From contig JAHIYJ010000034.1 in NCBI GenBank assembly GCA_018814825.1, positions 1 through 63,790 on the forward strand: 63,790 nucleotides of DNA, read 5' to 3'. The notes under the pieces were generated by a model, which searched no databases, was not told the DNA's origin, and was given only the letters and a program-made list of their open reading frames with translations. How positions within the stretch are numbered: the stretch's first letter is position 1; each line of letters begins with the position of its first letter. Below, one piece after another: positions 1-63,790 of the stretch. The position numbers were made by a program, and so were the translations under genes. This DNA comes from Candidatus Omnitrophota bacterium (lineage in GTDB: Bacteria > Omnitrophota > Gorgyraeia > Gorgyraeales > Gorgyraeaceae).

Positions 1-187
1 CATTCTTGGCCTTGATAGTAATACCGCGCTCGCGCTCCAGATCCATGGAATCCATGATACACTCGCCCATTTCTTCAATATTGCGGTCTACGTGAGTCTG
101 GCGCAGTATACTATCTATAAGCGTGGTCTTTCCATGGTCAACGTGCGCAATAATAGCTATATTTCTTATATTCGTTTTTTCTGTCAT
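1..187 (-). CDS. typA: Translational GTPase TypA/BipA, first 62 codons only (gene runs off the window start)
   Basis: Not in the ORF track because it is truncated by the window edge. The reverse complement of 1-187 reads from ATG (185-187): [62 protein letters not shown]. The G1 P-loop AHVDHGKTT and the [14 protein letters not shown] segment fit the TypA/BipA N-terminus. Confidence 0.85.
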
Positions 188-262
188 AAATTTTCTCTGA
201 TTATTTAAGATTACAGAATGTTATATGATACTACTTTGGTATAAAATACGCAAGCCTTATAT

Positions 263-1408
263 TTATCTCGGCAGGTTGAATATGAAATTTGAGCCTTTGC
301 CCGGGGAGCTCTCTACCCTTATACGGCCTTTATGGAGGGTGATTATGTCTTTCGCTATCGGCAATCCCAATCCAGTGCCTTCTTTTTTCTCAGCCAGTAC
401 CCTTACGAACTTATCAAAAATCTTTTCCGTCTCCTTGTTGGTCATGCCCGGTCCGGTATCCTGTATATCGACCTGTACCTCATCTTGAAGCTCCACCAGT
501 CTCAAGGCGATACCCCCTTTATCCGTGAATTTCATGGCGTTTCCTATCAGGTTCACGAAAACCTGCGTTAGCTTATCACGGTCGGCGCTTATCATAACCT
601 TTGAGTCCGGAAATTCCTTTTTCACGCCTATACCCTTGTCCCTGGCAAGTTTTTCAAATCCCTTCAGCACCTCTTCCGCCAGTTCCTTTATATCAAGACC
701 TTCTTTCTTAAGCTGCATCTTTCCTGATTCTATCTTGGACAAATCAAGAAGGTCGTTGACCAGCCTAGTAAGCCTCTCAGAGACCTTGAAAATATCCCCC
801 AGTATCTCTTTTTGTTTCGGCTGGACCTCGCCCGCATACCCCTCAAAAATATTATCGATATTGCCTTTTATTATAGTGAGCGGGGTCCTGAGCTCATGCA
901 CGACATTCGCCACAAAATCAGATTTCATCCTGTCCAGTTCCATTAATTTCTTATTTGTCTTTTCGAGCTCATCTTTTTTGAGCGCTATTTCTTTCCGGAA
1001 TTCCTCTCTTTCCAGCCTGGACCTATATTCCGCTATCGTCTTCCTGATCATCAGCGGCACGGAATCCTCATACCCTTCCCTCTTAGGCAGGTAGTCAAAC
1101 GCGCCTTCTTTCATTAGCTGGGCCGCAACCGCCTCATCACCCTGGCCTGTTATCATGACAATAGGTGTCTTGATAGCTTTTTTAATGACTTCCCGCAATG
1201 TCTCAAGCCCGCTTTTTTTTGGAAGGTTGTAATCCAGCAAAGCGATATCGAACGCGCCTTTCTCTAAGGTAATTATGCCGTCTTCCCCTGACACAACATG
1301 CGTAATATCATAATCAAATGAATTATCCCGCTGGAGCTTTTTTTTAACTATCAAGGCATCCGTAGGATTATCCTCGACCAGCAAAACCCTGATTTTTTCC
1401 TTGCTCAT
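263..1408 (-). CDS. Cytoplasmic hybrid response regulator-histidine kinase (REC + coiled coil + HisKA + HATPase_c)
   Basis: 381-aa ORF. Receiver motifs are VLLVEDNPTD, ALLDYNLP and DYLPK. Kinase motifs are H-box FVANVVHELRTPLT, N-box NLIGNAMKFT, G1 DTGPGM and G2 GTGLGLPIAK. No TM segment. 4-nt ATGA overlap with the upstream kinase gene. Confidence 0.9.
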   Translation of the reverse strand: MSKEKIRVLLVEDNPTDALIVKKKLQRDNSFDYDITHVVSGEDGIITLEKGAFDIALLDYNLPKKSGLETLREVIKKAIKTPIVMITGQGDEAVAAQLMKEGAFDYLPKREGYEDSVPLMIRKTIAEYRSRLEREEFRKEIALKKDELEKTNKKLMELDRMKSDFVANVVHELRTPLTIIKGNIDNIFEGYAGEVQPKQKEILGDIFKVSERLTRLVNDLLDLSKIESGKMQLKKEGLDIKELAEEVLKGFEKLARDKGIGVKKEFPDSKVMISADRDKLTQVFVNLIGNAMKFTDKGGIALRLVELQDEVQVDIQDTGPGMTNKETEKIFDKFVRVLAEKKEGTGLGLPIAKDIITLHKGRIRVESSPGKGSNFIFNLPR

Positions 1409-4089
1409 ATATTCGTCTCTTTCGCGTTTTTCTTGGGCAGGGTAAAGTAAAACGTGGTGCCCTTACCGGCCTCTGAATCCAGCCAGATCTTCCCTCCGTG
1501 GTTTTCGACTATCTTTTTAACTATGGTAAGGCCCGCTCCGGTGCCCTCATACTCACCTTTGGCGTGAAGACGCTGGAATATCTGAAAAACCTTGTCGTGA
1601 TATTGTTTCTCTATGCCTATGCCGTTATCCTTCACAAAAAACTCATACGAATCTCCCTTGTCCGAATAGCCAAGCTCTATTACGGGCCTTACGTCTTTTT
1701 TCGAGTACTTTATAGCATTGGAAACAAGGTTTGAGAACACTTCCGATACGCGTATCCCGTCACACATTACCTTCGGGAAATCGCCGGCTATCCTCAGGTC
1801 CGCCTTTTTCTCTTTGAGGGAATACTGCAGGTTCTTTTTTACATCCGATAGCAGCGCGTTCAAATCCACGTCAGGCTCTATATTTTTTATCCTGCCTATA
1901 CGGGACAGGTTCAGGAGGTCCTCAATAAGATTTGTCATGCGGCTGCTGGACTCAGATATGGTCTTAAGGTACTCTCTGCCCTCATCGTCAAGCCTATCCG
2001 AGTATTCTTCCATTAAAAGTTTAATGAAGGCCTTGACGCCCCTTAATGGTTCCTTTAGATCATGTGACACTATATACGTAAAATCATCCAGCTCTTTATT
2101 TTTTAAGCCCAGTGCGTTGTTTGCCTCCGCGAGCTGGGTCGTCCTTTCCTTTACCTTGTTCTCCAGATTCGTATAAAGTTCTTTAAGTTCCCCGGCCATC
2201 TTGTTAAACCCTTCCGCCAGATCCTGTATCTCATCCCCTGTCTTTATCTCAAACCTGTGGTCAAGGTTCCCTTTTCCTATTACCTCCGCGCCTTCGTAAA
2301 GCTTCTGAATAGGGTTAGTGATGGAGTTGGTGGTGTAAAAAATAATGAATACCGCTATAAGCGCCACGACGCCTATTATCACGAATATTGTGGTGTTTAT
2401 CACGGCTATCTGGTTTTTAAGGTACTTCTTATTATCCTCTATCTGTAACAACTCTTTGGTCACGGCCTTGTCCAGCTGGGCATTGAGGTCCTCTTCCAGT
2501 TTTACCAGGGTCCATCCCCTCCCCTTCATTATCTTATCCTGGGCGTCAATGACAGCCAATAACACGGTATTGAACCTATCCAGGTCGCTTTCTATCTGTT
2601 TTATAAGAGAGATTTCTTTGTCCGAGCTTACGAGATTCCTGTATTTATTCACGTACTTTTTTAAATTAAAGTATGTTTCTGAATATATATCCTTATATTG
2701 CGCGTCCTGTTCATTCAGGTAATTCGCGACTATCCTTGACGCGCTGGAAAATTCGTCTCTCATCCTGGCCAGTACCCACCTGGCGGGTATGCTGCCCTCA
2801 AGGACAGTCTGGACATCCTGGGATTTTTTGACGATATTCTCATTGTGGTCTAATAACTCGGCCATTTTTTTCTCCAGTTCATCTTTTATGCCCAACAACT
2901 CTTTTATATCAGCCTCTCTTTCGTCAAACGCGCTTATATTCGAATTCATGGCTTCCAGGATATTCTGATCGGACTTCACTATATCATTCAGGTATTCTTC
3001 CGAGCCTTTTAACCGCGCGTGACGGCCGTAATCCTTGAGATCCCTGTCTATATTCTGCCTCAACTGAGTGTACCTGTTTTTATAATTCTCGTCGCCTGTC
3101 AATATATACCTGCCGCTTAACCTCCAAGATTCAGCGACGTCTTTCTCGATCTTCGAGATGTTATGCATGGCGGGTATGTCTTCAGTGAGGGCGGCCCCTA
3201 CCCCTAACTTGGACGATATGCCCGTTTTTTTCAGGGCTAGCAGCTTATCCACGGTCTCCGTGAAAACTTTTTCTTTTGCGCGGATAGAATCCATGTAATC
3301 CTTGATATCTTTTTTAAGCCCCGCCACGGTATCCAGAGCCGCCTTCGTTTCCTCGGAGAGTTCTATCAGCTGAGCGGCCATGGACCGTTCTTTGTCCGAA
3401 AGGGAATAACCGTAATAATTTTTATAATCCCTTATGTTCTTCTGCAGAACCAGCAGGTCTTCGGTTAAAGACGCCTGGCTGATATCTCTCATGTTTACAA
3501 TGTAACTAAGAAGTCCTTCGAGCAACCCGGAAAATCTTGAGCCTATATCCATTATAAGCTGTGACGCCGGGATATATTGAGCCTGCAGCAGCAGAAGGTC
3601 TTTTTCCCCCAGCATCTTCTCTTCCTCAAACCTGAACAGCTCATCGATTATTTTTTTATATTTTATCTCTATCCCTTTCACGTCTTTAGACACGGACTTT
3701 ATTTTTTTCTTAGCGGCGAATATTCCTTCCGCCGTCGCGTTTATGTTCCCGATAAGCCCCTTCACCTGGCCTAACATCTCCGCCTCTTCATCGGTGGAAA
3801 TAAATTTTTTAAGACCCCGGATATCCTCCTCCAGGACCTTGTAGGAACGGTTAAACCCTACCTGAAAATTCTCATTGCCGGTTATTAGGAAATTGTTCAA
3901 TTCCGAAAGGAGATCTTCCGATGATATGGCTATTTCGTAAACGGCCCGGGAAGCGGGCAGGTCTTTAGCTAACACCTGGCTCAGGCCTTTGTAGATATGG
4001 CGCATGCTGTATATGGAAACAGCTCCAAGGACTATAACCAGGAGAAAAGTTATAAAGAAGCTCAGGCCTATCTTTCTGGAAATTCGCAT
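1405..4089 (-). CDS. Membrane sensor histidine kinase with very large helical extracytoplasmic sensor, HAMP, HisKA, HATPase_c
   Basis: 894-aa ORF. N-terminal TM (FFITFLLVIVLGAVSIY), then about 550 aa of helical sequence, then a second TM (IFVIIGVVALIAVFIIFY). HAMP is NPIQKLYEGAEVIGKGNLDHRFEIKTGDEIQDLAEGFNKM. Kinase motifs are H-box SHDLKEPLRG, N-box NLVSNAIKYS, G1 DNGIGI and G2 GTGAGLTIVKK. Confidence 0.9.
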   Translation of the reverse strand: MRISRKIGLSFFITFLLVIVLGAVSIYSMRHIYKGLSQVLAKDLPASRAVYEIAISSEDLLSELNNFLITGNENFQVGFNRSYKVLEEDIRGLKKFISTDEEAEMLGQVKGLIGNINATAEGIFAAKKKIKSVSKDVKGIEIKYKKIIDELFRFEEEKMLGEKDLLLLQAQYIPASQLIMDIGSRFSGLLEGLLSYIVNMRDISQASLTEDLLVLQKNIRDYKNYYGYSLSDKERSMAAQLIELSEETKAALDTVAGLKKDIKDYMDSIRAKEKVFTETVDKLLALKKTGISSKLGVGAALTEDIPAMHNISKIEKDVAESWRLSGRYILTGDENYKNRYTQLRQNIDRDLKDYGRHARLKGSEEYLNDIVKSDQNILEAMNSNISAFDEREADIKELLGIKDELEKKMAELLDHNENIVKKSQDVQTVLEGSIPARWVLARMRDEFSSASRIVANYLNEQDAQYKDIYSETYFNLKKYVNKYRNLVSSDKEISLIKQIESDLDRFNTVLLAVIDAQDKIMKGRGWTLVKLEEDLNAQLDKAVTKELLQIEDNKKYLKNQIAVINTTIFVIIGVVALIAVFIIFYTTNSITNPIQKLYEGAEVIGKGNLDHRFEIKTGDEIQDLAEGFNKMAGELKELYTNLENKVKERTTQLAEANNALGLKNKELDDFTYIVSHDLKEPLRGVKAFIKLLMEEYSDRLDDEGREYLKTISESSSRMTNLIEDLLNLSRIGRIKNIEPDVDLNALLSDVKKNLQYSLKEKKADLRIAGDFPKVMCDGIRVSEVFSNLVSNAIKYSKKDVRPVIELGYSDKGDSYEFFVKDNGIGIEKQYHDKVFQIFQRLHAKGEYEGTGAGLTIVKKIVENHGGKIWLDSEAGKGTTFYFTLPKKNAKETNI

Positions 4090-4142
4090 AGAAAGATTGT
4101 ATCACACTATACCAGAGCCATCAAGAATTGAATAAAAGGAAA

Positions 4143-5570
4143 TCAGGTGTGCGTGGCTGGATCCTCAAACCCGTCTGAAGGCGGTGGAAAATCTGGAGGC
4201 AGAGGGGGAGGGATATATGTTTCCGCCACTGGTTGACACCTGCCTAGCATGCATATTATGTCATCCTCGGTAAGCATGCTCACAGGCGCGTATAATCTGT
4301 ATCTTACCTTCACCGGGGAATTTATAGCCGGTATCTTGCCTTTGGCTCCGTCCCCGAAATAGATACTGGTGTAACTTCCGGAATCGAGTTTTACTAAATA
4401 ATCCCTGCTTGTGGAGGAGCTTTTTATCAGACTGTCATTCTTATTCCACTTTTCGTATCTCGCTCCTTCATCGACAAATACGTCAAGGTCGTATATCACA
4501 AACCCCGCGTTATCAAGCTCAAAACTCTGAAAAGGCTTCCCGTCGCTTACCCCGACCACCTTTTCCACGGGGCAATCGTATAAAACCTTCGCGAGCTCTT
4601 CACGGGTCAATAATCCTGCGGGGTCGCTTTCAGTAAATATATTTATCCCCTTTTTCGAAAGTATGCCTGACTCAAGCAAATAAAGCTCTTTTTCGCTGAG
4701 TTTGTAATAATCTTCCGACAGTTCCCTTTCCAGGTGCATTGTCCTTATCAGGAGATCCGCGAAATTCGCCCTGGTAAGCACCCTGGAAGGGTTATGTTCT
4801 TTCCTGAGCGAACCGGCTATCGCGGGATTGGACAGCACCTGTACCACTTCGCATTCAGTCACAAACTCCTCTTCCTTCCCGAAAATCTTATATGATGCCT
4901 TAAGTTTGGAACCCACGACCGGAATCTTTCCTTTTTCATCATCCCCCAGGACCACCCTGGCTTCACCGTATGAATCCAGCTTTATTACATAATGCCTGCT
5001 GCCCGGGAGGCTTTGCTCGAAATTCTGTTTTCTTTCCCACTCTTCAAAATCCTTGCCTTCGTCCACATAGAACTTCGCGTCATAAATAACTAACCCGTCA
5101 TTCGCCAGATCAAAAACCTGGTTCCCCAATCCGCTGGAATAACCCAGGCTCTCTTCCGCCGTAATATCTTTCAACACACTGGCAAATTCATCCCTGGTCA
5201 GTGGATCCAGGGCGTTTTTCCCTGAAAATATATCTATGCCCTTGTCTGATAAAATCCCAGACTCCATGTTATAACGGTCTATATCTGTCAAATTATCCAT
5301 ACCGGGCAGTTCCCTATCCAGTCTCAGTACCTGGGAAAGAATATCCACAAATGATAACCGGGTCACGGGGATGTATTTTACAGGGCCTCCCTCTTTGCAT
5401 TTTTTAGCCGCTTCCAGCAGAAGGCTATTAACTGGCTCACATGGCCCTCTCTCAAGACAGGCAATGCCTTCCTGTGTTTCGCGTTTTACCCTGCAGATAT
5501 CAGCCAGAGATATGTTTATAGTAAATAATATTGCTCCCAGGAAAACAAAGAAATAAATTATTTTTTTCAT
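4143..5570 (-). CDS. Secreted protein with internal ~200-aa tandem duplication (SLH-like segments plus beta-rich module) and Pro-rich C-terminal tail
   Basis: 475-aa ORF with SD GGAGGTG upstream and signal peptide MKKIIYFFVFLGAILFTINISLA. Two collinear repeats (about aa 65-235 and 270-440) share (V/L)TRxxFxDxL, ESGILSxKGIxIF, LTRxExAxVL, VIYDxxxxVDEGxxxExW, Y(V/L)(I/V)KLDS and GDxxKGKIPxxxSxxKxxY. The tail is PPPLPPDFPPPSDGFEDP. Confidence 0.7.
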   Translation of the reverse strand: MKKIIYFFVFLGAILFTINISLADICRVKRETQEGIACLERGPCEPVNSLLLEAAKKCKEGGPVKYIPVTRLSFVDILSQVLRLDRELPGMDNLTDIDRYNMESGILSDKGIDIFSGKNALDPLTRDEFASVLKDITAEESLGYSSGLGNQVFDLANDGLVIYDAKFYVDEGKDFEEWERKQNFEQSLPGSRHYVIKLDSYGEARVVLGDDEKGKIPVVGSKLKASYKIFGKEEEFVTECEVVQVLSNPAIAGSLRKEHNPSRVLTRANFADLLIRTMHLERELSEDYYKLSEKELYLLESGILSKKGINIFTESDPAGLLTREELAKVLYDCPVEKVVGVSDGKPFQSFELDNAGFVIYDLDVFVDEGARYEKWNKNDSLIKSSSTSRDYLVKLDSGSYTSIYFGDGAKGKIPAINSPVKVRYRLYAPVSMLTEDDIICMLGRCQPVAETYIPPPLPPDFPPPSDGFEDPATHT

Positions 5571-5636
5571 ATTTCACCTCCAATATAAAAACGTTAAAGT
5601 TATTTGTATTTAAAATGCTTTTATAATACTTAAAGT

Positions 5637-5665
5637 ATTATACCAAAACTATCCCTTTCTGGCAA
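5637..5665 (-). promoter_or_regulatory. Sigma70-type promoter with extended -10 for the 475-aa secreted protein gene
   Basis: Minus-strand reading: TTGCCA (-35, 5660-5665), 17-nt spacer ending in TG, TATAAT (-10, 5637-5642). It lies about 65 nt upstream of the ATG at 5570. A 19-bp perfect palindrome overlaps the -10 (see findings). Confidence 0.6.
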
Positions 5666-5676
5666 GCTTTTTTTGC

Positions 5677-6258
5677 CTAATCTTTTAAATGCACATCCGC
5701 GTATATCGCGAGCATTTCCTGTATTTTCCTGGGAGGGAGGATGACGAAATAATGGTCTATTATGCAATGCGCCATTTCGTGGGCAAGTATCCCCTCGTTT
5801 ATGACCCTTTCCGTAGTATATATTGTATTAGTCTTGTATATATAAAAAGAATCCGCTGTATTCTGCTCGTGGAATATTTCTTCGTATACATTATCCAGGG
5901 TGTCTTTGCTTTTATAGATATTAATAACCACGTTTATCTTGGAAGGAAACATATCCAGGATGTTCTCGACCCTGGCGAATATGGAGTCTAATTTCTCGGC
6001 CAGGATCTCCTCTGTGGATAAATCTCTTTTTTTCCTGAGGCTGCGAAGGCTATAAAAACTTGAGAAATTCAGGTTTATCCTCCTGCTCACCACCTTTAGA
6101 TTAACCCCCTCTTCATAAAAAACAGTGCAGAACCTTGATGTCAATATTCGTCTTTCAGCCTCTTCCGGCTCATCCTGAGAAAACACGGGGCCGGGCCAGG
6201 AAAGACTCGCTAAAAAACTTATCAGGAGGAATAACGGTAAAGTCTTTCTAATCTCCAT
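5677..6258 (-). CDS. Secreted HExxH protein (putative zinc metallopeptidase-like, uncharacterised family)
   Basis: 193-aa ORF. Signal peptide LPLFLLISFLASLSWPGPVFS and HExxH motif in ILAHEMAHCIIDH. No further family assignment is possible by eye. Confidence 0.6.
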   Translation of the reverse strand: MEIRKTLPLFLLISFLASLSWPGPVFSQDEPEEAERRILTSRFCTVFYEEGVNLKVVSRRINLNFSSFYSLRSLRKKRDLSTEEILAEKLDSIFARVENILDMFPSKINVVINIYKSKDTLDNVYEEIFHEQNTADSFYIYKTNTIYTTERVINEGILAHEMAHCIIDHYFVILPPRKIQEMLAIYADVHLKD

Positions 6259-6262
6259 CAGC

Positions 6263-6865
6263 CTATCCGCAGTTCACCTTGAAATATCCTAGGGCTTTTT
6301 TAAGATCGCTCTTATCTTTCTTTAATTCCGAGACTACTTTCTTTATATCATCTTTCAACAGCATTTCACTGTTCGACCTGTCTGAAAGCTGTTCGATCAG
6401 GCTATCCAGTTTATCGGACACACCCATGACTTTAAGAAGACCTATCCTCAGGTCATCCGTCATCTTATTGAACGTCCCCACGAGGTTCTGGAACTGGTCT
6501 TTCTGCCTGATCTGTAAACCCGAGTACAGGTTTCCGGCTCCAACCTGTTCGGCGTATTTCTTAAACCTGTACATAGGGCCTGCCACCCTGTGCGTCATAA
6601 GCATGACTACTACGGCTGTCACCATGGCTATTAGAAGCCCCACTATGGCTCCTCCTAATAATAAACCCGGGAGCAGGTAATCGGCCGTGCTCTTCACCAC
6701 CAACCTTGAGTTTTCAAAAGACGTGGTAAGCGTTTTGCTGGAAAAAATGTATAGTATTACCCCGAAGATCACACACCCTATCGCCACCAGGCCGCAGAAC
6801 TTCAGTATAAACTCAGCCTGAAAGGCCTTGTTTATAAAATAATTTTTACGCTTATAATTGGCCAT
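6263..6865 (-). CDS. Two-TM membrane protein with cytoplasmic HAMP domain and coiled-coil tail
   Basis: 200-aa ORF. TM1 is LVAIGCVIFGVILYIF and TM2 is LLLGGAIVGLLIAMVTAVVVMLM. A HAMP-like segment follows: HRVAGPMYRFKKYAEQVGAGNLYSGLQIRQKDQFQNLVGTFNKMTDDL. Confidence 0.75.
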   Translation of the reverse strand: MANYKRKNYFINKAFQAEFILKFCGLVAIGCVIFGVILYIFSSKTLTTSFENSRLVVKSTADYLLPGLLLGGAIVGLLIAMVTAVVVMLMTHRVAGPMYRFKKYAEQVGAGNLYSGLQIRQKDQFQNLVGTFNKMTDDLRIGLLKVMGVSDKLDSLIEQLSDRSNSEMLLKDDIKKVVSELKKDKSDLKKALGYFKVNCG

Positions 6866-7442
6866 GAGATCCTCCTCCGGTTATTTTTCCGAACACGTCT
6901 TCCAGGACATCTTCGTTAATCTTTATATACGCTCGTTTTTTTAATTCCTCTGCCCACGCGCTCATCGCCTCTGACTCTTTCTCCTGTCTTATGGCCTTTA
7001 TTATCTCGCCCCTGACTCTTGAAAGAGGAAGTTTTTCCCCTGAATCCCTGTAATACTCCTCTACCTCATTCTCGTATACATGGGTAAAACCTGAAATCTC
7101 CTTGCTCTTTTTTTCCAGCAAAAGCCTCAGGAGGGCCTGTTCCCAGTAATTCTCAATACTCTTCATAAAATCTTTTTCTCTGTCAAGACCCAGGCGCTGG
7201 GCTTCCTGCAGAAGGACCTCTTTTTCCAGGAGCTGGTTTACATACTCCATCCTGCCCTCCTTTGTCTCAAGAAGAGATTTCTCGTCATAAGGCGTATGCT
7301 TCAAATCGTACCGCAGGTCATCCGCCTTCATCTTGTAATCATTGACCTGAGCTACAACGCCTTCATCGCCTCCATTTCTCTCAGATGAGCATCCGGCAAA
7401 GATAAAGCCGGATATCAAGATAACCACAAATACCATCTTCAT
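6852..7442 (-). CDS. Lipoprotein, SurA/PpiD N-terminal chaperone-like (tentative)
   Basis: The track ORF is 6852-7463. A strong SD AAGGAGG lies 6 nt upstream of the internal ATG at 7440-7442, giving MKMVFVVILISGFIFAGCSS (lipobox FAGC). The mature part is helical and K/E-rich, with no parvulin motif seen. 14-nt overlap with the downstream gene. Confidence 0.6.
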   Translation of the reverse strand: MKMVFVVILISGFIFAGCSSERNGGDEGVVAQVNDYKMKADDLRYDLKHTPYDEKSLLETKEGRMEYVNQLLEKEVLLQEAQRLGLDREKDFMKSIENYWEQALLRLLLEKKSKEISGFTHVYENEVEEYYRDSGEKLPLSRVRGEIIKAIRQEKESEAMSAWAEELKKRAYIKINEDVLEDVFGKITGGGSHGQL

Positions 7443-7506
7443 AAAATCCTCCTTAATGAGCACTGGGTTTATGGAGTCTGAAAGACGACATAAACCAATG
7501 TGCGAA

Positions 7507-8955
7507 TTACCTGGCCCCTATCGAGAAAAGGACAGCAGGTATCGTTTTCAGTAAAATCTTAAGGTCCAAGCTCAGAGACCAGTTATCTATATATTCCAGA
7601 TCCATCTTCATCCATTTATGAAAATCCACGTTATTACGGCCGTTGGCCTGCCACAGGCAAGTGAGGCCGGGCTTCATGCTCAGCCTTCTCCTCTGCCATA
7701 TTTCATATTTTTCGACTTCTTCAGACACAGGCGGCCTTGGCCCAACAAAAGACATCTCTCCCTTCAGTATATTGAAAAGCTGAGGCAATTCATCCAGGCT
7801 GGTCCTGCGCAAGAATCTCCCGAATTTTGTCACCCTGGGGTCGTTGCGCATCTTGAATACCGGCCCGTCCATCTCGTTAAAACCGTTGAGTGTCTCTTTT
7901 TCCTTGTCAGCCCCGTTTATCATGGTCCTGAACTTATACATTATGAACTTCCTGCCGTTCAGTCCGCTGCGGACCTGTTTGAATATGGCTGGCCCCGGAC
8001 ATACTCTCTTTATGATAACCGTAAGCGCCACAAAAAGCGGGAACAAGAGAATTATGCCTGCCAGTGAGAATATTATATCAAATAACCTCTTAATTAACAA
8101 TTGCCATTCTTCGCCTACCGTGGCGCTGAACATCATAAGAGGAATCCCCTCTATATCCCCGGCAGTGGAACTGGCTATATTCATGTTGAAAAAATCCGTG
8201 GCGATATGCGCGTTAATGCCGCGGATCTCGCAATCAAGCAGGCTTTTCTCTATAAAGGGGAGCCATTTCCTAGGCACGATAAATATAACCTCATCGATAA
8301 CGTTTCGGGTCAGGATTTCAGGAATATCCTCTAAGACGCCTATGACTTTTTCGCCTCGCACGACCCGGCCTAACATCTCCCTCTCAGCGTCTATTAACCC
8401 GACGATCCTCAGTCCCCACTCCCTGTGTTTCTGAACAAGACTTATAAAATTCTCGGCCCTCTGCCCTGTGCCGACCACCAGTATATTCCTGTAATTATAA
8501 CCTTGTTTTCTCAGGAACCTGAGCACGATAACTATAAGCCACCTCTCGAGAGTCAACAGGAACCCAGCTATAAAAAACGAGGAAATTATTAAGCTCCTGC
8601 TGACGAAATCCAGTTTAAATATAAAAACCGCGGTGGCGAAAACTACCATTACGAAAAAACCGCTTTTCGCGATACCCCATACTAACTCAAAAAACTTTTT
8701 TCTCCTGAAAGATTCATATAACCCTGATGAACTCAAAGCCGCCCACCAGGCAAACAGAAAAAACGGCAATATGCCGATGTACTTTTGGGATCCTTTCAGT
8801 TCCCCTAGGATATGTCTCTCGGGGAAAAAATCGAGAGAATAGAAGTCCTGAATATTCTGCCTGAACCTGAAGGCGATTAAAAAAGCCACGAGCACCACGC
8901 TTAAATCAAGCACCATCAATAATTTTCTTAAAAGCTGTTCTTTCGCTTTAATCAT
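7507..8955 (-). CDS. Initiating polyprenyl-phosphate sugar-1-phosphate transferase (WbaP/EpsB type, Bac_transf domain)
   Basis: 482-aa ORF. N-terminal TM bundle, Rossmann-like NILVVGTGQRAENFI, and a C-terminal KRLFDIIFSLAGIILLFPLF...MYKFRTM...DELPQLFNILKGEMSFVGPRPP signature. Confidence 0.9.
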   Translation of the reverse strand: MIKAKEQLLRKLLMVLDLSVVLVAFLIAFRFRQNIQDFYSLDFFPERHILGELKGSQKYIGILPFFLFAWWAALSSSGLYESFRRKKFFELVWGIAKSGFFVMVVFATAVFIFKLDFVSRSLIISSFFIAGFLLTLERWLIVIVLRFLRKQGYNYRNILVVGTGQRAENFISLVQKHREWGLRIVGLIDAEREMLGRVVRGEKVIGVLEDIPEILTRNVIDEVIFIVPRKWLPFIEKSLLDCEIRGINAHIATDFFNMNIASSTAGDIEGIPLMMFSATVGEEWQLLIKRLFDIIFSLAGIILLFPLFVALTVIIKRVCPGPAIFKQVRSGLNGRKFIMYKFRTMINGADKEKETLNGFNEMDGPVFKMRNDPRVTKFGRFLRRTSLDELPQLFNILKGEMSFVGPRPPVSEEVEKYEIWQRRRLSMKPGLTCLWQANGRNNVDFHKWMKMDLEYIDNWSLSLDLKILLKTIPAVLFSIGAR

Positions 8956-8958
8956 GAC

Positions 8959-11055
8959 CTATCTTCTCACGATCTCGTAATATACGGTATCTGTGTTTCC
9001 TGATATTTTAAAACAATGCCTTTCTCCTTCGCGTCTCACGGGAAGAGCCGTCTTTCTCAATCCTTTCTCATCGAGCGGATATACCTCAAGGATCTCGTCT
9101 CTCCCGCTCTTTTTTATAAAGACCTCTGATTCAATGGCCTCAACCAGGATAGGAGAACTTCCCGCCCGCAGAATATACACGTCCCTCTCAAGGTCATTTC
9201 GCTTTTTTGTCGCGTGTGGCGTGAAGTTCTGGTCTTTGTTGCGCGCCCGGCCTATAGCCGCAAGAAGCATTCTTTTTGAGCTAGAAAGGTTTTTGCCGTC
9301 CAGAGACGCTATTGTGAGAGTGGCAAAACCGGATCCGGCAGCAAACTTAATCCCGTCAAATTCCTGGCCAGCCTTTTCACCCATGAATCCTGAATATGAA
9401 AAAATCCTGTCTGTTTTCAGTATAAAAATGCCCTTGTCCGAATCGCGGATTATTTCCCCTGTATCGGATTCTATCGTATCCTTTTTACCTGATAAACCCC
9501 CGGCAATAGGATAGATTAACTCATTTGACTGATCATCTCCTGGCCCTGAAAAAACCTTCTCGAATCTCGATAGATACGGCAGGCCGGCTATGCGCGCCCT
9601 ATCGACATACGTATCCTCGATCTCGAAAACTTTATCCATGCTGTAAAAAGCTCTATAAGTATTTAAGCCTTGCCTTACATCGTCTCTTAAAAAGATAAGG
9701 CTCGCCAATGGGAAAAGGCCCATCTTGGCCGGATCATTGAATATTACTGTCCCGTAATAAAGCCTTTGTTCAAGCCCGTCCCAGGATAACCCCCAACCTC
9801 CGTTATAGGCATATAAAAATAACGCGTCCCAATCATTCAAGGCGGCGTAAGCTGCCGTGCTCAAGACATCTACTGCTCTCCAGTCATTAGGCCAGTTACT
9901 TCCCCATTCAGTGGAAATAAGAGGTTTACCGGACACCTTTGCCATGGAGATTGTGTTTACTATGGTCTCTGGATTCAGGTAACTCTGACTTATCAGAGGC
10001 CTGTTATGGATCCTGTCGAGCCTGTCGCAAAGGTCCCAATAGACATGTATATCGGTAAAATCCATACGGCTGTCAGCAAGAAGAGTAACATTATCATATG
10101 GCAGGTTTGACGCTCCTATGGGCACTTTTACCCCTATCGAGCGCAGATACGCGTGCATCTCTTTTTGATATTTATCCTGCAGGTCAAACAGAAATCTTTT
10201 ATCATGTGACCAGTCCTTTCCCTCGCCGCCAGAATTCCTATAAATATCCTCTATTTTTCTTTTATAATAAGCCGGCAATCTTTTAAGAGATCTCTTCAAA
10301 AACAAGGTATTCTCGTTTGTCATCCCTACCATCGCTATAGCTGGTTCATTTATATACGCGTTTCCTGTATAGGGATTTACATGTGTCAAAAAATCAGACG
10401 CGAACTTTTTGCTCAGTTCTATCACGCGCTCGTCAAAAAACGAAACCCCTTTGGCCCCTTTTTCTATTTTGTCAGATTGAGAAACTCCGTCTCCCGCCTT
10501 AAATCTTCTGGCGCCTAATCCCAGGACGTCAAAACATACATATACGCCGTTTTGTTTAAGTTGATAAATAAAATAATCCAGCCTGTCCATCTGAAAAGCC
10601 GCAAAATGCTGAGAGTCATTATATCGGGGATCGATCAAACCATCCGGAGACTCATAATCCAGGAAATGCATCCTCACTATATTGCATCCCAGTTGGGCGA
10701 GTCTCTTTGCTATGTCCCTGGCCTGTTCACGGTCAGGGAAACACGCTCTGCCGGCGTGTATATTCAAGCCCCAGAACCTGGCCCTTCTGCCATCCTCAAA
10801 ATAAAAATGTCAATCGTCTCCGGTGGTTAAAAACCCGTGTTTCCCGGCAGGCGCGTCAAGAAGAAAACTCATGTCCACCTTTGAACCCTCGCAGTAATTC
10901 CACGGGATATAAAACGGGAACCACTCCTTCTCTTCTTTTTTCTCCTTAAATATATTCAAAGGGAAAAAAGCGAACGCGGCCAGAAAAACGCTCATCGCTA
11001 TGCGTAACTTTACCCTATCATGCATTTTGTATGTAAAACTACTGTTTATAGACAT
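8959..11055 (-). pseudogene. Secreted clan GH-A-like glycoside hydrolase interrupted by a single in-frame TGA
   Basis: Two same-frame ORFs are separated only by TGA at 10810-10812. The first (10810-11055) has a signal peptide and ends LLDAPAGKHGFLTTGDD. The second is 8959-10767, whose track start is a TTG. Read-through gives TTGDD*HFYFEDGRRARFWGLNIHAGRACF. The downstream part has NIVRMHF, MTNENT and STEWGS motifs. The 17-nt overlap with the upstream GT4 gene suggests the N-terminal piece was once a translated start. Confidence 0.65.
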
Positions 11056-12214
11056 CTAGCAATCTCCGCTTGTTATGCTCCCACGAAAGTTCGCCTTTCA
11101 ATCTCTCGCGGCCATACCTTCCCATTCTCTCCCTCTTGTCAGAATCTTCGATCAATTCTATAATCTTATCCGCGAAATCATGGATATCGTTTGGCCTCGC
11201 GTACAACGCCGCATCTCCGGCCGAGAACCTTGATTCTTTTAAATCAAAAGAGACTATGGGCTTGGCCATTGCCATATATTCCAGGACCTTGTTCATGGTA
11301 GAACTGTCATTAAGAGGGTTTTTAGGGTCCGGAGCGACACATACGTCGGAAACAGCGAGATAATCCATGAGCTCTTTATCAGGGATCCTGCCCGTAAACT
11401 TAACTGCGTCGTTAAGCTGCAGCTCATCCTTAAGACTCTCCAGGTCCAGCAGTGAGTCGCCCCCGCCTATTAAATTGAATAATATGTCCCTGCGGTCATA
11501 TCTTCTCACGATCACGTCTATCGCTAGAAGGAGATAATCCACGCCGTCCTGGGGGGCCATAACGCCCAGATAAGAAACCAGGAACTTTCTGCCCTGTTTA
11601 AGTTCCGGGTTATAAGAGGCGGGCTTGAACATCTCAAGTTTGGGGCCTGTTCTTACGACAAAAACTTTCTCCTTTTTTAACCTGCCTCTTGAAACCGCTA
11701 CTTCCTTATAAGAATTATTAGTCACGATAACCTTATCAGCTGTCTTATACGTAAGGTACTCCAAAAGGAGAAGCGCCCTGTAAAGCAAATCCTTTCTATG
11801 GGCGCCATATTTCGATAGATACACCTCAGGGCATAGATCATGCTGGTCAAAGTAAAATCTCTTGCCAAACGCCTTATAAAAAAGGCCTATAAGAAAAAAC
11901 GTATCCGGCGGATTACAGGCGTGGATAATGTCAAAACCATGCCTAAAAAACACGCGCACGCTCAGCAAAAACGTCATTATGAAACAATACAAAAATTCAA
12001 ACATATAACTAAGAAACCCGCTTGTGGGAGGCGGAGGGCTATACCTATATATAGCGATCCCGCCGAGTATCTCAAAGCCCTTCTCACCTTTGAACCTGGG
12101 ACATATTACTGTCACACCGAAACCTTCTTCATTCAGGGCCATAGCCTCCAGCCACACGCGCCTGTCAAAAGGAACTGATAAATTTTCGACTATTATTAAG
12201 ACTTTTTTCAACAT
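11039..12214 (-). CDS. GT4-family glycosyltransferase (GT-B fold)
   Basis: 391-aa ORF. N-terminal KVLIIVENLSVPFDRRV and a C-terminal GT1/GT4-like region (FLVSYLGVMAPQDGVD, FTGRIPDKELMDYLAVSDVCVAPD, NKVLEYMAMAKPIV). Confidence 0.85.
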   Translation of the reverse strand: MLKKVLIIVENLSVPFDRRVWLEAMALNEEGFGVTVICPRFKGEKGFEILGGIAIYRYSPPPPTSGFLSYMFEFLYCFIMTFLLSVRVFFRHGFDIIHACNPPDTFFLIGLFYKAFGKRFYFDQHDLCPEVYLSKYGAHRKDLLYRALLLLEYLTYKTADKVIVTNNSYKEVAVSRGRLKKEKVFVVRTGPKLEMFKPASYNPELKQGRKFLVSYLGVMAPQDGVDYLLLAIDVIVRRYDRRDILFNLIGGGDSLLDLESLKDELQLNDAVKFTGRIPDKELMDYLAVSDVCVAPDPKNPLNDSSTMNKVLEYMAMAKPIVSFDLKESRFSAGDAALYARPNDIHDFADKIIELIEDSDKRERMGRYGRERLKGELSWEHNKRRLLDVYKQ

Positions 12215-12238
12215 AGTGTTTTCGCCTTTGCCGCCAGC

Positions 12239-13522
12239 CTACCGGTTGCTCAGATTTATCAATATCTGGCCCTTTTTCAATTTCCTTGCCAAGCCTTTGA
12301 ATGCCCTTGTCCCGTGGCCTATCACCACAACATCAGAGCCTCTTAGAGCCTCTTTGACAGATTTGCATAAAAGTGATGCTATATGAGGTATCTCTTTCTC
12401 TATATAAGCCCTATTGGTTCCTGTGATCCTCGCTAGAGATACGTTCCTGTCATATATCTTCAGGCTAAAACCTTTGCCGATCAAAAGTTCGGCCAGCCTT
12501 ACAAGCTGGCTCTCCCGCAGGTCATCAGTGCCTGGCTTGAAACTCAAACCTAAAAGACCTATTTTCTTTTTCCCGGTCTTGAGGATCTCCCTGAAAACCC
12601 TCTGGATACAGGCGTCGTTACTTTCCAATATTGACTCTATCAATGGTATCTTCAGATCCATGTTCTTCGCTTTATATAGAAACGCCTTGATGTCCTTTGG
12701 CAGGCATGAACCCCCAAACGCGAAGGCCGGCTTCAGATACCTTGCCGAGATATTGGATACCGTATCCTCGCAGAAAATTTCCATGGCCTTCTTTCCGTCT
12801 ACGCCCAGATGTCCGGCCACAAGACCTATCTCATTAGCAAAGGAAATCTTAAGGGCGTGAAAGATGTTATCCAGATACTTGCACATTTCCGCTGTCCGCA
12901 CGTCGGTTATTATTAAATGGGTCTTCTTTAGAAAAGAAAATATCTCCTTAAAAAGGATTTCCTCTCTACGCGTGCGCACGCCCACTATTGTCTTGGCCGG
13001 TCTGTAAAAATCCTCCAGGGAATCGCCTTCCCTCATAAATTCTGGGTTCGTAGAGATACCGAAATCCCTATCCACTCTTTTGCCTGATGAGTCTTCTAAT
13101 ATAGGTATAAGGATATCCTCTGTGGTGCCGGGCAGAACAGTGCTTCTCACCACAATGGTGTAAAATCGATTTATCCTCTTCAGCGCAAGCCCTATCTCTT
13201 TTGCGACTGACTTTAAGCTTTCCAGATTAATGGAGCCTGTTTCCGCAGCAGGAGTGCCAACGCATATAATGGCTATATCTGTCTCTGAAAGGGCTTTTTC
13301 CGCGGAACTAACAGCTGAAAAGCGCCCCCTTTTAACAGCGCTTGAAATAACGCCATCCAGGTCCTTTTCTATAATGGGGCTTCTGCCTTTATTGATGGCC
13401 CTGACCTTATCGCTGTTTATATCAACTCCCACGACTATATGCCCTTTCTTGGCCAGGCATGAGCCTGTAACTGTCCCTACATACCCAAGCCCAAATACGG
13501 CGATCCTTTTTTTATTTTTCAT
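12239..13522 (-). CDS. NAD-dependent nucleotide-sugar 6-dehydrogenase (UDP-glucose/GDP-mannose dehydrogenase family)
   Basis: 427-aa ORF. Rossmann IAVFGLGYVGTVTGSCLA and catalytic-Cys motif FGGSCLPKD. The N-terminus resembles AlgD/Ugd-type enzymes. Confidence 0.9.
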   Translation of the reverse strand: MKNKKRIAVFGLGYVGTVTGSCLAKKGHIVVGVDINSDKVRAINKGRSPIIEKDLDGVISSAVKRGRFSAVSSAEKALSETDIAIICVGTPAAETGSINLESLKSVAKEIGLALKRINRFYTIVVRSTVLPGTTEDILIPILEDSSGKRVDRDFGISTNPEFMREGDSLEDFYRPAKTIVGVRTRREEILFKEIFSFLKKTHLIITDVRTAEMCKYLDNIFHALKISFANEIGLVAGHLGVDGKKAMEIFCEDTVSNISARYLKPAFAFGGSCLPKDIKAFLYKAKNMDLKIPLIESILESNDACIQRVFREILKTGKKKIGLLGLSFKPGTDDLRESQLVRLAELLIGKGFSLKIYDRNVSLARITGTNRAYIEKEIPHIASLLCKSVKEALRGSDVVVIGHGTRAFKGLARKLKKGQILINLSNR

Positions 13523-14657
13523 ATCTAAACACCTTTCTTCCCTGATAAAGACAAATGCCTTTTAACTTTCTTAAAAAATGAAATCTCCTTAGATAATCCT
13601 TTATGACGCGGATATAATAAAGAGTATTTCCCAGTATATTCCTCCTGTAAATCCAGACACACCTGATTTCATCCGCGCTTAGTGTCCATTTTCTTTTCCA
13701 GTTCTCATATACACCTAAAAGATCATATTTCCTGAAGTTATTCTCAAATACTTTCTCAAGCATCCTCTTATGCAGCAGACTGCCCGGGGAATAAGACGCA
13801 TAATCCGGGTCATAGCCCTGCTTTTCCCCTGAAAACACATCTTTGTATCTAAAGGAATAGCAAGCGGCTATTTCCTTATCATCCACCTTTAGAAAAAAGA
13901 GGCTGAACCAATGATTCCGGCTGGCAATATGGGCTAATTCACTATAAAACCTCCTTTCTTTTTTAGAACAGCGAATAGCTGTTTTTGCGTCTTTTTTCCA
14001 CCCAGAGGCTTCTAGCTGGAAAAATTTTTCCAGATACACATCCAGCTTATCCGAATTTTTTATTTCTAAGAGCTCCACTTTACCCACGTTACCCAGCTTC
14101 CTTTCGCTGTATTTTATGTTCTTCCTGAATCGACTCGATAACGCGCTGTAATAATCCTCCCATTTGCCCGCGACAGTTACGTATGGGGACAACTCTATCC
14201 TTTTCCCTTTATAGAAACGGAATAGATCCTTACCAGATAGAGATTCTAACTCTTTTATGATTTTTGAATCCGAGATTATATCTTCCAATTTAATAACATC
14301 CCACTTCTCGGCGCCAAGACGATCGAATATAGCCTCCACGCACTCTTTTATCCGCTCTGTCAGAATGAGATTAATACGCGGGCTGTAACAGTTCCTTAAG
14401 ACCGCCGTCTTCTTGACCGGTAATCCTAAAAACCTGTAAGTCTTTCTTGCAAAAGGGGCTATGGCCAGAATCTTACCACCCTCGTCTTTCACCACTATTA
14501 TAAAAAGATCCTCCTTCGCGAAATTATCGCACCATGTGTAAAACCATTCCCAGGTCAGATGCACATCATCGGAGGCGCTTCTGGATAGAGCGTCATTCCA
14601 TGGTTCCCTTAAACCCTCCATTTTCTCTATTGAGGTAATAATGTCTACTTTCAGCAT
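13512..14657 (-). CDS. CelD/FemAB-like GNAT acyltransferase (Acetyltransf_6-like)
   Basis: 381-aa ORF. It is a clear paralog of the C-terminal half of ORF 19823-22516 (EPWNDALSRSASDDVHLTWEWFYTWCDNF versus DAWDDILLKSGSDNIFLTFDWLSRWWRHF, and ILAIAPFARK versus LIGIAPLMIK). This pattern is typical of EPS-cluster CelD-like GNAT proteins. Confidence 0.75.
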   Translation of the reverse strand: MLKVDIITSIEKMEGLREPWNDALSRSASDDVHLTWEWFYTWCDNFAKEDLFIIVVKDEGGKILAIAPFARKTYRFLGLPVKKTAVLRNCYSPRINLILTERIKECVEAIFDRLGAEKWDVIKLEDIISDSKIIKELESLSGKDLFRFYKGKRIELSPYVTVAGKWEDYYSALSSRFRKNIKYSERKLGNVGKVELLEIKNSDKLDVYLEKFFQLEASGWKKDAKTAIRCSKKERRFYSELAHIASRNHWFSLFFLKVDDKEIAACYSFRYKDVFSGEKQGYDPDYASYSPGSLLHKRMLEKVFENNFRKYDLLGVYENWKRKWTLSADEIRCVWIYRRNILGNTLYYIRVIKDYLRRFHFLRKLKGICLYQGRKVFRYEK

Positions 14658-17600
14658 TTACAAACCATCCCTGTCTTGAAAATATACTTCAGGTCGTTTA
14701 TATCCATGCTTTCTCCTGAGGCGTACAAAAGCGTAACAAATCTGCCTTTATCCTTTATCCCCGCAGTAGCTATCAAGACCGGACTCTGGGTCTTCTCGCC
14801 GAATACGGACGAACTCCATCCCATTATCGGGGATAGTTCACCTTTCCTGACTTCTATAGAAAATGCCTTATCCAGGACCACATATAAAAACAGCTCCTGA
14901 TTCCGCACCCTTATCATATTAAAAGCGAGCTGATCGACCGAAGCCGTGGATGGCAGGTGAAAATACTGACTGATCTTATTTTCCCCTTTCACTCTCAAAA
15001 CATCCTCTACAGACCATATCTCACTTATTTTGTCAAAAAGTACACTCCTTTTATGCATAACCGCGCAATTAGCGTATGAGGCGCTAATATAATCTGTCTC
15101 CCCCGAACTCATCCATTTTTGTATCTCAGGCATAACTCTTCGCCCCCACATAAAAGGCCCTGTTATCTCTGACTGATTTTTATTATTTACACTGACGGTA
15201 TTATGCGCTGTCGTACCTCTAAAATAATCCCTCCACCTGTTTCCCGCATGGTAGAGGTATGTACCCGGGTCTATCAAAAACTCCACGCCGTCCACGGAGA
15301 GCGTTACGCTGAATAGATCCGCATGTCCGTGCGCCGCAATAGAAGAATATCCAAGTTCCCCACAATCCATAATAAAGACCTTTGACTTTTTCCTGAGGAC
15401 AGCATAACCGCCCTTTTCAAAAAATCTTGAGTCTAGTTCCAAGTCTATATCCGCTATAGCCCTGTATTTTTTCAGCCCCTCTATCCCGAATAACCAATAA
15501 TGCTCTTCCTGGAAAGAACAGCCCTTATCCTTAAAATCTTCCCTGCCGGATATTATGCTGGCGGATGATAATATTGATCGAAATACATTAAAATCCCCGC
15601 GCTCTGACAGTCTTAAAGCCCTGCCGTCATCCGAATCTCCTATGTGCGGGATATTGCCGCTCTTATCCATGATATTCATAATAAACTCTGACATACTTGA
15701 GAATCTATCCATGACTGCTTTTGGAATCTCTATATCATTTTTCATAAAAAGCCTGGCTGTTATTATAAAAAGTTCCATTATGAAGGCCTGATAATGAAAG
15801 GCCTGTTCTTTCGTGACGCCGTCCGGATGGACCTGTTTGATTATTTCCTCAAAGAGGATCCTCTTGCCTTTATCAAGCCAATCCTGTGATTTTTTAAATT
15901 CCGGGAAACTAATAGCCGTTATTATCAGGCCGCACGCTTCTCCTATTAAATGATTATTACCTGAGGAATACCTGGATAAATTACGGCTTATAAATTCTGT
16001 CTGGTTGTATATGGCCGTCAAAAACTCTTTTTTTTCAATCTCTGGCAAAACGTTCGATTCTTCTATGAACTTATAAGCCCAGCACCATGATATAAGCCTT
16101 AAACTGACCTCTAGCGGGCTGGCCCAATTGATACCAATATAAAGCGGGTTCTGTCTTATCCATGAAAATATCTGTTCTTTTATCTCTTCGGCATATCCGA
16201 TATTTTGCGTCAATAAATACGCCTTTCCCAGCGTGAGCAGGTGCTGATGTCTATTGAGCTCCCATACAAGCCTGACTTCTTTTATATCATGGTTATTCCT
16301 GAAATCTATATCAGCCCAATATTTCAAAGGCCATCTTCTGCCTGTCAATATATCCTTATGCCAATCTATCAACTGAGGCGCAATCCAATCCATACTAAAT
16401 ATCCTGAACTTATGCGCGCGCAAGATATCCGCCTCGGCTATAATCTCTTTTATCCTCTCCGGAGATAAGCTGAGGATCTCCTCTCTTATTTGCTTATAAT
16501 CTCCAGGATTAAAATAGAAATATCTTTTTCCAGCATCCCGCCTTAAAAGCCTGTCTATCCTGACAGGCCCTATTGAAAACCTGCTCATATTTAACCGTAT
16601 AAATTTATATATTCTGTGCGTTACTTCCCGGATGGACATACGCGATAATCTTTTGGCATACCATATCAGCCTGTTACCGAGCAGGCCTGCGTCATCTTTA
16701 AGTAAAAACTCATATTCGGAAGACAGTTTCTCAATAATACGCTTTATGCTGAAATCAGTTTCCATTCTCTTGATATTATTCCTGCCCATCTTCTCTCTGA
16801 GCTCTTTATCCTTAAGTAACGTTATAATATTCCTGGCCAGCTTTTCTTTCTGGCCCGGTTCTATCAGCAATCCGTTAACATTCTCTTTCACTGCCTCAGG
16901 TATACCGCCAACCCTGGTAGATACAATAGGCAAACCCGAAGCCATTGCCTCGACTATGGCAACCGGAAGACCTTCGTGATAAGAAGGTAATAAAAATATA
17001 GAGGCGTTTTCCAGCGCCTTCAGGAGTTTTTCCCCGCGCAGCCATCCGGATATGACCACATTCTTATCAATACCTTTTTTTTCGCATATCCTCTTGACTC
17101 CTCCCAGATCCCCGTCCCCGGCTAGATAAAACTTAGCCTCCGGCAGCTCCTTTATAACCAGGGGAATCGTATCTAATATATCGTAGGTGCCTTTTCTCCA
17201 TCCAAGTCGCCCTAACGTCAATACATTCATTAGAGAACTGTCCCTTTTTAAGGCCATACGCTTTAATAAGAGAGTGTCCACTGAATTCGGTATCACCTTT
17301 ATGTTCCTGTTAGAGGTCATCCTGCTCATTTCTGAAAGCCATGTATTGGATAAAACCACGATACTGTCAGAAAGGTCGAGTATCCTTCTGACTGAGAATC
17401 TCCTTAGGCTATGGCCGGTATCGTAAAACACGTCAAAGGATCCGGCTTCTATGTGGAATATAGTCCTTTTTCTGAAGACCTTGGCCATTAACAGGATAAT
17501 GGCCTTTCTGTAAAAACTGCCTCGCGACGAGGTATATATGTGGACGATCCTGATGTGCCTCTCCCATACCAGCCTGATGAGATATAGCGTGAGACATCTT

Positions 17601-18916
17601 ATGAAATAAAACGACTTGAGTATTATATTCCCGTCTATGGTAGTGGGTATATAACCCAGGTCGAACTTCACGGAAAGCTCGGATTCGATACAATACCTGG
17701 CAAAAGAAGACACCCCTCCTTTTACATCAAAGCGAGGCCCCATCATTAATACGCGAGGCTTTTCTTCGCACTGGACCTGGCCGGAAAAGCTACTCATAAA
17801 AAACTTTTCCATTTTTTCCGACATTCGGTCAGCTGAAAAATATTTTTCTGCCAGATTTCTGGCTTTTTCGCCCATCACTCCGGCCTTCTTTGTATCGCTC
17901 AGCAGCTCCATGACCTTTTCCGAAAAAGCCTCAGGGTCTTCAACAGGCACTATAAACCCTGTTTCTCCGTTTAATATGAGTTCTGGGTTTCCGCCTACAT
18001 CTGTCGCCACTATAGGCTTTGAGGAAGCCATGTATTCAAGCAAGGCAACCGGGAAAGACTCGACCCTTGAAGAAAGGACAGCTACATCAAACAAAGAAAC
18101 GATCTCTGGAATATCTTTTCTCTCTCCTAAAAAAATTACCCGTTTCTCGATCCCCAGTTCCCCGGCCAGCCTTTTAAGGCCGGGCCTTTCCTCACCTTCC
18201 CCAACTATCAAAAACCTGCCCTCAGGGACATGAGCCAGGATCCTTTTAGCTGATTCCAGAAAAACGTCATACGCCTTTTCCCTCACCAGCCTTCCGACCA
18301 TACCTATTATCTTTTCCTCCTTCGTAACACCAAGTTTCCTTCTCAATCCATTTTTGTCTACCGGGGCCTTAAACCTGTCTATATCCACTCCGTTATGGAT
18401 AAGTGTTACTTTGTCAGGCCGAAGGCCATATTCTTTTACCAGAGAGTCCAGTTTCCTCCTGGAGACAACACCTATGCCGTCCAGCCTGGATAGGACAAGT
18501 CTATTAACAAAGCCTGATTTAAACCTGACCCATCTATCCGGTTTTAGCATAGTGTGTATAACAGTCACGATAGAAGCGACTTTTAAAATCCTGCCGCATA
18601 CAAAACCCCAGAATAGCGTCAGGGGTGAACTCGCCAGGCATAATAAATCCGGCCTTTCTTCCCTGAGAAGCCTGAAAAGCTTATAGACCCCTATCAAATC
18701 GCGCTTGCCTTTCATCAGGCCATGTCTCAAATCCACACCTTCCTGAATAAGTGCTCCACCTATAGCTCCTGGTTTATATAGACAGCATACCTTTATACTG
18801 AATTCGGAAGGGTCAAGGTGCTTTACCAGCTCATAGAGCATCTTCTCGGCGCCTCCTGTATTCAACGTTGAATTAATAAAAAATATCTTTTTCATAACCT
18901 GATACCTCTGTAACAC
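14651..18916 (-). CDS. Tri-domain fusion: GT4 glycosyltransferase + GT4 glycosyltransferase + heparinase II/III-like (polysaccharide lyase fold) domain
   Basis: 1421-aa uninterrupted ORF. About aa 1-375 is GT4 (KKIFFINSTLNTGGAEKMLYEL, ESFPVALLEYMASSKPIV). About aa 385-745 is a second GT4 (EGLPVAIVEAMASGLPIV). About aa 760-1421 has heparinase II/III motifs (VWELNRHQHLLTLGKAYLLT, GNNHLIGEACGL, HGHADLFSVTLSVDGVEFLIDPGTYLY, TTAHNTVSV). Confidence 0.85.
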   Translation of the reverse strand: MLQRYQVMKKIFFINSTLNTGGAEKMLYELVKHLDPSEFSIKVCCLYKPGAIGGALIQEGVDLRHGLMKGKRDLIGVYKLFRLLREERPDLLCLASSPLTLFWGFVCGRILKVASIVTVIHTMLKPDRWVRFKSGFVNRLVLSRLDGIGVVSRRKLDSLVKEYGLRPDKVTLIHNGVDIDRFKAPVDKNGLRRKLGVTKEEKIIGMVGRLVREKAYDVFLESAKRILAHVPEGRFLIVGEGEERPGLKRLAGELGIEKRVIFLGERKDIPEIVSLFDVAVLSSRVESFPVALLEYMASSKPIVATDVGGNPELILNGETGFIVPVEDPEAFSEKVMELLSDTKKAGVMGEKARNLAEKYFSADRMSEKMEKFFMSSFSGQVQCEEKPRVLMMGPRFDVKGGVSSFARYCIESELSVKFDLGYIPTTIDGNIILKSFYFIRCLTLYLIRLVWERHIRIVHIYTSSRGSFYRKAIILLMAKVFRKRTIFHIEAGSFDVFYDTGHSLRRFSVRRILDLSDSIVVLSNTWLSEMSRMTSNRNIKVIPNSVDTLLLKRMALKRDSSLMNVLTLGRLGWRKGTYDILDTIPLVIKELPEAKFYLAGDGDLGGVKRICEKKGIDKNVVISGWLRGEKLLKALENASIFLLPSYHEGLPVAIVEAMASGLPIVSTRVGGIPEAVKENVNGLLIEPGQKEKLARNIITLLKDKELREKMGRNNIKRMETDFSIKRIIEKLSSEYEFLLKDDAGLLGNRLIWYAKRLSRMSIREVTHRIYKFIRLNMSRFSIGPVRIDRLLRRDAGKRYFYFNPGDYKQIREEILSLSPERIKEIIAEADILRAHKFRIFSMDWIAPQLIDWHKDILTGRRWPLKYWADIDFRNNHDIKEVRLVWELNRHQHLLTLGKAYLLTQNIGYAEEIKEQIFSWIRQNPLYIGINWASPLEVSLRLISWCWAYKFIEESNVLPEIEKKEFLTAIYNQTEFISRNLSRYSSGNNHLIGEACGLIITAISFPEFKKSQDWLDKGKRILFEEIIKQVHPDGVTKEQAFHYQAFIMELFIITARLFMKNDIEIPKAVMDRFSSMSEFIMNIMDKSGNIPHIGDSDDGRALRLSERGDFNVFRSILSSASIISGREDFKDKGCSFQEEHYWLFGIEGLKKYRAIADIDLELDSRFFEKGGYAVLRKKSKVFIMDCGELGYSSIAAHGHADLFSVTLSVDGVEFLIDPGTYLYHAGNRWRDYFRGTTAHNTVSVNNKNQSEITGPFMWGRRVMPEIQKWMSSGETDYISASYANCAVMHKRSVLFDKISEIWSVEDVLRVKGENKISQYFHLPSTASVDQLAFNMIRVRNQELFLYVVLDKAFSIEVRKGELSPIMGWSSSVFGEKTQSPVLIATAGIKDKGRFVTLLYASGESMDINDLKYIFKTGMVCKC

Positions 18917-19839
18917 AATCTCGCGGCCAGATGCGCTATGTGATTGGTAGAACCATCTATCTGCTTTAAGGAAAATATATCTTCGTAAGCGTTATTGAAT
19001 CCTTTAAGGCACGTCCTCGCGTATGAATAAGAGGAATCTTTTACGATCTCTTTAACGTCATCATTAAACGAACCATAGGGATACGCGAATCCTGACACTT
19101 TTTTGTCCAGGGCCTGTTCCAGGATCTCCTTTGAGTGCGAGATCTCTTTCCTTGCCTCGTCTTTTTTCAACAAGGTAAGATCCGGATGGGTCAGTGTATG
19201 CGAACCAAAATCTATGCCACAATCACGCATCTCTTTTATCTCCCTCCAGTTTAAAATATCTCTTTCTTTTGAAGATTTTTCCTTAAAGCAAAACTCTTGC
19301 TTTAGCTTCTGTATCTTAAGGTACCTTTCTTCTTCATTAAGAAGCTTTTTTAAAGATCGGTTAATATTCTCGATCATCACAATATCTTCTTTCAATCCAG
19401 CGCTCTTTGGAGAATTTACTATAATGTCTCTTACGCTATCCCACCAGAAACTCTTTTTAGTACCTATATAATCAACTGTTAGAAAGATAGATGCTGTAAT
19501 TCCGTATTTTTTAAGAATTGGGAATGCATATAAATAATTATCCCTATAGCCATCATCAAAGTTTAAGACCAGAAGCGGTTTCTTTATAGATCCTGACCTA
19601 AGTTTTCCCATGCCCTTATCAAAAGAGGCTATCTCAAAGTGTTTCTTTAAGAATACAATGTGCTGCTCGAAGATATCCTGGGGGATTCCTAGATATCTGA
19701 ATCTATTATCAGGAGCCGTAATCCTGTGATAACATAATATACATAACCTATTCCTGTTACGCCGTATCACGGATCCCGCCAAGCTGGAATTATATAATCC
19801 ATCTTTTAGTATATTTTTAATCTCATTTTTTAGCAGCAT
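18892..19839 (-). CDS. Polysaccharide deacetylase (NodB homology domain, CE4-like)
   Basis: The track ORF extends to 19992 but that part overlaps the upstream gene by 170 nt. The ATG at 19837-19839 (MLLKNEIKN) reduces the overlap to 17 nt. NodB motifs are LNFDDGYRDN and FGSHTLTHPDL. Confidence 0.8.
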   Translation of the reverse strand: MLLKNEIKNILKDGLYNSSLAGSVIRRNRNRLCILCYHRITAPDNRFRYLGIPQDIFEQHIVFLKKHFEIASFDKGMGKLRSGSIKKPLLVLNFDDGYRDNYLYAFPILKKYGITASIFLTVDYIGTKKSFWWDSVRDIIVNSPKSAGLKEDIVMIENINRSLKKLLNEEERYLKIQKLKQEFCFKEKSSKERDILNWREIKEMRDCGIDFGSHTLTHPDLTLLKKDEARKEISHSKEILEQALDKKVSGFAYPYGSFNDDVKEIVKDSSYSYARTCLKGFNNAYEDIFSLKQIDGSTNHIAHLAARLCYRGIRL

Positions 19840-22516
19840 ATCTTCCCACCCTGACCCTTCTATACGCCGCGAGGATCCATTTATTTCTTTTAAGAAATGG
19901 TAACATATAAGCAGAGACAATGTACAAAAGCCTGGAATACACAGTGTTATTAAATATCCTGGTCCTGCCATGGATCTTGACCTGCTTGGCAAAAGTCTGC
20001 TTCCATTTTTGTTCGCCGCTCAAGAAATCAAATTCGCGCGCCCCATAGTTAGGCGAATCATCTATATTGATCGCAAAAAGGACAAACCCCGGGGACACGC
20101 TTGAGTATTTGCTGTCATATGAGGTGCTATAGCCATATTCCCTATTGGCGTATAAAAAATTATACGAATAAGCTATATTCTCGTTCCCGACAGACAGAAA
20201 CGATATATCCGCCAGCCCATTCTTGGAGTAATCTCTTATTATCTCCCTGTGAAAAAGTCTGCTAGCCCTCTTTGAGAATATTCCCTTCTGCAGCTGGCCT
20301 TTCCAGCTAAGGCCCTCGATCCTCTCCATTTCTGACGTCAAAAACTCAGAAGATACAGCATCGCCGATGAACCTTTTAAACCTAAACTCAGACTGCATCT
20401 TTTTGACCCTATTTTGCGCGTTTTTCAGCTTATGCCGCGCCTTTCTGGGGAGAGAGTTTATGAAACTTTCCCTGCTCCCGTTAAAGGGGATATAAAAAGT
20501 CTTTGAGTCAGGGCCGTTTACCATCGGTAATTTTAACTCCCTGACGCACGCTCTCAAGAGCTGGAAATTCCCCGTATATTCAGGCATCTCCTGAAGATCC
20601 ACGAAATCCCAGCGAGATAAATTCTTCTTGATATAACAAAATACGGCCCTTAAGGACTCTTCCCTGGACCTGGTTAGAATGAAATCCATGCGGCCAGATA
20701 TATCCGTGCCCATAAATGACACGACTCTTACGGGAAAGAAAAATACTCTCTGTCTCTTTATCATTAAGGGCGCTATGCCTATCAGCTGGTCATTCTCCAC
20801 GATCTTTAAGATGAATAATCTGCTGTTCCCGGAAAAATGCCTCCACCATCTTGAAAGCCAATCAAATGTTAAAAATATGTTATCGGAACCGCTTTTAAGC
20901 AAAATGTCATCCCACGCATCTCTCATCGCCTCAAAACCCTCGATTGTCGAAACCTCCTCGATAGCCAGGAGCCCCTTCTTTTTTATCCGGGAATTCTCAG
21001 CGGGCCGCGGACATAAGAGATCATTCCATTTAGCCCTGAATATTTGGACGATTATCCTGTAAAAACCGATCTCATGGTTGAAATGGATAATAAAAGGCAG
21101 GGAAATCACTAAGAGCGCCAGAATCTTCAAAGAGACAGTCAATAAATCCGGGACAAAGGCTTCTCTATTTTTAAATAAGGAATTAAGTATCACTGTAAGG
21201 CACAGGACATTAGTGTAAGGGAAATACAGCCTGGCCAGGTTCAGGAAAAAATCCCTTCCTCTTTTTAAGTAACTGCCCGCGGCATAAAGAAAAATAGCTG
21301 TTCCCAGCAAAAAACTGACCGCAGCCGTCGTCAAAGCCACCCCTATAAGGCCTAGGCCAGCTCTCAAAACCATAATATCAAGAATGGAGGCTAATAACAT
21401 GGCAGCCAAGTAATAATACAATACCTTATATTGTTTATTGAGCGCCGTAAGCAATGTCACAGCTGTGGGCGCGAATATAATGAAAAATTTCCCAAAAAGG
21501 AGTATGAAAAGAGGGGTTTGGGAGGCCGTGTACTGGGGCATGTAATGCCTTATTATGAAAGATGAGACCAGGTAGATTATGCCTATACCCATAGGAAGAA
21601 AAATGCTCATCGCCTTTGTTGGCAAGAACAGGTATTTCTTTAAATCCTCTATATTCTCCCCTTTACCGTAACTATGGAAGAGCCTGGGCCCTACTACGAT
21701 TGATACTACAGCCGGGAAATAAAGCAGGGATTTTGAAACGAGCAAAGCTAAAGCGTAATATCCCAGTTCTCTGGCTCCTAAAAATTTGAATATAAAAAGC
21801 CTGTCTACCGTAAAAAGCACAAAAGGCACCATTAATAACGCCGTCACCGGAAAACCTATCTTTATCAAACTGAATATACTTTCTCTGTCAAAAATAAGTC
21901 TGGGCCTGTAACCGGTCTTGAGATAATAAAATAAACACATGGCTAAAGGCACCAGCAAGGCGACGGCGAATATCCCGTATATCTTCCAGGTGGACACCAG
22001 TATAAGGGTGAGAATTATGTAACTTAACGGGAATAATACGTCGGATGCGACTATCACGGAAAACCTTTTAACCGCTGCCAGCGCCTTTTCATAAAAAAGT
22101 ATCGTGTTTTGCAGCAGTATTAACAGCGAAACCGTAATGGTCCCGAAGAATCCAACGGATCCGATAGATTCCCTAAAAATAAAAGCGAACAATATAGAGC
22201 AGAATCCTATAACCAACGAACCTGCCACGCAAAAACCAAAGGCATTAGCGCGTATCCCATCTGCTTTGGCGCTGTCATCTTTGCCCATGGCATATGGAAT
22301 CTCACGGGACATGCCTTCTAAAACTCCAAGATGAACATATGAACCGAATGTCAGCAGTATAGTAAGAACAGCCCACACACCATACATGGTAGGCCCTACA
22401 ATGTTGGCATTCAAAAAACCACGTAAGAAATATAACATCTGGGCAAAATAAGTACTGGCGGAAACAATGGAGATATCCTGTATGATTTCTTTCTTTTTAT
22501 TCGTAAGATTACTCAT
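19823..22516 (-). CDS. Fusion of Wzx-type polysaccharide flippase (MOP superfamily) with CelD/FemAB-like GNAT domain
   Basis: 897-aa ORF. About aa 1-500 is polytopic (12-14 hydrophobic helices in the polysaccharide biosynthesis protein style). About aa 515-897 is soluble and paralogous to ORF 13512-14657. Confidence 0.8.
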   Translation of the reverse strand: MSNLTNKKKEIIQDISIVSASTYFAQMLYFLRGFLNANIVGPTMYGVWAVLTILLTFGSYVHLGVLEGMSREIPYAMGKDDSAKADGIRANAFGFCVAGSLVIGFCSILFAFIFRESIGSVGFFGTITVSLLILLQNTILFYEKALAAVKRFSVIVASDVLFPLSYIILTLILVSTWKIYGIFAVALLVPLAMCLFYYLKTGYRPRLIFDRESIFSLIKIGFPVTALLMVPFVLFTVDRLFIFKFLGARELGYYALALLVSKSLLYFPAVVSIVVGPRLFHSYGKGENIEDLKKYLFLPTKAMSIFLPMGIGIIYLVSSFIIRHYMPQYTASQTPLFILLFGKFFIIFAPTAVTLLTALNKQYKVLYYYLAAMLLASILDIMVLRAGLGLIGVALTTAAVSFLLGTAIFLYAAGSYLKRGRDFFLNLARLYFPYTNVLCLTVILNSLFKNREAFVPDLLTVSLKILALLVISLPFIIHFNHEIGFYRIIVQIFRAKWNDLLCPRPAENSRIKKKGLLAIEEVSTIEGFEAMRDAWDDILLKSGSDNIFLTFDWLSRWWRHFSGNSRLFILKIVENDQLIGIAPLMIKRQRVFFFPVRVVSFMGTDISGRMDFILTRSREESLRAVFCYIKKNLSRWDFVDLQEMPEYTGNFQLLRACVRELKLPMVNGPDSKTFYIPFNGSRESFINSLPRKARHKLKNAQNRVKKMQSEFRFKRFIGDAVSSEFLTSEMERIEGLSWKGQLQKGIFSKRASRLFHREIIRDYSKNGLADISFLSVGNENIAYSYNFLYANREYGYSTSYDSKYSSVSPGFVLFAINIDDSPNYGAREFDFLSGEQKWKQTFAKQVKIHGRTRIFNNTVYSRLLYIVSAYMLPFLKRNKWILAAYRRVRVGRYAAKK

Positions 22517-23939
22517 ATCCTGCCTTCCGGGCAGACAGCCCTGAGATAATGCCCGCGATCATATAGAAAAGCGCGTTCTGGAATTGATGAAATTTCATAT
22601 CTATGAATAAAGCGTTCACCAGATATATAATAGCCACACCCCAGAATACAACAACGATTCCTCTGCCTAGGAATCCATCCGGAACAGAATGCCTGTACAG
22701 ATAGATACTTTTGGAGAAAACAACAGCTAGTATGGACATAAAAATCAGAAAACCGGTCAGGCCTAATTCCACTAAGACGCCCATAAAGCTATCGTGTATT
22801 TCCGGTATAACGAACTGATAGGGATTTTCCCTTCTCATGGTACTGAAATACTCATGGCTATAATTACTAAAATTAGCGAAACCGAAACCTAAAAGAGGCC
22901 TGTCCTTGATCATATTGAAATATGTATAGTATAAATTTATTCTGTCGTATATAGGGCTCATAGAGGAACTACGCGCCACGACTTTATCGATATCCAATAC
23001 CTTAGCGTGTAACGGCACTGTTATGATAGCCCCTAAAAAAATCAGCCCCCAGATATACTTTCTGAACCGCGGGTTTAAAAATGATATAAATACAAAAGAC
23101 GCCACCAGACCCAGCCACGCTGCCCTGGTATAGGTAAAAAATACGGCCAAAGGAGAGATAACGGCGATTACGATAAAAAACAACCTGTAGCCGCGCCTGG
23201 CGTTGAAAACCATATACAGATTAGTTATGCATAATATCCCCATCACTGTCCCGTTTATAGCGGCCTGAAGAAAAGGTCCCCGCGCTCTGCCAAAATGAAT
23301 GCCCAGATTCGGGTTCATGATATCCTGGGGAAATACAAATGCGTTAAGCCTGAAATGTTCGAATATGGCTGTCAGGCTCAGATATAAAAGTATGACTGAC
23401 AGAAACGTAAATAGTTTGCGCACCTTGTTCTCATCCTGTATAAAATCTTTGGCTATGACAAAAACAAAGAACGGCGCTATGTATGTGTTAAATAAAAGGG
23501 AGTATGTATCCAAGAGTTCTCTTGACATTGAGGCCCCTTTCATCTTCACGACTGAAAAAAACGCGAGGCAGAACAATATAAGCATGAGTAATTCTGTCAT
23601 TCTCCTTTTCAGGGAGATCCTGCCCATAAAGAGAGCGAACAGGTAATAGGCCGCAAGGAAACACCACAGCATCCTGTCAAGCGAGAGATTAGGCATGTCT
23701 ATACCCAACGAGGTCTTGGAAAAAAATACAAAGAGAAGCGCGAGAAGCCATACCGCCACAAGGTTTGTGACATCTCTGTACGAAAGATACAAGAGCGCCG
23801 CTATCGCGATGACTGCCATCTCTAGTATTAAAAAATTCAAAGGCTTAATCAAGATCGCGGCCCAGACAAAACAACCGGTCATTATTAATAATCCAAGTGA
23901 TATAAATAGAGTATTAGCTCTCATAATCAGGGTATACAT
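22509..23939 (-). CDS. O-antigen ligase/Wzy-like polytopic membrane protein (putative EPS polymerase)
   Basis: 476-aa ORF with about 10-12 TM helices. Wzy_C-like segment FTYTRAAWLGLVASFVFISFL. 8-nt overlap with the downstream gene. Confidence 0.75.
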   Translation of the reverse strand: MYTLIMRANTLFISLGLLIMTGCFVWAAILIKPLNFLILEMAVIAIAALLYLSYRDVTNLVAVWLLALLFVFFSKTSLGIDMPNLSLDRMLWCFLAAYYLFALFMGRISLKRRMTELLMLILFCLAFFSVVKMKGASMSRELLDTYSLLFNTYIAPFFVFVIAKDFIQDENKVRKLFTFLSVILLYLSLTAIFEHFRLNAFVFPQDIMNPNLGIHFGRARGPFLQAAINGTVMGILCITNLYMVFNARRGYRLFFIVIAVISPLAVFFTYTRAAWLGLVASFVFISFLNPRFRKYIWGLIFLGAIITVPLHAKVLDIDKVVARSSSMSPIYDRINLYYTYFNMIKDRPLLGFGFANFSNYSHEYFSTMRRENPYQFVIPEIHDSFMGVLVELGLTGFLIFMSILAVVFSKSIYLYRHSVPDGFLGRGIVVVFWGVAIIYLVNALFIDMKFHQFQNALFYMIAGIISGLSARKAGYE

Positions 23940-26460
23940 ATTCTAATATTATCCTATCTATTTTGAGATTCCTGTCCTCACCTGAGACGCTATCCCAGTA
24001 ATCATTAGAGAATTCAAACGTAAGGCTATTGGGCCCTTCCTGGGAAAACCCATAACTGCGAAACTCAGATAGAGAAACCGACGTCACGTATTCTGACAAT
24101 ACCGTAGTCAAGTTCATGCGCACCAGCATATGCGGCCATTCATCCTTCGCGGATGTCCCTGACGCGAAAAATCTCATGTTGATAAGGCCAAAGGGAAGAT
24201 TGAAGTCAAGGATCATCTTCCCTGATTTGGCCATATTGCCTTTTCCCCCAAGGTCGTATACAAGCACTATATTCTTTCCGGACATATAGCTATCCGCGGC
24301 CTCCTGATTCAACCTCATCAGTTTGAGCAAGTAAGGCCTCACAACCTCAAATGGCCGCCGCTCTTTCTGTAACAGGTCTATTTTATTCTGGAGAGTCACA
24401 CAATCGTTTTCATCGATAGAAAAGGCCTTTTCTATGACACGGTCAGCCTCATCATACTGCCCCTTTGACATCAAGTATCTGGCCTTAGAGTTTAAAAATA
24501 AGGGGGCTCTCTTACGCTCAGAGTCCGCGGTTCCCGCGCTGACATTTTTCTCGCCTAAACGCCCTAATATACTTTGTATCTTTATATCAAGACCTGATGC
24601 CTCAGGAGCAAGTTCTCTAGCTATCTTGAACATGTTCAAGGCTTCGTCCAGCCTGCCCTGACTATAATACAGGTTTCCCTTTTTAATATAATACGCAGGA
24701 TTGGTCGTCTCTTGCGACACAGTCACCTTAGAGACCCTGTTCTCCTCAATGAATGAGGCGCGTTTAAGCGTAGCTACCGCTTCACCAGTCTCCTCCATCA
24801 TGGCAAGGACACTCCCCAGTTTCTTAAGATAATAAGAATTATTAGGGTCCAGTTCGACCGCCTGTTCATAGGCTCTCCTGGCCTCCTCCAATCTGCCTAG
24901 ATATAAATAACTGTCGCCCACGCCGATACGCGCCCATGCGTCAATCGGGTTAATATCCGAGGCGATTTTATAATTTTCAAGAGCCATGAGAAGGTTTTTT
25001 TCTTTATAAAGTTCTACCGAAGACTTGCTGGTATAGACCTGGCCCAGTTTTTTATAATATGTGTTATTCCCCGGTAAAATGATAACCGCTTTTTGTAAAG
25101 AGGCTATCCTGCACTTCATATCTGCGGCCGGAGCGTCCATCAATACCGCCTCCGCAGCCACAAACCTCGCTATGAACAGGACCCATGCTAATATCGCGAC
25201 GTTAAACACAGGCCGTAATAACCGCAGCCTGTTTCTGCTTAACGCAATCTCCAGATATGCCTCAGGTCTCTCTCTCCCCGAACGCAGGCTAAAGACAATG
25301 CCTGCCAATACGCTGAATAGAGTCGCGTTGGCCGGGATCCTCAGGTTAAAATCAGCCAGGGAATGAATCGAGAGGCTGAGTATCCCTGTAAAAAGGCCTA
25401 CTGATAGAGCTTTCTTAAAACTGCTGTGTGAAGTCAGATAGGTCGCCATGGCCTTTCGCATCATCATGTAAAATATCCAGATCATGCATAATAACCCCAG
25501 GATACCCAGCTCAACCGCGACCTGCAGATAATCATTATGGGCCGCGTTAGCAAAGAGATTAAAGCCCACAGGCCTGTATCTAGGAAAAAAGTAAATAAAA
25601 GTGCCCAATCCCGAACCCAGAAAAGGCCTCTCGCGTAAAAGCCGCAGGCCGCCCTTCCATATGTAAAGTCTGCCGGAAAAATCCAGTTCCCTGTAACTTG
25701 CTATACGGTTGGCGACAGGACCAATGCCTATGTTTTTCACTATAAAAAATCCTATCGCAACCAAAAGCAGGATCACCGCTATGATTCCGAATCTGATAAA
25801 ACCTTTTTTACTCAATAGCGCGAACATGACCGCCATGGCAATAGTCAGAGAAAACCAGCCACCTCTCGACATAGACAGCACAAAGGCCACAAACATGATA
25901 ATAATCAGATATACATAAAACAACTTTTTCGCCACGGCTTTCTCGGTCAGCGCCAGACCCACACACAAAGGTAGGCATAATTCCAGGAGGCCAGCGAAAT
26001 GGTTATGATTCACATATACGGAAGACAAAAAATACCTGTTCGACCACCAGGAGTTAGAAAGGCCTCCTGCATATTGAATGATACCGAAAAGAGACAGGCC
26101 AGCGCCCATAATCACGATAACGTTTGAGACACTGAGAATATCCTCTCTCCCCCTGATATTATTGACTACCAGATAAAAGACAAGCGCCAGGCTCAATAAT
26201 TTAAAAAGCTCCATCAGGGAATCATGCGTATACGGAGACCTGAATGTGGATATAACGGCTAATATAATAAATATGATAAGCGGGGTGTCTATGTCCGTGC
26301 GCCTGAGCTTTATAGATCCCTCGCTGAACATGCGAGTAAACCAGGCGAAGACCGCGCACAAAACCACAGCCTGCAGGATCCCGTACGCCATGGGGTTTAC
26401 GGAGCCGCGAAAAAGAGGAGAAAATACAATTATAAGTATTAACGACGCCTTTATAATCAT
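23914..26460 (-). CDS. O-antigen ligase/Wzy-like membrane domain fused to TPR repeats and a C-terminal CBM-like beta domain
   Basis: 848-aa ORF. About aa 1-440 is polytopic with SMSRGGWFSLTIAMAV (Wzy_C-like). About aa 450-700 is TPR (GDSYLYLGRLEEARRAYEQAVELDPNN, GNLYYSQGRLDEALNMFKIARELAP). The last ~135 aa are beta-rich and end LTFEFSNDYWDSVSGEDRNLKIDRIILEY. Confidence 0.75.
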   Translation of the reverse strand: MIIKASLILIIVFSPLFRGSVNPMAYGILQAVVLCAVFAWFTRMFSEGSIKLRRTDIDTPLIIFIILAVISTFRSPYTHDSLMELFKLLSLALVFYLVVNNIRGREDILSVSNVIVIMGAGLSLFGIIQYAGGLSNSWWSNRYFLSSVYVNHNHFAGLLELCLPLCVGLALTEKAVAKKLFYVYLIIIMFVAFVLSMSRGGWFSLTIAMAVMFALLSKKGFIRFGIIAVILLLVAIGFFIVKNIGIGPVANRIASYRELDFSGRLYIWKGGLRLLRERPFLGSGLGTFIYFFPRYRPVGFNLFANAAHNDYLQVAVELGILGLLCMIWIFYMMMRKAMATYLTSHSSFKKALSVGLFTGILSLSIHSLADFNLRIPANATLFSVLAGIVFSLRSGRERPEAYLEIALSRNRLRLLRPVFNVAILAWVLFIARFVAAEAVLMDAPAADMKCRIASLQKAVIILPGNNTYYKKLGQVYTSKSSVELYKEKNLLMALENYKIASDINPIDAWARIGVGDSYLYLGRLEEARRAYEQAVELDPNNSYYLKKLGSVLAMMEETGEAVATLKRASFIEENRVSKVTVSQETTNPAYYIKKGNLYYSQGRLDEALNMFKIARELAPEASGLDIKIQSILGRLGEKNVSAGTADSERKRAPLFLNSKARYLMSKGQYDEADRVIEKAFSIDENDCVTLQNKIDLLQKERRPFEVVRPYLLKLMRLNQEAADSYMSGKNIVLVYDLGGKGNMAKSGKMILDFNLPFGLINMRFFASGTSAKDEWPHMLVRMNLTTVLSEYVTSVSLSEFRSYGFSQEGPNSLTFEFSNDYWDSVSGEDRNLKIDRIILEYVYPDYES

Positions 26461-27227
26461 AGGGTTTTGACGAAGACCTCTACTATCTCGCTGTCAAACT
26501 GTGTGGCCAGGTTGCGTATCAATTCATCTATCGCCTGTTTTCTTGAAAGACTTTTTTTATAGGAATACGGGGCTACCATAGTGTCATACGCCTCAGCTAT
26601 TGATAACACGCGGGATAACTTGTTTATCTGGTCTCCTTTTAAGCCAAGAGGATATCCTCTGCCATCAGGCCTCTCATGGTGCTGACCTACTATATCAGCA
26701 ATATCCTTAAAATTCTCGATAGCCGCCAGTATCTCTTTTCCCCTGCTGGCATGAGCCTTTAATAACTCATAATCCCTCTCCGATATCCCGCCTTTGCGAT
26801 ATAGAATCTTTTTCTTTGAGGCTATATGCCCTATGTCGTGCAAGATACCGGCTATCTTCGCGAGGGCTATTTCCCTGTCTGTAAACGCGAGCTCTCTGGC
26901 AAGATCATGCGATATCCTGGATACGTTCCGTGAATGCAGGATCAGTAATTCGCCGGCCGGGCCAAGGGCCTTGAACGCGTTTACCAGGACATTGGAACAG
27001 ATATTCATATTGACCATGCTGTCTTCCTGTGCGTGATATTTTTCTTCCCTTTCCCCAAGAGACGCCAAAAGCTCGCTCCTGCGTATCCTGTGATGACCGC
27101 CTGGAGTTTTAAGGGTCTTTAGTTTTTTGGCGTAGATATAATTTTTAATCGTGGACAGGCTTAGATTGAAGTACTCAGCGGCCTGTTTAGGGGTGAAAAA
27201 AACTTCTCCTTGATAAACCTTTTGCAT
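26457..27227 (-). CDS. Excisionase/MerR-type HTH fused to HD-GYP domain (putative DNA-binding c-di-GMP phosphodiesterase or sensor)
   Basis: 256-aa ORF with SD GAGGAGG. The HTH is FFTPKQAAEYFNLSLSTIKNYIYAKKLKTLKTPGGHHRIRRSEL. The HD motif is ILHDIGH and the HD-GYP signature is HHERPDGRGYP. Confidence 0.85.
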   Translation of the reverse strand: MQKVYQGEVFFTPKQAAEYFNLSLSTIKNYIYAKKLKTLKTPGGHHRIRRSELLASLGEREEKYHAQEDSMVNMNICSNVLVNAFKALGPAGELLILHSRNVSRISHDLARELAFTDREIALAKIAGILHDIGHIASKKKILYRKGGISERDYELLKAHASRGKEILAAIENFKDIADIVGQHHERPDGRGYPLGLKGDQINKLSRVLSIAEAYDTMVAPYSYKKSLSRKQAIDELIRNLATQFDSEIVEVFVKTL

Positions 27228-27276
27228 GACTTGCCTCCTCGAATTAACGTGTCACAACGCGACGAATTTAACTAAT

Positions 27277-27305
27277 TTTATATTTTTTTAACCGTTTTAT
27301 ATCAA
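27277..27305 (-). promoter_or_regulatory. Candidate sigma70 promoter for the HTH-HD-GYP gene
   Basis: Minus-strand reading: TTGATA (27300-27305), 17-nt spacer, TATAAA (27277-27282), in the 114-nt gap after the Wzc gene. The context is AT-rich, so a chance match is possible. Confidence 0.4.
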
Positions 27306-27341
27306 GAATCCACGCATATGCCATATTAATCAATTTACTGG

Positions 27342-29417
27342 TTATCTTGTGTGGTTTGGATTGTAATACTTACCGTAATAATATTGCGGATAGGAATAGA
27401 CGTCTTTAGTAAGCGATATATTGTTCAATATGACACCGAGTATCCTGGCGTCAACCTTCTTCAGTAATTCCTTGGACCTGGCCAAGAGATCCCTTGTTGA
27501 CCTTCCGCCTTCCGCTATGAGTATCACTCCCGTAGCCATGCTGGACAGTATCTGAGCATCGGTTAAGAGCGATACAGGGGGCGTATCTAATATTATCTTT
27601 GAGAATCTGGAGCCGGCCTCTTCCAGGAATTGTTTCATATTCTTGGAATATAAGAGTTCCGCCGGTTTATGTGTGCATTTGCCGGACGTCACTATGCACA
27701 TATTGTCTATGCCTGGGTCTCTGATTATGGAATCGAAGTCATTTTCCTCAAGAAGGAACTGGGAGAGCCCTGGTTCGTTTTGCAGCTTAAATACAGTGTG
27801 TATCCTAGGTTTGCGCATATCAGCGTCGACCAGCAACACCCTCTCTCCGCTATTCGCTATCATGACGGAAAGGTTTATGGCCGTCATAGTCTTGCCTTCC
27901 CTGGGTATGGAACTCGTTATTACTATACTCTTGGACGAGGAAGAATGATTTAAGGAAAATAACAGGTTAGTCCTTATGATCCTGTATGCCTCTGACGCCA
28001 ATGAATAGGTATCTTTCTCGACAATGTGGTCGATTTCCTCTTTCTTTTTTATATTCTTACCGTCAGGTCTTATCTTTGGGACAGAACCCAGTACGGGCAT
28101 CTCCAGCAGGCTCTCTATCTCGCTCGGGTCTTTTATGGTGGTATCCATGTAATCCCTGAAGAACGCCAGCGCCACGCCTCCCGAAAAACCCACTATGATA
28201 GCCAGCGCTATATTAAGCTTTTTTCTAGGCTTTATAGGCTTTTTTGGCACTTCCGCCAGATCCTGCACCCTGACATTATTTGTCTGTATCTGGTTCGAGA
28301 TAGAAGTCTCTTTTAATCTATTAAGCACTATCTGCAATACCCTTTCGCCGGTTTCCACTTCTCTCTGCAGGGCATTGTATTTTATTATCTTTCGCTCCAG
28401 CTCGAGAGCCTTTTTCTTTTGCTCCTCAACCGCCTGCACGAATTTATTTTCTTCCTCTACGCTATTTTTATACTCCGTCTCTATCTCGCTCTTTATGCGC
28501 GACTCTAGGTGCGCTATGTTTCCAAGAAGGGTTATCATCTTGGGGTGTTTTTCCTTATAAACCTTCTTATACTCCACGAGAAGGGTCTCCTGCTTAAGGT
28601 AATCGTTCTTCAGCTGCTGGATAGTCTCATTACCCGTGGTCAACGTCGGGAGGCTCTTCAGCGTCATATTCCCCTCATTGTCAATCAGGCTCCTGTAAGA
28701 GGTCTCCGCGCGTATCCTTTTTGTCTTGGCCTCAAGATAATTTGTGTTTAATTTCACCATGCTGTCGTTTATCATGTTCTCCTGGTTTTTTATGGAAACT
28801 ATATCATTGGCCTCTTTATAAGCTTGAAGGTTGAGTTCTGATTCATTAACTTTCTTCTTCTGCTGCTCAACTTCTTCCTTGAGCCAGGCCTGTGCCTGGT
28901 CTAAGGCCTTCATTTTCAAGGCGATATTGGAATCCGCGTATACCTTGGCGAACTCATTGGCTATAAGACTGGCCAGTTTAGGGTCTTCATCATCAATGCT
29001 TATCTTTAATATCCTTGTATCCCTTATAAGCTCAACGTGCAACTTTTTCAAAAGATGTTCTATGGGGTCGTTCTCTTTTTTAAACTCATTCAGCCTGTTC
29101 AGATTCAGGTTCTTTATGACATAGTGGACGGTGCGGCGGCTGCGTATGATTTCCTGCTGCGTCTCGATATAATCTCTGTAGGCCAGGTAATTTGTCTCCC
29201 CGAGCTTCACGACATCTTTAACGGCGAGTACGTCAGGACTCTCAACGTCGACTATCACCGTAGACGTAGCCCTGTAAACCTCTTTCTGAAGAAATGTGGC
29301 GAGGGTTATAGCCGTGACCGTTATAAGAAAAAAAGTAACAGTGATCCACTTTCTCCTTCTTAATATATTAAGGTAATCCCTTACATGCATATATCTGTTT
29401 AAGTAATTTACCTGCAT
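27342..29417 (-). CDS. Wzc-type polysaccharide co-polymerase fused to BY-tyrosine kinase (PCP-2a)
   Basis: 691-aa ORF. Wzz-like N-terminus with 2 TM and a long coiled coil. Kinase motifs are Walker A SSIPREGKTMTAINLS, Walker A' LLVDADMRKP and Walker B KIILDTPP. C-terminal Tyr cluster is YSYPQYYYGKYY. Confidence 0.9.
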   Translation of the reverse strand: MQVNYLNRYMHVRDYLNILRRRKWITVTFFLITVTAITLATFLQKEVYRATSTVIVDVESPDVLAVKDVVKLGETNYLAYRDYIETQQEIIRSRRTVHYVIKNLNLNRLNEFKKENDPIEHLLKKLHVELIRDTRILKISIDDEDPKLASLIANEFAKVYADSNIALKMKALDQAQAWLKEEVEQQKKKVNESELNLQAYKEANDIVSIKNQENMINDSMVKLNTNYLEAKTKRIRAETSYRSLIDNEGNMTLKSLPTLTTGNETIQQLKNDYLKQETLLVEYKKVYKEKHPKMITLLGNIAHLESRIKSEIETEYKNSVEEENKFVQAVEEQKKKALELERKIIKYNALQREVETGERVLQIVLNRLKETSISNQIQTNNVRVQDLAEVPKKPIKPRKKLNIALAIIVGFSGGVALAFFRDYMDTTIKDPSEIESLLEMPVLGSVPKIRPDGKNIKKKEEIDHIVEKDTYSLASEAYRIIRTNLLFSLNHSSSSKSIVITSSIPREGKTMTAINLSVMIANSGERVLLVDADMRKPRIHTVFKLQNEPGLSQFLLEENDFDSIIRDPGIDNMCIVTSGKCTHKPAELLYSKNMKQFLEEAGSRFSKIILDTPPVSLLTDAQILSSMATGVILIAEGGRSTRDLLARSKELLKKVDARILGVILNNISLTKDVYSYPQYYYGKYYNPNHTR

Positions 29418-29429
29418 ATCGTCTCCGAG

Positions 29430-30017
29430 TTAAAAAAAACTCTCCGGCACCACTACAATGTCCCCTGGTTTTACAGGGACGTCTTTGTCTTTCTCGCCTT
29501 TTTTGGTTATGTCCGTTACCTTCACGTGTATGGTCAGTTCCTCGCCGTTTTCTATGCGTATGATCTTAGTACCGTTAGCCGCGGCACCTTCCTTGAACCC
29601 TCCCGCCATGGTAATAGCCTCCAATACAGTGGTAGCCTTGTCCTTGGAAAGTTCGTATTCGCCGGGTTTATTCACAAAGCCCATTACAAAGACTTTATCC
29701 GAGCGATAGTCTTCTATAAAGACGTTTACCTGGGGGTTGACCAGGTAATCTTTTTTTAAAAGCATGGTTATCTTTCTCTCTATCTCACCCACTGAGAGCC
29801 CTTTTACCTGGATCTCATTTATTAAAGGAAACGTGATTGTGCCTTTAGAGGCGACTCTGGTCTTTGTGGTAAGGTCAGGCTGTTCATATACGGTAATAAG
29901 GAGCACGTCCCCGGCATCCACTTTATATTCATCGCAATAGGCAAAGGCGGGGAAGAGGTTTAATATTACAAAAATTATAACTAACCTGTGAAATTTTCTT
30001 TTAATCCGCGTGATCAT
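29430..30017 (-). CDS. Short Wza/OPX-type polysaccharide export protein (Poly_export + SLBB)
   Basis: 195-aa ORF with a signal peptide. Motifs are YKVDAGDVLLITVYEQPDL, TITFPLINEIQVKGLSVGEIERKI and VFVMGFVNKPGEYEL. Confidence 0.85.
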   Translation of the reverse strand: MITRIKRKFHRLVIIFVILNLFPAFAYCDEYKVDAGDVLLITVYEQPDLTTKTRVASKGTITFPLINEIQVKGLSVGEIERKITMLLKKDYLVNPQVNVFIEDYRSDKVFVMGFVNKPGEYELSKDKATTVLEAITMAGGFKEGAAANGTKIIRIENGEELTIHVKVTDITKKGEKDKDVPVKPGDIVVVPESFF

Positions 30018-30019
30018 AT

Positions 30020-31192
30020 TTAAAATTCTGCCCTCGCGGTCAATGTAACCAGATTTTCGTTGTAGTCATAGACCCCAAAATTGGAATCTCTCGTTATGTG
30101 TTCGGCGTGCAGTTTAAAGCTGAGCCAGGTCTTCATATAATACTTAAATCCAGCGCCAAGGGAATAATACTTGTCTTCTCTTTTTTTGGTTTCCGAACCC
30201 TCGGTCGTCTCCCTGGGGTAAGAGTTTATCCGGTATTCGCCTGTTAAAAAGCCGAGGAGCTTGGTGTTGAAAAAATGATCAAACGTCGCGGTAACGTTTT
30301 CCGCGCGATAAAAATTATTAACACCATAAGTCGACTCATAAGCCGTCCGCTCGAAAGATATCTTCAGGGCGTTTTTTTGCGAGAATCTATGCACCGCATC
30401 AGCATACAGGACACCCGTGTCGAAATCAGGCTGGTCGCCGTCCTCATAATCACGGATTTGATAGCCTGTCTTGATAGTGGCGGTTGTCTTTGGAGTGAGC
30501 TCTCCTATGGCCCCTACCAGGAACTGGTGATAGTCGGAATCTGAGCGAGTCGACTGGTCATATCTTATCTGGCCAAAGTCATATTCGATAAGGAGCTTTG
30601 TCTTGGCGAATGTCTGATGCGTGAGCATTAAGGAATAGAGGCTATCGTTCCTGTCATATGCGTCATAGGCAGGGATCGAGCGATAGTTTCTTATAAAATT
30701 CTCGTAGCCCAGCTGGACGCCAAGCCTCTCCCTCTCAAGCGCTACGGTAACCCCGGCCCTGTTATCATCCCTTTTTACCCTATCACTGTCCTCTGTGCTC
30801 GGCCTTTCAAACACCCGGCGAAAATCATCATAAAACGTAAACTTTACATCACGCCATGGAACATCCAGAGTTCCTGAGGCAAAGTGATCTACCGCGTCCT
30901 GAGACGTATTGTCCAGAAAGCGATTGATATTAACATGATAATCGAGTTTCAGGCTATTATCGCGAAAAGGCCAATCCACCCCTATGCCGGGTGTAAGGGT
31001 ATATATAAAATCGTCCTTTTCATCGCTCGAACTCAAAAACACGTTGTCGTCATATTGGACTTTTATTTCAGCGTAAGGTGAGATTTCCGCGTTTCCTATT
31101 CTTATACCCTGGGCGGCGTAAGAAAAAGGGTTAAAGAGCAGGCTAATACTTAGGAAGGTGATAAAACAAAAAATCTGATATACTTTTTTCAT
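30020..31192 (-). CDS. Outer-membrane beta-barrel protein of the EPS export module
   Basis: 390-aa ORF. Signal peptide FITFLSISLLFNPFSYA, alternating beta-strand pattern throughout, and a C-terminal TLTARAEF (terminal Phe). 2-nt gap to the Wza-like gene. Confidence 0.75.
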   Translation of the reverse strand: MKKVYQIFCFITFLSISLLFNPFSYAAQGIRIGNAEISPYAEIKVQYDDNVFLSSSDEKDDFIYTLTPGIGVDWPFRDNSLKLDYHVNINRFLDNTSQDAVDHFASGTLDVPWRDVKFTFYDDFRRVFERPSTEDSDRVKRDDNRAGVTVALERERLGVQLGYENFIRNYRSIPAYDAYDRNDSLYSLMLTHQTFAKTKLLIEYDFGQIRYDQSTRSDSDYHQFLVGAIGELTPKTTATIKTGYQIRDYEDGDQPDFDTGVLYADAVHRFSQKNALKISFERTAYESTYGVNNFYRAENVTATFDHFFNTKLLGFLTGEYRINSYPRETTEGSETKKREDKYYSLGAGFKYYMKTWLSFKLHAEHITRDSNFGVYDYNENLVTLTARAEF

Positions 31193-31229
31193 GAGTCATC
31201 TCCTGTGTGTTTTTATACGGTTTTAAGTA

Positions 31230-31258
31230 AGTATACCAGATTTAAAAGAGTTTGTCAA
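31230..31258 (-). promoter_or_regulatory. Sigma70 promoter for the EPS export genes
   Basis: Minus-strand reading: TTGACA (31253-31258), 17-nt spacer AACTCTTTTAAATCTGG, TATACT (31230-31235). It lies about 38 nt upstream of ATG 31192, which has SD AGGAG. Confidence 0.6.
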
Positions 31259-31300
31259 TACTTTTTCTATATTTTTTATTAGTTTAAACTTATTCCATAT

Positions 31301-31858
31301 TTACCTCCTGATTAAAGCTAAAGTTTCTGATCTTGTTTTTTGGTTTGTCTGAAAGACCCCTCTTACAGCGCTTGTAATAGTAATTGTACCTGGTTTTTTA
31401 ACCCCTCTCATACTCATACATAAGTGCTCGGCCTCAATAATAACCATTATGCCCCTTGGTTTTAATTTCTTCATCACTATGCCGGCTATCTGTGTTGTCA
31501 GGCGCTCCTGAACCTGAAGCCTCTTTGACAATGTTTCCACTATCCTGGCGAGTTTGCTTAGGCCTGTAACCCTATTATTTCCAGGGATATAAGCTATATG
31601 GGCCTTGCCTATAAACGGCAAAAGATGGTGTTCACACATAGAATACAGAGGTATATCTTTTAAAAGCACTATCTCATCGTGTTTTTCGCCTAAAAGCACC
31701 TCTAGTTCTTTTGACGGGTCTTTTGATATGCCTGAAAGGATCTCCTCATACATGTCAGCTACTCTTTCAGGTGTCTTTTTAAGGTCTGCCCTTTCAGGGT
31801 TATCCCCAACTGCCTCAAGTATCATTCTGACCGCCTTTTCAATCTTCTTTTTATCCAT
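31301..31858 (-). CDS. folE: GTP cyclohydrolase I
   Basis: 185-aa ORF with motifs CEHHLLPF and HLCMSMRGV. Confidence 0.93.
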
Positions 31859-31870
31859 ATCAACCTCCGT

Positions 31871-33277
31871 TTATTTACCTATACAGAACTCTGAAAATAT
31901 CCTGTCCAGGGCCTCTTCAGTTATGGTATGCCCTGTCATTTCACCTATCGCGGCTATTGACGAGCGCAAGTATATCGCCACGCAGTCCATAGATACCTTA
32001 TCTTTAATAGCCTCCATGGCTTCCTTGAGATCCGCGAGTGAGCCGCGTAACGCGCTTAGCTGTCTTTCGTTTGATACGCTGGCTATGTCGGCTGATGGCG
32101 CTTTTCCTTTAAATATTAGTTTCTTTATGGTTTCTTCCAACTCATCTATACCTGAAGAGTCAGTAGCGCAAGTATATATCACGGGTAAGCCGGGGAAAAC
32201 CTTCCTTACACGTCTCAAATCAATCTGCCTCTTAAGGTCTTTTTTATTTATTACCATTATAATACTATCCCTGCCTTTTAGGTTATCCATGATTTTAGAA
32301 TCATTGGCGTGAATTTTCCTGTTGTAGTCCAGAACAAATAAAACCAGGTCCGCGGTACGCACAGAAATTTCACTTCTCTTAACCCCTTCTTTTTCCGCCG
32401 GGTGGCCGCTTGGCCTTATGCCAGCCGTATCCACAAGGACCACGGGTATACCTTTAATATTAGCTGTCTCCTCTATAGTATCCCTGGTAGTCCCCGGTAT
32501 ACGCGTTACTATTGCCCTTGATTCTTTAAGAATCGCATTCATGAGGCTTGATTTGCCCACATTAGGACTGCCGCATATAACCGCCCTTATACCATGCCGC
32601 AAGACCTTGCCTTCCTGGGCTTTTGATATCAGTTTTTCCATTTCTTTTTCAATGCGACGAAGCCTCGCCAGAGTGTCTTTTGCCCCTCTTTTCTCGACGT
32701 CCGCTTCCTCTGCAAAATCTATAGAGGCCTCTATCCGGGCCAGTATATCCAGCATTTCGCTTCTGATATTGCGAGCCTTTTCTGAAAAGGCGCCCTGCAG
32801 GCTGTTCATAGCGGCCCTCAGGCTCAAATCCGTCTTCGCCCTTATAACATCAAGAACGGCTTCCGCCTGCATTATATCTATCCTGTTGTTTAAAAACGCT
32901 CTCTTTGTAAACTCCCCGGGCTCGGCGAGCCTGGCGCCATTCATCAAGACAAGATCTAATATCTTTTTAAGCGGCACGATCCCGCCGTGGCAATTTATCT
33001 CAACTATGTCCTCCCTGGTATAACTCTTCGGCGCCCGCATCACAGTCAATAGGACCTCATCTATTACCTTCTTCTCTCTCCCGACAATATGCCCATAATG
33101 GATCGTATAGGTCTTAAACCCTGACGGTTTCTTACCATTGCCGGACACAAAGATCTTATCGGCTATTTTCAGTGAATCCCTGCCGCTAAGCCGTACAATC
33201 CCTATACCTCCCTCTCCTATCGGAGTAGAAATAGCGGCAATCGTATCATCCAATTTTATACTATTCATAGTTTCCAT
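31871..33277 (-). CDS. mnmE: tRNA modification GTPase MnmE/TrmE
   Basis: 468-aa ORF. Motifs are G1 GSPNVGKSS, DTAGIR and NKKDL, with a C-terminal FCIGK. Confidence 0.93.
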   Translation of the reverse strand: METMNSIKLDDTIAAISTPIGEGGIGIVRLSGRDSLKIADKIFVSGNGKKPSGFKTYTIHYGHIVGREKKVIDEVLLTVMRAPKSYTREDIVEINCHGGIVPLKKILDLVLMNGARLAEPGEFTKRAFLNNRIDIMQAEAVLDVIRAKTDLSLRAAMNSLQGAFSEKARNIRSEMLDILARIEASIDFAEEADVEKRGAKDTLARLRRIEKEMEKLISKAQEGKVLRHGIRAVICGSPNVGKSSLMNAILKESRAIVTRIPGTTRDTIEETANIKGIPVVLVDTAGIRPSGHPAEKEGVKRSEISVRTADLVLFVLDYNRKIHANDSKIMDNLKGRDSIIMVINKKDLKRQIDLRRVRKVFPGLPVIYTCATDSSGIDELEETIKKLIFKGKAPSADIASVSNERQLSALRGSLADLKEAMEAIKDKVSMDCVAIYLRSSIAAIGEMTGHTITEEALDRIFSEFCIGK

Positions 33278-33360
33278 TGCCTAACTTGACGATTCTTACA
33301 ATGTAAGTTTTGTCAAGTTAAGCAGCATCCCTCGACTGCGCTCGGGAAAGGAATTTCCTA

Positions 33361-34770
33361 CTATATCAAGTTAAGCGCCTCGCCCACAAGAAACAAAGAC
33401 CCTGTGACTAATATCAGGTCTTTTTTATCCGTCAGTTCCAGCGCCCTCCTCATCGCATCCTCTAAATTATCAGCACACTCAATAGCCTGCATTGAGCACG
33501 GGAAGTTTTCTCTTAAATAGGCGGGTTTTGCGGCTCTTATATTCCTTGACTTTGTTACAATCACCGTATCACAAGCCAGCGCCAATTCCCCGGAAATCCC
33601 TTTTATATCTTTATCAGCGGACGCGCCGAATATACATATCAATCTATTATAATCAAATATACTCTTAATGGAAGACAAAACCGCTTTTACGCTTGCTACA
33701 TTCTGAGCGCCGTCCAGCAGGATATAAGGGGCTTTACTTATAATATGGAGCCTCCCCGGCCATAGCGTTTTTTTCAGGCCGTTCCTTACGGCTTCTTCGC
33801 TTATATCGTACTTATCATAGGGCAAGGCCTTGACCATCGCTACAGCCAGACACGCGTTTTCCGCCTGGTGAAAGCCTATAAGATTCATCCTTAAATCTTT
33901 ATACGAATACCCCGGGCCTTCCATGTTAAACACAACCCCGTTTTTACCTAAATCTGTTATTGAATACTTTATGTCCTTTCCTATCTCATGTAATTCAGCG
34001 CCCTTGAGCCTACTGACTTCTCTTATAATATCCGCGACTTCCTTTTCCTGCGAAGCAACAACAACCATCCCCCCAGCTTTAATGATCCCTGCCTTTTCCT
34101 TTACTATGGCGCTTAATGTGCCCCCAAGTTTATCCGCATGCTCCATACTGATATTCGTCAGCCCAGAGACAAGAGGCTGGACTACATTTGTGGCGTCAAG
34201 CCGCCCGCCAAGACCTGTTTCCAGAACAGCTATATCAACCCGCCTTTCCTTGAAATATAAAAATGCAACAGCTGTTAATATCTCAAAAAAGGACAACTTG
34301 CCTAATTCTTTATGATCCCTGAAGCCCTCAGCCACGGGCTTTATATTTTCTATCAGCCGGGTAAATTCTTCCTGTTCTACCGCCCCTTCAAATCCCAGAC
34401 CTCCGGACTCTGCCCCTCCGCCGCGGCTGAAGCCTTGATCCAGTACCCTGATTCTCTCCCTCATATCCATAAGATGCGGGGAAGTATACAGTCCTACCCT
34501 ATAGCCTGATTCTTTTAATATATGTGCCGTGATAACACAGGTAGAACCTTTACCTTTTGACCCGGCGATATGCACCGAGTCAAAAGCCTTATGAGGATTT
34601 CCTAATCGCTCCAGGAAAGAGCGTATCCTTTCCAATTTAAAACTTAAGGCATAGTTATATTGAGAGATCTTCTCGAAGTCTATGAAGGAATTTACATACT
34701 CTAAAACACTGGTGTAATCCATCAAATTAACAGGGGCTTCCGCTTGGGCAGAAGCGCACCTATCTATCAA
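33361..34770 (-). CDS. folC: Folylpolyglutamate synthase/dihydrofolate synthase
   Basis: 469-aa ORF of Mur-ligase type, with P-loop HIAGSKGKGST. The track start is a TTG overlapping the purH stop (TTGA). An alternative ATG at 34720-34722 (MDYTSVLEY) is equally plausible. Confidence 0.88.
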   Translation of the reverse strand: MIDRCASAQAEAPVNLMDYTSVLEYVNSFIDFEKISQYNYALSFKLERIRSFLERLGNPHKAFDSVHIAGSKGKGSTCVITAHILKESGYRVGLYTSPHLMDMRERIRVLDQGFSRGGGAESGGLGFEGAVEQEEFTRLIENIKPVAEGFRDHKELGKLSFFEILTAVAFLYFKERRVDIAVLETGLGGRLDATNVVQPLVSGLTNISMEHADKLGGTLSAIVKEKAGIIKAGGMVVVASQEKEVADIIREVSRLKGAELHEIGKDIKYSITDLGKNGVVFNMEGPGYSYKDLRMNLIGFHQAENACLAVAMVKALPYDKYDISEEAVRNGLKKTLWPGRLHIISKAPYILLDGAQNVASVKAVLSSIKSIFDYNRLICIFGASADKDIKGISGELALACDTVIVTKSRNIRAAKPAYLRENFPCSMQAIECADNLEDAMRRALELTDKKDLILVTGSLFLVGEALNLI

Positions 34771-36362
34771 TGTTTAAAGTGGCGTTTGCCCGTGAACACC
34801 ATGCTTATGCCGGCCTCGTCACACGCCTTTATGACATATTCATCGCGTATAGAGCCTCCTGGCTGGATTATGCTGATAACGCCCGCCTTTTTCGCCTCTT
34901 CTATGGCATCCTCTTTCGGGAAAAAAGCGTCGCTTGCGCAAGTTGAACCCCGTGAGCGCCCGCTGGACTTCCTGATGGATATTATCATTGAATCGACCCT
35001 TGACATCTGGCCTGCCCCGATGCCAACCGTCTTTGTGCCCTGAGACAACACAATTGCGTTCGAGCGCACGTACTTAACAATCTTCCAGCCAAATAAGAGC
35101 GATTCTATCTCCTCATCCGTTGGTTGTTTCTTTGTGACTATTTTAATGTCTTTATGCCCTGTCGTGAGAGCATCCCTGTCCTGTATCAAGACTCCGCCTA
35201 GTACTTTTTTCAGGTCATAATCTTTTTCTATACCCCTCAAGGCCCCCGTCTCTATCAACCTAAGGTTTTTCTTCTGCGTCAAAATATCAAGGGCGGCCTT
35301 TTCATACGCCGGGGCAATGACGCATTCCGTAAAACCTGCCGAAGCTATGGCCTCTGCGGTATCAGCGTCCACGTTTCTGTTAAGGCCCGCGATACTCCCA
35401 AACGCCGATGTCCTGTCACAGTCCAGGGCATCCACATAAGCCTTTTTCAGCTCTTTGGCGCTGGCCACGCCGCAGGGATTAGTATGTTTTATGACACTGG
35501 CCGCAGGTTCTTTGAACTCTTTCACTATCTCTAGGGCAGCGTCCAGATCTATGATATTATTGAATGAGAGTTCTTTGCCGTGCAGCTGTTTCGCGTTGCT
35601 TATGCCGACAAAATTTACGTTTTTATCCCTGTAAAAACACGCCTTCTGGTGCGGGTTTTCGCCATACCTAAGATCCTGCGCTTTCTTAAAACTCAAATTC
35701 AAGTTATCCGGAAATTTCCCATCCTGAGCCATGAGCCCTGCCTGTCCGCCGTGGCAGAAGCCCCGAGCCTCTAATTGTCCTTTTAAATAGTTATATATCG
35801 CGGCGTCATATTTATAGGTCTTTTCAAACACCTCAACACCCAATTTAAAATGCAATTCATCGGAAATCGCCCCTTTATTCTTTTTCAGGTCCTCAAGGAT
35901 TTCCCCATACCTCGCTGAATCGCAGACCACCACTACGTCCTTAAAATTCTTAGCGGCTGATCGCAGCATGCTGGGACCGCCTATATCTATATTTTCAATG
36001 GCCTCCTCGAATTTAACCCCCTCTTTAGCTACTGTCTTCTCAAACGGGTAAAGATTGACGACAACCATGTCAATAAGCTCTATCCCGTGTTTTTTTACCT
36101 GCTCCATATGATCTTTTTTATCTCTCAGGGACAAAAGACCTCCGTGTATTTTGGGGTGCAGGGTCTTGACCCTTCCGTCCAGCATCTCGGGAAATCCCGT
36201 ATAATCAGATACAGATCTTACCGGTATACCCAGACCCTGTATGAGTTTTGACGTGCCCCCCGTAGACAATATCTCCACACCTAACTCATTTAATCCCCTA
36301 ACCAGCTCTTCCAGTCCGCTTTTGTCAGAAACGCTGATCAGTGCACGCTTAATCTCTCTCAT
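34767..36362 (-). CDS. purH: Bifunctional AICAR transformylase/IMP cyclohydrolase
   Basis: 531-aa ORF. MGS-like N-terminus RALISVSDKSGLEELV...LSTGGT, KTLHPKIHGG, and C-terminal FTGKRHFKH. SD AGAGGAG. Confidence 0.95.
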   Translation of the reverse strand: MREIKRALISVSDKSGLEELVRGLNELGVEILSTGGTSKLIQGLGIPVRSVSDYTGFPEMLDGRVKTLHPKIHGGLLSLRDKKDHMEQVKKHGIELIDMVVVNLYPFEKTVAKEGVKFEEAIENIDIGGPSMLRSAAKNFKDVVVVCDSARYGEILEDLKKNKGAISDELHFKLGVEVFEKTYKYDAAIYNYLKGQLEARGFCHGGQAGLMAQDGKFPDNLNLSFKKAQDLRYGENPHQKACFYRDKNVNFVGISNAKQLHGKELSFNNIIDLDAALEIVKEFKEPAASVIKHTNPCGVASAKELKKAYVDALDCDRTSAFGSIAGLNRNVDADTAEAIASAGFTECVIAPAYEKAALDILTQKKNLRLIETGALRGIEKDYDLKKVLGGVLIQDRDALTTGHKDIKIVTKKQPTDEEIESLLFGWKIVKYVRSNAIVLSQGTKTVGIGAGQMSRVDSMIISIRKSSGRSRGSTCASDAFFPKEDAIEEAKKAGVISIIQPGGSIRDEYVIKACDEAGISMVFTGKRHFKH

Positions 36363-36377
36363 TTCGTCTCCTCTTTT

Positions 36378-36430
36378 TAGCGTCTAGCGTATAGCGTATA
36401 GTTAAAGCTTTTCCTCTACGCTATACGCTA
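36378..36430. repeat. Heptamer-built inverted-repeat element between the ychF-like gene and purH
   Basis: The plus strand reads TAGCGTC TAGCGTA TAGCGTA TAG (36378-36401), a 14-nt spacer, then the inverted CTACGCTATACGCTA (36416-36430). The inverted arm overlaps the last three codons and the stop of the ychF-like gene. It can form a hairpin of about 14 bp. Confidence 0.75.
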
Positions 36431-37428
36431 AATCTAATGTTAATAACATCCCCATCCTGCACCACATAATCCTTGCCTTCCAGCCTCAGCGCGCCTGCCT
36501 CGCGCGCCTTGTGAAAAGACCCGTTGGCTATGAAATCCGCGCAGCTTATAACCTCCGCCCTGATAAAACCTCTTTTTATGTCAGAATGTACCTTACCCGC
36601 CGCCTCTATCGCTGGCAAGCCGGATTTAAGGTGCCAGCCACGGGCCTCTTTTTCCCCGGCTGTGAAAAAAGTTATCAGATCGAGTTCTTTTAATATCGAT
36701 CTCGACATCTCTTCCTTAAACTCATACCCCGGGCCTAATTCTTTCGAAAATTTTTCCCTTTCCTCAGGTTCCAGATCCATAAGCTCAAGCTCTTCCTTGC
36801 CAAAAAATTTAACAAAAGAAATGCTTTTTTGAACACAATATCCCTCAAGTTCCTTTATCTTATCAGCTTGCCCCGAGATATCGCCTTCCGGAAGGTTTAT
36901 GGCTGCGATCAATGGCTTCAGGCTTAAGAAAAACAGTCCGGACAATAACTTTATCTCCTCTTTATCCAGGCCTGCCCCGCGTAAAAGGCCCCCCCCTGAG
37001 ACAAAGTCCTGGCATTTATCAAGTATCTTCAATTCTCCGTCACAGTCAGACCCTCTTCTCTCTTTTTGAAGCCTTGCTATCCTCGTCTGTATAATGTCCA
37101 GGTCGAACAGGATAATGTCGGTAAGTAAATTCTCAAAATCTTTTTTCGGGTCATCGCTGAAAAAAGCCCCGGCCGCGCATATGAAAAGATCCATCTCCTG
37201 TAATTGGGACAGGTCCTTTTTATTAAAACCTGACACGGCTCCCAAATCAACAAAAACGAACTCCGGGTACGTTATCTTTTTGGCAGAGACCATGTTGGCA
37301 ATCTTCTCCAGACGGCTGTCAGGGGCCCTGAAGACGCCTATATTGCCGGATATCTCTTTATTCCCTGATAAGATCTTTAATATAGTGGTCTTTCCACTCT
37401 GAGGAGGCCCGATTATTCCTATCTTCAT
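36421..37428 (-). CDS. ychF: YchF-like ribosome-binding ATPase (divergent, short)
   Basis: 335-aa ORF with P-loop IIGPPQSGKTT. The C-terminal DUF933/TGS-like region is FFTAGEKEARGWHLKSGLPAIEAAGKVHSDIKRGFIRAEV...VVQDGDVINIRFSV. Confidence 0.75.
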   Translation of the reverse strand: MKIGIIGPPQSGKTTILKILSGNKEISGNIGVFRAPDSRLEKIANMVSAKKITYPEFVFVDLGAVSGFNKKDLSQLQEMDLFICAAGAFFSDDPKKDFENLLTDIILFDLDIIQTRIARLQKERRGSDCDGELKILDKCQDFVSGGGLLRGAGLDKEEIKLLSGLFFLSLKPLIAAINLPEGDISGQADKIKELEGYCVQKSISFVKFFGKEELELMDLEPEEREKFSKELGPGYEFKEEMSRSILKELDLITFFTAGEKEARGWHLKSGLPAIEAAGKVHSDIKRGFIRAEVISCADFIANGSFHKAREAGALRLEGKDYVVQDGDVINIRFSV

Positions 37429-38057
37429 GCTGTCTTAAGGCAGGTTACCACTTCAAACGCCTCGCTCTCTTTGCCCTTTTTATCCTCAACCTTTAATCTC
37501 ACCTTTACCGCCTGCGGAAGCTTGCCTTCGGCATCCTCCCCTCCAGAACCATCTCCGGCCACGCCGGAATCCCAGCTGTCCTGCCACGTAATCCCGTCAT
37601 AATATGAAAATTCTAATTCCGAGACTCCCTCCGCCAGGATATCACTATGGTCCTGAGTCGAGAAATCGTAATCCGGATTAATATCCTCATTCCGCATAAT
37701 GACTTTCTGACCTTTATCAAGCCAGTATTCTATCTCGACCAGTTCAAATATGCCGCTGGAAGTCGAGACAAAAGAAAGAAACCCCACCTCTTCCCTCCGA
37801 CCTATAAACCTGGCCTTAGCGTCTTCGCTTAATACGGCCTGCGATATTTCCATGCTCATCTTGCCGATAGCTACGCGCGCGTTATGATAACGCTCGCTTC
37901 TTGTTTCGCCCTTCTGCCATGAACTCGATGAGCTTTTAAAGATAGTGAAAGTCGAGGCCACGACCATGGCCAATATAGCCAGAGCTATAAGGGTTTCGAC
38001 AAGCGTAAAACCATCATCTATCCTGCATAATAAGAGACGCTTACCTCCTGGTGACAT
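37425..38057 (-). CDS. Prepilin-type N-terminal methylation domain protein (GspJ/PulJ-like minor pseudopilin)
   Basis: 210-aa ORF with DDGFTLVETLIALAILAMVV and then KSSSSSWQKGETRSERYHNARVAIGKM. 4-nt overlap with the ychF-like gene. Confidence 0.75.
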   Translation of the reverse strand: MSPGGKRLLLCRIDDGFTLVETLIALAILAMVVASTFTIFKSSSSSWQKGETRSERYHNARVAIGKMSMEISQAVLSEDAKARFIGRREEVGFLSFVSTSSGIFELVEIEYWLDKGQKVIMRNEDINPDYDFSTQDHSDILAEGVSELEFSYYDGITWQDSWDSGVAGDGSGGEDAEGKLPQAVKVRLKVEDKKGKESEAFEVVTCLKTA

Positions 38058-38427
38058 AAGTTATAAAATCCTTTGACCTCTTCTTTGAGCGATCCATCCA
38101 GTTTACGGTAACGGTAACCTTCCTCATGTTATCATTATCATTAAGTCCGTTCAGTTCCGGTTTATCTATGGTTATTTCCCACTCAAAATCTCTGTCTTCC
38201 CCGGCAAGCAGGATTGTCGGCGGGAGCGCCGTAATGGAACCAAATCCCGCCATCTTTACCTCCTCCAGCTTATTCTGCGCTAAAAATGCGGCTTTTGTCA
38301 TCATGCCGGCACGCTGTGACGCCCTTAAGCCCACTGGAAATATCTGCAATACCCCTACAAGGCCAACAGCCAGGACGCCTATGGCAATAATCAATTCTAA
38401 TAGCGAAAAACCTTTTTTATATATCAT
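38041..38427 (-). CDS. Prepilin-type N-terminal methylation domain protein (GspI/PilV-like minor pseudopilin)
   Basis: 128-aa ORF with KKGFSLLELIIAIGVLAVGLVGVLQIFP. 17-nt overlap with the next pseudopilin gene. Confidence 0.75.
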   Translation of the reverse strand: MIYKKGFSLLELIIAIGVLAVGLVGVLQIFPVGLRASQRAGMMTKAAFLAQNKLEEVKMAGFGSITALPPTILLAGEDRDFEWEITIDKPELNGLNDNDNMRKVTVTVNWMDRSKKRSKDFITYVTRR

Positions 38428-38571
38428 GTTGATATACCTTGGAAAATGGTTTATGGGTATAGAAACTTGTTAAGAAGCTAGAAGTAGAAGTCAGATGCTA
38501 GATATCAAGCCTCCAGTATCCACTTCCAGCCTCCTAACCAGCTTCCATAAACTACAACCAAGCTTCTATAT

Positions 38572-39648
38572 TTACTCTATCAACTTAGCGAGTGAAAACA
38601 GCGGCATGAACATGGATATAACAATAAAACCTACGACAAGACCCATGAACACTACAAGTAGGGGCTCAAGAAGGGAGGTCAGTCCGCCTATGGCTACGTC
38701 GACCTCTTCCTCAAAGTTATCCGCTATCTGGATCAGCATCTTGTCCAACTGGCCTGTCTCTTCCCCGATATTCACCATCTTTACCACAAGAGGCGGAAAG
38801 GCCCTACTGGCCTCCATTGGACCCGATACGCTCTCGCCTTCCTTTATGCTGTCACGTACCTCAAGGACGGCGCGGGCTATAAACTCATTGCCTATGGTAT
38901 CCCTCACGGTTTCCAGGGCGTTTAATATAGGAACGCCGCTCGTCAGAAGCGTCCCGAGCGTCCTTGAGAACCTCGCTACACAAACCTGCTGTGTCAGGGC
39001 ACCTACCACAGGAATATGGAGCTTTATCTTATCCACCAACAGCCTCCTGCTAGGTTTCCTTATAATGAGCTTATATAAAAATATAATAGAAATTGGGATA
39101 AGTGGGATCAGGTACCATGCCTTTCTGATCAATTCACTTGTGGTTATAAGCACCTTTGTCGGCAAAGGCAGGGCACCTCCCAGCTCCGAAAACATATTCG
39201 TGAAAGTTGGAATCACGAACACCATGAGCATTATAAGTATCAATACAGCCACCAAAAGGACAAACGACGGATACATAAGCGCGGATTTTATCCTCTCCCT
39301 CAGTTTCTGATTTTTGTCGAGGAATTCGGAGAGACGCTTCAGTATACCTTCGAGCATGCCTCCAAGTTCCCCGGCCTTTATCATGTTAATATAGAATTCC
39401 GGGAATACTCGCGGAAAATGCGAAAGGGATTCGGAAAAATTAGTGCCGCTTTCAACCTCATCGACAAGCTGTCTTATTATATCTTTAAGCGCTCCTGATT
39501 CTAACTGGTCATACAGTGTCCTCAGCGCCTTCACGAGCGGCAGGCCCGCGGCTATAAGCGTGGATAATTGTCTGGTGAATACTACTAATGATTTTGTGCG
39601 GACCTTTTTTTTAAGGGTTAATACTGGGAGGTCTTTCAAAAGTTTCAT
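38572..39648 (-). CDS. Type II secretion/type IV pilus platform protein (GspF/PilC family)
   Basis: 358-aa ORF with two T2SSF repeats (FTRQLSTLIAAGLPLVKALRTL and FSRTLGTLLTSGVPILNALETV) and three TM segments. Confidence 0.85.
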   Translation of the reverse strand: MKLLKDLPVLTLKKKVRTKSLVVFTRQLSTLIAAGLPLVKALRTLYDQLESGALKDIIRQLVDEVESGTNFSESLSHFPRVFPEFYINMIKAGELGGMLEGILKRLSEFLDKNQKLRERIKSALMYPSFVLLVAVLILIMLMVFVIPTFTNMFSELGGALPLPTKVLITTSELIRKAWYLIPLIPISIIFLYKLIIRKPSRRLLVDKIKLHIPVVGALTQQVCVARFSRTLGTLLTSGVPILNALETVRDTIGNEFIARAVLEVRDSIKEGESVSGPMEASRAFPPLVVKMVNIGEETGQLDKMLIQIADNFEEEVDVAIGGLTSLLEPLLVVFMGLVVGFIVISMFMPLFSLAKLIE

Positions 39649-39651
39649 TGA

Positions 39652-40842
39652 TCATCGCTTGACAACAGCATCGTCTATTTCTATGATGAAACCCTGCTTA
39701 ACATCTTTTATATCAGCGGCTGAGATCCTGTCCCTGGTCTGTATAACCGCCAGGGAGCCTATCCGCAGGCTTCCTCTGTATACGTCAAAATTGCCCCCCG
39801 CATCAACGCCGTCCTGTTTACCAAGGTCTATCACTACAAAATTATGCTCCCTGTTAACGGTAACTATTCTTCCTTTAAACTCCGCCTGTCCGCTTATACG
39901 CTCAAGCGAACCCGGACGCACGGCTGATGCCTCCCGGCCCTCTCTCTGTAAAACTATCGGGGGCAAGTCTACCTCGGAGGGCGCGTGATATGCCTCCGCC
40001 CTCAATTCTTTCCCGCCATCAGCCTGTTCCGTAAGCGCGATTTTTAACTTATCAATCTCATGATCCCTGTATTCAAGCTCTCTCTCAAATCTCGACAGCT
40101 TAGACTGGACTTCTTCTTTCTCAGCCAGTAATTTAGCGACCTTATAAGAAGCGTCCTCAAGCTCGGCTAGTCTGTTTCTTAACAGGTCCCTTTCTATTTT
40201 TATATTCTCGGCTTCTTTCCTGCGCTGTTCTGCTCTGTCCTTCTCCTTCAAGAGATCCCTGCTCAGTATCTCAGCGACCCTGCTGGAATCCTCGAACTTC
40301 TCTTCCAAGGCCCTCCTTCCCTCTTCAAACTTTGAGAGAGTCATCTCCGCATCCATGTTCTCCGCCTTCAGCCTTTCTATCTCGGCGTATCGCGGCTCCA
40401 GAGATTCCTTCAGGCGCTTAAGCTCTACCTCCATGGCTATTTTTTCCTTTAATACATCCGCAAGGAAGTTGTCGGATCCCATTTCCTTGAGTTTTTTCTC
40501 AAGATAGAATTTTCCTTTTTTGACCCTGGCAAGTTCCTTGTCAAAATCATCCCTCTTTCTCAAAAACCTGGTGTATTTAGCCTCCAGATCCTCATTTTTG
40601 GAAGACAATATGTTAAATTCTTTCTTAGAGTTTTCCAGTTTTACCTTTATCTCTATGTTCTCCTTGTTCGCCGAGGCGAGTTTGCGGTTTAACTTATCCA
40701 CGCTGGTTTTGAAGAGCTGCTCCAGGCTCACATATTCGTCCAGCAGTCTTTCTTTCGCGACAAAAAACCATCCGGCGCTAAAACTGCTCAACACCACAAG
40801 GGCTACCAGTATCCATAGTATCGAGCGAAGGGTTTTATCCAC
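39652..40842 (-). CDS. N-terminally anchored coiled-coil protein with C-terminal beta-rich domain (unknown function)
   Basis: 396-aa ORF. TM is ILWILVALVVLSSFSAGWFFV, followed by about 250 aa of heptad-rich K/E/L sequence. The C-terminus is KGRIVTVNREHNFVVIDLGKQDGVDAGGNFDVYRGSLRIGSLAVIQT. 3-nt gap to gspF and 15-nt gap from the RND gene. Confidence 0.65.
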   Translation of the reverse strand: MDKTLRSILWILVALVVLSSFSAGWFFVAKERLLDEYVSLEQLFKTSVDKLNRKLASANKENIEIKVKLENSKKEFNILSSKNEDLEAKYTRFLRKRDDFDKELARVKKGKFYLEKKLKEMGSDNFLADVLKEKIAMEVELKRLKESLEPRYAEIERLKAENMDAEMTLSKFEEGRRALEEKFEDSSRVAEILSRDLLKEKDRAEQRRKEAENIKIERDLLRNRLAELEDASYKVAKLLAEKEEVQSKLSRFERELEYRDHEIDKLKIALTEQADGGKELRAEAYHAPSEVDLPPIVLQREGREASAVRPGSLERISGQAEFKGRIVTVNREHNFVVIDLGKQDGVDAGGNFDVYRGSLRIGSLAVIQTRDRISAADIKDVKQGFIIEIDDAVVKR

Positions 40843-40857
40843 TTCCCTACCTCCTTG

Positions 40858-43800
40858 TCAGGCTTCCGTGCGTTCCCGCGGCTTCTGTTTCAGTTTTATT
40901 ATACCATATATTATGTTACGGACAAACAATATTAATTCCTTTGGCTTTACAAAAACGAGCCTCATGTCCTCAAAGATCATATATATGCTGGGAACCAGCA
41001 ATAAGGTCATAACAGTTGAGGAAGCCATGCCCCCTATTACAGTAATAGCGAGCGGAGACCAGAGATTTGCTGATTCACTCCTGTCAAACGCCATAGGCAA
41101 AAGTCCAAGTATAGTGGTAGATGTTGTCATGGCTATAGGCCTAAGGCGGTCTTCGCCGGCCTCTATGAGAGATTTAAATAAATTATTGCTTCTCTTTCTT
41201 AAAAAGTTTATCCTGTCAACTAAAACGATCGCGTTATTGACCACGATGCCGGCAAGCATAATCGCGCCTATTATTACGCCTTGACTTATAGGTTTATGCG
41301 TAATCTTTAAAGCAAGGATCACGCCTATTACCGCAAGAGGCACTGATATCATTATAATGAAAGGCTGCTGATAGGATTCAAAGAGAGAGGCAAGAACCAA
41401 ATAGACAAGAAAAATAGTTATCCATAAAACCCCGGTCGGGAACGCCCATAATTCTTTTTCATTTTTAATGTTTCTCTCGTAATTCCCACCTATCCTGTAA
41501 TAATAATCCTTTGGGAACTCCATGTCAGAGAGATTCGCCCTAATCTTATTTACGGCCTTTATCAGCGAGGAGGTCGTTATCATGGCAGTTATATGTACCA
41601 CTCTCATTTTATTTTTTCTTATAATTTCACTTGCGCCTATCTGTGGAACAAAGTCAGCCACCTGTTCCAGCAATAAAGGCCCTCCATCATTCGAAAAAAG
41701 AACCAATTTCCTTAAGTCATCGAGTCTTTCTCTGTCCTCTTTTCTCAGCCTAGATACTGTTTCCACCTCTCTGGATTCAGTATGATATAATGTGGCTCTC
41801 AATCCTCTTATTTCAGAATGAAGAGTCTCGGCAATATCTTTGGTAGTCAGGCCATATAAACCTGCCTTTTCTTTGTCTACGGCAATGGCCCATTCAGGCC
41901 GACCGCTAATCCTTGACATCCTGATATCCTCAAAACCTTCTATAGTCCCCAGCCTGGTCGCGATAGAAACCGCCAATTCCTTCAGGACATCGTATTCATA
42001 GCCGTAAAGGTCAAGCTCTATTTCTTTCAGACCCTTCTCTTCTATCTCAGAAAAATATATAAACCCCCCCTTATATTTCCTTTCAACGGCTTTAGCTTTT
42101 TCACGGATATCATCTATGACTGTCTTTGTGTCATGTTTTCTTTGGACAAGGGGCTTAAGTTTCACGTATACTTTACTCGACCACGGCTCAACCCTTGAAG
42201 TAAATGTCTTAATCTCCTGTATATCAGCGAGCAGAAACTCGATCTCTTTTGCCATCTGATCCGTCACATCAAGTTTCGCTCCAGGTTCCAGCTCTACAAA
42301 GATGGTGAACCTGCCTTCTTCTGTACCGGCCATGAACTCCCTGTCTGTCTTAGAGCCGATAAAGAGCGCGATGACAAGGATAGCAAAGGCTATTGCCGCG
42401 CATAAATACCTTAACTTGAGACCTAACACAAGTAACTTTCTATAGTATGACCTCACCTGCTCTGATATGCTTTTTTTAAACATAGTCTTTTTATGTCTGC
42501 GCGGGTTTATCGGCTTGGCTTTTATGCGGTCAGAAAGCATAGGCACAATAGTCAAGGCTACAAACAGCGAGCTCAAAAGAGAATAAGTCACAGTCAGGGC
42601 AAGTCCGCTCCAGAGCATGCGGGTAGCCTTGTTAACAAACACAAACGGCAAAAATACTATTATAGTAGTTATGGTGGACGCCACTATGGCAAGGCCTACT
42701 TCAGAGGCACCATTTACTATGGCCTTTGTACAATCCTGTTTCCAGGCTGGGTCGGAAAAGCTGACCTTTTTTTTCTTTTTATCTATGTTATCCAGCACTA
42801 CTATGGAATTATCCACCAGCATGCCTATCCCAAGGGCAAGGCCGCTAAGGGTCATCACATTTATTGATATCTTGTGAAAATACATTGTAATAAACGTGGC
42901 CATGACGGATATGGGTATAGTAACCCCTATGATGGCTGTAACGCGCGGGTCTCTTAAAAATAACAACAGCACTAGGATAGCGAGCATCGCTCCATAAAGA
43001 AGCGAACTTTTTACGGCCTTTATAGCCTCTTCTATGGCATCTGACTGGTTTAAAGTGGCCTTTATGAATATATCCTTGTCTATATTTCTTTTCAGCTTTT
43101 TTATTTCCTCTTCTATATTGAACACAACCTGAATAGTATTAGCTGTCGATTCTTTCTGGATATAAATGGAAACCACAGGCTCTATATCAGTCCTCGCGTA
43201 GTTCGTGGGCTCCAAGAAAGAGTCTTTTACCTTCGCAATCTCTCCCATCTTTATAATCACTCCCTGAGGAGTAGCAATAAGTCCTATGTTCTTAATATCA
43301 TCGAGAGATTTATATTCGCCTATCACCCTGATAAGGTATTTATCTTTGGTCCTTTCTACATCACCTGCCAATAAATTGAGGTTATTGGCTCCAAGCGTAC
43401 CAACAACCTGCTCCATGGGAATACCGTACTGGTACAATTTATTTTTATCCACCTCGACAAGGATTTTTCTTTCACGGCCACCATACACGTCTACGTTAGC
43501 CACGCCCTCTACACGCAATATTCTTTCTTTTATCTGCTCATCCACGACCTTTCTCAGAATCTCAGGGGTATAGCCTTTACCTGTAACAGCCAGGACCAGT
43601 ACAGGTGTATCTGATTCCTTATACTGCGCTATTATTGGTTTTTCAATCTCCTTGGGAAGCTTATCTCTTATTTTTGAGAATTCCTCTCTCACCTCAAGCG
43701 CCGCAAAATCCATGTTGGTGCCGGGCTCAAACTCCAGCCACACCCTGGATTCCCCTGCTTTTGAAGTGGAATATATATTCTCCAGATAACTGACTGTACT

Positions 43801-44016
43801 GACCGCATCTTCCACATACCTAGTGACAAGCGATTCTACCTCTTCAGGAGGCATCCCCCCTCTTACGGCTATTATTATGCTTATATCCCCGTAAACTATA
43901 TTTGGCTTTAATTCAACGGGAAGCCGCAATAAAGACACCACCCCCACCAGCAATATGCCCAGAAATAGCATAAAGATAGTAACCGGGCGTTTAACAGAAA
44001 ACTCGGATAGGTTCAT
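40858..44016 (-). CDS. RND efflux permease (AcrB/MdtC-like), second pump of a tandem pair
   Basis: 1052-aa ORF with RND architecture: 12 TM and two large periplasmic loops. N-terminus is MNLSEFSVKRPVTIFMLFLGILLVGVVSL. Conserved TM4-like motif is GLALGIGMLVDNSIVVLDNI. Confidence 0.92.
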   Translation of the reverse strand: MNLSEFSVKRPVTIFMLFLGILLVGVVSLLRLPVELKPNIVYGDISIIIAVRGGMPPEEVESLVTRYVEDAVSTVSYLENIYSTSKAGESRVWLEFEPGTNMDFAALEVREEFSKIRDKLPKEIEKPIIAQYKESDTPVLVLAVTGKGYTPEILRKVVDEQIKERILRVEGVANVDVYGGRERKILVEVDKNKLYQYGIPMEQVVGTLGANNLNLLAGDVERTKDKYLIRVIGEYKSLDDIKNIGLIATPQGVIIKMGEIAKVKDSFLEPTNYARTDIEPVVSIYIQKESTANTIQVVFNIEEEIKKLKRNIDKDIFIKATLNQSDAIEEAIKAVKSSLLYGAMLAILVLLLFLRDPRVTAIIGVTIPISVMATFITMYFHKISINVMTLSGLALGIGMLVDNSIVVLDNIDKKKKKVSFSDPAWKQDCTKAIVNGASEVGLAIVASTITTIIVFLPFVFVNKATRMLWSGLALTVTYSLLSSLFVALTIVPMLSDRIKAKPINPRRHKKTMFKKSISEQVRSYYRKLLVLGLKLRYLCAAIAFAILVIALFIGSKTDREFMAGTEEGRFTIFVELEPGAKLDVTDQMAKEIEFLLADIQEIKTFTSRVEPWSSKVYVKLKPLVQRKHDTKTVIDDIREKAKAVERKYKGGFIYFSEIEEKGLKEIELDLYGYEYDVLKELAVSIATRLGTIEGFEDIRMSRISGRPEWAIAVDKEKAGLYGLTTKDIAETLHSEIRGLRATLYHTESREVETVSRLRKEDRERLDDLRKLVLFSNDGGPLLLEQVADFVPQIGASEIIRKNKMRVVHITAMITTSSLIKAVNKIRANLSDMEFPKDYYYRIGGNYERNIKNEKELWAFPTGVLWITIFLVYLVLASLFESYQQPFIIMISVPLAVIGVILALKITHKPISQGVIIGAIMLAGIVVNNAIVLVDRINFLRKRSNNLFKSLIEAGEDRLRPIAMTTSTTILGLLPMAFDRSESANLWSPLAITVIGGMASSTVMTLLLVPSIYMIFEDMRLVFVKPKELILFVRNIIYGIIKLKQKPRERTEA

Positions 44017-44020
44017 AAAA

Positions 44021-44093
44021 TCTAGCGGATAGCGGATAGCGGATAGCGGATAGAAAAATAAATACTATCCGCTAAACGCCATACGCTAAATCC
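44021..44093. repeat. Heptamer-built inverted-repeat element between the two RND genes
   Basis: The plus strand reads (TAGCGGA)x4 plus TAG (44023-44053), an 11-nt A/T spacer, the inverted CTATCCGCTA (44065-44074), then AACGCCATACGCTAAATCC. In mRNA sense it begins GGATTTAGCGTAT, like the 36378-36430 element. Confidence 0.75.
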
Positions 44094-44095
44094 AT

Positions 44096-47000
44096 TTATT
44101 CTTCTAACTTCAATTCATACCACCTTCCAGGCCCCAGAGGCCCTCGGGCAATAATAATGTTTTTATCCACAAGTTCTTTTAAGTCTCTTGCCGCAGTGGG
44201 TACAGATATCTTGAACAACTGGGAGTATTCCTTGCGTGTAATCTTTTTTTTCACCCGCAGATGTTCCAAAAACTGCTCCTGTCTCTTGTTCAGTTTTAGC
44301 GACAACCCCTCAGGCTTTTTCTCAGGAAGAGCTATCGCGGCAGGTGGTTCTATTTTTGGCTTTTCTGCTTTCGGCTCAGGTTTAACTGACTCAGGCAGCT
44401 GTATCGACAGAGGTTTCTCAGTTCGCAGCACAGGAACAGGTTTGGATTGGGGCATAACAAAAGCAGGCTTGGGCTTTAAGTCAGCTTTTGGCATAATAAC
44501 GCCAGCTACAATTGTAAATATACAAGGGATTACAAAAAGGGTCAGTATGGTGGAGATTGTAAGCCCTCCCATTACTGTTATGGCCATCGGGCTTTGTAGC
44601 TCTGATCCCTCGGCTATACCCATGGCTAAAGGCAAAAGACCCAATACTGTGGTCATGGTAGTCATGAGTATCGGCCTGAGTCTTGTCTTGCCAGACTCAA
44701 TTACAGCCTCCGTCAGGTCCATGCCCTGCGATCTCAGGTTATTGATAGTATCTATCAATATAATACCATTATTGACCACAATGCCCCCTAGTATTATGAC
44801 TCCAAGCATAACCACTACGCTTATAGGCGTATGTGTCACAAAAAGAGCTACAAGTACCCCCATAATAGATAACGGGACACTAAACATTATAATAAAAGGC
44901 TGCCACAGCGACTCAAACTGGGCGGCCATGATCATATAGACAAGGAGTATGGACAATAAAAGCGCGAATCTCAGGGATTGAAAGGACTCGTTCATCTGCT
45001 GACTCTCACCTGACAAAGCAAGTGTAATATCCTTTTCAGAGTCTTTTGAGGATAACTGAGAAATTTTTTCTCTTTCAATCCTATCTAACATCAGTTTTAC
45101 ATCCCTTATTACCTTATCAAGGGCCCTGTCAGATATATTGGCTGTGACAAGAACCACTCTCTGCTGATCAAGCCGTTTTATCTCGCTAGGACCGATACCC
45201 TGGGTTATATAAGCCACTTCGGAAAGCGGAACCTGTATATCCAGTGGAGAGTAAACAAGAACATTCCTGACCTGCGAAAGATTAGACCTGTCTTCTTTTC
45301 TAAGCCTGACTCTCACATCTATCTCTCTTCCCTCTTCTTTAAATTTAGTCGCGACCACTCCTTTTATAGCAGTATGAGCGGCTTGTGCAATTACGGCCGC
45401 GGAAAGGTTATAAAGAGCTGCCCTGTCTTTTATAATATTCACCTTTGTTTCAGGGGCAGGCTGCGTAAGGCTAGTACGTATTCCATAAATACCTTTAATG
45501 GTTAAAAGATCCTCTTTTATATATCCAGCTACTTTTTCTATCTCATCCAGTTTTTTTCCTTTTATTTCAATCACGATAGGCGCGGATCCCTGGAGCGCTG
45601 TTTTAAAAACGCTCTCCTGTACTACATACTCTATCTCAGCACCTCCCAGATTTAATTTACTAAACTTATCTTTTAATCTTTCTATGACTTTGGAGGTAGC
45701 CGGCCATTGTTTGCCTTTTTTCAGGGTCACTATGCTTTGAGCCTGATGAGACCCCATTGTCTCTAAGCCGCTGGCAAAGTCTTTCTTCTTACTGGAGCCT
45801 ATGCTTACAGCTACACCTTCAACTTCCTTTGTGCCAAAGAACACTTCTTCTATCTTTTTTACGACATTATCAGTTATATCCAGTTTAGTCCCGCTGGGCA
45901 TAGTCAGCTTCATGACAAATTCGCGCTGGTCCACCTTTGGCATAAATTCTTTATCTATGAAAAAGAAAAGTCCCATGCTCAGCACGTAAACTGAAAGCAC
46001 CGCTATTAAAAATATCCATTTAAACTTCAGAACTAACGGCACAATCCTAGCATATACAGACTCTAATCCAAATGTAAATTTTTTATTTTGGACCAAGGGC
46101 CGTTCTTTACTTAGTTTATCTGTTTTTATGGCTGCCAGGCGGGGAATCAGAGAAAGGGCTATAACCAATGAAGCAAGTAGAGAAAAAGTAACAGTAAAGG
46201 CCAGTTCTTTAAACAACTGGCCAGCCACACCTACAACAAATATCATCGGAAGAAAAACCGCAACAGTAGTAAGCGTTGAAGAAAATATCGCTCCTGACAT
46301 CTCGCTTGCGCCAGACTTACTGGCTTCTTTTATATCTTTTTTCTTCTGTAAATGACTATATATATTCTCTATTACTACTATGGCATTATCAACAAGCATG
46401 CCTACGCCCAGGGCTAGGCCCCCCAGAGAAAGCATATTCAATGTAATGCCGTTAAAATACATAAGGCTGAATGCCACCATAATTGACATAGGCATGGAAA
46501 AAGCCACTATCAGGGAAGCCTTTATGTTTCTTAAAAAAACGAATAACACCAGAAAAGCCAGGATCCCTCCCTGTATGGCCGCGTCCATTACTCCGCGTAT
46601 GGATTTTTTTATGAATATGGACTGGTCGTACACTATATTAACTTCCATCCCTGGCGGCAAGTCTCTTTTGATCTGGACCAGCTTATCTCTCACGTTCTGG
46701 GCCACGCGCATGGTATTAACACCCGCCTGTTTCTGCACAGAAATGGAGATATTCTCCTGCCCGTTATAGCGCGATATGCTGGTCTTCTCCTGAAACGTGT
46801 CCTTTATGTCAGCTATATCTTTTAAAAATATAAGGCGGGACTTTTTTTCACCTTGTTCTTCCTGAGGAATCTCAGGCACTTTATCTTCCTCGGATTTATC
46901 CTTACCGACAACGGTTTCTTTTATTTCCGGAACTACTTTAAACTCTCCCATTGTCCTTATAAGATATTCATAAAAATGCTCTTCTATAGTCCCGGCAGGA

Positions 47001-47638
47001 TAATTTAGATTTGATGACTTTAAAGAATCCACTACTTTAGTTATAGAGATTGAAGAAGCATGCAGCCTACCCCCATCCACAGATACAAGTATTTCTCTTT
47101 CAATGCCTCCCGCTATATTACAGGAAGCCACTCCCTCCACCTTTTCCAGTTCATCCTTTATAAATTTTCTTGAGAGCCTTAGCAGTTCTGATGGGGACTT
47201 TTCTCCTATTACGCTCAGCGTGATAACAGGCATCTCAAATGGGTTGAACTTCATCACAATAGGATCGCTTGACCCCAGAGGAAGCCTCTCTTTTATAAGA
47301 TCTATTTTTTCCCTGACGCCCAATGAGGCAAAATCCATATTAGCGCCCCATCCAAACTCAGCAGTAACTATGGAGACTCCTTCTTTAGAGACAGAGCTTA
47401 TGCGTTTCAGATTACTTACTGTTCCGACTGTTTCTTCTATTATCTTTGTTATTAGCGTTTCTACTTCTTCTGGAGCGGCGTTTTCATATGTCGTAACTAT
47501 AGTGAGCTGAGGGTAAGTAATGGAGGGGAAAAGTTCTCTGGGGAGACGCGTCAGGGAAATAAACCCTAATATCAGAACCCCGATAAAGAACATAGAGGTT
47601 GTAACAGGTCTGTTTACTGAAAATTCTGGAAGATTCAT
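44096..47638 (-). CDS. RND efflux permease (AcrB/MdtB-like) with ~75-aa Pro/Lys-rich linker and C-terminal winged-helix DNA-binding-like domain
   Basis: 1180-aa ORF. The RND core runs to about aa 1040 (GLALGVGMLVDNAIVVIENI, last TM ILTLFVIPCIFTIVAGVI). The linker is KPKPAFVMPQSKPVPVLRTEKPLSIQLPESVKPEPKAEKPKIEPPAAIALPEKKPEG. The tail is LNKRQEQFLEHLRVKKKITRKEYSQLFKISVPTAARDLKELVDKNIIIARGPLGPGRWYEL. Confidence 0.88.
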   Translation of the reverse strand: MNLPEFSVNRPVTTSMFFIGVLILGFISLTRLPRELFPSITYPQLTIVTTYENAAPEEVETLITKIIEETVGTVSNLKRISSVSKEGVSIVTAEFGWGANMDFASLGVREKIDLIKERLPLGSSDPIVMKFNPFEMPVITLSVIGEKSPSELLRLSRKFIKDELEKVEGVASCNIAGGIEREILVSVDGGRLHASSISITKVVDSLKSSNLNYPAGTIEEHFYEYLIRTMGEFKVVPEIKETVVGKDKSEEDKVPEIPQEEQGEKKSRLIFLKDIADIKDTFQEKTSISRYNGQENISISVQKQAGVNTMRVAQNVRDKLVQIKRDLPPGMEVNIVYDQSIFIKKSIRGVMDAAIQGGILAFLVLFVFLRNIKASLIVAFSMPMSIMVAFSLMYFNGITLNMLSLGGLALGVGMLVDNAIVVIENIYSHLQKKKDIKEASKSGASEMSGAIFSSTLTTVAVFLPMIFVVGVAGQLFKELAFTVTFSLLASLVIALSLIPRLAAIKTDKLSKERPLVQNKKFTFGLESVYARIVPLVLKFKWIFLIAVLSVYVLSMGLFFFIDKEFMPKVDQREFVMKLTMPSGTKLDITDNVVKKIEEVFFGTKEVEGVAVSIGSSKKKDFASGLETMGSHQAQSIVTLKKGKQWPATSKVIERLKDKFSKLNLGGAEIEYVVQESVFKTALQGSAPIVIEIKGKKLDEIEKVAGYIKEDLLTIKGIYGIRTSLTQPAPETKVNIIKDRAALYNLSAAVIAQAAHTAIKGVVATKFKEEGREIDVRVRLRKEDRSNLSQVRNVLVYSPLDIQVPLSEVAYITQGIGPSEIKRLDQQRVVLVTANISDRALDKVIRDVKLMLDRIEREKISQLSSKDSEKDITLALSGESQQMNESFQSLRFALLLSILLVYMIMAAQFESLWQPFIIMFSVPLSIMGVLVALFVTHTPISVVVMLGVIILGGIVVNNGIILIDTINNLRSQGMDLTEAVIESGKTRLRPILMTTMTTVLGLLPLAMGIAEGSELQSPMAITVMGGLTISTILTLFVIPCIFTIVAGVIMPKADLKPKPAFVMPQSKPVPVLRTEKPLSIQLPESVKPEPKAEKPKIEPPAAIALPEKKPEGLSLKLNKRQEQFLEHLRVKKKITRKEYSQLFKISVPTAARDLKELVDKNIIIARGPLGPGRWYELKLEE

Positions 47639-47653
47639 TTTTCACTTTTAGTT

Positions 47654-48880
47654 TTATTTGGTGTTTTCTTGAACTTCTATAATTTTCACAGACATTCCAT
47701 CTTTTAATTCCTGGGGGGTATCAACAACTATTATCTCGTCCTCATAGACACCGGAGGATAGCACGGTAAAATCTGTGGTCACATAAGACACCTGGACTGT
47801 CTTGGAAGAAACTGTATTGTTTTTATCAACAATAAAAATTTTATAACCTTCTTCTACCTTATTGAGGCTTATGCTAGGCACAACTAGAGCGTCCTGAAAC
47901 TCAGCGACAGTAATCATGGCCCTGGCAAACATGCCAGGCAATAATAAAGCGTTTGAGTTTTCTATCCCCACTCTAATCGTAAGGGTCCTGGATTTCCCTT
48001 CTATAAGAGGAAAGACATTATCGACTGTCCCAAAAAAATCAGTGCCAGGATATGAATCCACCTTGACTTTTACTTCCTGACCGAGCGCTATCTTGTCTAT
48101 ATCTCTTTCCACAATACCCAGCTCCACAAATACCCGCATCGTATCATAAAGAGTAGCTATTTTATTATTCGGTGTAACAAATTCCCCTATCTCGGCATCC
48201 CTTGAACCTAGAACTCCGTCCCGCGGCGCGCATAGATCTGTTTTTTTAAACTCTGACTCTACTGACTTAAGCTCCACCTCGACTGATTCAGCCTGCAATC
48301 TAGCTGATTCCGCTTCCAGCTCCACTTCTTCCAGCTTCACTTTTATAATGCCTCCTATATCATAAAGCCTCTTGTGTATCTCCAGCTTCTTTTCTGCCGC
48401 AAGCGCTTGTACTTTTGCTGTTTCTAATTTACTTTTTGAGTAATCGACTTTCAGTTTAGCGTCTTTTTTATCTAGGTTTGCTATCAGATCTCCTTTATAT
48501 ATAATGTCCCCCTCTCTGAAATTAATAGACTCTATGACTCCATTGATCTCAAACTTCAGCTTTATTTCAAGCTCGCCTTTTACCGTACCCATTACAGGTA
48601 ATTCATCTTTAAAATCCGTGCGCGATACCCTAAAACACCTGACTGGTATGGCTTCAGTCCCTGGCCTAACGCCTTCAGGCTGAGCACCAGGTAAGGCGTC
48701 TGATTGCATATCTTCGGCTGTAAAGACACCCTTGGGCATTTCTCCCTGGACATCTTTTATAGCCGCCTTACCAGCTAGCTTGGTGGGTTTTTTCTTAAAC
48801 AGGGTAACGCCCCACACGATTAAAAAAGCCACCACCCATAAAAGTATAAAGCCTATAAGAAGGGTTTTTGATTTTTTCAT
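47654..48880 (-). CDS. RND periplasmic adaptor (membrane fusion protein, HlyD family)
   Basis: 408-aa ORF. N-terminal anchor, lipoyl/hairpin/beta-barrel order (GDIIYKGDLIANLD, coiled hairpin, GEFVTPNNKIATLYD, GMFARAMITV). Confidence 0.88.
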   Translation of the reverse strand: MKKSKTLLIGFILLWVVAFLIVWGVTLFKKKPTKLAGKAAIKDVQGEMPKGVFTAEDMQSDALPGAQPEGVRPGTEAIPVRCFRVSRTDFKDELPVMGTVKGELEIKLKFEINGVIESINFREGDIIYKGDLIANLDKKDAKLKVDYSKSKLETAKVQALAAEKKLEIHKRLYDIGGIIKVKLEEVELEAESARLQAESVEVELKSVESEFKKTDLCAPRDGVLGSRDAEIGEFVTPNNKIATLYDTMRVFVELGIVERDIDKIALGQEVKVKVDSYPGTDFFGTVDNVFPLIEGKSRTLTIRVGIENSNALLLPGMFARAMITVAEFQDALVVPSISLNKVEEGYKIFIVDKNNTVSSKTVQVSYVTTDFTVLSSGVYEDEIIVVDTPQELKDGMSVKIIEVQENTK

Positions 48881-48899
48881 GATCTTAAGCGTCAGGTCC

Positions 48900-50735
48900 T
48901 TATTTCATGTTTGCCAACATAAAACCTTTGTTATCCAGAAACAGCGCGTATCCCGTAGCCTTGTTTAATTTAGCCAAGGCCTGATATAAACTTCCTATTG
49001 ACTCTATGTAAAATAATTTTTCATCAGAAAGGCTCATGTAAGCTTTTATGAGTTCTGAGATTGGTATTTCATTCAATTCTGTCCGCGCCTTCGTGATTTT
49101 AAGCTCCTCTTCTCTGTATTTAATCTTGTCGAGATTAGTATTAACCTGGACAAGGCCTTTTTTGTAATTTAAATAAGATTCTTTTGCCTCTTTAATGACC
49201 AATTCCCTGGCTTTCTGCAAATCTTCTTTTGCTTTCTTAAACCCTATTTCCGCGGATTTCCGCTCAGAAAACGCCTGCATACCGTCAAGAAGGCCTAATT
49301 CCACGGCCTTACTAATTGATGATGTCCTTGAAGTCTGGCCATGTTTTTCGCTGGTCTCCTCCTTTGTATAGGAAGTGGATAGCGTATTTGACCCTAAAGG
49401 CTTGGAAACCTTTAGGCCAATAAACCAATCCTTATCCATATTAAGCGTCTCGGTTTCATACGCCCCGCCTGACTTTCCATAAGAACCCGTAAGGTCAACT
49501 TTTATCCGGTCTTTGCTTTCTGATATCTTCTTTTCATACTCGTTAAACTCCACCATATATTCCTTGGCTTTTAGATCAGGCCTGTTTCTAAAAGCCATCT
49601 CCAGGTAATCCTCAAATTCGAAGTCTAAATAAATAGGTTTCAGCTCAACAAGATTAATATCTGTATCTATAACAGATTCTAATTTATCAGGGTTTTCAAT
49701 ACCCATTGCCTGCGCCAATGTCAACTTGGCCATCTCCATGTCATTATTGCTTGAAGTCATTTGATAATTAATCTGTTTTATCTGAGATTCAACCTGTAAA
49801 AATTCCGACCTTGTAGTCAGGCCCATATCAAATCGCTTTTTAGCTATATCAAAAATTTTCTGTGTCTGATCCAAAAGGGTTTTCTGTGTTTCGAGATTAA
49901 GCTTGCTTGCCAGATAGGCATAAAATCCTGTTTCCACTTCTATCCGTATTTCCTGAAGGGCCTTATCGTAATTATGCCTTGATGCATTTACATTACTGAT
50001 AGCCTGTTCAACCGCGTATTTAAGCCTCCCCGCATAGTACAGAGGGTATTCAAACTTAAGTTTATATTCCTTATCAGTAAAATCCTGGGTCGAACCAGTG
50101 GTCTGCCCTATTGTCTCCATATAATTCAAACTTGATGCCGGGAAAAGCGCTCGGTGCGCCTCTCTGAGCTTAAGCCTTGCCAATTCCACCTCTTCAGACG
50201 CAATCTTTGCGGCCATCTGATTTTCCAGAGCAATATCAACTGCGTCATTAATATTATATAAATCTAATTTTTCTCCTTCAATTTTGTTCTCAGTGGTTCT
50301 GTAAATCTTAGCCTTCTTATCTGACATCTGTTCCGGTGTCTTAACCTGAGCCTTTAAATCAAATATCACAGGCACCTCTATCCATAAATCTTCTTCCCCT
50401 AATGCCTCAGGAAAAGGTTGAAACCTGTCGTATTTCCAAACCGCATTGAGACACAAATTATCAAGCTCCTGGCTGCCTGACGACTCTGACACATAGGCAT
50501 CTTTCACCTCACCCCATGGAGAAAGAAGCAGCTTTATTCTTATTTCTCCTCTGGAATCACGCAAAACAGATTCGCTGGGTGTCAAAATGTCTGCGTAAAT
50601 ATCTCTTGATATTTCAAGAATATAATTTGTGATAATATCCGAAGGATGAGGATAGGCAAATGATATGGTTTGTGAAAATGCTGTAATTATAATAATTACG
50701 ATGAGATATAATAATATGATACGCTTTATAAACAT
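48900..50735 (-). CDS. TolC-family outer membrane factor with N-terminal TonB C-terminal-like domain
   Basis: 611-aa ORF. After the signal peptide comes GEIRIKLLLSPWGEVKDAYVSESSGSQELDNLCLNAVWKYDRFQPFPEALGEEDLWIEVPVIFDL (TonB_C pattern). About aa 160-611 has the duplicated OMF coiled/barrel repeats (AVDIALENQMAAKIASEEVELARLKLREA, LTTRSEFLQVESQIKQ). Confidence 0.85.
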   Translation of the reverse strand: MFIKRIILLYLIVIIIITAFSQTISFAYPHPSDIITNYILEISRDIYADILTPSESVLRDSRGEIRIKLLLSPWGEVKDAYVSESSGSQELDNLCLNAVWKYDRFQPFPEALGEEDLWIEVPVIFDLKAQVKTPEQMSDKKAKIYRTTENKIEGEKLDLYNINDAVDIALENQMAAKIASEEVELARLKLREAHRALFPASSLNYMETIGQTTGSTQDFTDKEYKLKFEYPLYYAGRLKYAVEQAISNVNASRHNYDKALQEIRIEVETGFYAYLASKLNLETQKTLLDQTQKIFDIAKKRFDMGLTTRSEFLQVESQIKQINYQMTSSNNDMEMAKLTLAQAMGIENPDKLESVIDTDINLVELKPIYLDFEFEDYLEMAFRNRPDLKAKEYMVEFNEYEKKISESKDRIKVDLTGSYGKSGGAYETETLNMDKDWFIGLKVSKPLGSNTLSTSYTKEETSEKHGQTSRTSSISKAVELGLLDGMQAFSERKSAEIGFKKAKEDLQKARELVIKEAKESYLNYKKGLVQVNTNLDKIKYREEELKITKARTELNEIPISELIKAYMSLSDEKLFYIESIGSLYQALAKLNKATGYALFLDNKGFMLANMK

Positions 50736-50756
50736 AACTTCTCCTAGTAAGGGAGA

Positions 50757-50785
50757 AGTATATCATACTATTATTATTTTGTCAA
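50757..50785 (-). promoter_or_regulatory. Sigma70 promoter for the RND efflux operon
   Basis: Minus-strand reading: TTGACA (50780-50785), 17-nt spacer AAATAATAATAGTATGA, TATACT (50757-50762). It lies about 21 nt upstream of ATG 50735, which has SD AGGAGAAG. Confidence 0.6.
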
Positions 50786-50818
50786 TAGTAGGTAAGTGAT
50801 ACGGTGTTGATACGGTTA

Positions 50819-50936
50819 CCCCGCACCTTTTTATATTCAGGCATTTTCTTAAAAAGATTGAATGGTTAAAAGGTGCGGGGTAAGTTCGGACAGATGGGTT
50901 ATGAAAATCAAAGATTTTCGTAACCCATGTCCTCAC
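50819..50936. repeat. Structured intergenic repeat, copy A (two hairpins), abutting the ROK gene stop codon
   Basis: Plus-strand reading. Hairpin 1 is CCCCGCACCTTTT, a 36-nt loop, AAAAGGTGCGGGG. Then TAAGTTC. Hairpin 2 is GGAC AG ATGGGTTATGAAAATC AAAG ATTTTCGTAACCCAT GTCC, followed by TCAC. By manual alignment, 64 of the last 69 nt are identical to copy B. Confidence 0.85.
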
Positions 50937-52178
50937 TTAAGCCTTTATAAAGACCTCACGTATTACTATGCTCGCGGCACCCAGAGCAACAGCGTCTTTC
51001 CCAAGCTGAGCTGGTATAATCTTTACTATATTTGCAGGCTCTTCAAATGCCCATTTCCTTACTGTCCTTCTAAGAGGTTCGAGGAACAGGCTGCCTGCTT
51101 TCTCAACTCCGCCCCCTATTATAACTATCTCAGGATTAAAGAGGTTCACCAGATACGCTATACGCACGCCAAGATTAACAGCAGCGTCTTCTAGGAGCTC
51201 TATGGCAAGCGTATCACCGGCCTTTGCCGCGTCTATGATATGGTTCACTGCCATCTTATCCAGGTCGTTGCCGCAGATTTGAGGTATAGTAGATTCTATG
51301 CCCTCTTCCTTTATAAGTTTCTGCGCCCTGCTTATAAGCCCAAGATCAAGGCCCATAGGCAATAATAACGATAGGTTCTTTGACATCTTAAGGTAATCGC
51401 CGTTCCTGGGATAATTTATGCGAATCTCTCCTGCTGACCCGCTCGCTCCGCAATATATACCGCCTTTTATTATGATACCTGAGCCCACATCAGAATACAT
51501 ATAGATAACATCTTCGACATCCATGGGAAGAGCGTGCATTTTTTCGCCAAAAGCCGCGAATGTGGCATCGTTCCCCAGAAAAGAGGGGATCTCGAATCTT
51601 TCCTCTATCATGCCTTTTATGGACACATAACTTGTGCGTATCCCGTTTTTGCTTGAATCCCTTACAGTGCCAAGGCCCTTGTCTATAACACCTCCTATTC
51701 CTATACCAACACCTCTCACCTTTTCTTTTATGACTCCTTTTTTACCCATCAGTTCTTCTATCATATCAAGAGACTGATCTATGATCCTATCCATGGAGTC
51801 TTTTGCCCTTAACTTGTCTATTTTCGATATAATCTTGCCCGATAGATCCGTAACCACTCCTATCATCGTAGCGCCTTCAGAACCCGTATGCCCCAGATCA
51901 AGGCCTATGGCGTAACCATGCTCCTCATTCAATTTGACCAGGGTAGGCTTCCTACCCCCGGAAGACGCTTCCATGCCCCCTTCTATGACAAGCTTCTCGT
52001 TTATATAGGTATTGACATAATTTGATACGGTTACTATGTTCAGGTCTGTGATCTTGGAGATATCAGCCCTTGTGATAGGCCCGTTTCTTCGTATAAACTC
52101 CAATATTGAGAAATTTTTTTTCTCGTGGTCCGAAAGCAAACTTCCCTCTAACGCCCGGTTTCTATTGGTAATTGGCAT
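50937..52178 (-). CDS. ROK-family transcriptional regulator (NagC/XylR-like)
   Basis: 413-aa ORF with SD AAGGAGG. The N-terminal wHTH is ILEFIRRNGPITRADISKITDLNIVTVSNYVNTYI. ROK sugar-kinase fold motifs are AIGLDLG, GIGIGGVID and GASGSAGEI. The Cys-rich zinc motif is not evident. Confidence 0.88.
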   Translation of the reverse strand: MPITNRNRALEGSLLSDHEKKNFSILEFIRRNGPITRADISKITDLNIVTVSNYVNTYINEKLVIEGGMEASSGGRKPTLVKLNEEHGYAIGLDLGHTGSEGATMIGVVTDLSGKIISKIDKLRAKDSMDRIIDQSLDMIEELMGKKGVIKEKVRGVGIGIGGVIDKGLGTVRDSSKNGIRTSYVSIKGMIEERFEIPSFLGNDATFAAFGEKMHALPMDVEDVIYMYSDVGSGIIIKGGIYCGASGSAGEIRINYPRNGDYLKMSKNLSLLLPMGLDLGLISRAQKLIKEEGIESTIPQICGNDLDKMAVNHIIDAAKAGDTLAIELLEDAAVNLGVRIAYLVNLFNPEIVIIGGGVEKAGSLFLEPLRRTVRKWAFEEPANIVKIIPAQLGKDAVALGAASIVIREVFIKA

Positions 52179-52197
52179 GTGTCCCTCCTTTTAATGA

Positions 52198-52250
52198 GCA
52201 GACGACTTATGGAGCGCAGCGACATAAGTCGTAGGCTGAAAGCCGTCTGC
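52198..52250 (-). other. Multi-stem structured element in the ROK gene leader
   Basis: The plus strand reads GCAGACGACTTATGGAGCGCAGCGACATAAGTCGTAGGCTGAAAGCCGTCTGC. It can form a 10-bp stem ACGACTTATG/CATAAGTCGT, a mini-hairpin GGCT/AGCC and an outer stem GCAG(AC)/(GT)CTGC. It ends about 19 nt upstream of the ROK ATG. Confidence 0.4.
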
Positions 52251-52257
52251 GAATTAA

Positions 52258-52367
52258 CCCCGCACCTTCTTAATATTCATCGACTGTAAGAAATATATAA
52301 AAGGTGCGGGGTAAGTTCGGACTTATGGCTTACGAAAATCAAAGATTTTCGTAAGCCATGTCCTCAC
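52258..52367. repeat. Structured intergenic repeat, copy B, abutting the stop codon of the 929-aa OMP gene
   Basis: Same architecture as copy A. Hairpin 1 is CCCCGCACCTTCT, a loop of about 28 nt, AAAAGGTGCGGGG. Then TAAGTTC. Hairpin 2 is GGAC TT ATGGCTTACGAAAATC AAAG ATTTTCGTAAGCCAT GTCC, followed by TCAC. Confidence 0.85.
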
Positions 52368-55145
52368 CTAGAATATTCCGTGATAGTAAATACGCAGTAT
52401 GTGCTGCGTATCGAGTGTCGGATAAAAATCCCCGTAAGGGCTCGCTGTCGCGCCCCATACAGGGGAAACAACGCTTCCCTCTCCAAACTGTATCACCAGA
52501 AGCCCGTATTCAGTGACATTGCAATTGAACTCCATGAACACGTTGTGGTGATTCTCGTATTTCAGGTCTCCGGTCGTGTTCAGGCGATACATATTATACA
52601 GCTTGGAAAATGTGTATTTGAGGAACCCCGTAAGCCTTGGGTTAAACTTATATTTTAAAGTAGTCCCTATATGGTTTATATTGTCATCTATACCTGAGGC
52701 AAACTTGAAGTCGTTTTTAGTATAGTCAAAGTCTATCCCTAGTTTTTCGGTAGGCCGCAGGGAGATGCCGGCCCTGAATATATTGAACCTGTCATAAGGC
52801 GGAAGGTCAAACCAACCCTGACTGTAAAGCTGGGCAATCTCATCCCTGTATACCTTGCCTTCTATAGTCTCGGTCGTAAAATATGTGCTGTTTAAGAGCC
52901 CGTTCGGATGGTTGCCTGTCCCAAACCTGTAATCATTTGTATTTTCATAGATACCAAACAAGCTTATCCATTCCTCAGGCGCGTATTCCAGGCCAAAGGA
53001 ATACGTGGAAAGCGATGGGTCATTGCCGTCTTCGATCGCCGTATTCTTGAGGAATTCTCCTGTATCAGAATCATACTGTATAGGGTCTATGCCGCCTTTT
53101 GTTTTCGGTAGATCATGGTATATATACAAAAGCTTTGATGTCCACCTGGGATTAATCCTCAGGGTATTCTCTTCCCTGAAAACCCCTTCCACGTATTTAT
53201 GCTCGGAATCCCTTACATACCTGCAATCTATCAGGTTATCCATCTTGCTGTCAAAGGCGTCCCTGGAATCCAGCCTGAAATTAATGGCGTCCCTACCTAT
53301 ATCAACGCCATCCCCTATCCTGAAAGGCTCCACGTCCTCATATTTCAACGACGTGCCGCCCCATGCGTCCTGCTCAAGAGGTTTTTTAAAATGTATGTGC
53401 CTTCCCCAGTGCATATCTTTTCTTGTTTCCCTGTAATTCGCGAGACCGGGGTCAAACGTCTCATCCATATGCGTTATGGCTAACTTGGCGTTACCGAGTC
53501 CTGTCTCTTTTTTAACGGCAAGGTGCCCTGCTGTTCCGTTTTTCTCAGTCTTATAGGAACTTGTTCTGTCATATTCGCTCTTACTCATCGCGACCTGGCC
53601 TACTATATTAGTGGAAGGGTTCAGGTCATAACTCGCGTCAACGCCCAATACATTATTGTAGGAATCTGTGTTATTGTCATCATCATAACCTATCCTGAAC
53701 GTGTCTATGGTCCCTATCATAAGGCTGTCTGTCAACTGCGTCTTTGTCCTCATTGCGCCGGGAATAGCGTTTACCTCCCCATAATCGTCCCACAGGCCCT
53801 TGGGACTAGCCACGGTCATTGACATGTCCGTATTGCCCAGCAGATTACCTTGAAAGGCCACTCCGCGCAGGGCAGTAAGCCTTTTCAGGTCGCTGTCCCG
53901 CGTGAAAAAGGTCAAATCGTCTGACCATTCTCCTCTCCAGAAGTCATCCGGGGTCGTCCCTGTATTAATATGCCCTGGTTTCCACTCGTCCAACCAGGGG
54001 CTCGGTTCCCAGTATATGTGGTGGTTAGAAAGACCCATAGGGTCATCGGAAGAAAGCGCCTGGTCCTCAAGGCCATAAGGAAATACCCTGAACTTGTAAT
54101 CCTCCTGATTAAAATCAAACCACAGCTCTCTTACTGGCTGAAATGTAAAATCTATGTCTTTCTCAGGGATCGTAAAAGTATTCCCATAGAGATCCGAGAC
54201 AGTAGTGGAAGGCATCTTGCCGTCTGAAACTTTATATTCAGATGTTGCTATAGATGCGCCTGTATCGAGAGTATATAAAATTTCGTTTATAGTGCTCCTG
54301 GTGCCAGACCAATATTTCAATTCCATCTCGACCCTATCTCCGCCGCCATTTCTTGTAACAGTAAATTTATCTGTCTTACCAACAAAACTCCACGGGTCCA
54401 CAGTTATATCTGAATGGAGATTAAAACCCTCTGCATCCTTATTCGTATCAAATGTCACCTTAAATCGATCATACACCCTTGTATCAAATGTATTTGTCTT
54501 GGGGAAATTATGATCTATCATCCTGAAGTTACGCTCATTATAGTCGGCGTTAGCCTTTTTCCAAATAACGTCTTCTGTCGTCACGCCTACCGACATCTTG
54601 TATTCACCCTTTATCCTTCCGGGGGCAATCTTCTCATTCAGCGCGTCAGTAACAACCTTTATCTTGTCTTCGCTATACCCCGGGTCTTCAGGAATCCTAC
54701 CAGGCCTATAGTCTTTATATTCATAGGAGTCTTCATATGTGTTTGTATCAGGTTCATAAGGCTCTATTTCGGCGTAAACCCTGCTCTCATTAAAATCCGA
54801 TTCCCTCTTCAGGTTATTCTCATCCTGGTAAAAATCTAGCTTGCCGCGCGCGCGCATGTTCAGCTCAGCATTCACCAAGTCAAGATAACCCTGGGCATCA
54901 TCATTCATGGGATCAACCTTTAGGGCTCTTTCCAAGATACTCTTTGCCTCATGAAGCTTTCCTGCGTGGTAATAATCCACACCCCTGCCATAAAGCCCGA
55001 AACTCTCGGCAATATTCTGTTCCTGGGCATACAAGGCCGCCAGGACACAAGGACACAAAGACACAAGGACACAAAGACACAAGGACACAAAGACACAACA
55101 ATATTGGTGACTTGGTGACTTGGTGACTTGGTGACTCCTGCGCAT
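52368..55145 (-). CDS. Large secreted protein: N-terminal TPR segment plus C-terminal beta-barrel-like outer-membrane domain
   Basis: The track ORF runs to 55157 (929 aa). The ATG at 55143-55145 has GGAG 6 nt upstream and lies 2 nt after the upstream stop. The signal peptide is encoded by tandem repeats and ends AALYA/QEQ. A TPR-like segment is YYHAGKLHEAKSILERALKVDPMNDDAQ. The Y/D/N-rich body has alternating strands and ends LRIYYHGIF. Confidence 0.75.
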   Translation of the reverse strand: MRRSHQVTKSPSHQYCCVFVSLCLCVLVSLCPCVLAALYAQEQNIAESFGLYGRGVDYYHAGKLHEAKSILERALKVDPMNDDAQGYLDLVNAELNMRARGKLDFYQDENNLKRESDFNESRVYAEIEPYEPDTNTYEDSYEYKDYRPGRIPEDPGYSEDKIKVVTDALNEKIAPGRIKGEYKMSVGVTTEDVIWKKANADYNERNFRMIDHNFPKTNTFDTRVYDRFKVTFDTNKDAEGFNLHSDITVDPWSFVGKTDKFTVTRNGGGDRVEMELKYWSGTRSTINEILYTLDTGASIATSEYKVSDGKMPSTTVSDLYGNTFTIPEKDIDFTFQPVRELWFDFNQEDYKFRVFPYGLEDQALSSDDPMGLSNHHIYWEPSPWLDEWKPGHINTGTTPDDFWRGEWSDDLTFFTRDSDLKRLTALRGVAFQGNLLGNTDMSMTVASPKGLWDDYGEVNAIPGAMRTKTQLTDSLMIGTIDTFRIGYDDDNNTDSYNNVLGVDASYDLNPSTNIVGQVAMSKSEYDRTSSYKTEKNGTAGHLAVKKETGLGNAKLAITHMDETFDPGLANYRETRKDMHWGRHIHFKKPLEQDAWGGTSLKYEDVEPFRIGDGVDIGRDAINFRLDSRDAFDSKMDNLIDCRYVRDSEHKYVEGVFREENTLRINPRWTSKLLYIYHDLPKTKGGIDPIQYDSDTGEFLKNTAIEDGNDPSLSTYSFGLEYAPEEWISLFGIYENTNDYRFGTGNHPNGLLNSTYFTTETIEGKVYRDEIAQLYSQGWFDLPPYDRFNIFRAGISLRPTEKLGIDFDYTKNDFKFASGIDDNINHIGTTLKYKFNPRLTGFLKYTFSKLYNMYRLNTTGDLKYENHHNVFMEFNCNVTEYGLLVIQFGEGSVVSPVWGATASPYGDFYPTLDTQHILRIYYHGIF
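55043..55136. repeat. Two adjacent 8-nt tandem repeat arrays inside the 5' end of the OMP gene
   Basis: The plus strand has seven units of GGACACAA/AGACACAA (55043-55098), a 6-nt spacer, then four units of TGGTGACT (55105-55136). In mRNA sense these are (AGTCACCA)x4 followed by (TTGTGTCY)x7. They encode RSHQVTKSPSHQ and CCVFVSLCLCVLVSLCPCVL. Confidence 0.9.
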
Positions 55146-55147
55146 TT

Positions 55148-56362
55148 CTATCTCCATAGCTCCTTTAGCTTAAAGTATGCCTTAGTGGGTTTGCGCTTGT
55201 CAAGACCGGCCTTGCTTTTCTCCAGGGAACATACTCCCCACCATTCCTCATTTATGTTCAGGTTCTGAGGGGCCTTTATGTCAAAGTAATACGCTCCATT
55301 AGACCAGGTGGGAATCGTATCGTGGACAAACCAACCCGTTTTGTTCTCTTCATTAAACTTCCACCACTCATCCGTCCACTCAAAGACAAACGCGCCGATA
55401 CAATTGCCCACGCCGCTTCCCTCAAAAGTGTTTTTCTCTATCTCGTTCCACTCCGCCTCGAGAAATTCCGCCTGTATGCCCTGGTCCTCTTCGTTTAAAA
55501 AGGCATTATACCTGTCACAACCAAATTCCGTTATCATGATAGGCCTTTTGAACTTTGTGGCGCCTTCCCTGAAAAAACTGCCGAAGGCCTTTCCTCTGTA
55601 TATCGAACATCCTAGTATATCTATGTCAGGGCTTACTTCCGCGGCGACATCTATGTCCGTTAATTCCGCATTGGCCAGCACAGTAGGGTGATACGGGTCT
55701 ATCTCATGGATAGCCCAGGAAACTTCATTTACAAATTCATAATATATCCTGGCCCTGGCAATCCTCTTAAGATAAGGGTCCTGGAGGGCTTCTATCTCGT
55801 CGGTGGTCCAGAGGTTCATTGTTTGCGGGCCGTAAGAAAAAGAGACATTGTTTTCATTGCCCAGTATCCAGCATAAAATGCCTTTTTCGTTTTTGTAGGT
55901 CTCCACCATATCAATGACATCTTTTTTGACCCTTGCCCTGAAAACCGGATCCGCGTAATTCGCGTTATCCCAGAAACCAAGCCAGTGGCCCATGGCTGTG
56001 CGAACCCCGAACTTTACATAAAGGTCTTTTATAACCTGTTTTGTTTTTTCAGGATCAATGCCAGGCTTATAGACCCTTATGGTATTAACCCCCATCTCTC
56101 TCATTAACCTGCCGTCATATATATGAGGCCTGGCCGGGTCTTTCCAAAATTCATACTCGTGGTTCTTCCCTATAGGGACTGGGCTATACACCATACCTTT
56201 AATTATATAGGGCTTGCCGTTGACTGTTAACTGAAAACGCTTACCTTCCAGGGTTTTTATATAAACCTTGTCCGGCCCCATGTTGCTGAAAATATAGAAA
56301 GACAAAAAAGCGGTTACTAAAAATAAAATTATAGCGCTTATAATAATATATCTTTTTTTCAT
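55148..56362 (-). CDS. Secreted clan GH-A-like TIM-barrel glycoside hydrolase or transglycosylase (GH2/GH5-like; family unassigned)
   Basis: The track ORF runs to 56395, but its first 11 codons lie inside a 17-bp hairpin. The ATG at 56360-56362 gives MKKRYIIISAIILFLVTAFLSF. Motifs are MGVNTIRVY, WILGNENN, MITEFGCD and FEWTDEWWK. It is a paralog of the C-terminal half of ORF 57228-59543. Confidence 0.8.
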   Translation of the reverse strand: MKKRYIIISAIILFLVTAFLSFYIFSNMGPDKVYIKTLEGKRFQLTVNGKPYIIKGMVYSPVPIGKNHEYEFWKDPARPHIYDGRLMREMGVNTIRVYKPGIDPEKTKQVIKDLYVKFGVRTAMGHWLGFWDNANYADPVFRARVKKDVIDMVETYKNEKGILCWILGNENNVSFSYGPQTMNLWTTDEIEALQDPYLKRIARARIYYEFVNEVSWAIHEIDPYHPTVLANAELTDIDVAAEVSPDIDILGCSIYRGKAFGSFFREGATKFKRPIMITEFGCDRYNAFLNEEDQGIQAEFLEAEWNEIEKNTFEGSGVGNCIGAFVFEWTDEWWKFNEENKTGWFVHDTIPTWSNGAYYFDIKAPQNLNINEEWWGVCSLEKSKAGLDKRKPTKAYFKLKELWR

Positions 56363-56384
56363 ATAGTTAATAATCCCGATGATC

Positions 56385-56421
56385 CAAACCCGCATCGCAA
56401 TTTTATTGCGATGCGGGTTTG
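56385..56421 (-). terminator. Strong GC-cored hairpin between the lipoprotein gene and the hydrolase gene (terminator/attenuator-like)
   Basis: CAAACCCGCATCGCAAT TTT ATTGCGATGCGGGTTTG forms a perfect stem of about 16-17 bp. In mRNA sense only UUUG follows the GC core, so the U tract is weak. Confidence 0.4.
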
Positions 56422-56431
56422 AAAACTATTA

Positions 56432-57142
56432 TTATTCGTATCTTATGTCGTCTAGATAGAAAGTCATTCCGTCGGGATTTACGTCGATGTTACTCGCCCA
56501 GCAAAAACCTCCGCTTATATAGCTAAGGTCTTTCCCTCTTAAGTCTATCTCGTACTGTTTCCACTCCGGAGTTAAAAGCACGGGCCCTATCCCGGCTATG
56601 TCAGAATCAGGGTACAGGCCCGTGAGGCCTCCTACTTTGAATTCCTCTATCCTTTCTCCGCCTTTCTCTCCTCTTGCCCAGAATGTGAGCTTTGTAGCTC
56701 CTGTCAGGTCAAATCCGCCCTGTCGATCGCCCCAGTTATTGGCCGGGTTCTGCCAGTAGACTCCGGCCCACCTAGCGCCCTGACTTGTGGCGTCTGAGTA
56801 AACTATTTTTATGCAGGTGGTCCCACTGTGCGGATTATCAAAAGAAGAAGCATCTATCTTGATATCAGAATAATCGCCCATATACCCCGAAGGGATATAA
56901 TGATTATCCGGGGACATACCATCACTGTAAACAGGGAATGGCTTAAAAGAGCTCACTACAGGCTCTTTTTCCGTGTACGCGTCATACATGTCCTCATAAT
57001 CATAATCATCGGCGTAGTCCGCCTTTGCCAGCTGCGTAGCGTCTGTCTTGGCCGTATCAGCCTTGGATCCGCCGCAGCTTGCTATGCTGAATAACACAAG
57101 TCCGGCTATCACAAGCAACGTTAAACTTAAACTTTTCTTCAT
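56432..57142 (-). CDS. Lipoprotein with C-terminal carbohydrate-binding-module-like beta-sandwich
   Basis: 236-aa ORF. Lipobox LFSIASC and a D/Y-rich linker. The C-terminal ~150 aa read ARWAGVYWQNPANNWGD...KLTFWARGEKGGERIEEFKVGG...EWKQYEIDL...FYLDDIRYE. The CBM-like call is from memory only. Confidence 0.65.
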   Translation of the reverse strand: MKKSLSLTLLVIAGLVLFSIASCGGSKADTAKTDATQLAKADYADDYDYEDMYDAYTEKEPVVSSFKPFPVYSDGMSPDNHYIPSGYMGDYSDIKIDASSFDNPHSGTTCIKIVYSDATSQGARWAGVYWQNPANNWGDRQGGFDLTGATKLTFWARGEKGGERIEEFKVGGLTGLYPDSDIAGIGPVLLTPEWKQYEIDLRGKDLSYISGGFCWASNIDVNPDGMTFYLDDIRYE

Positions 57143-57227
57143 TTCAATTTCCTCCCTAGTTTATATATACATCGCACGTTTAACTTTAAACTTTTAACTT
57201 CGTACTATATAAACGCACCCCCCTTCC

Positions 57228-59543
57228 TTATTTATTCCACATTTCCTGATACATAAAATATGATTTTTTAAGCTGTCTCAAGAACGGGCTGTGTTGTCCG
57301 TCTCCCTGGCCTGTTACGCCAAGCCATTCCTCATAATTCCAGCCGTCAGGAAACGGGCCTGACCAGTTTTGTTTCGCGTCATGCAATAAAGGCTCATAGG
57401 CCTTCCACCATTCATCTACCCACTCAAACTGAATGCCGCCTATTGAATTACCGGCCCCTTTATGTCCGGCTGAATTATAAACCATATCTTCCCAGTTTCC
57501 CTTGAGATATTCAGCCTGTTTTTCCTCACTAAACTCTCCTGATTTACCATCCATGTAACTAGGGCACCCGTATTCTGTAATAATTACCGGGATATCGCAC
57601 GTCTCTTTGACATTATTCCAGAAACTATTTCCAAACCCATACTTCCCCCTGTAGGCATTCGACCCATAGATATCTATGGAAGGCGCGTTTTCTTTAAACT
57701 TATCAAGGAACAATAAGTCTCCGCTGCACACAGCGACAGGATGATCCCTGTCTATGGATTTTATCATCTCGGCCACTTCGTTCGTAAAGGCGTAATAGCT
57801 GGCTGGTTTTTCTTTGGCATTGTTCGCTACTCCGTAATTTGTCTCATTGCCAAGCATCCAAAATAATACATAGGGTTCATCCTTGAATTCCTCCACCATC
57901 CCCCTGACGCTTTGCATCATGTTTTTTCTATGCTCCGGGTTCTCGTAATCGGTACCTTCGTACCAGCTCGCCCCCGAACCTACGGTATAAGCACCCAGAA
58001 GATCACCCATGATAACCATAATCCCATAACGATTATACAAATCTCTCAGTAGTTCTTTGTTTGACGCGTGATGATAAAGCCTTATAGTATTGCACCCCAT
58101 ATTTTTCAGCAGCTCAAAGTCTCCTATGCCGGGCTCGTCTTCATCCTGTATATTATTATAATTTTTGTCTACCCACGCGTCATAGGGGCTATCTATTTTC
58201 CCGTTATTGTTATAGTCCGCCTGCATCCAGTCGTCCAGGGTCCCCTCGTCAGGGCTCTGTCCTATTTTGCTGGGCGAATAAGCTACCCCCTTTATAAAAT
58301 AAGGCCTGCCCTCCACCCTTAACTGCCAGTGTCCGTTCGCGTATTTAACGAGGTCTACCTTCCCGTCTCCCGCCTGTTTTATAACCTTCCCCGTCTCTTC
58401 CCTTGCGTCCTTGAACAGACGCCTTTTTATTTTATCGAGAAAACTAAGCTTCACTATTTTTCCGGGATTCACGAAAAATTTATCATTGGCGATGTTATTG
58501 TCAAATCCGTTTTCTAGGAATATCCTCGCCTCGCGTAATTCCGCCCCTAATTCTGGATTATGCCTTAATATATAGTCTATCCTGTCTATAGCTACCTGTC
58601 CTACATACCATGGTGTGTGAAAATACGTCCAGCCTACGGATTTTGGGAAATGCACGGCAATGGCGTAATACGCTTTAATGGCGTGCCTTAAAAGCCCGGA
58701 CCTCTCAAGTGCCATAGCTATATAAAAAAGCTTTACTCCCGTAGGTTCAGGCGCCTGCGCCCATTTGTAAAAGTTGGCCTCTAAATCATCTGTATTGACA
58801 AAATCCCAGTGGTTCCCCTTTAATCTGCCTTCTTTTTTCACCTCTCGATAGCGGGGATCCCATGTAATACCGGATGTATTGGGGTATATGCCCTCTCCCA
58901 CCGCGGCCGCCAGGCCTTCAGGGTCTTTCACGACATATCTGTATTTTTCGGTGCCCAACCCCTTAAAATAACCGTATCTTGTGTAATCCACGAAATCTTC
59001 CTTACCCTGGTCATGGAGCGTGATAGTCGTGGCCGGACGTAATATCTTTGGTTTTTCTTCAGCGGCTGCCTTTTCTCCTTTTTTGCCCTCGATCTTGTCA
59101 AGGCTGGCCTGAGCTTTTTCTTTTACGCTCCAGAACCAGCCCCTTGGGTCCCAGTTCTGCGAATAGCCATATTCCTGTATCGCTGTATCAAAGACCTTTT
59201 TGGCTTCCTCTATCTTTCCCTGTGACAGATAAGCCTCCCCCTGGATAAAATAACTGGTCCCGACGGCGTTCAACGCCACGTACTGGTCTATGCTTTCTGT
59301 TGACGGCAATGCTTTAAGGGACATCTGCTGTCTTCCGGCCTCTTTAAAGTATTCCTCAATACATTTATTCGTGTAATAAAATGTCCTTTCGTAGTCCTTG
59401 CCGCCCCAGGATTCCCATGCCCGGACAATGAGCTGTTTAGGAGAAAGCTCTTCATCAGCGTATAGCGTATAGCGTATAGCGTATAGCGGAAAAAATACAA
59501 CTATTAAAAGACTCAATATAATTCTAAATCTTAAATTTTTCAC
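57228..59543 (-). CDS. Secreted TPR-containing protein with C-terminal clan GH-A-like TIM-barrel domain
   Basis: 771-aa ORF (GTG start in the track). Signal peptide is MKNLRFRIILSLLIVVFFPLYA. A TPR-like N-terminal part contains GEAYLSQGKIEEAKKVFDTAIQEYG. The C-terminal half has HWQLRVEGRPYFIKGVAYSP, MGCNTIRLYHH, WMLGNETNY, IITEYGCPSY and FEWVDEWWKA. Confidence 0.8.
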   Translation of the reverse strand: MKNLRFRIILSLLIVVFFPLYAIRYTLYADEELSPKQLIVRAWESWGGKDYERTFYYTNKCIEEYFKEAGRQQMSLKALPSTESIDQYVALNAVGTSYFIQGEAYLSQGKIEEAKKVFDTAIQEYGYSQNWDPRGWFWSVKEKAQASLDKIEGKKGEKAAAEEKPKILRPATTITLHDQGKEDFVDYTRYGYFKGLGTEKYRYVVKDPEGLAAAVGEGIYPNTSGITWDPRYREVKKEGRLKGNHWDFVNTDDLEANFYKWAQAPEPTGVKLFYIAMALERSGLLRHAIKAYYAIAVHFPKSVGWTYFHTPWYVGQVAIDRIDYILRHNPELGAELREARIFLENGFDNNIANDKFFVNPGKIVKLSFLDKIKRRLFKDAREETGKVIKQAGDGKVDLVKYANGHWQLRVEGRPYFIKGVAYSPSKIGQSPDEGTLDDWMQADYNNNGKIDSPYDAWVDKNYNNIQDEDEPGIGDFELLKNMGCNTIRLYHHASNKELLRDLYNRYGIMVIMGDLLGAYTVGSGASWYEGTDYENPEHRKNMMQSVRGMVEEFKDEPYVLFWMLGNETNYGVANNAKEKPASYYAFTNEVAEMIKSIDRDHPVAVCSGDLLFLDKFKENAPSIDIYGSNAYRGKYGFGNSFWNNVKETCDIPVIITEYGCPSYMDGKSGEFSEEKQAEYLKGNWEDMVYNSAGHKGAGNSIGGIQFEWVDEWWKAYEPLLHDAKQNWSGPFPDGWNYEEWLGVTGQGDGQHSPFLRQLKKSYFMYQEMWNK
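59460..59487. repeat. Heptamer tandem repeat (GTATAGC)x4 inside the signal-peptide coding region of the 771-aa gene
   Basis: In mRNA sense this is (CGCTATA)x4 and encodes PLYAIRYTLYA. It uses the same heptamer word as the 3' arm of the 36378-36430 element. My hand count and the ORF track differ by 1 nt in this stretch, so the coordinates are plus or minus 1-2 nt. Confidence 0.85.
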
Positions 59544-59563
59544 TTTAAACCTTTCACTTCTAA

Positions 59564-60412
59564 CTATCCTACGATAGCCCCCGCCGTAATGCCTTTAATG
59601 ATGTGTTTCTGCATTAACAGGTATACCAGAATTATGGGCAGAACTGTTATGGTCATGCCTGCCATGAGAAGCGGGTATTGCGTAATATGGGTGCCCTGGA
59701 ATATCATAAGGCCCCTCTGGAGAGGCATTAAAGATTTGGATGAAAATATTAAAGTAGCCAGTATATACTCGTTCCACACATTCAGGGAATTAAATATCAC
59801 TATTACCGCTATGGCCGGCCTGGCCAGCGGCAGCGCCACGTTCCACCATATGCCGAGTTTTGAACAGCCGTCTATGCGCGCCGCGTCCTCAAGAGCAGGA
59901 GGCATCTTGTCAAAAAATGTCTTCAATAGGTAGATGCTGAAAGAAAGTCCGACGTTTATCATGCACAGTATATATCCTATCCGCGTATTCACCAAGTGCA
60001 GTTTTGTCATCAATACGTAAAGCGGCACAAAACTTCCCGGCAAAGGAATCATCATCGCCCCCAGGAACATGTAAAACAAAACATTCTTGCCCGGGAATTT
60101 CAGCCTGGAGAAGGCAAAGGCCGCGAGAGAGGAAACAATCACTATGCCTGAAACAACGGTAACGGTATAAAATATGCTGTTCAGAAAATAGACGCCGAAG
60201 CCGCCCTTGGTCCAAGCGTCATAAAAGTTTGTCCATACAGGGTGTTTCGGGATTATGCTCATATCAGAAAAGACGGCCTGCTGCGTCTTCAGGCTGGAGC
60301 CAACCATCCAGAGCAGAGGGAATATGCACGTGACAGCCACTATGATAAGAAACAAGTGGATAAGCGAGTCCTTGAAAAATCTTTCTATCTTATATCTGGT
60401 CCCTTCTCTCAT
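59564..60412 (-). CDS. Carbohydrate ABC transporter permease (MalG-like, CUT1)
   Basis: 282-aa ORF with 6 TM and the EAA loop EDAARIDGCSKLGIWWNVALPLARPA. Confidence 0.9.
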   Translation of the reverse strand: MREGTRYKIERFFKDSLIHLFLIIVAVTCIFPLLWMVGSSLKTQQAVFSDMSIIPKHPVWTNFYDAWTKGGFGVYFLNSIFYTVTVVSGIVIVSSLAAFAFSRLKFPGKNVLFYMFLGAMMIPLPGSFVPLYVLMTKLHLVNTRIGYILCMINVGLSFSIYLLKTFFDKMPPALEDAARIDGCSKLGIWWNVALPLARPAIAVIVIFNSLNVWNEYILATLIFSSKSLMPLQRGLMIFQGTHITQYPLLMAGMTITVLPIILVYLLMQKHIIKGITAGAIVG

Positions 60413-60425
60413 AATCCTTTCTCCG

Positions 60426-61313
60426 TCAGGCCTTGTTCATGTGCTTGGATATGCGAATCTGTATAAAAGAAACGGCTAAGAGTATGACCCCGAAAATAAT
60501 GCCCTGGCTGCAGGCGTATCCGAAGCGTGAAGACCCTACCATTGACGCGAGTATCCTGGTCACAGGCACTTCCGTATGGTATCCAGGTCCGCCTCCGGTC
60601 ATTGAAAGTATAAGCACGAATACCTGCATGGTACCAAGCACGGTCAGTATCGACACTAAAATGAATACCGGTATCATCAGAGGAATGGTAACTTTCTTGA
60701 ATATCTGCCATGAGTTAGCGCCGTCTACCCTGGCGGCCTCATAGAGCTGCCTTGGTATTGTCTGTAATCCTGCAAGGAATATAATAAATCCCCAGCCAAA
60801 ACCCTTCCAGCAGTGTATTATAGCCACACATATAAGCGCGGTCCTGGGGTTCGAGAGCCAGTCCATTGTCAGGTGCGACCAGCCTAAACTATTAAGCCAG
60901 TAATTCAAAAGGCCGTAGTTACCGTCATAAATCCACCTCCAGACAAGACCTACCACAACTTCTGAAAGAACAGGAGGAAGATAAAATATCACCCTGTAGA
61001 TATTACCACCTTTTATGTCTCTGTCACAGGCCATCGCCAGGACCAAGGCCAGGGCATTCTGAAATATCAGCGCTATAAGTGTAATGTAGCCTGCCTGCTT
61101 TATGGCCTGCCACCATACCTTGTCCTGAAATATCAGTTCTTTAAAATTTCTCAGGCCTATAAAATTCTGTGAAAAATTAAAGTTCGCTATACCGTCCCAT
61201 TGGCACAGGGAAAGCGTGAATACCTTGTAGAAAGGGTATATGTAGAAAACAGAAAATATCAATACGGCTGGTAATACAAATAAATAATTTTCAAGATTGG
61301 ATCTGATTCTCAT
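60426..61313 (-). CDS. Carbohydrate ABC transporter permease (MalF-like, CUT1)
   Basis: 295-aa ORF with 6 TM and the EAA loop YEAARVDGANSWQIFKKVTIPLMIPV. Confidence 0.9.
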   Translation of the reverse strand: MRIRSNLENYLFVLPAVLIFSVFYIYPFYKVFTLSLCQWDGIANFNFSQNFIGLRNFKELIFQDKVWWQAIKQAGYITLIALIFQNALALVLAMACDRDIKGGNIYRVIFYLPPVLSEVVVGLVWRWIYDGNYGLLNYWLNSLGWSHLTMDWLSNPRTALICVAIIHCWKGFGWGFIIFLAGLQTIPRQLYEAARVDGANSWQIFKKVTIPLMIPVFILVSILTVLGTMQVFVLILSMTGGGPGYHTEVPVTRILASMVGSSRFGYACSQGIIFGVILLAVSFIQIRISKHMNKA

Positions 61314-61340
61314 ATATTTAATCTATATAAATAACCTGCA

Positions 61341-62663
61341 TCATTTCATCTTCATGAGCTCTCGTTTTTTCATAGCCTGTACTTCCTCTGCCAGGCTCTC
61401 AGGCGTCTTTTCCTTTATTATTATGGACTGTATGCCTTTATTAAAAGTTTCTATCACGATGGGAAATTCAGCTACGCCCCAAACGTTCGGGTGAGTCGTA
61501 TTGTCCATATCATTTGCGAACTGCGCGAGTATGGCCGGTATATCCTTCAGGCTGTTCTTGTTGGAAGGCAGGTTGTTTGTCTTCCGAGCCAGAAACGCCT
61601 GCTGATCATCATCCGTAAGCCATTTTAAAAACGCGACCGCCTTTTCCACGTTTGCCGAGCTTTTATTAACCATAAAACTCGAACCAGCCCCTCCCCAGAT
61701 AACCATAGGGTGGTTGTCCGAAACCCTGGGAGGAAGCATTGCCCCGTAATCCAGGTCAGGGTCCATCCCATGGTAGACATTGACGCACCACGAGCCATTA
61801 AAGGCAAAAGCGGCCCGATTATTGGCAAAAAGCTGTTCCGCGGTTTTATTCACCATAGTCACGACTCCGCTCGCCAACACACCTTCATCCCTCATTTGCC
61901 GGAAGAGGTCAAATACTCTGATCCAATCAGGGTCTGTATAAGGCACATTGCCACGTATAGTATCAAGTACCTTGTCCTCGCCCATAATATTGAAGGCGTA
62001 GTTTGAGGCAAAGCAGTCTATCATCCAGATTTCACCCCAGCCGCTTACAAGGCCCTGGATACCCTTTTCCTTAAGGAGTCTGTTGGCCGCCAGGAATTCA
62101 TCCCATGTCCTGGGAGGGTTATCCGGATCCAACCCGGCGCTCCTCAGTAAATCCTTATTGTACAACATCTGGATATTGGTCACGTCCATGGGGACACCGT
62201 ATATGCCTGGCTCGACATTGAAATTATTGCCTTCTTTAAATTCATTAACGGCCAGGGCTTTCGCGAACAGCTTGTTCTCCCAGGCATAATTATCCCTGAT
62301 CATATCATCCGTGAGGTTATATATGTGGCCGGCCTTGATAAAACTGGCAAAATCTCTTTTTTCACCAAGGATTCCGAATATATCAGGGAGCGTGTTAGTC
62401 TGGGCAGCCGCCCTTATCTTTTGTGTATAGGCGTCGGAAGGGGCGTAAAGCTCAAAAGTTACTTTTACGCCTGTTTGGGTCTCATATTTCCTGGCGAGTT
62501 CCTGGAGCGCTTCGTCCCTGTCGCTCATCCAGTGCCAGATTTTAATGCCTTCCGCCTGAGAAGGCTTATTTTGAGGGGAACAGCTGATAAAACAAACGCT
62601 TAAAAAAACAATAAATGAACTAACTATAAAAAAAAGACAAATTTTCTTTTGAAGACAATTCAT
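61341..62663 (-). CDS. Extracellular sugar-binding lipoprotein of the ABC transporter (solute-binding family 1)
   Basis: 440-aa ORF with lipobox FISCS. The N-terminus IKIWHWMSDRDEALQELARKYETQTGVKVTFE is typical of the family. No ATPase gene lies in the window. Confidence 0.88.
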   Translation of the reverse strand: MNCLQKKICLFFIVSSFIVFLSVCFISCSPQNKPSQAEGIKIWHWMSDRDEALQELARKYETQTGVKVTFELYAPSDAYTQKIRAAAQTNTLPDIFGILGEKRDFASFIKAGHIYNLTDDMIRDNYAWENKLFAKALAVNEFKEGNNFNVEPGIYGVPMDVTNIQMLYNKDLLRSAGLDPDNPPRTWDEFLAANRLLKEKGIQGLVSGWGEIWMIDCFASNYAFNIMGEDKVLDTIRGNVPYTDPDWIRVFDLFRQMRDEGVLASGVVTMVNKTAEQLFANNRAAFAFNGSWCVNVYHGMDPDLDYGAMLPPRVSDNHPMVIWGGAGSSFMVNKSSANVEKAVAFLKWLTDDDQQAFLARKTNNLPSNKNSLKDIPAILAQFANDMDNTTHPNVWGVAEFPIVIETFNKGIQSIIIKEKTPESLAEEVQAMKKRELMKMK

Positions 62664-62696
62664 CCCTCATCCATCCTTCCAGTTTTTTAATCCAAA

Positions 62697-63029
62697 TTAA
62701 TTAGCGACAAAAAGCCTGGATATGTCCTCGTCAAAATCCACTGCCACGCCTTCGTCGTTAACCCTCACTACCTTGGCCTTCCCAATAAGCCTGGAAAACG
62801 GAAAATCCCGGGCATCATCCCTGGGCACTGACATAGATATATTAACCTTATCTTCGGGCTTTATATTCTTAAGATTGATATCCGTTAAATATGCCCCGTT
62901 GAAGCTGACATTTATTGTGATGCCCTTCAGCGCCTTTTCTCCGTCGCCTAACGCATATCTGATATTCACGGGAAGGGACAAATCCAGTCTTTTAGACCTC
63001 CTCTTCTCCGCAAAATTGCTTGTTTTCAT
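62697..63029 (-). CDS. Single-domain PilZ protein (putative c-di-GMP receptor)
   Basis: The track ORF starts at a TTG that is actually the -35 hexamer. The ATG at 63027-63029 has SD AGGGGGTGA upstream. PilZ motifs are RRSKR and NVSFNG (RxxxR and D/NxSxxG). Confidence 0.8.
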   Translation of the reverse strand: MKTSNFAEKRRSKRLDLSLPVNIRYALGDGEKALKGITINVSFNGAYLTDINLKNIKPEDKVNISMSVPRDDARDFPFSRLIGKAKVVRVNDEGVAVDFDEDISRLFVAN

Positions 63030-63054
63030 TTTCACCCCCTTTTTATAGTTATAT

Positions 63055-63083
63055 ATTATACTAATAATAGCATATCTTGTCAA
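63055..63083 (-). promoter_or_regulatory. Consensus sigma70 promoter for the PilZ/ABC-transporter operon
   Basis: Minus-strand reading: TTGACA (63078-63083), 17-nt spacer AGATATGCTATTATTAG, TATAAT (63055-63060). Both hexamers match the consensus perfectly. Confidence 0.75.
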
Positions 63084-63280
63084 ATTTTAAAAGGTTTTTT
63101 TTAACTTTTTTTTAATCTGTCTTTACAAAAATATCTACAAATTAGGCCTAGATCACTACAAATCAACCAAAGACTCTTCTAATCTCTTAAGTAACTGTGC
63201 ATCTAAACCTGTGTATAAATTTTTAATGTCTCTGGAAAAATCTGCGATAATCTCATAAAAGGGTAAATTAGGAAGTACGG

Positions 63281-63302
63281 AAAAAAGCCAGGAAAATGGC
63301 CT
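63281..63302 (-). terminator. Weak intrinsic-terminator-like hairpin after the small membrane protein gene
   Basis: In mRNA sense: AGGCCA TTTTCC TGGCTT followed by TTTT. The stem is 6 bp including one G.U pair, so this is marginal. Confidence 0.3.
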
Positions 63303-63359
63303 AAATGTCAAAATGAAGGCATTAGAACCATTTAAAGAGACGGGAGGTCAGTTATGTTT

Positions 63360-63605
63360 TTATCCCTTATCTACTTTAGCCTTTATTTCAAGCAAAACTG
63401 AGATAACACAAGAGGCTATATAGAATATAAAAAAATACACAATACCTAAGAGTAAGCCTATAAAACCTGTTACCCTTGGTGCTTCTGGAGCGCCCCCACC
63501 TATGAATATGATAATAGATGCGATCAGGCCAATAGCAACTGATGCCCAAGCCAAAACTTTGAATATAACAGAACCTACCTGCAGAAATTTATGCGTGTTT
63601 TCCAT
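63360..63605 (-). CDS. Small two-TM membrane protein (unknown function)
   Basis: 81-aa ORF with SD AAAGGAGGT. Hydrophobic helices are VIFKVLAWASVAIGLIASIIIFI and FIGLLLGIVYFFIFYIASCVISVLL. Confidence 0.6.
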   Translation of the reverse strand: MENTHKFLQVGSVIFKVLAWASVAIGLIASIIIFIGGGAPEAPRVTGFIGLLLGIVYFFIFYIASCVISVLLEIKAKVDKG

Positions 63606-63672
63606 TATTAAGACCTCCTTTCTAACATATTTATTTTAAAAATGTTAGATGTTCTATGATACGGTTATGATA

Positions 63673-63750
63673 TGGTAGCCCCAACCGGATTTGAACCGGT
63701 GTCTGATGGCTGAGAACCACCTGTCCTAGACCAGGCTAGACGATGGGGCC
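63673..63750 (-). tRNA. tRNA-Glu (anticodon CUC) with encoded CCA
   Basis: The reverse complement is GGCCCCATCGTCTAGCCTGGTCTAGGACAGGTGGTTCTCAGCCATCAGACACCGGTTCAAATCCGGTTGGGGCTACCA. It folds as a cloverleaf: acceptor GGCCCCA/TGGGGCT, D stem GTCT/GGAC, anticodon stem GGTGG/CCATC with loop TT-CTC-AG, and T arm ACCGG-TTCAAAT-CCGGT. Confidence 0.9.
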
Positions 63751-63790
63751 TTTTAATAAGAACCCGACATCACGTAGATTAAAAGCTTCG

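Follow-up and report, generated by a model that had tools for sequence, protein, structure and literature searches.

A phylum-wide fusion of an RND efflux permease to a winged helix-turn-helix domain in Omnitrophota

Why should an efflux permease end in a domain of the kind that regulators use to bind DNA? RND pumps have been studied intensively, and, to our knowledge, all those described are controlled by separate soluble or two-component regulators. In the window (the whole stretch of 63,790 nucleotides analysed here, from the little-known phylum Omnitrophota), the initial annotation had pointed to an RND permease, named RND1 below, that runs past its last transmembrane helix through a linker of about 75 residues into a module of about 65. 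Such a fusion hints that the pump has a physical connection to DNA or to the control of genes. In routine annotation ("efflux RND transporter permease subunit"), the additional domain is concealed.

Architecture of RND1 and fold of its C-terminal domain

As shown in Table 1, a single frame carries the permease, the linker and the C-terminal module, with both ACR_tran and HTH_DeoR matched in it. The tail quoted in the initial annotation is found verbatim, and the linker and module, 65 and 63 aa by the present boundaries, are close to the sizes first estimated.

Table 1. Features of the RND1 locus (positions in the window)
Feature	Position	Strand	Description
RND1 ORF	44096..47638	(-)	One open frame, 1180 aa, uninterrupted
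RND1 permease body, aa 1-1048	44495..47638	(-)	12-TM AcrB/MdtB-like; Pfam ACR_tran
RND1 linker, aa 1049-1113	44300..44494	(-)	Pro/Lys/Glu-rich low-complexity; cytoplasmic leash
RND1 winged helix-turn-helix (wHTH), aa 1114-1176	44111..44299	(-)	HTH_DeoR, AlphaFold2, Foldseek
RND1 recognition helix, aa 1146-1158	44165-44203	(-)	Followed by the wing, aa 1162-1176
RND1 last four residues (KLEE) and stop codon	44096..44110	(-)	Stop at 44096-44098
RND2, tail-less paralogous RND permease	40858..44016	(-)	1052 aa; ACR_tran 754.8 bits; directly downstream of RND1
Membrane-anchored coiled-coil protein	39652..40842	(-)	396 aa; after RND2; N-terminal hydrophobic helix, then coiled coil
Periplasmic adaptor (membrane fusion protein, MFP)	47654..48880	(-)	HlyD_D23/HlyD_3; TIGR01730 RND_mfp 215.6 bits vs 94.9
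Outer-membrane factor (OMF), TolC-like OEP with N-terminal TonB_C	48900..50735	(-)	OEP 147 bits; first operon gene
Extra ACCRTATCA half-site	50661..50669	(-)	About 70 nt inside the OMF coding region; position kept in orthologs
Operon promoter, TTGACA-N17-TATACT	50757..50785	(-)	Extended -10 TG; 11/12 consensus positions
Candidate operator, direct repeat ACCGTATCA-N2-ACCGTATCA	50797..50816	(-)	11-bp period; abuts the -35 box
ROK-family regulator with N-terminal HTH	50937..52178	(-)	Pfam ROK 122 bits and HTH_24; directly upstream of the operon

The ACR_tran profile is matched at aa 5-1044 with 807.2 bits (Pfam; cut-off 28) over profile positions 3-1020 of 1021, and this full-length match above the gathering score identifies RND1 as a permease of the RND superfamily (HAE-1-like). 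Its TM12 ends at about aa 1048. The best NCBIfam equivalog was MdtB/MuxB (NF007798), with a score of 393.9 bits far under the curated cut-off of 1584, so RND1 resembles this pair without being a member of it.

The linker region of RND1 contains 15 Pro, 11 Lys and 7 Glu in the 68 residues counted. In 67 orthologs, linkers range from 30 to 328 aa with a median of 81, contain 17.5% Pro, 15.3% Glu, 11.1% Lys and 9.1% Ala, and, in some of the long ones, include coiled-coil segments. This spread in length suggests a role in tethering more than in precise positioning. Across the orthologs, no conserved internal Met or Shine-Dalgarno sequence was found at the linker, and an internal start after TM12 that would yield a soluble HTH was ruled out, since most of them have neither a Met nor a Shine-Dalgarno-like sequence at the junction. 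They also share no conserved linker motif usable as a cleavage site, with both composition and length drifting freely.

The initial annotation had taken the module for a wHTH of the type that ends Fic and AlbA_2 regulators, and both the fold and the class were borne out by profile and structure searches. HTH_DeoR (PF08220) matches RND1 aa 1119-1163 with 25.9 bits in the whole protein and 29.4 bits in the isolated tail (gathering cut-off 21), covering profile positions 1-45 of 57. The AlphaFold2 model of the tail (pLDDT 83.2) has the H1-b-H2-H3-beta-hairpin topology of a canonical winged helix, with helices at model residues 9-21, 26-32 and 37-49 and strands at 53-56 and 64-67. Against PDB sequences, the tail gave weak matches alone (E-values of at least 0.014; ST1889, CRP), and a fold search was required. 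With Foldseek, the DNA-binding wHTHs of SrnR, MarR and CadC, plus Fic2, were matched at TM scores of 0.72-0.81, with E-values of just about 6e-3 due to the small size of the domain. The closest solved relative by sequence is the tail of Coxiella Fic2 (PDB 8cil; 32% identity, TM 0.72-0.76); the AlbA_2 protein 3lmm was matched as well, and so were wH domains of ESCRT-II and of ribosomal proteins. Outside Omnitrophota, the nearest non-RND sequence relatives are the tails of AlbA_2/HATPase_c_4 proteins.

Although the tail shares the DeoR type of HTH, RND1 is not a DeoR-family regulator: its HTH is C-terminal and comes without DeoR_C (Pfam), and the UlaR model of NCBIfam reached 16.7 bits against a cut-off of 244. 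Trans_reg_C, the Pfam model for OmpR/PhoB-type wHTHs, gave no match in RND1, and no second copy of the tail HTH is present within the 64-kb window.

The 63-aa domain of RND1 has a net charge of +8, and values from +3 to +12 were obtained for the 67 orthologs. Seventeen columns of the ortholog HTH alignment are invariant, the recognition helix is invariant too, and between divergent orthologs the HTH is better conserved than the pump body (64% vs 52% identity). This helix, SVPTAARDL, consists mostly of small residues, and its TAxRDL core is common to unrelated Fic and AlbA_2 tails; the wing has an invariant signature, GPLGPGRWY, that distinguishes it from the Fic/AlbA_2 tails. From the positive charge and the DNA-associated relatives, the domain is predicted to bind DNA.

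Class II Fic proteins (Fic2, 8cil) and AlbA_2/HATPase_c_4 'putative regulators' (3lmm) are larger proteins that likewise end in the same small domain, and the pattern LNxRQ...ITxxEY...S..TAxRDLxxL...G..Y is common to these tails and that of RND1. However, the Fic and AlbA_2 carriers are soluble enzymes with a rigid helix joint, whereas RND1 is a polytopic transporter with a long disordered leash. The tail of Coxiella burnetii Fic2 associates with DNA, and it is both required for localisation to the nucleus and enough to bring it about; its DNA binding was assayed on generic oligonucleotides, and affinity was not reduced by deletion of the HTH (PMC10628234).

Conservation of the fusion and of the efflux operon

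The tail is encoded in at least 126 species genomes, essentially all of them Omnitrophota, and is thus not a peculiarity of this assembly. Of 80 loci, drawn from species-representative genomes that encode the tail, 67 have the full RND body, the linker and the HTH in a single frame. The other 13 comprise nine in-frame partial bodies cut by the contig end, two loci cut inside the linker, one with a scaffold N-gap and one (L066) with an in-frame stop (TAG) before the HTH; all 67 full-length loci keep the fusion in frame.

A missed stop, a frameshift or a chimeric assembly might have made one reading frame out of an RND gene and a small HTH gene. Such an artefact could be read into the L066 stop codon, into the contig of L085, which has a coverage of 2.3x and is probably chimeric, and into database searches with the tail alone, which returned short proteins exclusively. 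These short matches were mostly ruled out as free-standing HTH genes, since they lie at contig edges, in frames that stay open up to the edge, and RND2 follows them; in L084, we found a genuine small separate HTH gene with its own hydrophobic N-terminus. The 67 fused loci come from independent assemblies made in differing studies with differing assemblers, at 44-85% identity, and each holds one frame through body, linker and HTH. The chance that the fusion is artefactual is therefore negligible, and no stop or frameshift splits the tail of RND1. The fusion is a phylum-wide component, far beyond chance or artefact. Public records label these proteins plainly as "efflux RND transporter permease" (subunit), and in a literature search of incomplete coverage we found no published description of an RND-HTH fusion, in keeping with the remark in the initial annotation that no example was known. 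It is real and phylum-wide, and seems to be an undescribed variation on a known kind.

The genes around RND1 identify it as part of an efflux system. The adaptor and OMF genes, the operon partners typical of an RND permease, are immediately upstream, and in nearly every locus whose downstream DNA is long enough, RND1 is followed by RND2. In the OMF protein, TonB_C occupies aa 53-127 (Pfam), and the TonB_C plus OEP architecture recurs in more than 100 Omnitrophota protein clusters. The best NCBIfam equivalog for RND2 was MdtC (NF007905), of which it is not a member, its 393.6 bits being below the curated cut-off of 1774. Past RND2, the operon runs on into the coiled-coil protein and T2SS-like genes.

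MdtB/MdtC (MuxB/MuxC) are likewise encoded by tandem paralogous RND genes, with one adaptor and one OMF, and both are 12-TM ACR_tran proteins. The Omnitrophota pair are not their orthologs (394 vs 1584 and 1774 bits); RND1 adds about 130 aa of linker and wHTH, a tail found on no described MdtB, and in Omnitrophota the OMF bears an N-terminal TonB_C and the operon extends to coiled-coil and T2SS-like genes. In E. coli, the stoichiometry of MdtBC is B2C. By analogy with MdtB/MdtC, which form heterotrimers (PMC8277102), RND1 and RND2, tandem paralogs conserved as a pair, may assemble into a B2C-like heterotrimer.

In one lineage (L086/L087), the gene order is RND1 without a tail, RND2, a TM-coiled-coil-HTH protein, OMF and MFP. 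Here, the positional counterpart of the coiled-coil protein of the window bears the wHTH. Because the same HTH rides on a separate membrane-anchored coiled-coil protein in the same operon type, it is a component of the efflux system. The coiled-coil protein of the window and the HTH-bearing coiled-coil proteins (P0075/P0078) agree in position and architecture alone; no significant similarity was found that would make them homologs. Whether fused to RND1, placed on the TM-coiled-coil variants or encoded as the stand-alone form of L084, the HTH is held at the membrane through a long spacer.

Promoter, candidate operator and the neighbouring ROK gene

The initial annotation had proposed the region 50736-50830 as a place where the tail might bind, and a promoter and a direct-repeat motif, both conserved, do lie in this region. 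The promoter is also kept in the orthologous loci L088-L092, and AACC(G/A)TATCA stands unchanged in six orthologous promoters. A second site in the window falls within 63650-63685. Tandem ACCRTATCA sites occur nine times in 902 kb, vs 0-1 in shuffled sequences, and their enrichment near the efflux system is partly a sampling effect, as the fetched loci were centred on it. The extra half-site lies at locus position 2561 in L088 and L089, 2567 in L090 and L091, and 2597 in L092. In a distant clade, the ACCRTATCA motif also flanks RND2, with no ROK gene nearby.

The gene for the ROK regulator adjoins the operon in L088-L091 and is one gene removed in L092. This conserved regulator could equally bind the ACCRTATCA sites and is as good a candidate as the tail of RND1, and the conventional one. 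A tandem array of heptamers with an inverted copy in the RND1-RND2 spacer (44023-44079) was rejected as an operator: similar arrays exist in other intergenic regions of the window, and ortholog spacers keep the arrangement but change the sequence of the unit, whereas the recognition helix is invariant.

In type-B operons, a conserved ORF of 260-275 aa with no Pfam match precedes RND1, and the position of the promoter is therefore hard to place there.

Possible roles of the tethered domain

The reading we favour, tentatively and at somewhat less than even odds, is that the wHTH is a membrane-tethered local DNA-binding regulator whose targets include the promoter of its own efflux operon. As one of the two permeases in an MdtB/MdtC-like tripartite efflux system, RND1 would bind DNA through its basic wHTH, on a long disordered leash, while anchored to the inner membrane, by a logic similar to that of ToxR or CadC. 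The most plausible target would be the ACCRTATCA direct repeats abutting the -35 box of the operon. As to the regulatory outcome, a fixed amount of regulator would come with each pump synthesised, and the efflux locus would be kept close to the site of its membrane insertion. The pairing of an invariant recognition helix with an invariant promoter motif counts for this reading. A B2C stoichiometry would give two HTH tails per pump, which suits a direct repeat of two copies. In its most elaborate form, a heterotrimer of two RND1 and one RND2 would dock its two wHTHs on the repeats of its own promoter and on those of a small regulon, holding the gene at the membrane with copy-number feedback; this version is speculative and, taken as a whole, unlikely, but, if true, polytopic-transporter transcription factors would form a new class, with a sequence-specific factor hard-wired to a pump phylum-wide. 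The initial annotation had also suggested that the tethered domain could couple efflux state to transcription. Such coupling to the transport cycle is unlikely because the linker is disordered and variable (30-328 aa) and one lineage has the HTH on another operon protein, its RND1 being tail-less.

ToxR, CadC and TcpP also have a cytoplasmic winged-helix domain on a membrane anchor and have to bind DNA at the membrane, as the tail of RND1 would. ToxR-type wHTHs bind to direct repeats that lie upstream of the -35 box, and the candidate operator has this same arrangement. However, ToxR-like proteins carry an OmpR/PhoB-type wHTH at the N-terminus, ahead of a single TM helix and a periplasmic sensor, whereas the wHTH of RND1 is of the DeoR/Fic type and C-terminal, with a 12-TM pump, or a TM-coiled-coil protein, as its anchor. 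There is no sequence relationship between them; the likeness is one of mechanism alone, and RND1 does not belong to the ToxR-like proteins.

Instead of a specific regulator, the wHTH might be a non-specific nucleoid tether or localisation module that attaches the envelope-spanning pump, or in some lineages its coiled-coil partner, to the nucleoid, or the nucleoid to the envelope, in these very small cells and without any specific transcriptional role. We consider this possible, although the odds are clearly against it. Low sequence specificity is favoured by the small-residue recognition helix, whose core is shared with unrelated proteins, and by the behaviour of Fic2, a wHTH that serves in DNA association and localisation, that was measured on generic dsDNA and that could lose its HTH without harm to affinity (PMC10628234). 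A leash-like linker, long, disordered, hugely variable in length and sometimes coiled-coil, fits a tether, and so does the movement of the module to another membrane anchor within the same operon. However, a tether leaves unexplained why the module is restricted to a single efflux system instead of being found on many membrane proteins, and the invariant helix and promoter motif fit specific binding at least as well. It is less probable still that the domain does not bind DNA at all and is a plug-on regulatory or protein-interaction domain, recruiting a cytoplasmic partner or tuning the assembly or activity of the pump. C-terminal fusions of regulatory domains are common on transporters, where CBS, CNBD, PAS, UspA and EIIA-like domains follow the same logic of a small cytoplasmic plug-on; these domains either become phosphorylated or bind a small ligand, and their target is the transporter that carries them; neither DNA-binding-type domains among the fused classes nor RND pumps among the carriers are listed (PMC10710835). 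Winged helices also make protein-protein contacts, and the ESCRT-II and ribosomal-protein domains found by Foldseek are of interest here. Against this stand the HTH_DeoR match above cut-off, the uniformly basic character of the domain, the DNA-bound regulators that are its best structural matches, and the DNA-associated Fic and AlbA_2 proteins whose tails are its closest sequence relatives; moreover, allosteric control of the pump would pass poorly through a disordered linker of 30-328 aa.

Regulated proteolysis is known to free membrane-bound transcription factors, as in SREBP and RsiW-type systems. A protease that cuts the linker in some condition could likewise release a soluble wHTH repressor or activator, for which a long exposed linker would be an easy substrate, and the L066 stop before the HTH and the small L084 gene indicate that the domain can sit apart from the RND body. 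We regard this as very unlikely: the linkers of the orthologs have no conserved cleavage-type motif, the L084 form and the operon-encoded variants retain a hydrophobic anchor of their own, practically no locus encodes the domain as a free soluble protein, and no protease gene conserved in the operon was found.

With a conserved covalent link between its RND permease and a domain of the DNA-binding type, this would be the first known pump to carry a nucleic-acid-binding module of its own. Membrane-integrated DNA-binding proteins, a small set that includes ToxR and CadC, would then come to include polytopic transporters. Because both the protein fragment and the candidate DNA site are defined, the finding is directly testable in vitro, although the organisms are uncultured. 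The fusion bears on regulation and on contacts between nucleoid and envelope in the ultra-small, genome-reduced Omnitrophota.

A winged helix-turn-helix domain at the C-terminus of RND1

The initial annotation had described the permease RND1 as an RND pump running through a Pro/Lys-rich linker into a DNA-binding-like module, and this description proved accurate. The gene (44096..47638, reverse strand) is a single open frame of 1180 codons, and no stop or frameshift splits off the tail. Pfam finds a complete AcrB-type body (ACR_tran, aa 5-1044, 807 bits, profile positions 3-1020 of 1021) and HTH_DeoR at aa 1119-1163; the latter scores 25.9 bits when the whole protein is scanned and 29.4 bits for the tail alone (gathering cut-off 21). 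Body and HTH are joined by a low-complexity segment of ~65 aa that contains 15 Pro, 11 Lys and 7 Glu. As seen in AcrB structures, both termini of 12-TM RND permeases are cytoplasmic, and therefore the tail is cytoplasmic.

Features of the RND1 locus and related sites
Feature	Position	Strand	Remark
ROK/HTH regulator	50937-52178	-	first in gene order
Candidate operator, direct repeat ACCGTATCA-N2-ACCGTATCA	50797-50816	-	abuts -35 box
Outer-membrane factor (OMF)	48900-50735	-	N-terminal TonB_C domain (aa 53-127)
Periplasmic adaptor (MFP)	47654-48880	-	
RND1 body	44495-47638	-	aa 1-1048
RND1 linker	44300-44494	-	aa 1049-1113
RND1 wHTH	44111-44299	-	aa 1114-1176
RND1 stop codon	44096-44098	-	
RND2	40858-44016	-	no tail
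Membrane-anchored coiled-coil protein (CC)	39652-40842	-	
Second tandem, ACCRTATCA-N2-ACCRTATCA	63657-63676	-	overlaps 3' end of tRNA-Glu(CTC), 63673-63750
In-frame TAG of locus L066	5995-5997		JBFWKV010000018.1, Omnitrophota genome; between linker and HTH

An AlphaFold2 model of the tail, built on an 18-sequence alignment (pLDDT 83.2), has the order H1, short strand, H2, H3 and beta-hairpin, and the predicted fold is a canonical winged helix-turn-helix (wHTH). Foldseek matched this model to DNA-binding wHTH domains in the PDB with TM 0.72-0.81, among them SrnR, MarR, CadC, NolR and AspA; several matches had been solved on operator DNA, and the E-values were modest (about 6e-3), as expected at 65 residues. 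The highest sequence identity among the top-ranked matches, 32%, was that of the C-terminal domain of Coxiella burnetii Fic2 (8cil), and the AlbA_2 protein 3lmm was also matched. When a tail profile was run exhaustively against 1.84 billion representatives, 2039 matches were obtained at E <= 1e-3, of which 108 reached E <= 1e-10, the strongest being RND fragments and full-length RND proteins (1181-1509 aa) and the weaker ones C-terminal HTHs of AlbA_2/HATPase_c_4-type proteins. Since 8cil, 3lmm and these C-terminal HTHs are among the matches, the Fic/AlbA_2-type identity given in the initial annotation is confirmed. The best-scoring match, P0018 (2918 aa), has an N-terminus resembling a signal sequence and contains two AlbA_2/HATPase_c_4 modules along with four copies of the wHTH.

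The wHTH carries a positive net charge in every ortholog (+3 to +12, mean +5.5; +8 in the window). Seventeen positions of its alignment do not vary; among them are the P-T-A-x-R-D-L core of the recognition helix and the G-P-x-x-x-G-R-x-Y of the wing. Linker length ranges from 30 to 328 aa over 67 orthologs (median 81). The linkers are rich in Pro (17.5%), Glu (15.3%), Lys (11.1%) and Ala (9.1%) and devoid of any conserved sequence motif, with coiled-coil stretches in some of the longest; the linker is a leash rather than a structured coupling element. A soluble HTH made from an internal translation start is unsupported, because neither a conserved Met nor a Shine-Dalgarno-like sequence was found 3' of TM12 across orthologs.

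Occurrence and conservation of the fusion

Searched by itself against the database, the tail matched just 17 proteins, all of them short (52-122 aa) and sharing Pro/Glu/Lys-rich leaders. In their contexts, the frames run open to a contig edge and a second RND gene then follows; in locus L002 the downstream genes are those of the window. A separate small gene was therefore rejected, these proteins being fragments at contig edges next to an RND2-type gene. When one genome per GTDB species was scanned with a back-translated pattern, at least 126 proved to encode the tail, which is thus not unique to this assembly. Nearly all are labelled Omnitrophota, to which Ca. Undivivens also belongs; a few are labelled Planctomycetia, Patescibacteria or 'bacterium', and the RND bodies of these few group with those of Omnitrophota.

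Eighty tail loci, all from uncultured MAGs or SAGs, were retrieved for comparison. Body, linker and HTH were complete in one frame in 67, with 44-85% body identity to RND1. In nine others a partial body, in frame, was ended by the contig edge, in two the contig end fell inside the linker, one (L042) was interrupted by a scaffold gap of Ns, and one (L066) had a single TAG, in frame, immediately ahead of the HTH, which may reflect a sequencing error, a true split or read-through. The HTH was more conserved than the body in 51 of the 67 orthologs, and below 60% body identity the means were 64.1% for the HTH versus 52.5% for the body. The fusion, kept in one frame in 67/80 loci, is therefore ancient and under selection, and an assembly artefact is effectively refuted.

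The efflux operon and its variants

RND1 and RND2 resemble MdtBC, a textbook RND heterotrimer (PMC8277102), in that their best models are MdtB/MuxB and MdtC, respectively; however, both score far below the equivalog cut-offs and hence are not orthologs of this pair. The fusion was found in two operon layouts, OMF-MFP-RND1(HTH)-RND2-CC-T2SSF and RND1(HTH)-RND2-MFP, and the second RND gene lies directly 3' of the tailed permease in nearly all loci with enough DNA. In a third layout (L086 and L087), the wHTH is on a gene other than RND1. The RND1 ortholog of L086 (46% identity) ends right after TM12 and is followed by the RND2 ortholog and by P0078, in which an N-terminal TM helix and a long coiled coil precede the same wHTH. 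P0078 is annotated only as 'DeoR family transcriptional regulator'; a TonB-OEP factor and an adaptor come 3' of it. The wHTH is therefore a component of the efflux system, whether pump-fused or not. A covalent link to TM12 is not required, which argues against a direct read-out of the transport cycle.

A rare stand-alone wHTH gene with its own hydrophobic N-terminus was found in L084; membrane anchoring through a long spacer thus seems common to the RND1 fusions, the TM-coiled-coil variants and this protein. On this single metagenomic contig (41-391), the 116-aa product, whose gene immediately precedes an RND gene, carries a signal or anchor of lipoprotein type (MNTKKILFWALLLLCGSLILSC) before the wHTH. 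If it were a true exported lipoprotein, its HTH would lie in the periplasm, a location at odds with DNA binding.

In the window, CC is followed by T2SSF, a T2SS protein F homolog, and then by a pair of pseudopilin-like genes (N_methyl, T2SSJ); together with CC they span 36421-40842 (reverse strand). Since the operon runs into these genes and the RND2-CC-T2SSF adjacency is common to many species, a functional link of this pump to a type II/type IV pilus-like apparatus is suggested. It is unusual in its own right for an outer-membrane channel to carry a TonB C-terminal domain; this fusion of TonB_C to the TolC-like OMF is kept in >100 Omnitrophota protein clusters, annotated 'TonB family protein' or 'TolC family protein'. 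In RND1(HTH)-RND2-MFP operons, a conserved ORF of 260-275 aa lies on the same strand about 45-290 nt upstream of RND1 (L034, L038, L041, L044, L048, L050, L052, L070, L073), with no Pfam match in the three scanned (L048, L052, L070).

Intergenic elements made of 7-8-nt tandem repeats (TAGCGGA x4.4, TAGCGTA x3.4, AGCGTAT x4.6, ACAAGGAC x8.5) occur at 44023-44079, 36378-36428, 59457-59493 and 55031-55136. The first two face an inverted copy and could form long periodic hairpins. RND1-RND2 spacers of other Omnitrophota show the same arrangement with other units (L004, CAGATAAC; L012, CAGAGGT/CAGAAGA; L063, GTGTCAAG; L062, GGTAAAC). Such arrays may act as terminators or be of a REP-like kind.

Public records name the full-length fusions merely 'efflux RND transporter permease subunit' or 'HAE1 family exporter'. 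Like the initial annotation, which knew of no example, our full-text literature search, of incomplete coverage, turned up no account of an RND-HTH fusion; nor is a DNA-binding class listed in a review of regulatory domains fused to transporters. The parts are already known (RND pump, Fic/AlbA_2-type wHTH, the concept of a membrane-tethered DNA-binding domain); their combination, its phylum-wide conservation and the operon-level interchangeability of the wHTH appear to be undescribed.

Candidate DNA target and possible roles of the tail

The promoter region to which the initial annotation had pointed turned out to contain conserved elements. Upstream of the first operon gene, the promoter is near consensus (TTGACA-N17-TATACT, extended -10 TG, 11/12 positions). 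When five orthologous operon starts (OMF identity 61-78%) were compared with the window, the promoter was kept while the rest of the spacers had diverged, and AACC(G/A)TATCA immediately upstream of it was invariant in 6/6 sequences, usually as a direct repeat with an 11-bp period. In 902 kb of gathered sequence there were nine tandem ACCRTATCA sites versus 0-1 after shuffling, and 46 half-sites versus about 14 expected; as the gathered loci were centred on this efflux system, the apparent association is inflated. Half of the ten half-sites of the window fall between 50661 and 52023, and one, some 60-100 nt into the OMF coding sequence, keeps its position in all orthologs. In a distant clade (L029, L076, L077, L082), half-site clusters lie just 3' of RND2 and the locus has no ROK gene. 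The second tandem of the window, upstream of an ORF for an 81-aa hydrophobic small membrane protein (63360-63605), may belong to the same regulon. A perfect 13-bp inverted repeat (CCCCGCACCTTTT...AAAAGGTGCGGGG, loop about 33 nt, 50821-50879, reverse strand) separates the stop codon of ROK from the direct repeats. It probably serves as the terminator of the ROK gene, and none of the five orthologous spacers keeps it.

The conventional candidate for binding these sites is the ROK regulator, whose gene immediately precedes the operon in four of the five relatives and lies one gene further off in the other, and we regard the motif as an experimental lead, not as evidence for binding by the tail. 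Fic2 offers a precedent for another role, since its wHTH is necessary and sufficient for nuclear localisation and DNA binding drives its dimerisation and activity, with a KD of about 0.1-0.2 uM on generic 20-60 bp dsDNA oligonucleotides (PMC10628234). Fic2 is a very basic protein, however, and does not lose DNA affinity without its HTH (PMC10628234). For the tail, a comparable localisation module, tethering the pump to nucleoid or DNA with low specificity, is rather unlikely. A protein-interaction or regulatory plug-on domain that does not touch DNA would be an improbable role. We give still less credence to a regulator released by proteolysis of the linker.

It is possible, and our tentative preference, that the wHTH is a DNA-binding regulator tethered to the membrane, with the operon promoter and a few further sites as its targets. 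An invariant recognition helix together with an invariant motif would look like a conserved regulator-operator pair, and direct repeats on one helix face by the -35 box would suit tandem wHTH binding. If the pump were an RND1(2)-RND2 heterotrimer like MdtB2C, each complex would present two tails, matching the two-copy repeat.

Follow-up and report, generated by a model that had tools for sequence, protein, structure and literature searches.

We conclude, with a probability of about three in four, that the two structured repeats bracketing a ROK-family regulator gene of a Candidatus Omnitrophota bacterium are copies of a small, non-coding palindromic insertion family, similar to MITEs, REPINs and BIMEs, which is found in many Omnitrophota genomes and targets the triplet TAA. 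The family is previously undescribed, and our literature searches returned nothing on repeats of Omnitrophota. Its copies are dispersed over many genomes, their hairpins covary, orthologous junctions occur with and without an element (with TAA on both sides when it is present), most copies face the same way relative to the upstream gene, and there is no link to ROK genes.

The analysed stretch of DNA (contig JAHIYJ010000034.1, 63,790 nt) is referred to as the window. A previous reading of the window, made from the sequence only, had described two direct structured repeats around the ROK gene, and we found them as described. A repeat search recovered a 73-nt core common to both copies (50867-50939 and 52298-52370, 92% identity) together with the hairpin arms CCCCGCACCTT.../...AAGGTGCGGGG and ATGGsTTAyGAAAATC/GATTTTCGTAAsCCAT, and the 23-mer AAAGGTGCGGGGTAAGTTCGGAC occurred twice in the window compared to 0.00 expected from shuffles. 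The predicted RNA folds were strong (−54.5 kcal/mol, z = −9.0 for copy A; −88 kcal/mol, z = −10.4 for copy B). While both copies were confirmed, their extents had to be enlarged to 50816-50939 (copy A) and 52191-52370 (copy B): the stop-codon triplet itself is part of the conserved element, and copy B reaches further left into a third hairpin (52191-52257), an inverted and diverged copy of the 3′ arm. Both copies also abut the stop codon of an upstream minus-strand gene, as claimed, although one of the genes had been misplaced. Copy A ends in the ROK stop TAA (50937-50939) and copy B in the TAG (52368-52370) of a gene for a 929-aa protein with the TPR repeat as its sole Pfam match, whereas the outer-membrane protein gene (TolC-like outer-membrane efflux, OEP) lies downstream of copy A. 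A covariance model of the arm (R1) matched four arms in the window, the fourth of them solitary. The features are as follows:

7453-7509, minus strand: solitary L-type arm (R1 match 7451-7513 on the minus strand, 38.3 bits, E 5e-8; sequence; Pfam).
50757-50815, minus strand: native control region of the TolC-like/efflux operon, with tandem CCGTATCA boxes (50797-50815) and a TTGACA-17-TGnTATACT promoter (50785-50757).
50816-50880, strand not assigned: central hairpin (hp1) of copy A plus TTA; hp1 (50819-50880) is CCCCGCACCTTTT, loop, AAAAGGTGCGGGG (inverted repeat I4, fold, empty-site comparison).
50881-50939, plus strand: R arm of copy A, TAAGTTCGGAC...GTCCTCACTTA (R1 match 50877-50942, 71.2 bits).
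50937-52178, minus strand: ROK-family gene, 413 aa, winged-helix HTH and ROK domain (Pfam PF00480, E 4e-35).
52191-52257, minus strand: L arm of copy B, the inverted, diverged R-arm copy (R1 match 52188-52261 on the minus strand, 29.9 bits).
52258-52311, strand not assigned: hp1 of copy B, CCCCGCACCTT, 28-nt loop, AAGGTGCGGGG (inverted repeat I3 and predicted RNA fold).
52312-52370, plus strand: R arm of copy B, TAAGTTCGGAC, 2-nt bulge, 16-bp stem-loop, GTCCTCACCTA (R1 match 52308-52373, 69.8 bits, E 1e-16).

Copy A is without an L arm, and the TTA before its hp1 (50816-50818) is a second, duplicated TAA on the mRNA strand. In copy B the L arm reads, in mRNA sense, TTAATTCGCAGAC...GTCTGCTCATTAA with a 12-nt inserted mini-hairpin, and its terminal TAA is immediately 5′ of the ROK Shine-Dalgarno sequence AAGGAGGG. 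The solitary arm fits exactly between the TAA of a sugar-transferase gene (7509-7507) and the AGGAGG Shine-Dalgarno sequence and ATG (7442) of a SurA_N-like gene. The control region next to copy A, where the promoter scan gave 11 of 12 matches and whose motif CCGTATCA occurred 8 times compared to 1.2 expected, is kept in orthologues with an empty site; it lies outside the element and marks the insertion boundary.

The same module recurs across Omnitrophota. An exact 20-mer was present at 9 loci, and a two-block pattern in at least 115 stretches, with several per MAG and ∼75 Omnitrophota MAGs among the matches listed. The module consists of a variable hairpin followed by TAAGTTCGGAC, a covarying 10-bp stem and GTCCTCACTTA. 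As a sequence-only profile (nhmmer) failed to detect the L arms, we used the covariance model, which added arms at those loci, as many as 6 within 8 kb. In mRNA sense, the full element reads TAA; a reversed R arm (GTGAGGAC, 10-bp stem, variable tip, GTCCGAACTTA); hp1, a variable hairpin closed by G+C whose sequence differs among subfamilies across genomes; an L arm (TTAATTCGCAC, stem, GTGCTCAT); and again TAA. The L and R arms represent the same ∼60-nt unit in inverted orientation. They formed terminal inverted repeats in 17 L/R pairs among 60 loci (same model, opposite strands, 17-135 nt apart), and the L-arm motif GCGAATTAA was found beyond hp1 in about two-thirds of R arms. Shortened forms also occur, such as R arm and hp1 in copy A or the L arm alone at 7453-7509, and elements are 60-230 nt long. 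The elements adjoin unrelated genes with housekeeping roles (EF-Tu, FabG, RibBA, DnaA, PurH, RNase Y, RnfD and ribosomal proteins), and the S10-spc-alpha ribosomal-protein cluster holds 18 of the 121 element loci. Viral contigs contained no copies. Conserved 11-mers were identical in many species; DUS/USS-type uptake signals were ruled out as their explanation because it is the entire 60-230-nt module that is present or absent, and because the copies are strictly intergenic and reach a density of only ∼0.02-0.1 per kb.

The compensatory change of G:C to C:G between the two copies, pointed out from the sequence alone, is real and generalises to strong covariation throughout the family: in 71 sequences, 8 pairs had changes on both sides (111 cells), which was reached in 0 of 500 shuffles. 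The check that had been proposed, a search of relatives for further copies and covariation, turned up both. A second difference between the copies, a single T.G pair in copy A, was also as described. In the 10-bp stem, 1253 of 1274 pairs (98%) were Watson-Crick, and G-U pairs were without strand bias (7 versus 8 in the stem, 87 versus 100 in hp1); together these two observations point to palindromes at the level of DNA. It is highly improbable that the element encodes an antisense small RNA, as had been considered, or a non-canonical terminator. The fold is stable on either strand, but the balance of G-U pairs favours neither, and the promoter scan gave no promoter-like site facing the element on the plus strand in or beside the copies. 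The hairpins had been judged not to be classical terminators and we agree: no terminator-like site was predicted at copy A or copy B, there is no U tract on either strand, and the element tails (UAAGUU or UUAAUU) fall short of the U tract of an intrinsic terminator. Strong termination would also do damage within operons for ribosomal proteins, and elements are present there. With Rfam, a tRNA alone reached the gathering score in the whole window, and permissive filters in 50700-52450 yielded one chance miRNA match (E = 0.53).

Comparison of orthologous junctions revealed how the element sits between genes. At an empty site TAA is directly followed by the next gene, while a filled site reads TAA, element, TAA and next gene, with both the upstream stop codon and the downstream ribosome-binding site intact. 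Downstream of ROK, four empty loci (L124, L126, L131, L144) read TAA followed by CCGTATCAAGACCGTATCA; the window has TAA, R arm and hp1, TAA and then CCGTATCAACACCGTATCA. At the same spot two loci (L146, L138) carry an L arm only and one (L139) a composite, each between TAA and TAA. On the upstream side of ROK, six loci lack an element and three are filled (the window, L139 and L122). Empty and filled pairs were also seen at other junctions, including genes 1-3 nt apart that are split by a 207-nt insert. In total, five or more junctions had one TAA when empty and TAA on both sides when filled, a picture that would look the same for a true target duplication and for an element that brings a TAA of its own and inserts beside another. 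The terminal sequence is nearly invariant: in 49 of 50 composites the final letters are CTCAT(T)TAA, with a Shine-Dalgarno sequence or start codon coming next, and start codons often lie 0-5 nt past the terminal TAA. The distal triplet was TAG in 1 of 50 composites, compared to 22% TAG among TA-containing stops. Moreover, in 76 of 124 cases (61%) the terminal TAA of the element also closed an open frame of 60 codons or more, versus 4.6% for TAA triplets in general. Relative to the upstream gene, some 80-85% of elements point the same way.

An element is absent from most of the 58 loci with a ROK orthologue. R-type arms on both sides of ROK were seen only in L139; a different L arm is present downstream in three loci and an L arm upstream in two. 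(When metagenomes were scanned with the ROK protein, no population was closer than 90% identity.) These numbers bear on the earlier suggestion that the AT-rich inner palindrome is an operator, bound by the ROK repressor on both sides of its own gene. This suggestion suits the local picture only, in which two copies flank ROK and the palindrome has the size typical of NagC/XylR-type operators, and we consider it extremely improbable. The palindrome is the variable, subfamily-specific tip of the stem, which differs in most copies while the arms are constant, and the same subfamily occurs on contigs without ROK (L013, L037, L093). Across relatives we found no association with the ROK locus or a regulon: the module adjoins unrelated genes in ∼75 genomes among the matches listed, and only a handful of the 58 ROK loci carry any unit. 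In addition, another conserved motif, the tandem CCGTATCA boxes, is located at the neighbouring promoter.

Another suggestion was that the repeats are cassette boundaries, which would make ROK a mobile cassette between integron-like (attC-type) sites. The elements do resemble attC in being folded imperfect palindromes with extrahelical, bulged bases and a variable terminal structure, placed in one orientation directly 3′ of frames and often overlapping the stop. However, relatives show the same order TPR gene - ROK - TolC-like gene whether or not they carry elements, which means that it was the element that moved, not the gene. Elsewhere the units adjoin core genes (for example those for EF-Tu, DnaA and ribosomal proteins), the RYYYAAC/GTTRRRY core sites are not matched (GTTCGGA is wrong at 2 of 7 positions and the L arm is without GTT), and a cassette array or integrase context is lacking. 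Cassette boundaries are thus hardly tenable. In our reading, two consecutive stops, that of the gene for the TPR protein and that of ROK, have each received an insertion, which is why the ROK gene is bracketed by two elements; it has no functional tie to them.

Among the four readings initially offered, a REP/BIME-like element at mRNA 3′ ends came closest, in that the units are dispersed, multi-copy palindromes at gene ends; the REP tag and unit length are not matched. REP doublets in proteobacteria are mobilised by a HUH tyrosine transposase (RAYT), and effects of REP, BIME and REPIN sequences on mRNA stability are documented. Like them, the Omnitrophota units are imperfect palindromes that lie outside genes, at their 3′ ends, often in inverted doublets or mosaics, and have persisted in the lineage for long. 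We therefore asked whether the family could be of the REPIN/RAYT type in the strict sense, an inverted palindrome doublet that a HUH tyrosine transposase, single-copy and vertically inherited, moves in single-stranded form. The inverted doublet around a spacer is there, conservation in many species would be expected with a vertically inherited partner, selected pairing without G-U bias fits folded DNA, and the orientation bias could reflect replication coupling (all ORFs of the window with 150 aa or more share a strand). Nevertheless, we regard this type as improbable. HUH transposition makes no target duplication, which TAA on both sides resembles. The arms are mirror images whose bulge and mismatch features differ on one strand, and this fits recognition of inverted repeats in duplex DNA better. 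REPs are defined as imperfect palindromes of 20-40 nt with a GTAG or CGTC tag at one end (PMC3733652). The Omnitrophota units are untagged and two to three times longer (arms of 57-60 nt that start with TAAGTTCGGAC or TTAATTCGCAC), have TAA duplicated, are also found inside ribosomal-protein operons, and had no RAYT or other Y1-transposase gene flanked by units among the sequence examined.

In several properties the element resembles a MITE: it is under ∼300 bp, non-coding and multi-copy, with terminal inverted repeats, and it has TAA on both sides at filled sites versus one TAA at empty sites, as after a target duplication. The Correia elements (NEMIS) of Neisseria are MITEs whose inverted repeats fold into long hairpins that are cleaved by RNase III in mRNA (PMC10969869). 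They share with the Omnitrophota element the small size, the absence of coding sequence, terminal inverted repeats, many copies per genome, a short A/T target on both sides, a location near genes and, presumably, co-transcription. In contrast, the Omnitrophota inverted repeats are ∼60-nt palindromes with covarying pairs and have a separate variable hairpin in the middle; the flank is TAA instead of TA and is shared with a stop codon in 61% of copies; the arms are identical in many species, and no parent insertion sequence is known. Other intergenic, transcribed and hairpin-forming repeats of ∼100-200 nt are ERIC/IRU, pneumococcal BOX, RUP and SPRITE, whose orientation affects transcript fate (PMC10969869, PMC3049150). 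The Omnitrophota element is likewise an intergenic hairpin-forming repeat with an orientation to the gene, but belongs to another phylum and is unrelated in sequence. To our knowledge, none of those repeats has been reported on the stop codon itself. IS200/IS605-derived PATEs have like hairpins on the same strand at both ends, no inverted repeats and no duplication, and insert 3′ of a 4-5 nt target; the Omnitrophota arms are mirror-imaged and the target is just TAA, present on both sides, although the orientation bias would fit a PATE.

For a mobile palindromic family that targets TAA, we propose that insertion would occur at a TAA triplet, mostly the stop codon of a gene, and would leave TAA on both sides. 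As a result, the upstream frame still ends in TAA and the next ribosome-binding site or start codon is untouched. The reaction would be carried out by a trans-acting enzyme encoded elsewhere, with specificity for the conserved sequences of the arms and for DNA that is folded or palindromic. The inserted element would then be co-transcribed and form stable hairpins in the mRNA, which may act as processing or stability signals. In 1.24 Mb of Omnitrophota sequence, in which all ORFs of at least 110 aa from 121 loci were clustered, we found neither a mobilising gene or transposase nor an autonomous copy sharing the ends of the element. The recurrent ORF families were ribosomal proteins, T2SS ATPase, M24 peptidase and LpxD, with no transposases, and the genes between successive units were ordinary operon genes. 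A search for orphan outer half-arms, which could belong to a longer element, gave just a single remnant of 24 nt, located in L026 where two genes converge. We also count against mobility that the identity of the 11-mers across species exceeds the usual conservation of MITE families.

Finally, we asked whether resident copies are kept by the host. The L arm upstream of ROK is identical to the orthologous arm in L122/L156 at 81 of 82 positions versus 32% divergence at synonymous third positions, a comparison of one genome pair, since other pairs with a shared junction are saturated at synonymous sites. Together with the 11-mer identity and the orientation bias, this hints at selection on resident copies, i.e. 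a host- or RNA-level role and not purely selfish turnover, and some copies may have been co-opted by the host. We consider it possible, though only tentatively, that the element is kept as RNA punctuation, for the function of its hairpins in polycistronic mRNA, which would be compatible with a mobile origin. The hairpins could be barriers to RNase III or 3′-exonucleases that set relative cistron stability, or the fold could bring the upstream stop near the downstream start so that translational coupling survives the insert. Such a function is consistent with the very stable fold, the strong orientation bias and the excess of elements inside ribosomal-protein operons, where starts often follow the terminal TAA so closely. 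Furthermore, it is invariably an L-type arm (GTGCTCAT), without the CCUC of the R type, that adjoins the downstream Shine-Dalgarno sequence, and the R arm has on the mRNA strand two tandem G.A/A.G mismatches, which as RNA are a stable motif. On the other hand, occupancy of orthologous sites is patchy with most ROK loci empty, the lack of G-U enrichment on either strand is unusual for a selected RNA helix, and the R-arm and hp1 portion of the very site with the conserved L arm is entirely different in the closest relative. A bolder version, which we find doubtful, is a lineage-wide operon punctuation: the element would land on TAA stops, rebuild the stop, spare the next ribosome-binding site and accumulate in the most highly expressed operons, resident copies would be selected for cistron-specific mRNA processing or stability or for stop-start coupling across the 60-230-nt insert, and a conserved Omnitrophota protein would read the invariant arms.

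Omnitrophota are a large, almost wholly uncultured phylum for which we know of no genetic system. An easily recognised repeat can correct gene calls in these genomes, as starts and stops abut the element; the family can also explain contig breaks in MAGs and may serve as a lineage marker. By sitting on the stop codon and restoring the stop, the element has a tidy way into very compact operons, including those for ribosomal proteins. If resident copies are under selection, the family would be a testable case of mobile palindromes recruited for post-transcriptional control.

The two structured repeats that bracket the ROK gene lie in a run of minus-strand genes, given here in mRNA order.

55157-52368, minus strand: TPR-containing protein gene, 929 aa
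52191-52370: copy B of the repeat
52178-50937, minus strand: ROK gene
50816-50939: copy A of the repeat, followed by a promoter
50735-48900, minus strand: TolC-like outer-membrane efflux (OEP) gene with a TonB C-terminal domain

HlyD-like and AcrB-like genes come next downstream of the TolC-like gene, and copies A and B each include the stop codon of the preceding gene. A repeat search of the window returned a direct repeat of 73 nt (50867-50939 and 52298-52370, 92% identity) and recovered both sets of hairpin arms; the core 23-mer occurs exactly twice in the window, compared with no occurrence in 100 shuffles. The predicted RNA structure has three neighbouring hairpins in copy B (-88 kcal/mol, z = -10.4) and two in copy A (-54.5 kcal/mol, z = -9.0). 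The sequence-only reading had described this region correctly, and its observation is confirmed and extended here. Its proposal of an antisense RNA found no support, as a site scan predicted neither terminator-like nor promoter-like sites in the two copies and the elements matched no Rfam family.

The element is a family and not a ROK feature. The exact core 20-mer was found at nine loci in species-representative genomes, all of them Omnitrophota MAGs (two have a Planctomycetia label in the record), adjoining genes for EF-Tu, FabG, RibBA, a histone-deacetylase-family protein, DnaA, YchF/PurH, RNase Y and RnfD. A looser family pattern (TAAGTTCGGAC, 10-40 nt, GTCCTCACTTA) returned at least 115 stretches in ~75 MAGs, several per MAG, and 124 instances were extracted. 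The module consists, in order, of hp1 (a hairpin of variable sequence with closing pairs YCC...GGR), the block TAAGTTCGGAC, a 2-nt bulge and a 10-bp stem (consensus ATAASTTAYG) with a variable tip, and the block GTCCTCACTTA. A covariance model of the R-arm unit, R1, was built from 71 units and matched copies A and B with ~70 bits each. A ROK protein search gave orthologues at 33 genome loci and 25 metagenome loci of Omnitrophota (66-90% identity), and R1 units lay beside ROK in few of them: on both sides in L139, downstream in L146, L138 and L157, and upstream in L122 and L156. Moreover, the AT-rich tip seen in the window (GAAAATC AAAG GATTTTC) represents one of many tip subfamilies and also occurs on three contigs without ROK (L013, L037 and L093). 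The earlier suggestion that the palindrome is a ROK operator is therefore unsupported.

R1 also found two arms in the window that the first inspection had missed.

52188-52261, minus strand: L arm of copy B, inverted, with a 12-nt inserted mini-hairpin
7451-7513, minus strand: solitary L-type arm

Across loci, the L-arm motif GCGAATTAA lies beyond hp1 in about two-thirds of R arms, and L and R arms are paired on opposite strands at a spacing of 17-135 nt. A complete element is thus built of two ~60-nt palindromic units in inverted orientation with a central hairpin between them; copy A is truncated and retains just the R arm and hp1. The arms differ from each other in a consistent way (R, TAAGTTCGGAC...GTCCTCACTTA; L, TTAATTCGCAC...GTGCTCATTAA).

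Comparison of orthologous junctions with and without the element indicates that it is an insertion. Downstream of ROK, four empty loci (L124, L126, L131 and L144) read TAA, CCGTATCAAGACCGTATCA and then TTGACA, while in the window the order is TAA, R arm, hp1, a second TAA and CCGTATCAACACCGTATCA before TTGACA. At the same position L146 and L138 have TAA, L arm, TAA and CCGTATCA, and L139 has TAA, R arm, a remnant, L arm, TAA and CCGTATCA. Upstream of ROK, six empty loci show TAA, a few bases, AAGGAGG and ATG; in the window, L139 and L122 a composite has a stop-type triplet on either side (TAG...TAA in the window, TAA...TAA in L139 and L122) and stands immediately 5' of AAGGAGG. Other junctions are alike, such as a pair of genes separated by 1-3 nt in L046 and L075 but by a 207-nt element in L086. 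The outer L end was TAA in 49 of 50 definable composites, with a Shine-Dalgarno sequence or start codon directly behind it. The distal triplet was TAG in only 1 of 50 composites compared with 22% of TA-containing stop codons in the same loci, indicating that TAA, and not simply TA, is what is repeated or targeted. Short arm remnants were seen upstream of ROK in L138 and L148, at the L046 junction (38,37) and in L026 (2070-2095), for example TAAGTAAGTCATTTGACCGAACTAA, and TAGATGAGGGCATAACTCATGGAG abutting the Shine-Dalgarno directly, which suggests that older insertions have decayed by internal deletion and were not cleanly excised.

The structure is under selection, and the variable stem covaries strongly across the family. 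In the alignment of 71 units, two-sided changes occurred at 8 of 10 variable-stem pairs (111 cells), a covariation value reached by none of 500 shuffles, and shifting the partners by 1-3 columns lowered pairing from 98.7% to 28-49%. Watson-Crick pairs made up 1253 of 1274 in the 10-bp stem. The plus-strand mismatches (7 G:T versus 8 A:C) favour neither strand, and G-U pairs in hp1 folded on either strand differed negligibly (87 versus 100). This near-perfect complementarity and covariation without wobble enrichment fits palindromes maintained at the DNA level, which could occur via folded-DNA recognition or quasi-palindrome correction directed by a template. A selected RNA helix of the classical kind is a poorer fit.

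An opposite-strand open frame of 60 or more codons finishes precisely on the element's terminal TAA in 76 of the 124 instances; in another 18 the TGA of TAAGTGA closes it, and in 13 it enters the arm. By comparison, only 4.6% of all TAA triplets in the same loci terminate such a frame. Thus, in the great majority the R arm points toward the upstream gene and the L arm toward the downstream ribosome-binding site. All 50 gene-like ORFs of at least 150 aa across the 63.8 kb lie on the minus strand, an extreme bias, so that within the window transcription-linked and replication-linked orientation are not separable. The S10-spc-alpha ribosomal-protein cluster held 18 of 121 loci, far above its genome share; highly expressed genes favour TAA stops, which may contribute to this excess.

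We consider a generic mobile palindrome the best reading, with a probability of about three in four. Clustering of ORFs across the loci for a mobilising gene gave housekeeping families only, and no copies were found in viral contigs. Genes between successive units are ordinary operon genes, as is ROK, and the only orphan half-arm found was a 24-nt remnant. By analogy, the inverted arms and 3-bp repeat would point to a DDE-type cut-and-paste enzyme as the mover (IS5/Harbinger-like elements duplicate TWA), while the internal palindromes, orientation bias and deep conservation are reminiscent of a REPIN/RAYT-type system. A function at the RNA level, which could coexist with mobility, seems rather unlikely to us, although there are hints in its favour: the orientation bias, the lack of CCUC in the arm abutting a ribosome-binding site, the tandem G.A pairs that the R arm shows in mRNA sense, the terminal TAA followed by a start codon within 0-5 nt, and the conservation of one resident arm. 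The window's closest relative, L122 (identical to L156), has a ROK protein 89.6% identical and differs at 32% of synonymous third positions (117 of 365). Over 82 nt of the L arm and Shine-Dalgarno upstream of ROK there is a single difference, and the copy-specific 12-nt insert is common to both; for the adjoining hp1 and R arm the two genomes have unrelated sequences. Against a coding average of ~85%, 81/82 identity has a probability of ~2e-5 (binomial estimate), which indicates that this L arm was kept well beyond neutrality and the neighbouring module replaced. Within the window, copies A and B share 92% identity over the R arm and hp1 stem and are nearer each other than to the same-position copies in L139, suggesting that one was recently copied from, or gene-converted by, the other.

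Beyond copy A, tandem CCGTATCA boxes (ACCGTATCA, 2-4 nt, ACCGTATCA; 50797-50815, minus strand) lie just upstream of a near-consensus promoter (TTGACA-17-TGnTATACT; 50785-50757, minus strand) of the TolC-like/HlyD/AcrB operon. The boxes are kept in nearly all orthologous loci (L123-L150), and the window has 8 occurrences of the 8-mer versus 1.2 expected, one of them within the ROK coding region (52023-52030) in an exact 13-nt repeat, TTGATACGGTTAC. They are a better operator candidate than the element's palindrome. A leader hairpin (ACTTCTCC, loop, GGAGAAGT; 50737-50759, minus strand), conserved in most orthologous loci, pairs the Shine-Dalgarno of the TolC-like gene immediately 5' of its ATG, so that the efflux operon may be under translational control. 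Two fusions in this operon are unusual: the AcrB-family pump (44096-47638, minus strand) has a C-terminal DeoR-type HTH (residues 1119-1163), and the outer-membrane efflux protein (48900-50735, minus strand) carries its TonB C-terminal domain at the N-terminus.

At the same sorts of site next to stop codons, Omnitrophota loci also carry other small repeats, palindromic or tandem, that are unrelated to this family (L122, L141, L142 and L132, after the ROK stop; L127, L130, L152; L036, L051, L098, L103; L018, L032, L091, L042). They include AAGTTTACACTTTAACGTTGTTGAAATGTAAAGTT palindromes, GTCATTGCGAGG...CGAAGCAATC units and short tandem arrays such as those of GCTGTAAGTTTTAAGC and ACAGAGGACAGAAGAC, and TCCCTCGCCGC...GCGGCTCGGGA hairpins at such sites double as hp1. 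Omnitrophota intergenic spacers seem to be largely assembled from small repeat modules. A run of N (masked or unresolved) lies beside the tandem ACAGAGGACAGAAGAC array at the S3/L16 ribosomal-protein junction of L042, and repeats of this kind may break or confuse MAG assemblies.

We found no published description of this family in Omnitrophota in the literature. The earlier REP/BIME-like interpretation was broadly right in that this is a dispersed palindromic family at gene ends. The alternative that the repeats are cassette boundaries is not borne out. The element behaves like a bacterial MITE and a REP/BIME mosaic. However, it lacks the GTAG or CGTC tag that defines REP sequences (PMC3733652), and it does not have the core site that defines integron attC. 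Its closest functional analogues are REPINs, ERIC, Correia elements, which duplicate TA and whose transcript hairpins are cut by RNase III (PMC10969869), and the pneumococcal BOX, RUP and SPRITE repeats (PMC3049150). What is unusual is that the element lands on the stop codon and the stop is then rebuilt, that each of the inverted repeats forms a covarying palindrome of its own, that ribosomal-protein operons are occupied and that arm sequences are identical in many species.

Follow-up and report, generated by a model that had tools for sequence, protein, structure and literature searches.

Paired octanucleotide arrays in the predicted signal peptide of a probable Omnitrophota surface protein

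Introduction

The opa genes of Neisseria carry, in the leader of an outer-membrane protein, a tandem repeat whose unit (CTCTT) is not divisible by three, which encodes the hydrophobic core and sets the reading frame by its copy number. The locus described here, from a bacterium of the phylum Omnitrophota, resembles opa in these respects but differs from it in others: the unit is 8 nt rather than 5 nt, two inverted arrays pair as a hairpin, no ON/OFF polymorphism was found among 11 loci, the repeats also occur in housekeeping genes and in intergenic hairpins, and the host is an uncultured environmental bacterium without known host immune pressure. Rickettsia palindromic elements are selfish, hairpin-forming palindromes, unique sequences of 100–150 bp that lie in frame in protein genes. 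The Omnitrophota arrays may be likened to them for their tolerance in frame at sites where the added peptide is harmless, but the Rickettsia elements are not tandem, and the Omnitrophota enzyme arrays (two checked) fit into variable loops already present and add few residues or none.

Octanucleotide SSRs of Haemophilus influenzae, present in 1–15 copies and variable among strains, have been proposed as mediators of phase variation (PMC2651432). They share the 8-nt unit with our locus but lie upstream of genes, in promoters or UTRs, rather than in leaders, and do not form palindromic pairs. A sequence-only reading of the DNA analyzed here had held that contingency loci normally use units of 1–7 nt; octanucleotide candidate phase-variation tracts are reported in H. 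influenzae (PMC2651432), and an 8-nt unit is therefore within the known range.

Arrays of a further kind are the STRR heptamers of cyanobacteria and the TAACTGA repeats of Beggiatoaceae, Cyanobacteria, and Bacteroidetes, the function of which is unknown, with translational control suspected (MacGregor 2015, PMC4679880). Their 7-nt units (7–8 nt in Omnitrophota) occur, as in Omnitrophota, in few copies per set. A genome has numerous such sets, commonly a short way 5′ of a start codon or extending over it and now and then within an ORF, and the Omnitrophota arrays may be distributed similarly; in both cases stop codons bar one orientation from coding, and a unit is shared by distant phyla. The Omnitrophota units are different ones, however, with octamers predominating and many sets in frame within conserved enzymes, and Omnitrophota has palindromic array pairs, with two arms that would build a whole signal peptide. 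Our literature search found no description of such a palindromic 7/8-nt array class for Omnitrophota.

Two octamer arrays in the leader of a probable surface-protein gene

The window, by which we mean the whole 63,790-nt stretch of Candidatus Omnitrophota DNA that was analyzed (assembly GCA_018814825.1, contig JAHIYJ010000034.1), contains on its minus strand a listed ORF of 929 amino acids (52368..55157) with a predicted signal peptide, a TPR-like N-terminal segment, and a large beta-rich domain that ends in ...YYHGIF, with an aromatic last residue. Our search found 215 homologues of its product, and those named by their sources were nearly all from Omnitrophota, where the family is called 'tetratricopeptide repeat protein'. 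Against Pfam, the TPR and Porin_4 matches were sub-threshold only, as were those Porin_4/OMP_b-brl matches that were not merely precomputed, and an AlphaFold model of low confidence (pLDDT 48) had residues 35–103 helical and the part following them mostly in beta hairpins. We regard the product as a probable surface protein of the outer-membrane type. Exact-protein look-ups of this product and of that of the upstream gene matched the source-run contig alone, and a query with the N-terminal 258 amino acids, aimed at close partial relatives, returned 7 distant matches only.

The ATG of the gene (55155..55157, minus strand) overlaps the last codons and the stop (55148–55150) of an upstream gene for a 415-aa glycosidase-like protein (55148..56395, minus strand; ATGGAGATAG), which, as far as sequence can tell, is the layout of translational coupling. 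The motif AAGGAG lies immediately 5′ of this ATG, and GGAG lies 6 nt 5′ of a second ATG (55145). Three repeat-free orthologues (L009, L011, and L016) have an identical overlapping ATGGAGATA(A/G) followed by an ordinary leader of 26–28 amino acids, a conservation that upheld the earlier view that translation begins ahead of both arrays.

Read from the minus strand, the leader region is ATGGAGATAGAAATGCGCAGG-(AGTCACCA)4-ATATTG-(TTGTGTCY)7-CTGGCGGCCTTGTATGCC|CAGGAACAG, which translates as MEIEMRRSHQVTKSPSHQYCCVFVSLCLCVLVSLCPCVLAALYA|QEQ. Array 1, (AGTCACCA)x4 (55105..55136), encodes a polar extension of the n-region, SHQVTKSPSHQ; the spacer ATATTG (55099..55104) separates it from array 2, (TTGTGTCY)x7 (55043..55098), which encodes the hydrophobic core, CVFVSLCLCVLVSLCPCV; and two decayed units (55026..55042) encode the c-region, ..AALYA, with predicted cleavage before Q45 (55025). 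Both arrays are perfect and lie exactly where the sequence-only reading had put them, within the signal-peptide coding region, although array 1, placed there immediately after the start codon, is close to it rather than adjacent, beginning 18 nt past ATG 55157 and 6 nt past ATG 55145. Tandem Repeats Finder reported, with 100% matches in each case, a period of 8 with 4.1 copies at 55104–55136 and a period of 16 with 3.4 copies at 55044–55098; this perfect 16-nt alternation of TTGTGTCT and TTGTGTCC in array 2 had been missed in the earlier 8-nt description. In 100 dinucleotide-preserving shuffles the match count of either array unit was never reached. Independent k=31 Logan contigs from the source biofilm run (SRR2544004) confirmed, with 0 mismatches, the sequence of array 1 and that of array 2 at either edge; they break inside array 2, and the count of 7 units therefore rests on the window's own assembly.

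The proposal that the arrays are translated and form the n-region and hydrophobic core of a Sec-type leader agreed with the frame, in which no stop occurs between the conserved coupled ATG and the end of array 2, and with the conserved motifs. By inspection, the leader consists of R6, R7, and K13, then ~25 hydrophobic residues (a long h-region for a cleaved leader), and then LYA|QEQ; orthologues have a conserved xCYA|QEQ at the aligned position, and the cleavage motif x-(C/L)-Y-A|Q-E-Q is conserved across them. Inspection and conservation together lead us to predict a Sec-type signal peptide. Read 5′ to 3′, the A/C-rich arm gives the polar n-region and the G/T-rich arm the hydrophobic core; sense and antisense codons are opposite in hydropathy, so the arms of such an element would, if read through, yield a polar n-region and then a hydrophobic core.

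The arrays as paired arms of one palindrome

Array 1 is related to array 2 as an inverted copy that has diverged: the reverse complement of the array 2 unit, RGACACAA, matches the array 1 unit at all but 2 of 8 positions. What had been described as two independent contingency tracts are instead the 5′ arm (array 1) and the 3′ arm (array 2) of one imperfect palindrome, with the spacer as the loop region of the hairpin. In the 3′ arm GTGTC replaces GTGAC, and the arm is thereby freed of the TGA that perfect complementarity would place in all frames. GTGAC persists in the 3′ arm of L177 and L185, two intergenic palindromes, whereas coding palindromes have GTGTC.

In RNA folding, the arms at the window locus paired with an MFE of -48.9 kcal/mol (z -3.3), and 0 of 200 shuffles were as stable; the hairpin begins ~20 nt past the start codon. 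Stronger hairpins were found in orthologues (-68.5 kcal/mol and z -8.4 for L245, z -4.4 for L002, and z -3.8 for L013), and repeat-free orthologues had z values of +0.6 to -2.2. L023 and L001 fold weakly (z about -1.2), and a strong hairpin is thus not universal. Between two orthologues that are 88% identical the arms co-vary, with CACAAG/CTTGTG in L023 and CACCAG/CTGGTG in L245. A search of 54700–55500 with the Rfam 15 covariance models gave no match with E ≤ 1. The hairpin was also considered as an intrinsic terminator, which we rejected because it has no U-tract and the terminator scan was negative.

Orthologous leaders differ in unit count and by replacement

Orthologues that are 65–88% identical keep the element with different unit counts, always with the frame preserved. 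The composite element is present with other unit counts in L023, L245, P0025, and L001 and in an AT-rich version in L013 and L010, and other 7/8-nt arrays occupy the hydrophobic core in L002, L027, and L015. The junction at the spacer, GTCACCAATAT, is conserved in L023, L001, and P0025, where it is read as VTNI as opposed to HQYC in the window; this difference in frame means that both arrays have changed, either together or via at least one out-of-frame intermediate.

Closer relatives differed on a larger scale. P0019 and P0130 share 98.2% identity over the mature protein but have unrelated leaders, and the DNA on either side shows 100% identity that ends at sharp boundaries; P0002 and P0129, at 96% identity, likewise have unrelated leaders. 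In a relative that is ~95% identical in nucleotides and occurs in four other metagenomes, exactly 55032–55153 is replaced by 171 other bases, a difference of +49 nt in X2–X6 that comes from replacement of the whole segment. No other part of the gene varies as much between close relatives as the leader segment, which has the 3′ end of the glycosidase-like gene as its conserved left flank, and by these sequence comparisons the stretch from the upstream stop to the cleavage site is a hypervariable cassette. A scan of viral contigs gave 5 matches only and indicated no phage vehicle. Four truncated gene calls examined as candidate OFF alleles (P0037, P0020, P0035, and P0042) were all either in frame or cut by a contig end.

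Related arrays at other Omnitrophota loci

A scan for (TTGTGTCY)x4 found 79 stretches, 8 of them in Omnitrophota, and one for (AGTCACCA)x3 found 118, with Omnitrophota accounting for 16 among the 80 listed. We rejected the notion that these units are uniquely abundant, as an arbitrary composition-matched octamer, (CATCAGCA)x3, was equally abundant, in Bacteroidota; the raw number of matches is thus not special, only the lineage distribution. No Omnitrophota appeared among the 80 loci listed for this control unit. The array units recur across distant phyla, at an abundance that depends on the lineage.

Across 350 kb of Omnitrophota sequence, arrays of period 8 numbered 40 and those of period 7 numbered 23, with one each for periods 6 and 9, and 63 of the 65 thus had a period of 7 or 8; the modal length was ~32–34 nt. 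Loci with arrays of the window's units numbered 3 in JBAZOA01, 2 in JAPLMD01, 3 in JACRHO01, and 3 in VGKK01; 64 kb of the window's own genome was covered. Within the window there are 5 arrays with a period of 7 or 8 and 3.4–7 copies, none farther than ~115 nt from a start codon; many of those in other Omnitrophota are deep inside ORFs. Arrays of 3–4 AGTCACCA units lie in frame in PheS, LeuS, ValS, TopA, Dxs, PurD, PurL, and PyrF of other Omnitrophota, the sense TTGTGTCY arm was found in leaders (L053, L064, and L075), and the arm complementary to it lies in loops of MnmE, Lnt, and a radical-SAM enzyme. A view of the enzyme arrays as simple 33-nt insertions was not borne out in the two examined: those of Dxs and LeuS align with existing variable loops and have 0–3 extra residues compared with solved structures. 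In three Bacteroidales species a 27-nt tract of AGTCACCA units adjoins a conserved N-terminal motif at an identical position in one long ORF; this retention, together with the in-frame tracts in essential genes, indicates that such tracts can be stable over the long term. Logan contigs at k=31, from 14 runs, break at every array (44026, 55069/55073, and 59486).

Discussion

A public automatic gene call (P0001) begins at V32 and yields an 898-aa protein, as would be expected if translation started downstream, for example at GTG 55064 within array 2, and the repeats were a 5′-UTR or intergenic hairpin. TTG and GTG codons are available in all frames of array 2, and at many orthologous loci (L007, L026, L033, L036, and L247) an untranslated hairpin does lie between the two genes. 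We nevertheless consider such a start extremely improbable at this locus: the leader from V32, MSLCPCVLAALYA, would be without a basic n-region and have only ~9 hydrophobic residues, whereas all orthologues have full leaders of >20 amino acids; Shine-Dalgarno motifs precede ATG 55145 and ATG 55157 but are absent from within the array; the frame is open across both arrays from the conserved coupled ATG; and the loss of TGA from every unit of the 3′ arm is expected only under translation. The assembly might instead be at fault, with the unit count of array 2 a mere estimate, the true tract off by multiples of 16 nt, and the in-frame state accidental. Source-run k=31 Logan contigs do end and begin inside array 2 (55073 and 55069), and one low-depth contig 'goes back 48' within it, but that contig has mismatches and is probably derived from a different locus that shares the repeat. 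At 56 nt, or 94 nt including array 1, the tract is shorter than an ordinary Illumina read, so an assembler that spans it with reads can resolve it; moreover, the assembled count gives an intact 929-aa ORF, and orthologous loci from other assemblers are all in frame too, which makes a miscounted tract very improbable. Depth over the array was 3–40 times background in several metagenomes.

The sequence-only reading had suggested a contingency locus, in which slipped-strand mispairing switches the surface protein on and off or steps of three units alter the length of the leader, and its frame arithmetic held: in simulation, the gene was ON only if (n1+n2) mod 3 = 2, which is the case for 1/3 of unit combinations, and was otherwise reduced to products of 58–89 amino acids. 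The tracts are perfect, with a unit not divisible by three, and lie in the leader of a probable surface protein, for which Neisseria opa is a precedent; unit numbers differ among orthologues (L023 versus L245 and P0025), as octanucleotide tracts do among H. influenzae strains; the altered frame of the junction implies compensated changes; close relatives differ more in this segment than elsewhere in the gene; and the 7 perfect units of array 2 exceed the usual ~4, as expected for an actively slipping tract. Going by these features of the sequence, phase variation at this leader is possible. Against a switch, all 11 array-bearing orthologous loci were in frame, with no OFF allele among them, and 8 of them had been fetched by internal motifs, independently of the N terminus; if phases were random, all 8 would be in frame by chance with a probability of ~(1/3)^8. 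The case for a dedicated switch is also weakened by same-unit arrays in frame in aminoacyl-tRNA synthetases, topA, dxs, lnt, and mnmE, as an on/off switch makes no sense in essential genes, and the arrays are not concentrated in genes for the surface or for interaction with the environment, since in other Omnitrophota they lie in frame in pheS, leuS, valS, topA, dxs, purD, purL, pyrF, lnt, and mnmE. Many of the differences between strains, furthermore, are whole-cassette replacements and not changes of unit number. On balance, we think a contingency locus unlikely.

The reading that we favor, and consider probable though well short of assured, is that the leader arrays are the translated arms of one palindromic octamer element, which belongs to a dispersed family of the STRR/TAACTGA type and evolves as a cassette, with slippage not a demonstrated switch. 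An element of a class dispersed through Omnitrophota genomes as 7-/8-nt tandem arrays of roughly 32 nt would sit at the translationally coupled junction of two genes in a sugar-uptake operon, the glycosidase gene and the one after it, and would be translated as the signal peptide of the latter. The A/C-rich 5′ arm would supply a polar, basic n-region, and the complementary G/T-rich 3′ arm would supply the hydrophobic core. The hairpin may tie translation of the 929-aa gene to ribosomes that come from the gene before it, or may set the stability of the mRNA. Unit numbers would change with the frame kept, and near-identical strains would differ by replacement of whole leaders; a slip of one or two units, which would turn the protein off, we regard as a liability or by-product of the repeat.

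A broader version, which we offer as conjecture and judge quite unlikely to hold in full, is that palindromic 7/8-nt arrays are a proliferating class, in Omnitrophota and probably in Bacteroidota and others, that provides a ready-made signal peptide together with a translation-controlling hairpin. Such arrays might originate de novo, lengthen and shorten, and pass between strains through recombination in conserved flanks, giving genes for secreted proteins interchangeable leaders that set the level of expression, possibly with stochastic on/off behavior.

If the favored reading is right, the locus of the 929-aa gene represents a concrete route from a non-coding repeat hairpin to protein sequence, in which orientation decides whether an element becomes a polar loop or a membrane-targeting core, and both arms together give a signal peptide. 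Omnitrophota genomes are dense in arrays of ~32 nt with 7-/8-nt units, tolerated in frame even in aminoacyl-tRNA synthetases, and a single leader segment is swapped wholesale between strains that are otherwise 96–98% identical. Gene callers truncate such genes (by 31 codons here) and short-k assemblies break at the arrays, so predictions of the secretome and the contiguity of MAGs are biased in these lineages. Should unit numbers prove heterogeneous within populations, repeat-driven phase variation would extend to free-living or episymbiotic nanobacteria. The same operon contains a second leader array, (CTATACG)x4.6 (59457..59488, minus strand), in the gene for a 771-aa TPR+GH2-like enzyme (..FFPLYAIRYTLYA|DEE), and the orthologue of this enzyme in another species (L064) has (TTGTGTCT)x5 in its leader, with an inverted array upstream.

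Both arrays lie within the translated leader of the 929-aa protein

Read on its own strand, the 929-aa gene (52368-55157, minus strand) begins with ATGGAGATAGAAATGCGCAGG, (AGTCACCA)x4 (array 1, 55105-55136), ATATTG, (TTGTGTCY)x7 (array 2, 55043-55098) and CTGGCGGCCTTGTATGCC, followed by CAGGAACAG, and its translated leader reads MEIEMRRSHQVTKSPSHQYCCVFVSLCLCVLVSLCPCVLAALYA, then cleavage and QEQ. Tandem Repeats Finder placed array 1 at 55104-55136 (period 8, 4.1 copies, 100% matches) and array 2 at 55044-55098 (period 16, 3.4 copies, 100% matches), and the match counts of both units in the window were equalled by no shuffle. Because the minus-strand sequence, Tandem Repeats Finder, the shuffles and the translation all agree, the arrays and coordinates described in the sequence-only reading are correct. 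For this protein, 215 family members were detectable, nearly all of those with a named source being from Omnitrophota. Its TPR and porin matches are sub-threshold only; it has a beta-rich body and a C-terminal ...YYHGIF, and its AlphaFold model (pLDDT 48) was too poor for use.

All genes in the window lie on the minus strand, and the neighbourhood of the 929-aa gene is a sugar-uptake operon encoding a solute-binding protein, two ABC permeases, a 771-aa TPR+GH2-like enzyme, a 236-aa protein, a 415-aa glycosidase-like protein and the 929-aa protein itself; genes for a ROK regulator and a TolC-like protein come next. In a 611-aa protein of the window (48900-50735, minus strand), a TonB C-terminal domain near the N terminus (residues 53-127) is joined to a TolC/OEP outer-membrane efflux domain. 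Such a fusion is unusual, and it is also encoded next to the orthologous loci L001 and L002.

The ATG of the 929-aa gene, at 55157, overlaps the 3′ end of the upstream gene (ATGGAGATAG). Repeat-free orthologues keep exactly the same overlap, followed by an ordinary leader (in locus L016, MEIERSYIINVLLVCAILCWGLPCYA, cleavage, QEQ), and therefore translation starts upstream of the arrays, as had been proposed. The arrays lengthen a conventional leader by about 18 residues. The public call for the window's protein (P0001, 898 aa) starts at GTG V32 (55064), inside array 2 and 31 codons too late; we treated this start as a gene-caller artefact because it would leave a 13-residue leader with no n-region. 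Gene callers are misled by repeat-encoded leaders. Public calls for two relatives, P0037 and P0009, are shortened likewise.

The arrays form the two arms of one palindrome

The reverse complement of TTGTGTCY, RGACACAA, differs from AGTCACCA at two of eight positions, and the predicted RNA fold pairs array 1 with array 2 (-48.9 kcal/mol over 156 nt, z -3.3), none of 200 shuffles being as stable. Some orthologous leaders pair considerably more strongly, namely those of L245 (-68.5 kcal/mol, z -8.4), L002 (z -4.4) and L013 (z -3.8); repeat-free leaders range from z +0.6 to -2.2. Between L023 and L245, whose proteins are 88% identical, the arms have co-varied (CACAAG/CTTGTG versus CACCAG/CTGGTG). 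A U.U mismatch (GUCAC opposite GUGUC) is retained in the window, L023 and L245, which coding readily explains: a perfectly complementary arm, TTGGTGAC, would have TGA in all frames. Because the coding 3′ arm avoids TGA whereas intergenic palindromes of the same family (L177 and L185) retain GTGAC in theirs, the window element appears to derive from an intergenic repeat hairpin made compatible with coding. The complementarity of the arms, one A/C-rich and the other G/T-rich, also explains why one encodes polar SHQVTKSP and the other hydrophobic LCLCVLVS (all three frames); their order in the window reproduces the n-region and then the h-region of a signal peptide.

The palindrome belongs to a dispersed repeat family

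Exact-match scans of one genome per species returned 79 stretches of (TTGTGTCY)x4, with Omnitrophota MAGs accounting for 8 and a maximum of three in any one MAG, and 118 stretches of (AGTCACCA)x3, for which Omnitrophota contributed 16 of 80 among the matches listed and a few genomes from other phyla had >10 loci each. In Omnitrophota, the TTGTGTCY orientation is sited in leaders: those of a TPR protein (L053), an M48 lipoprotein with a LAGC lipobox (L075) and an orthologue, from another species, of the window's 771-aa enzyme (L064), which has (TTGTGTCT)x5 in its leader and an inverted (GACACCAG) array upstream. The most canonical ATG of L064 (MARRNTY..) is out of frame, and the leader is in frame only from an ATG further upstream.

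The complementary orientation lies in frame within MnmE, Lnt, a radical-SAM enzyme and a pseudopilin leader of Omnitrophota. In other Omnitrophota MAGs, (AGTCACCA)x3-4 is in frame within PheS (L126), an RnfC-like protein (L133), PyrF (L150), PurL (L152), PurD (L155), Dxs (L161), TopA (L163), a GltD-like protein (L164), a membrane subunit (L172), LeuS (L175), ValS (L179) and an oxidoreductase (L187). These in-frame arrays of enzymes are mostly 33 nt and encode KSPSHQVTKSP; those of Dxs and LeuS fall in variable loops, with 0-3 additional residues relative to solved structures. Three Bacteroidales species (L140, L149 and L220) have the same 27-nt AGTCACCA tract (SHQVTKSPS) at the same position, before a conserved ...FTHLHVHSHFSILDG motif in a long ORF that, by eye, we take to resemble the PHP-domain start of DNA polymerase III alpha. 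Judging by these sequences, a AGTCACCA tract can evidently be inherited unchanged.

A composition-matched control octamer, (CATCAGCA)x3, was as frequent as the window's units but occurred in Bacteroidota, with none in Omnitrophota among the matches listed; its stretches, numbering at least 120, were almost all from Bacteroidota (Saprospiraceae, Prolixibacteraceae and Chitinophagaceae), often at several loci per genome (L249-L328). With a control equally frequent in another lineage, octamer arrays prove to be a general phenomenon whose units differ by lineage, and they seem to be a widespread, little-described genome feature. In 350 kb of Omnitrophota DNA we counted 40 arrays of period 8 (about 24 of which were the bait by which the loci were fetched), 23 of period 7 and one each of periods 6 and 9. 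The most similar repeats met in the literature searched are the cyanobacterial STRR/heptamer repeats and the TAACTGA repeats known from Beggiatoaceae, Cyanobacteria and Bacteroidetes. For TAACTGA, 169 sets with 2-6 copies each are described, lying for the most part directly upstream of start codons and in some cases in ORFs (PMC4679880).

The window's own three heptamer and two octamer arrays are all close to a start codon (about 115 nt away at most), and two have inverted partners. One heptamer array, (CTATACG)x4.6 (59457-59488, minus strand), is inside the leader of the 771-aa enzyme (..FFPLYAIRYTLYA, cleavage, DEE); slippage of its 7-nt unit would likewise shift the frame. The others, (CTATCCG)x4.4 (44023-44085) and (CTATACG)x3.4 (36378-36427), lie 7 and 16 nt upstream of start codons, each with an inverted partial copy 10-15 nt away with which it forms a predicted hairpin. 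The ORFs downstream of them span 1052 and 531 aa, the former being probably, from its N-terminal sequence alone, an RND-type transporter.

Leaders turn over rapidly with the frame preserved

Motifs internal to the protein retrieved 36 orthologous loci, and exact protein matches added several others. The same composite element occurs in L023 (five GGTCAYAR units, ATATT, decayed TTGTGTCY units), L245 (six units, then about nine), P0025 (two units) and L001/L012 (one unit and a decayed array), and in AT-rich form in L013 and L010; different 7/8-nt arrays occupy the hydrophobic core in L002, (TTGYGGC)x4.6, L027, (CTTGTGCA)x4, and L015, (CTTATCC)x4.6. The junction GTCACCAATATT is read as V-T-N-I in L023, L001 and P0025 versus H-Q-Y-C in the window, and therefore unit changes occurred in both arrays, compensating each other.

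Leaders are also replaced as cassettes, between the stop of the glycosidase gene and the cleavage site. Within clusters of >=90% identity, near-identical mature proteins carry unrelated leaders, as in P0019 and P0130 (98.2% identical over 889 residues), P0002 and P0129 (96%), and P0093 and P0144 (90%). In DNA, the first pair is 100% identical over the upstream 178 nt and again once the cleavage motif is reached, with sharp boundaries enclosing about 195 versus about 95 unrelated bases. Remnants of the glycosidase gene 3′ end occur in the P0019 cassette, as does, by eye, the end of an intervening-sequence-protein gene of the same kind as a PF05635 fragment in L002; these remnants point to recombination with differently organised loci. 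A relative ~95% identical to the window, present as contigs in estuary, groundwater and marine metagenomes (X2, X3, X4 and X6), has exactly 55032-55153 exchanged for 171 unrelated bases (net +49 nt), and the start of its gene cannot be the conserved overlapping ATG.

In L002, the fragment of a 23S-rRNA-intervening-sequence-protein gene (2790-3047; PF05635, E 4e-15) lies between the glycosidase and TPR/beta-barrel genes; stops interrupt it, and its end is overlapped by the annotated start, MEILQKS. Upstream of the gene, L027 and L369 are similar to L002 by eye (starts MEILQKF and MEVLQKF).

An on/off switch is possible but less likely than not

The sequence-only reading had suggested that gain or loss of units might act as a phase switch. 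Its frame arithmetic holds, since in simulation the gene was ON only if the summed unit counts of the two arrays, (n1+n2) mod 3, equalled 2, other sums giving 58-89-aa products. Unit numbers do vary among orthologues and were altered during evolution, yet the frame from ATG through arrays to mature protein is intact in 11 of 11 array-bearing loci, with no OFF allele among them, and differences between relatives are commonly cassette replacements, not unit changes. The unusual length and perfection of array 2 favour a switch, as does the precedent of the opa genes with their leader-encoded repeat; tracts of the window's units nevertheless sit in essential genes, and one is kept at one site across three Bacteroidales species. 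We consider it less likely than not that the arrays are a functioning, selected on/off switch.

The predicted hairpin begins about 20 nt past the start codon that overlaps the upstream stop, and it could couple initiation to ribosomes that have just translated the upstream gene, or affect how stable the mRNA is. Variation among leaders may adjust expression or export. Repeats in leaders and dispersed arrays of heptamers both have precedents. What is new is their combination in a palindromic octamer element that also serves as a signal peptide, its arms diverged so as to avoid stop codons; the setting of this element across Omnitrophota, where tracts lie in frame in housekeeping genes; and the cassette-fashion replacement of leaders. 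The literature searched on these repeats and leaders yielded no published description of the signal-peptide palindrome, its Omnitrophota context or leader cassettes.

The k=31 Logan contigs of X1, the metagenome run from which the window derives, end at every 7/8-nt array between 43000 and 60000 (44026, 55069/55073 and 59486); such repeats break up short-k assemblies. Records from runs X13 and X14 are of other organisms of the same study, with the same arrays in different flanks.
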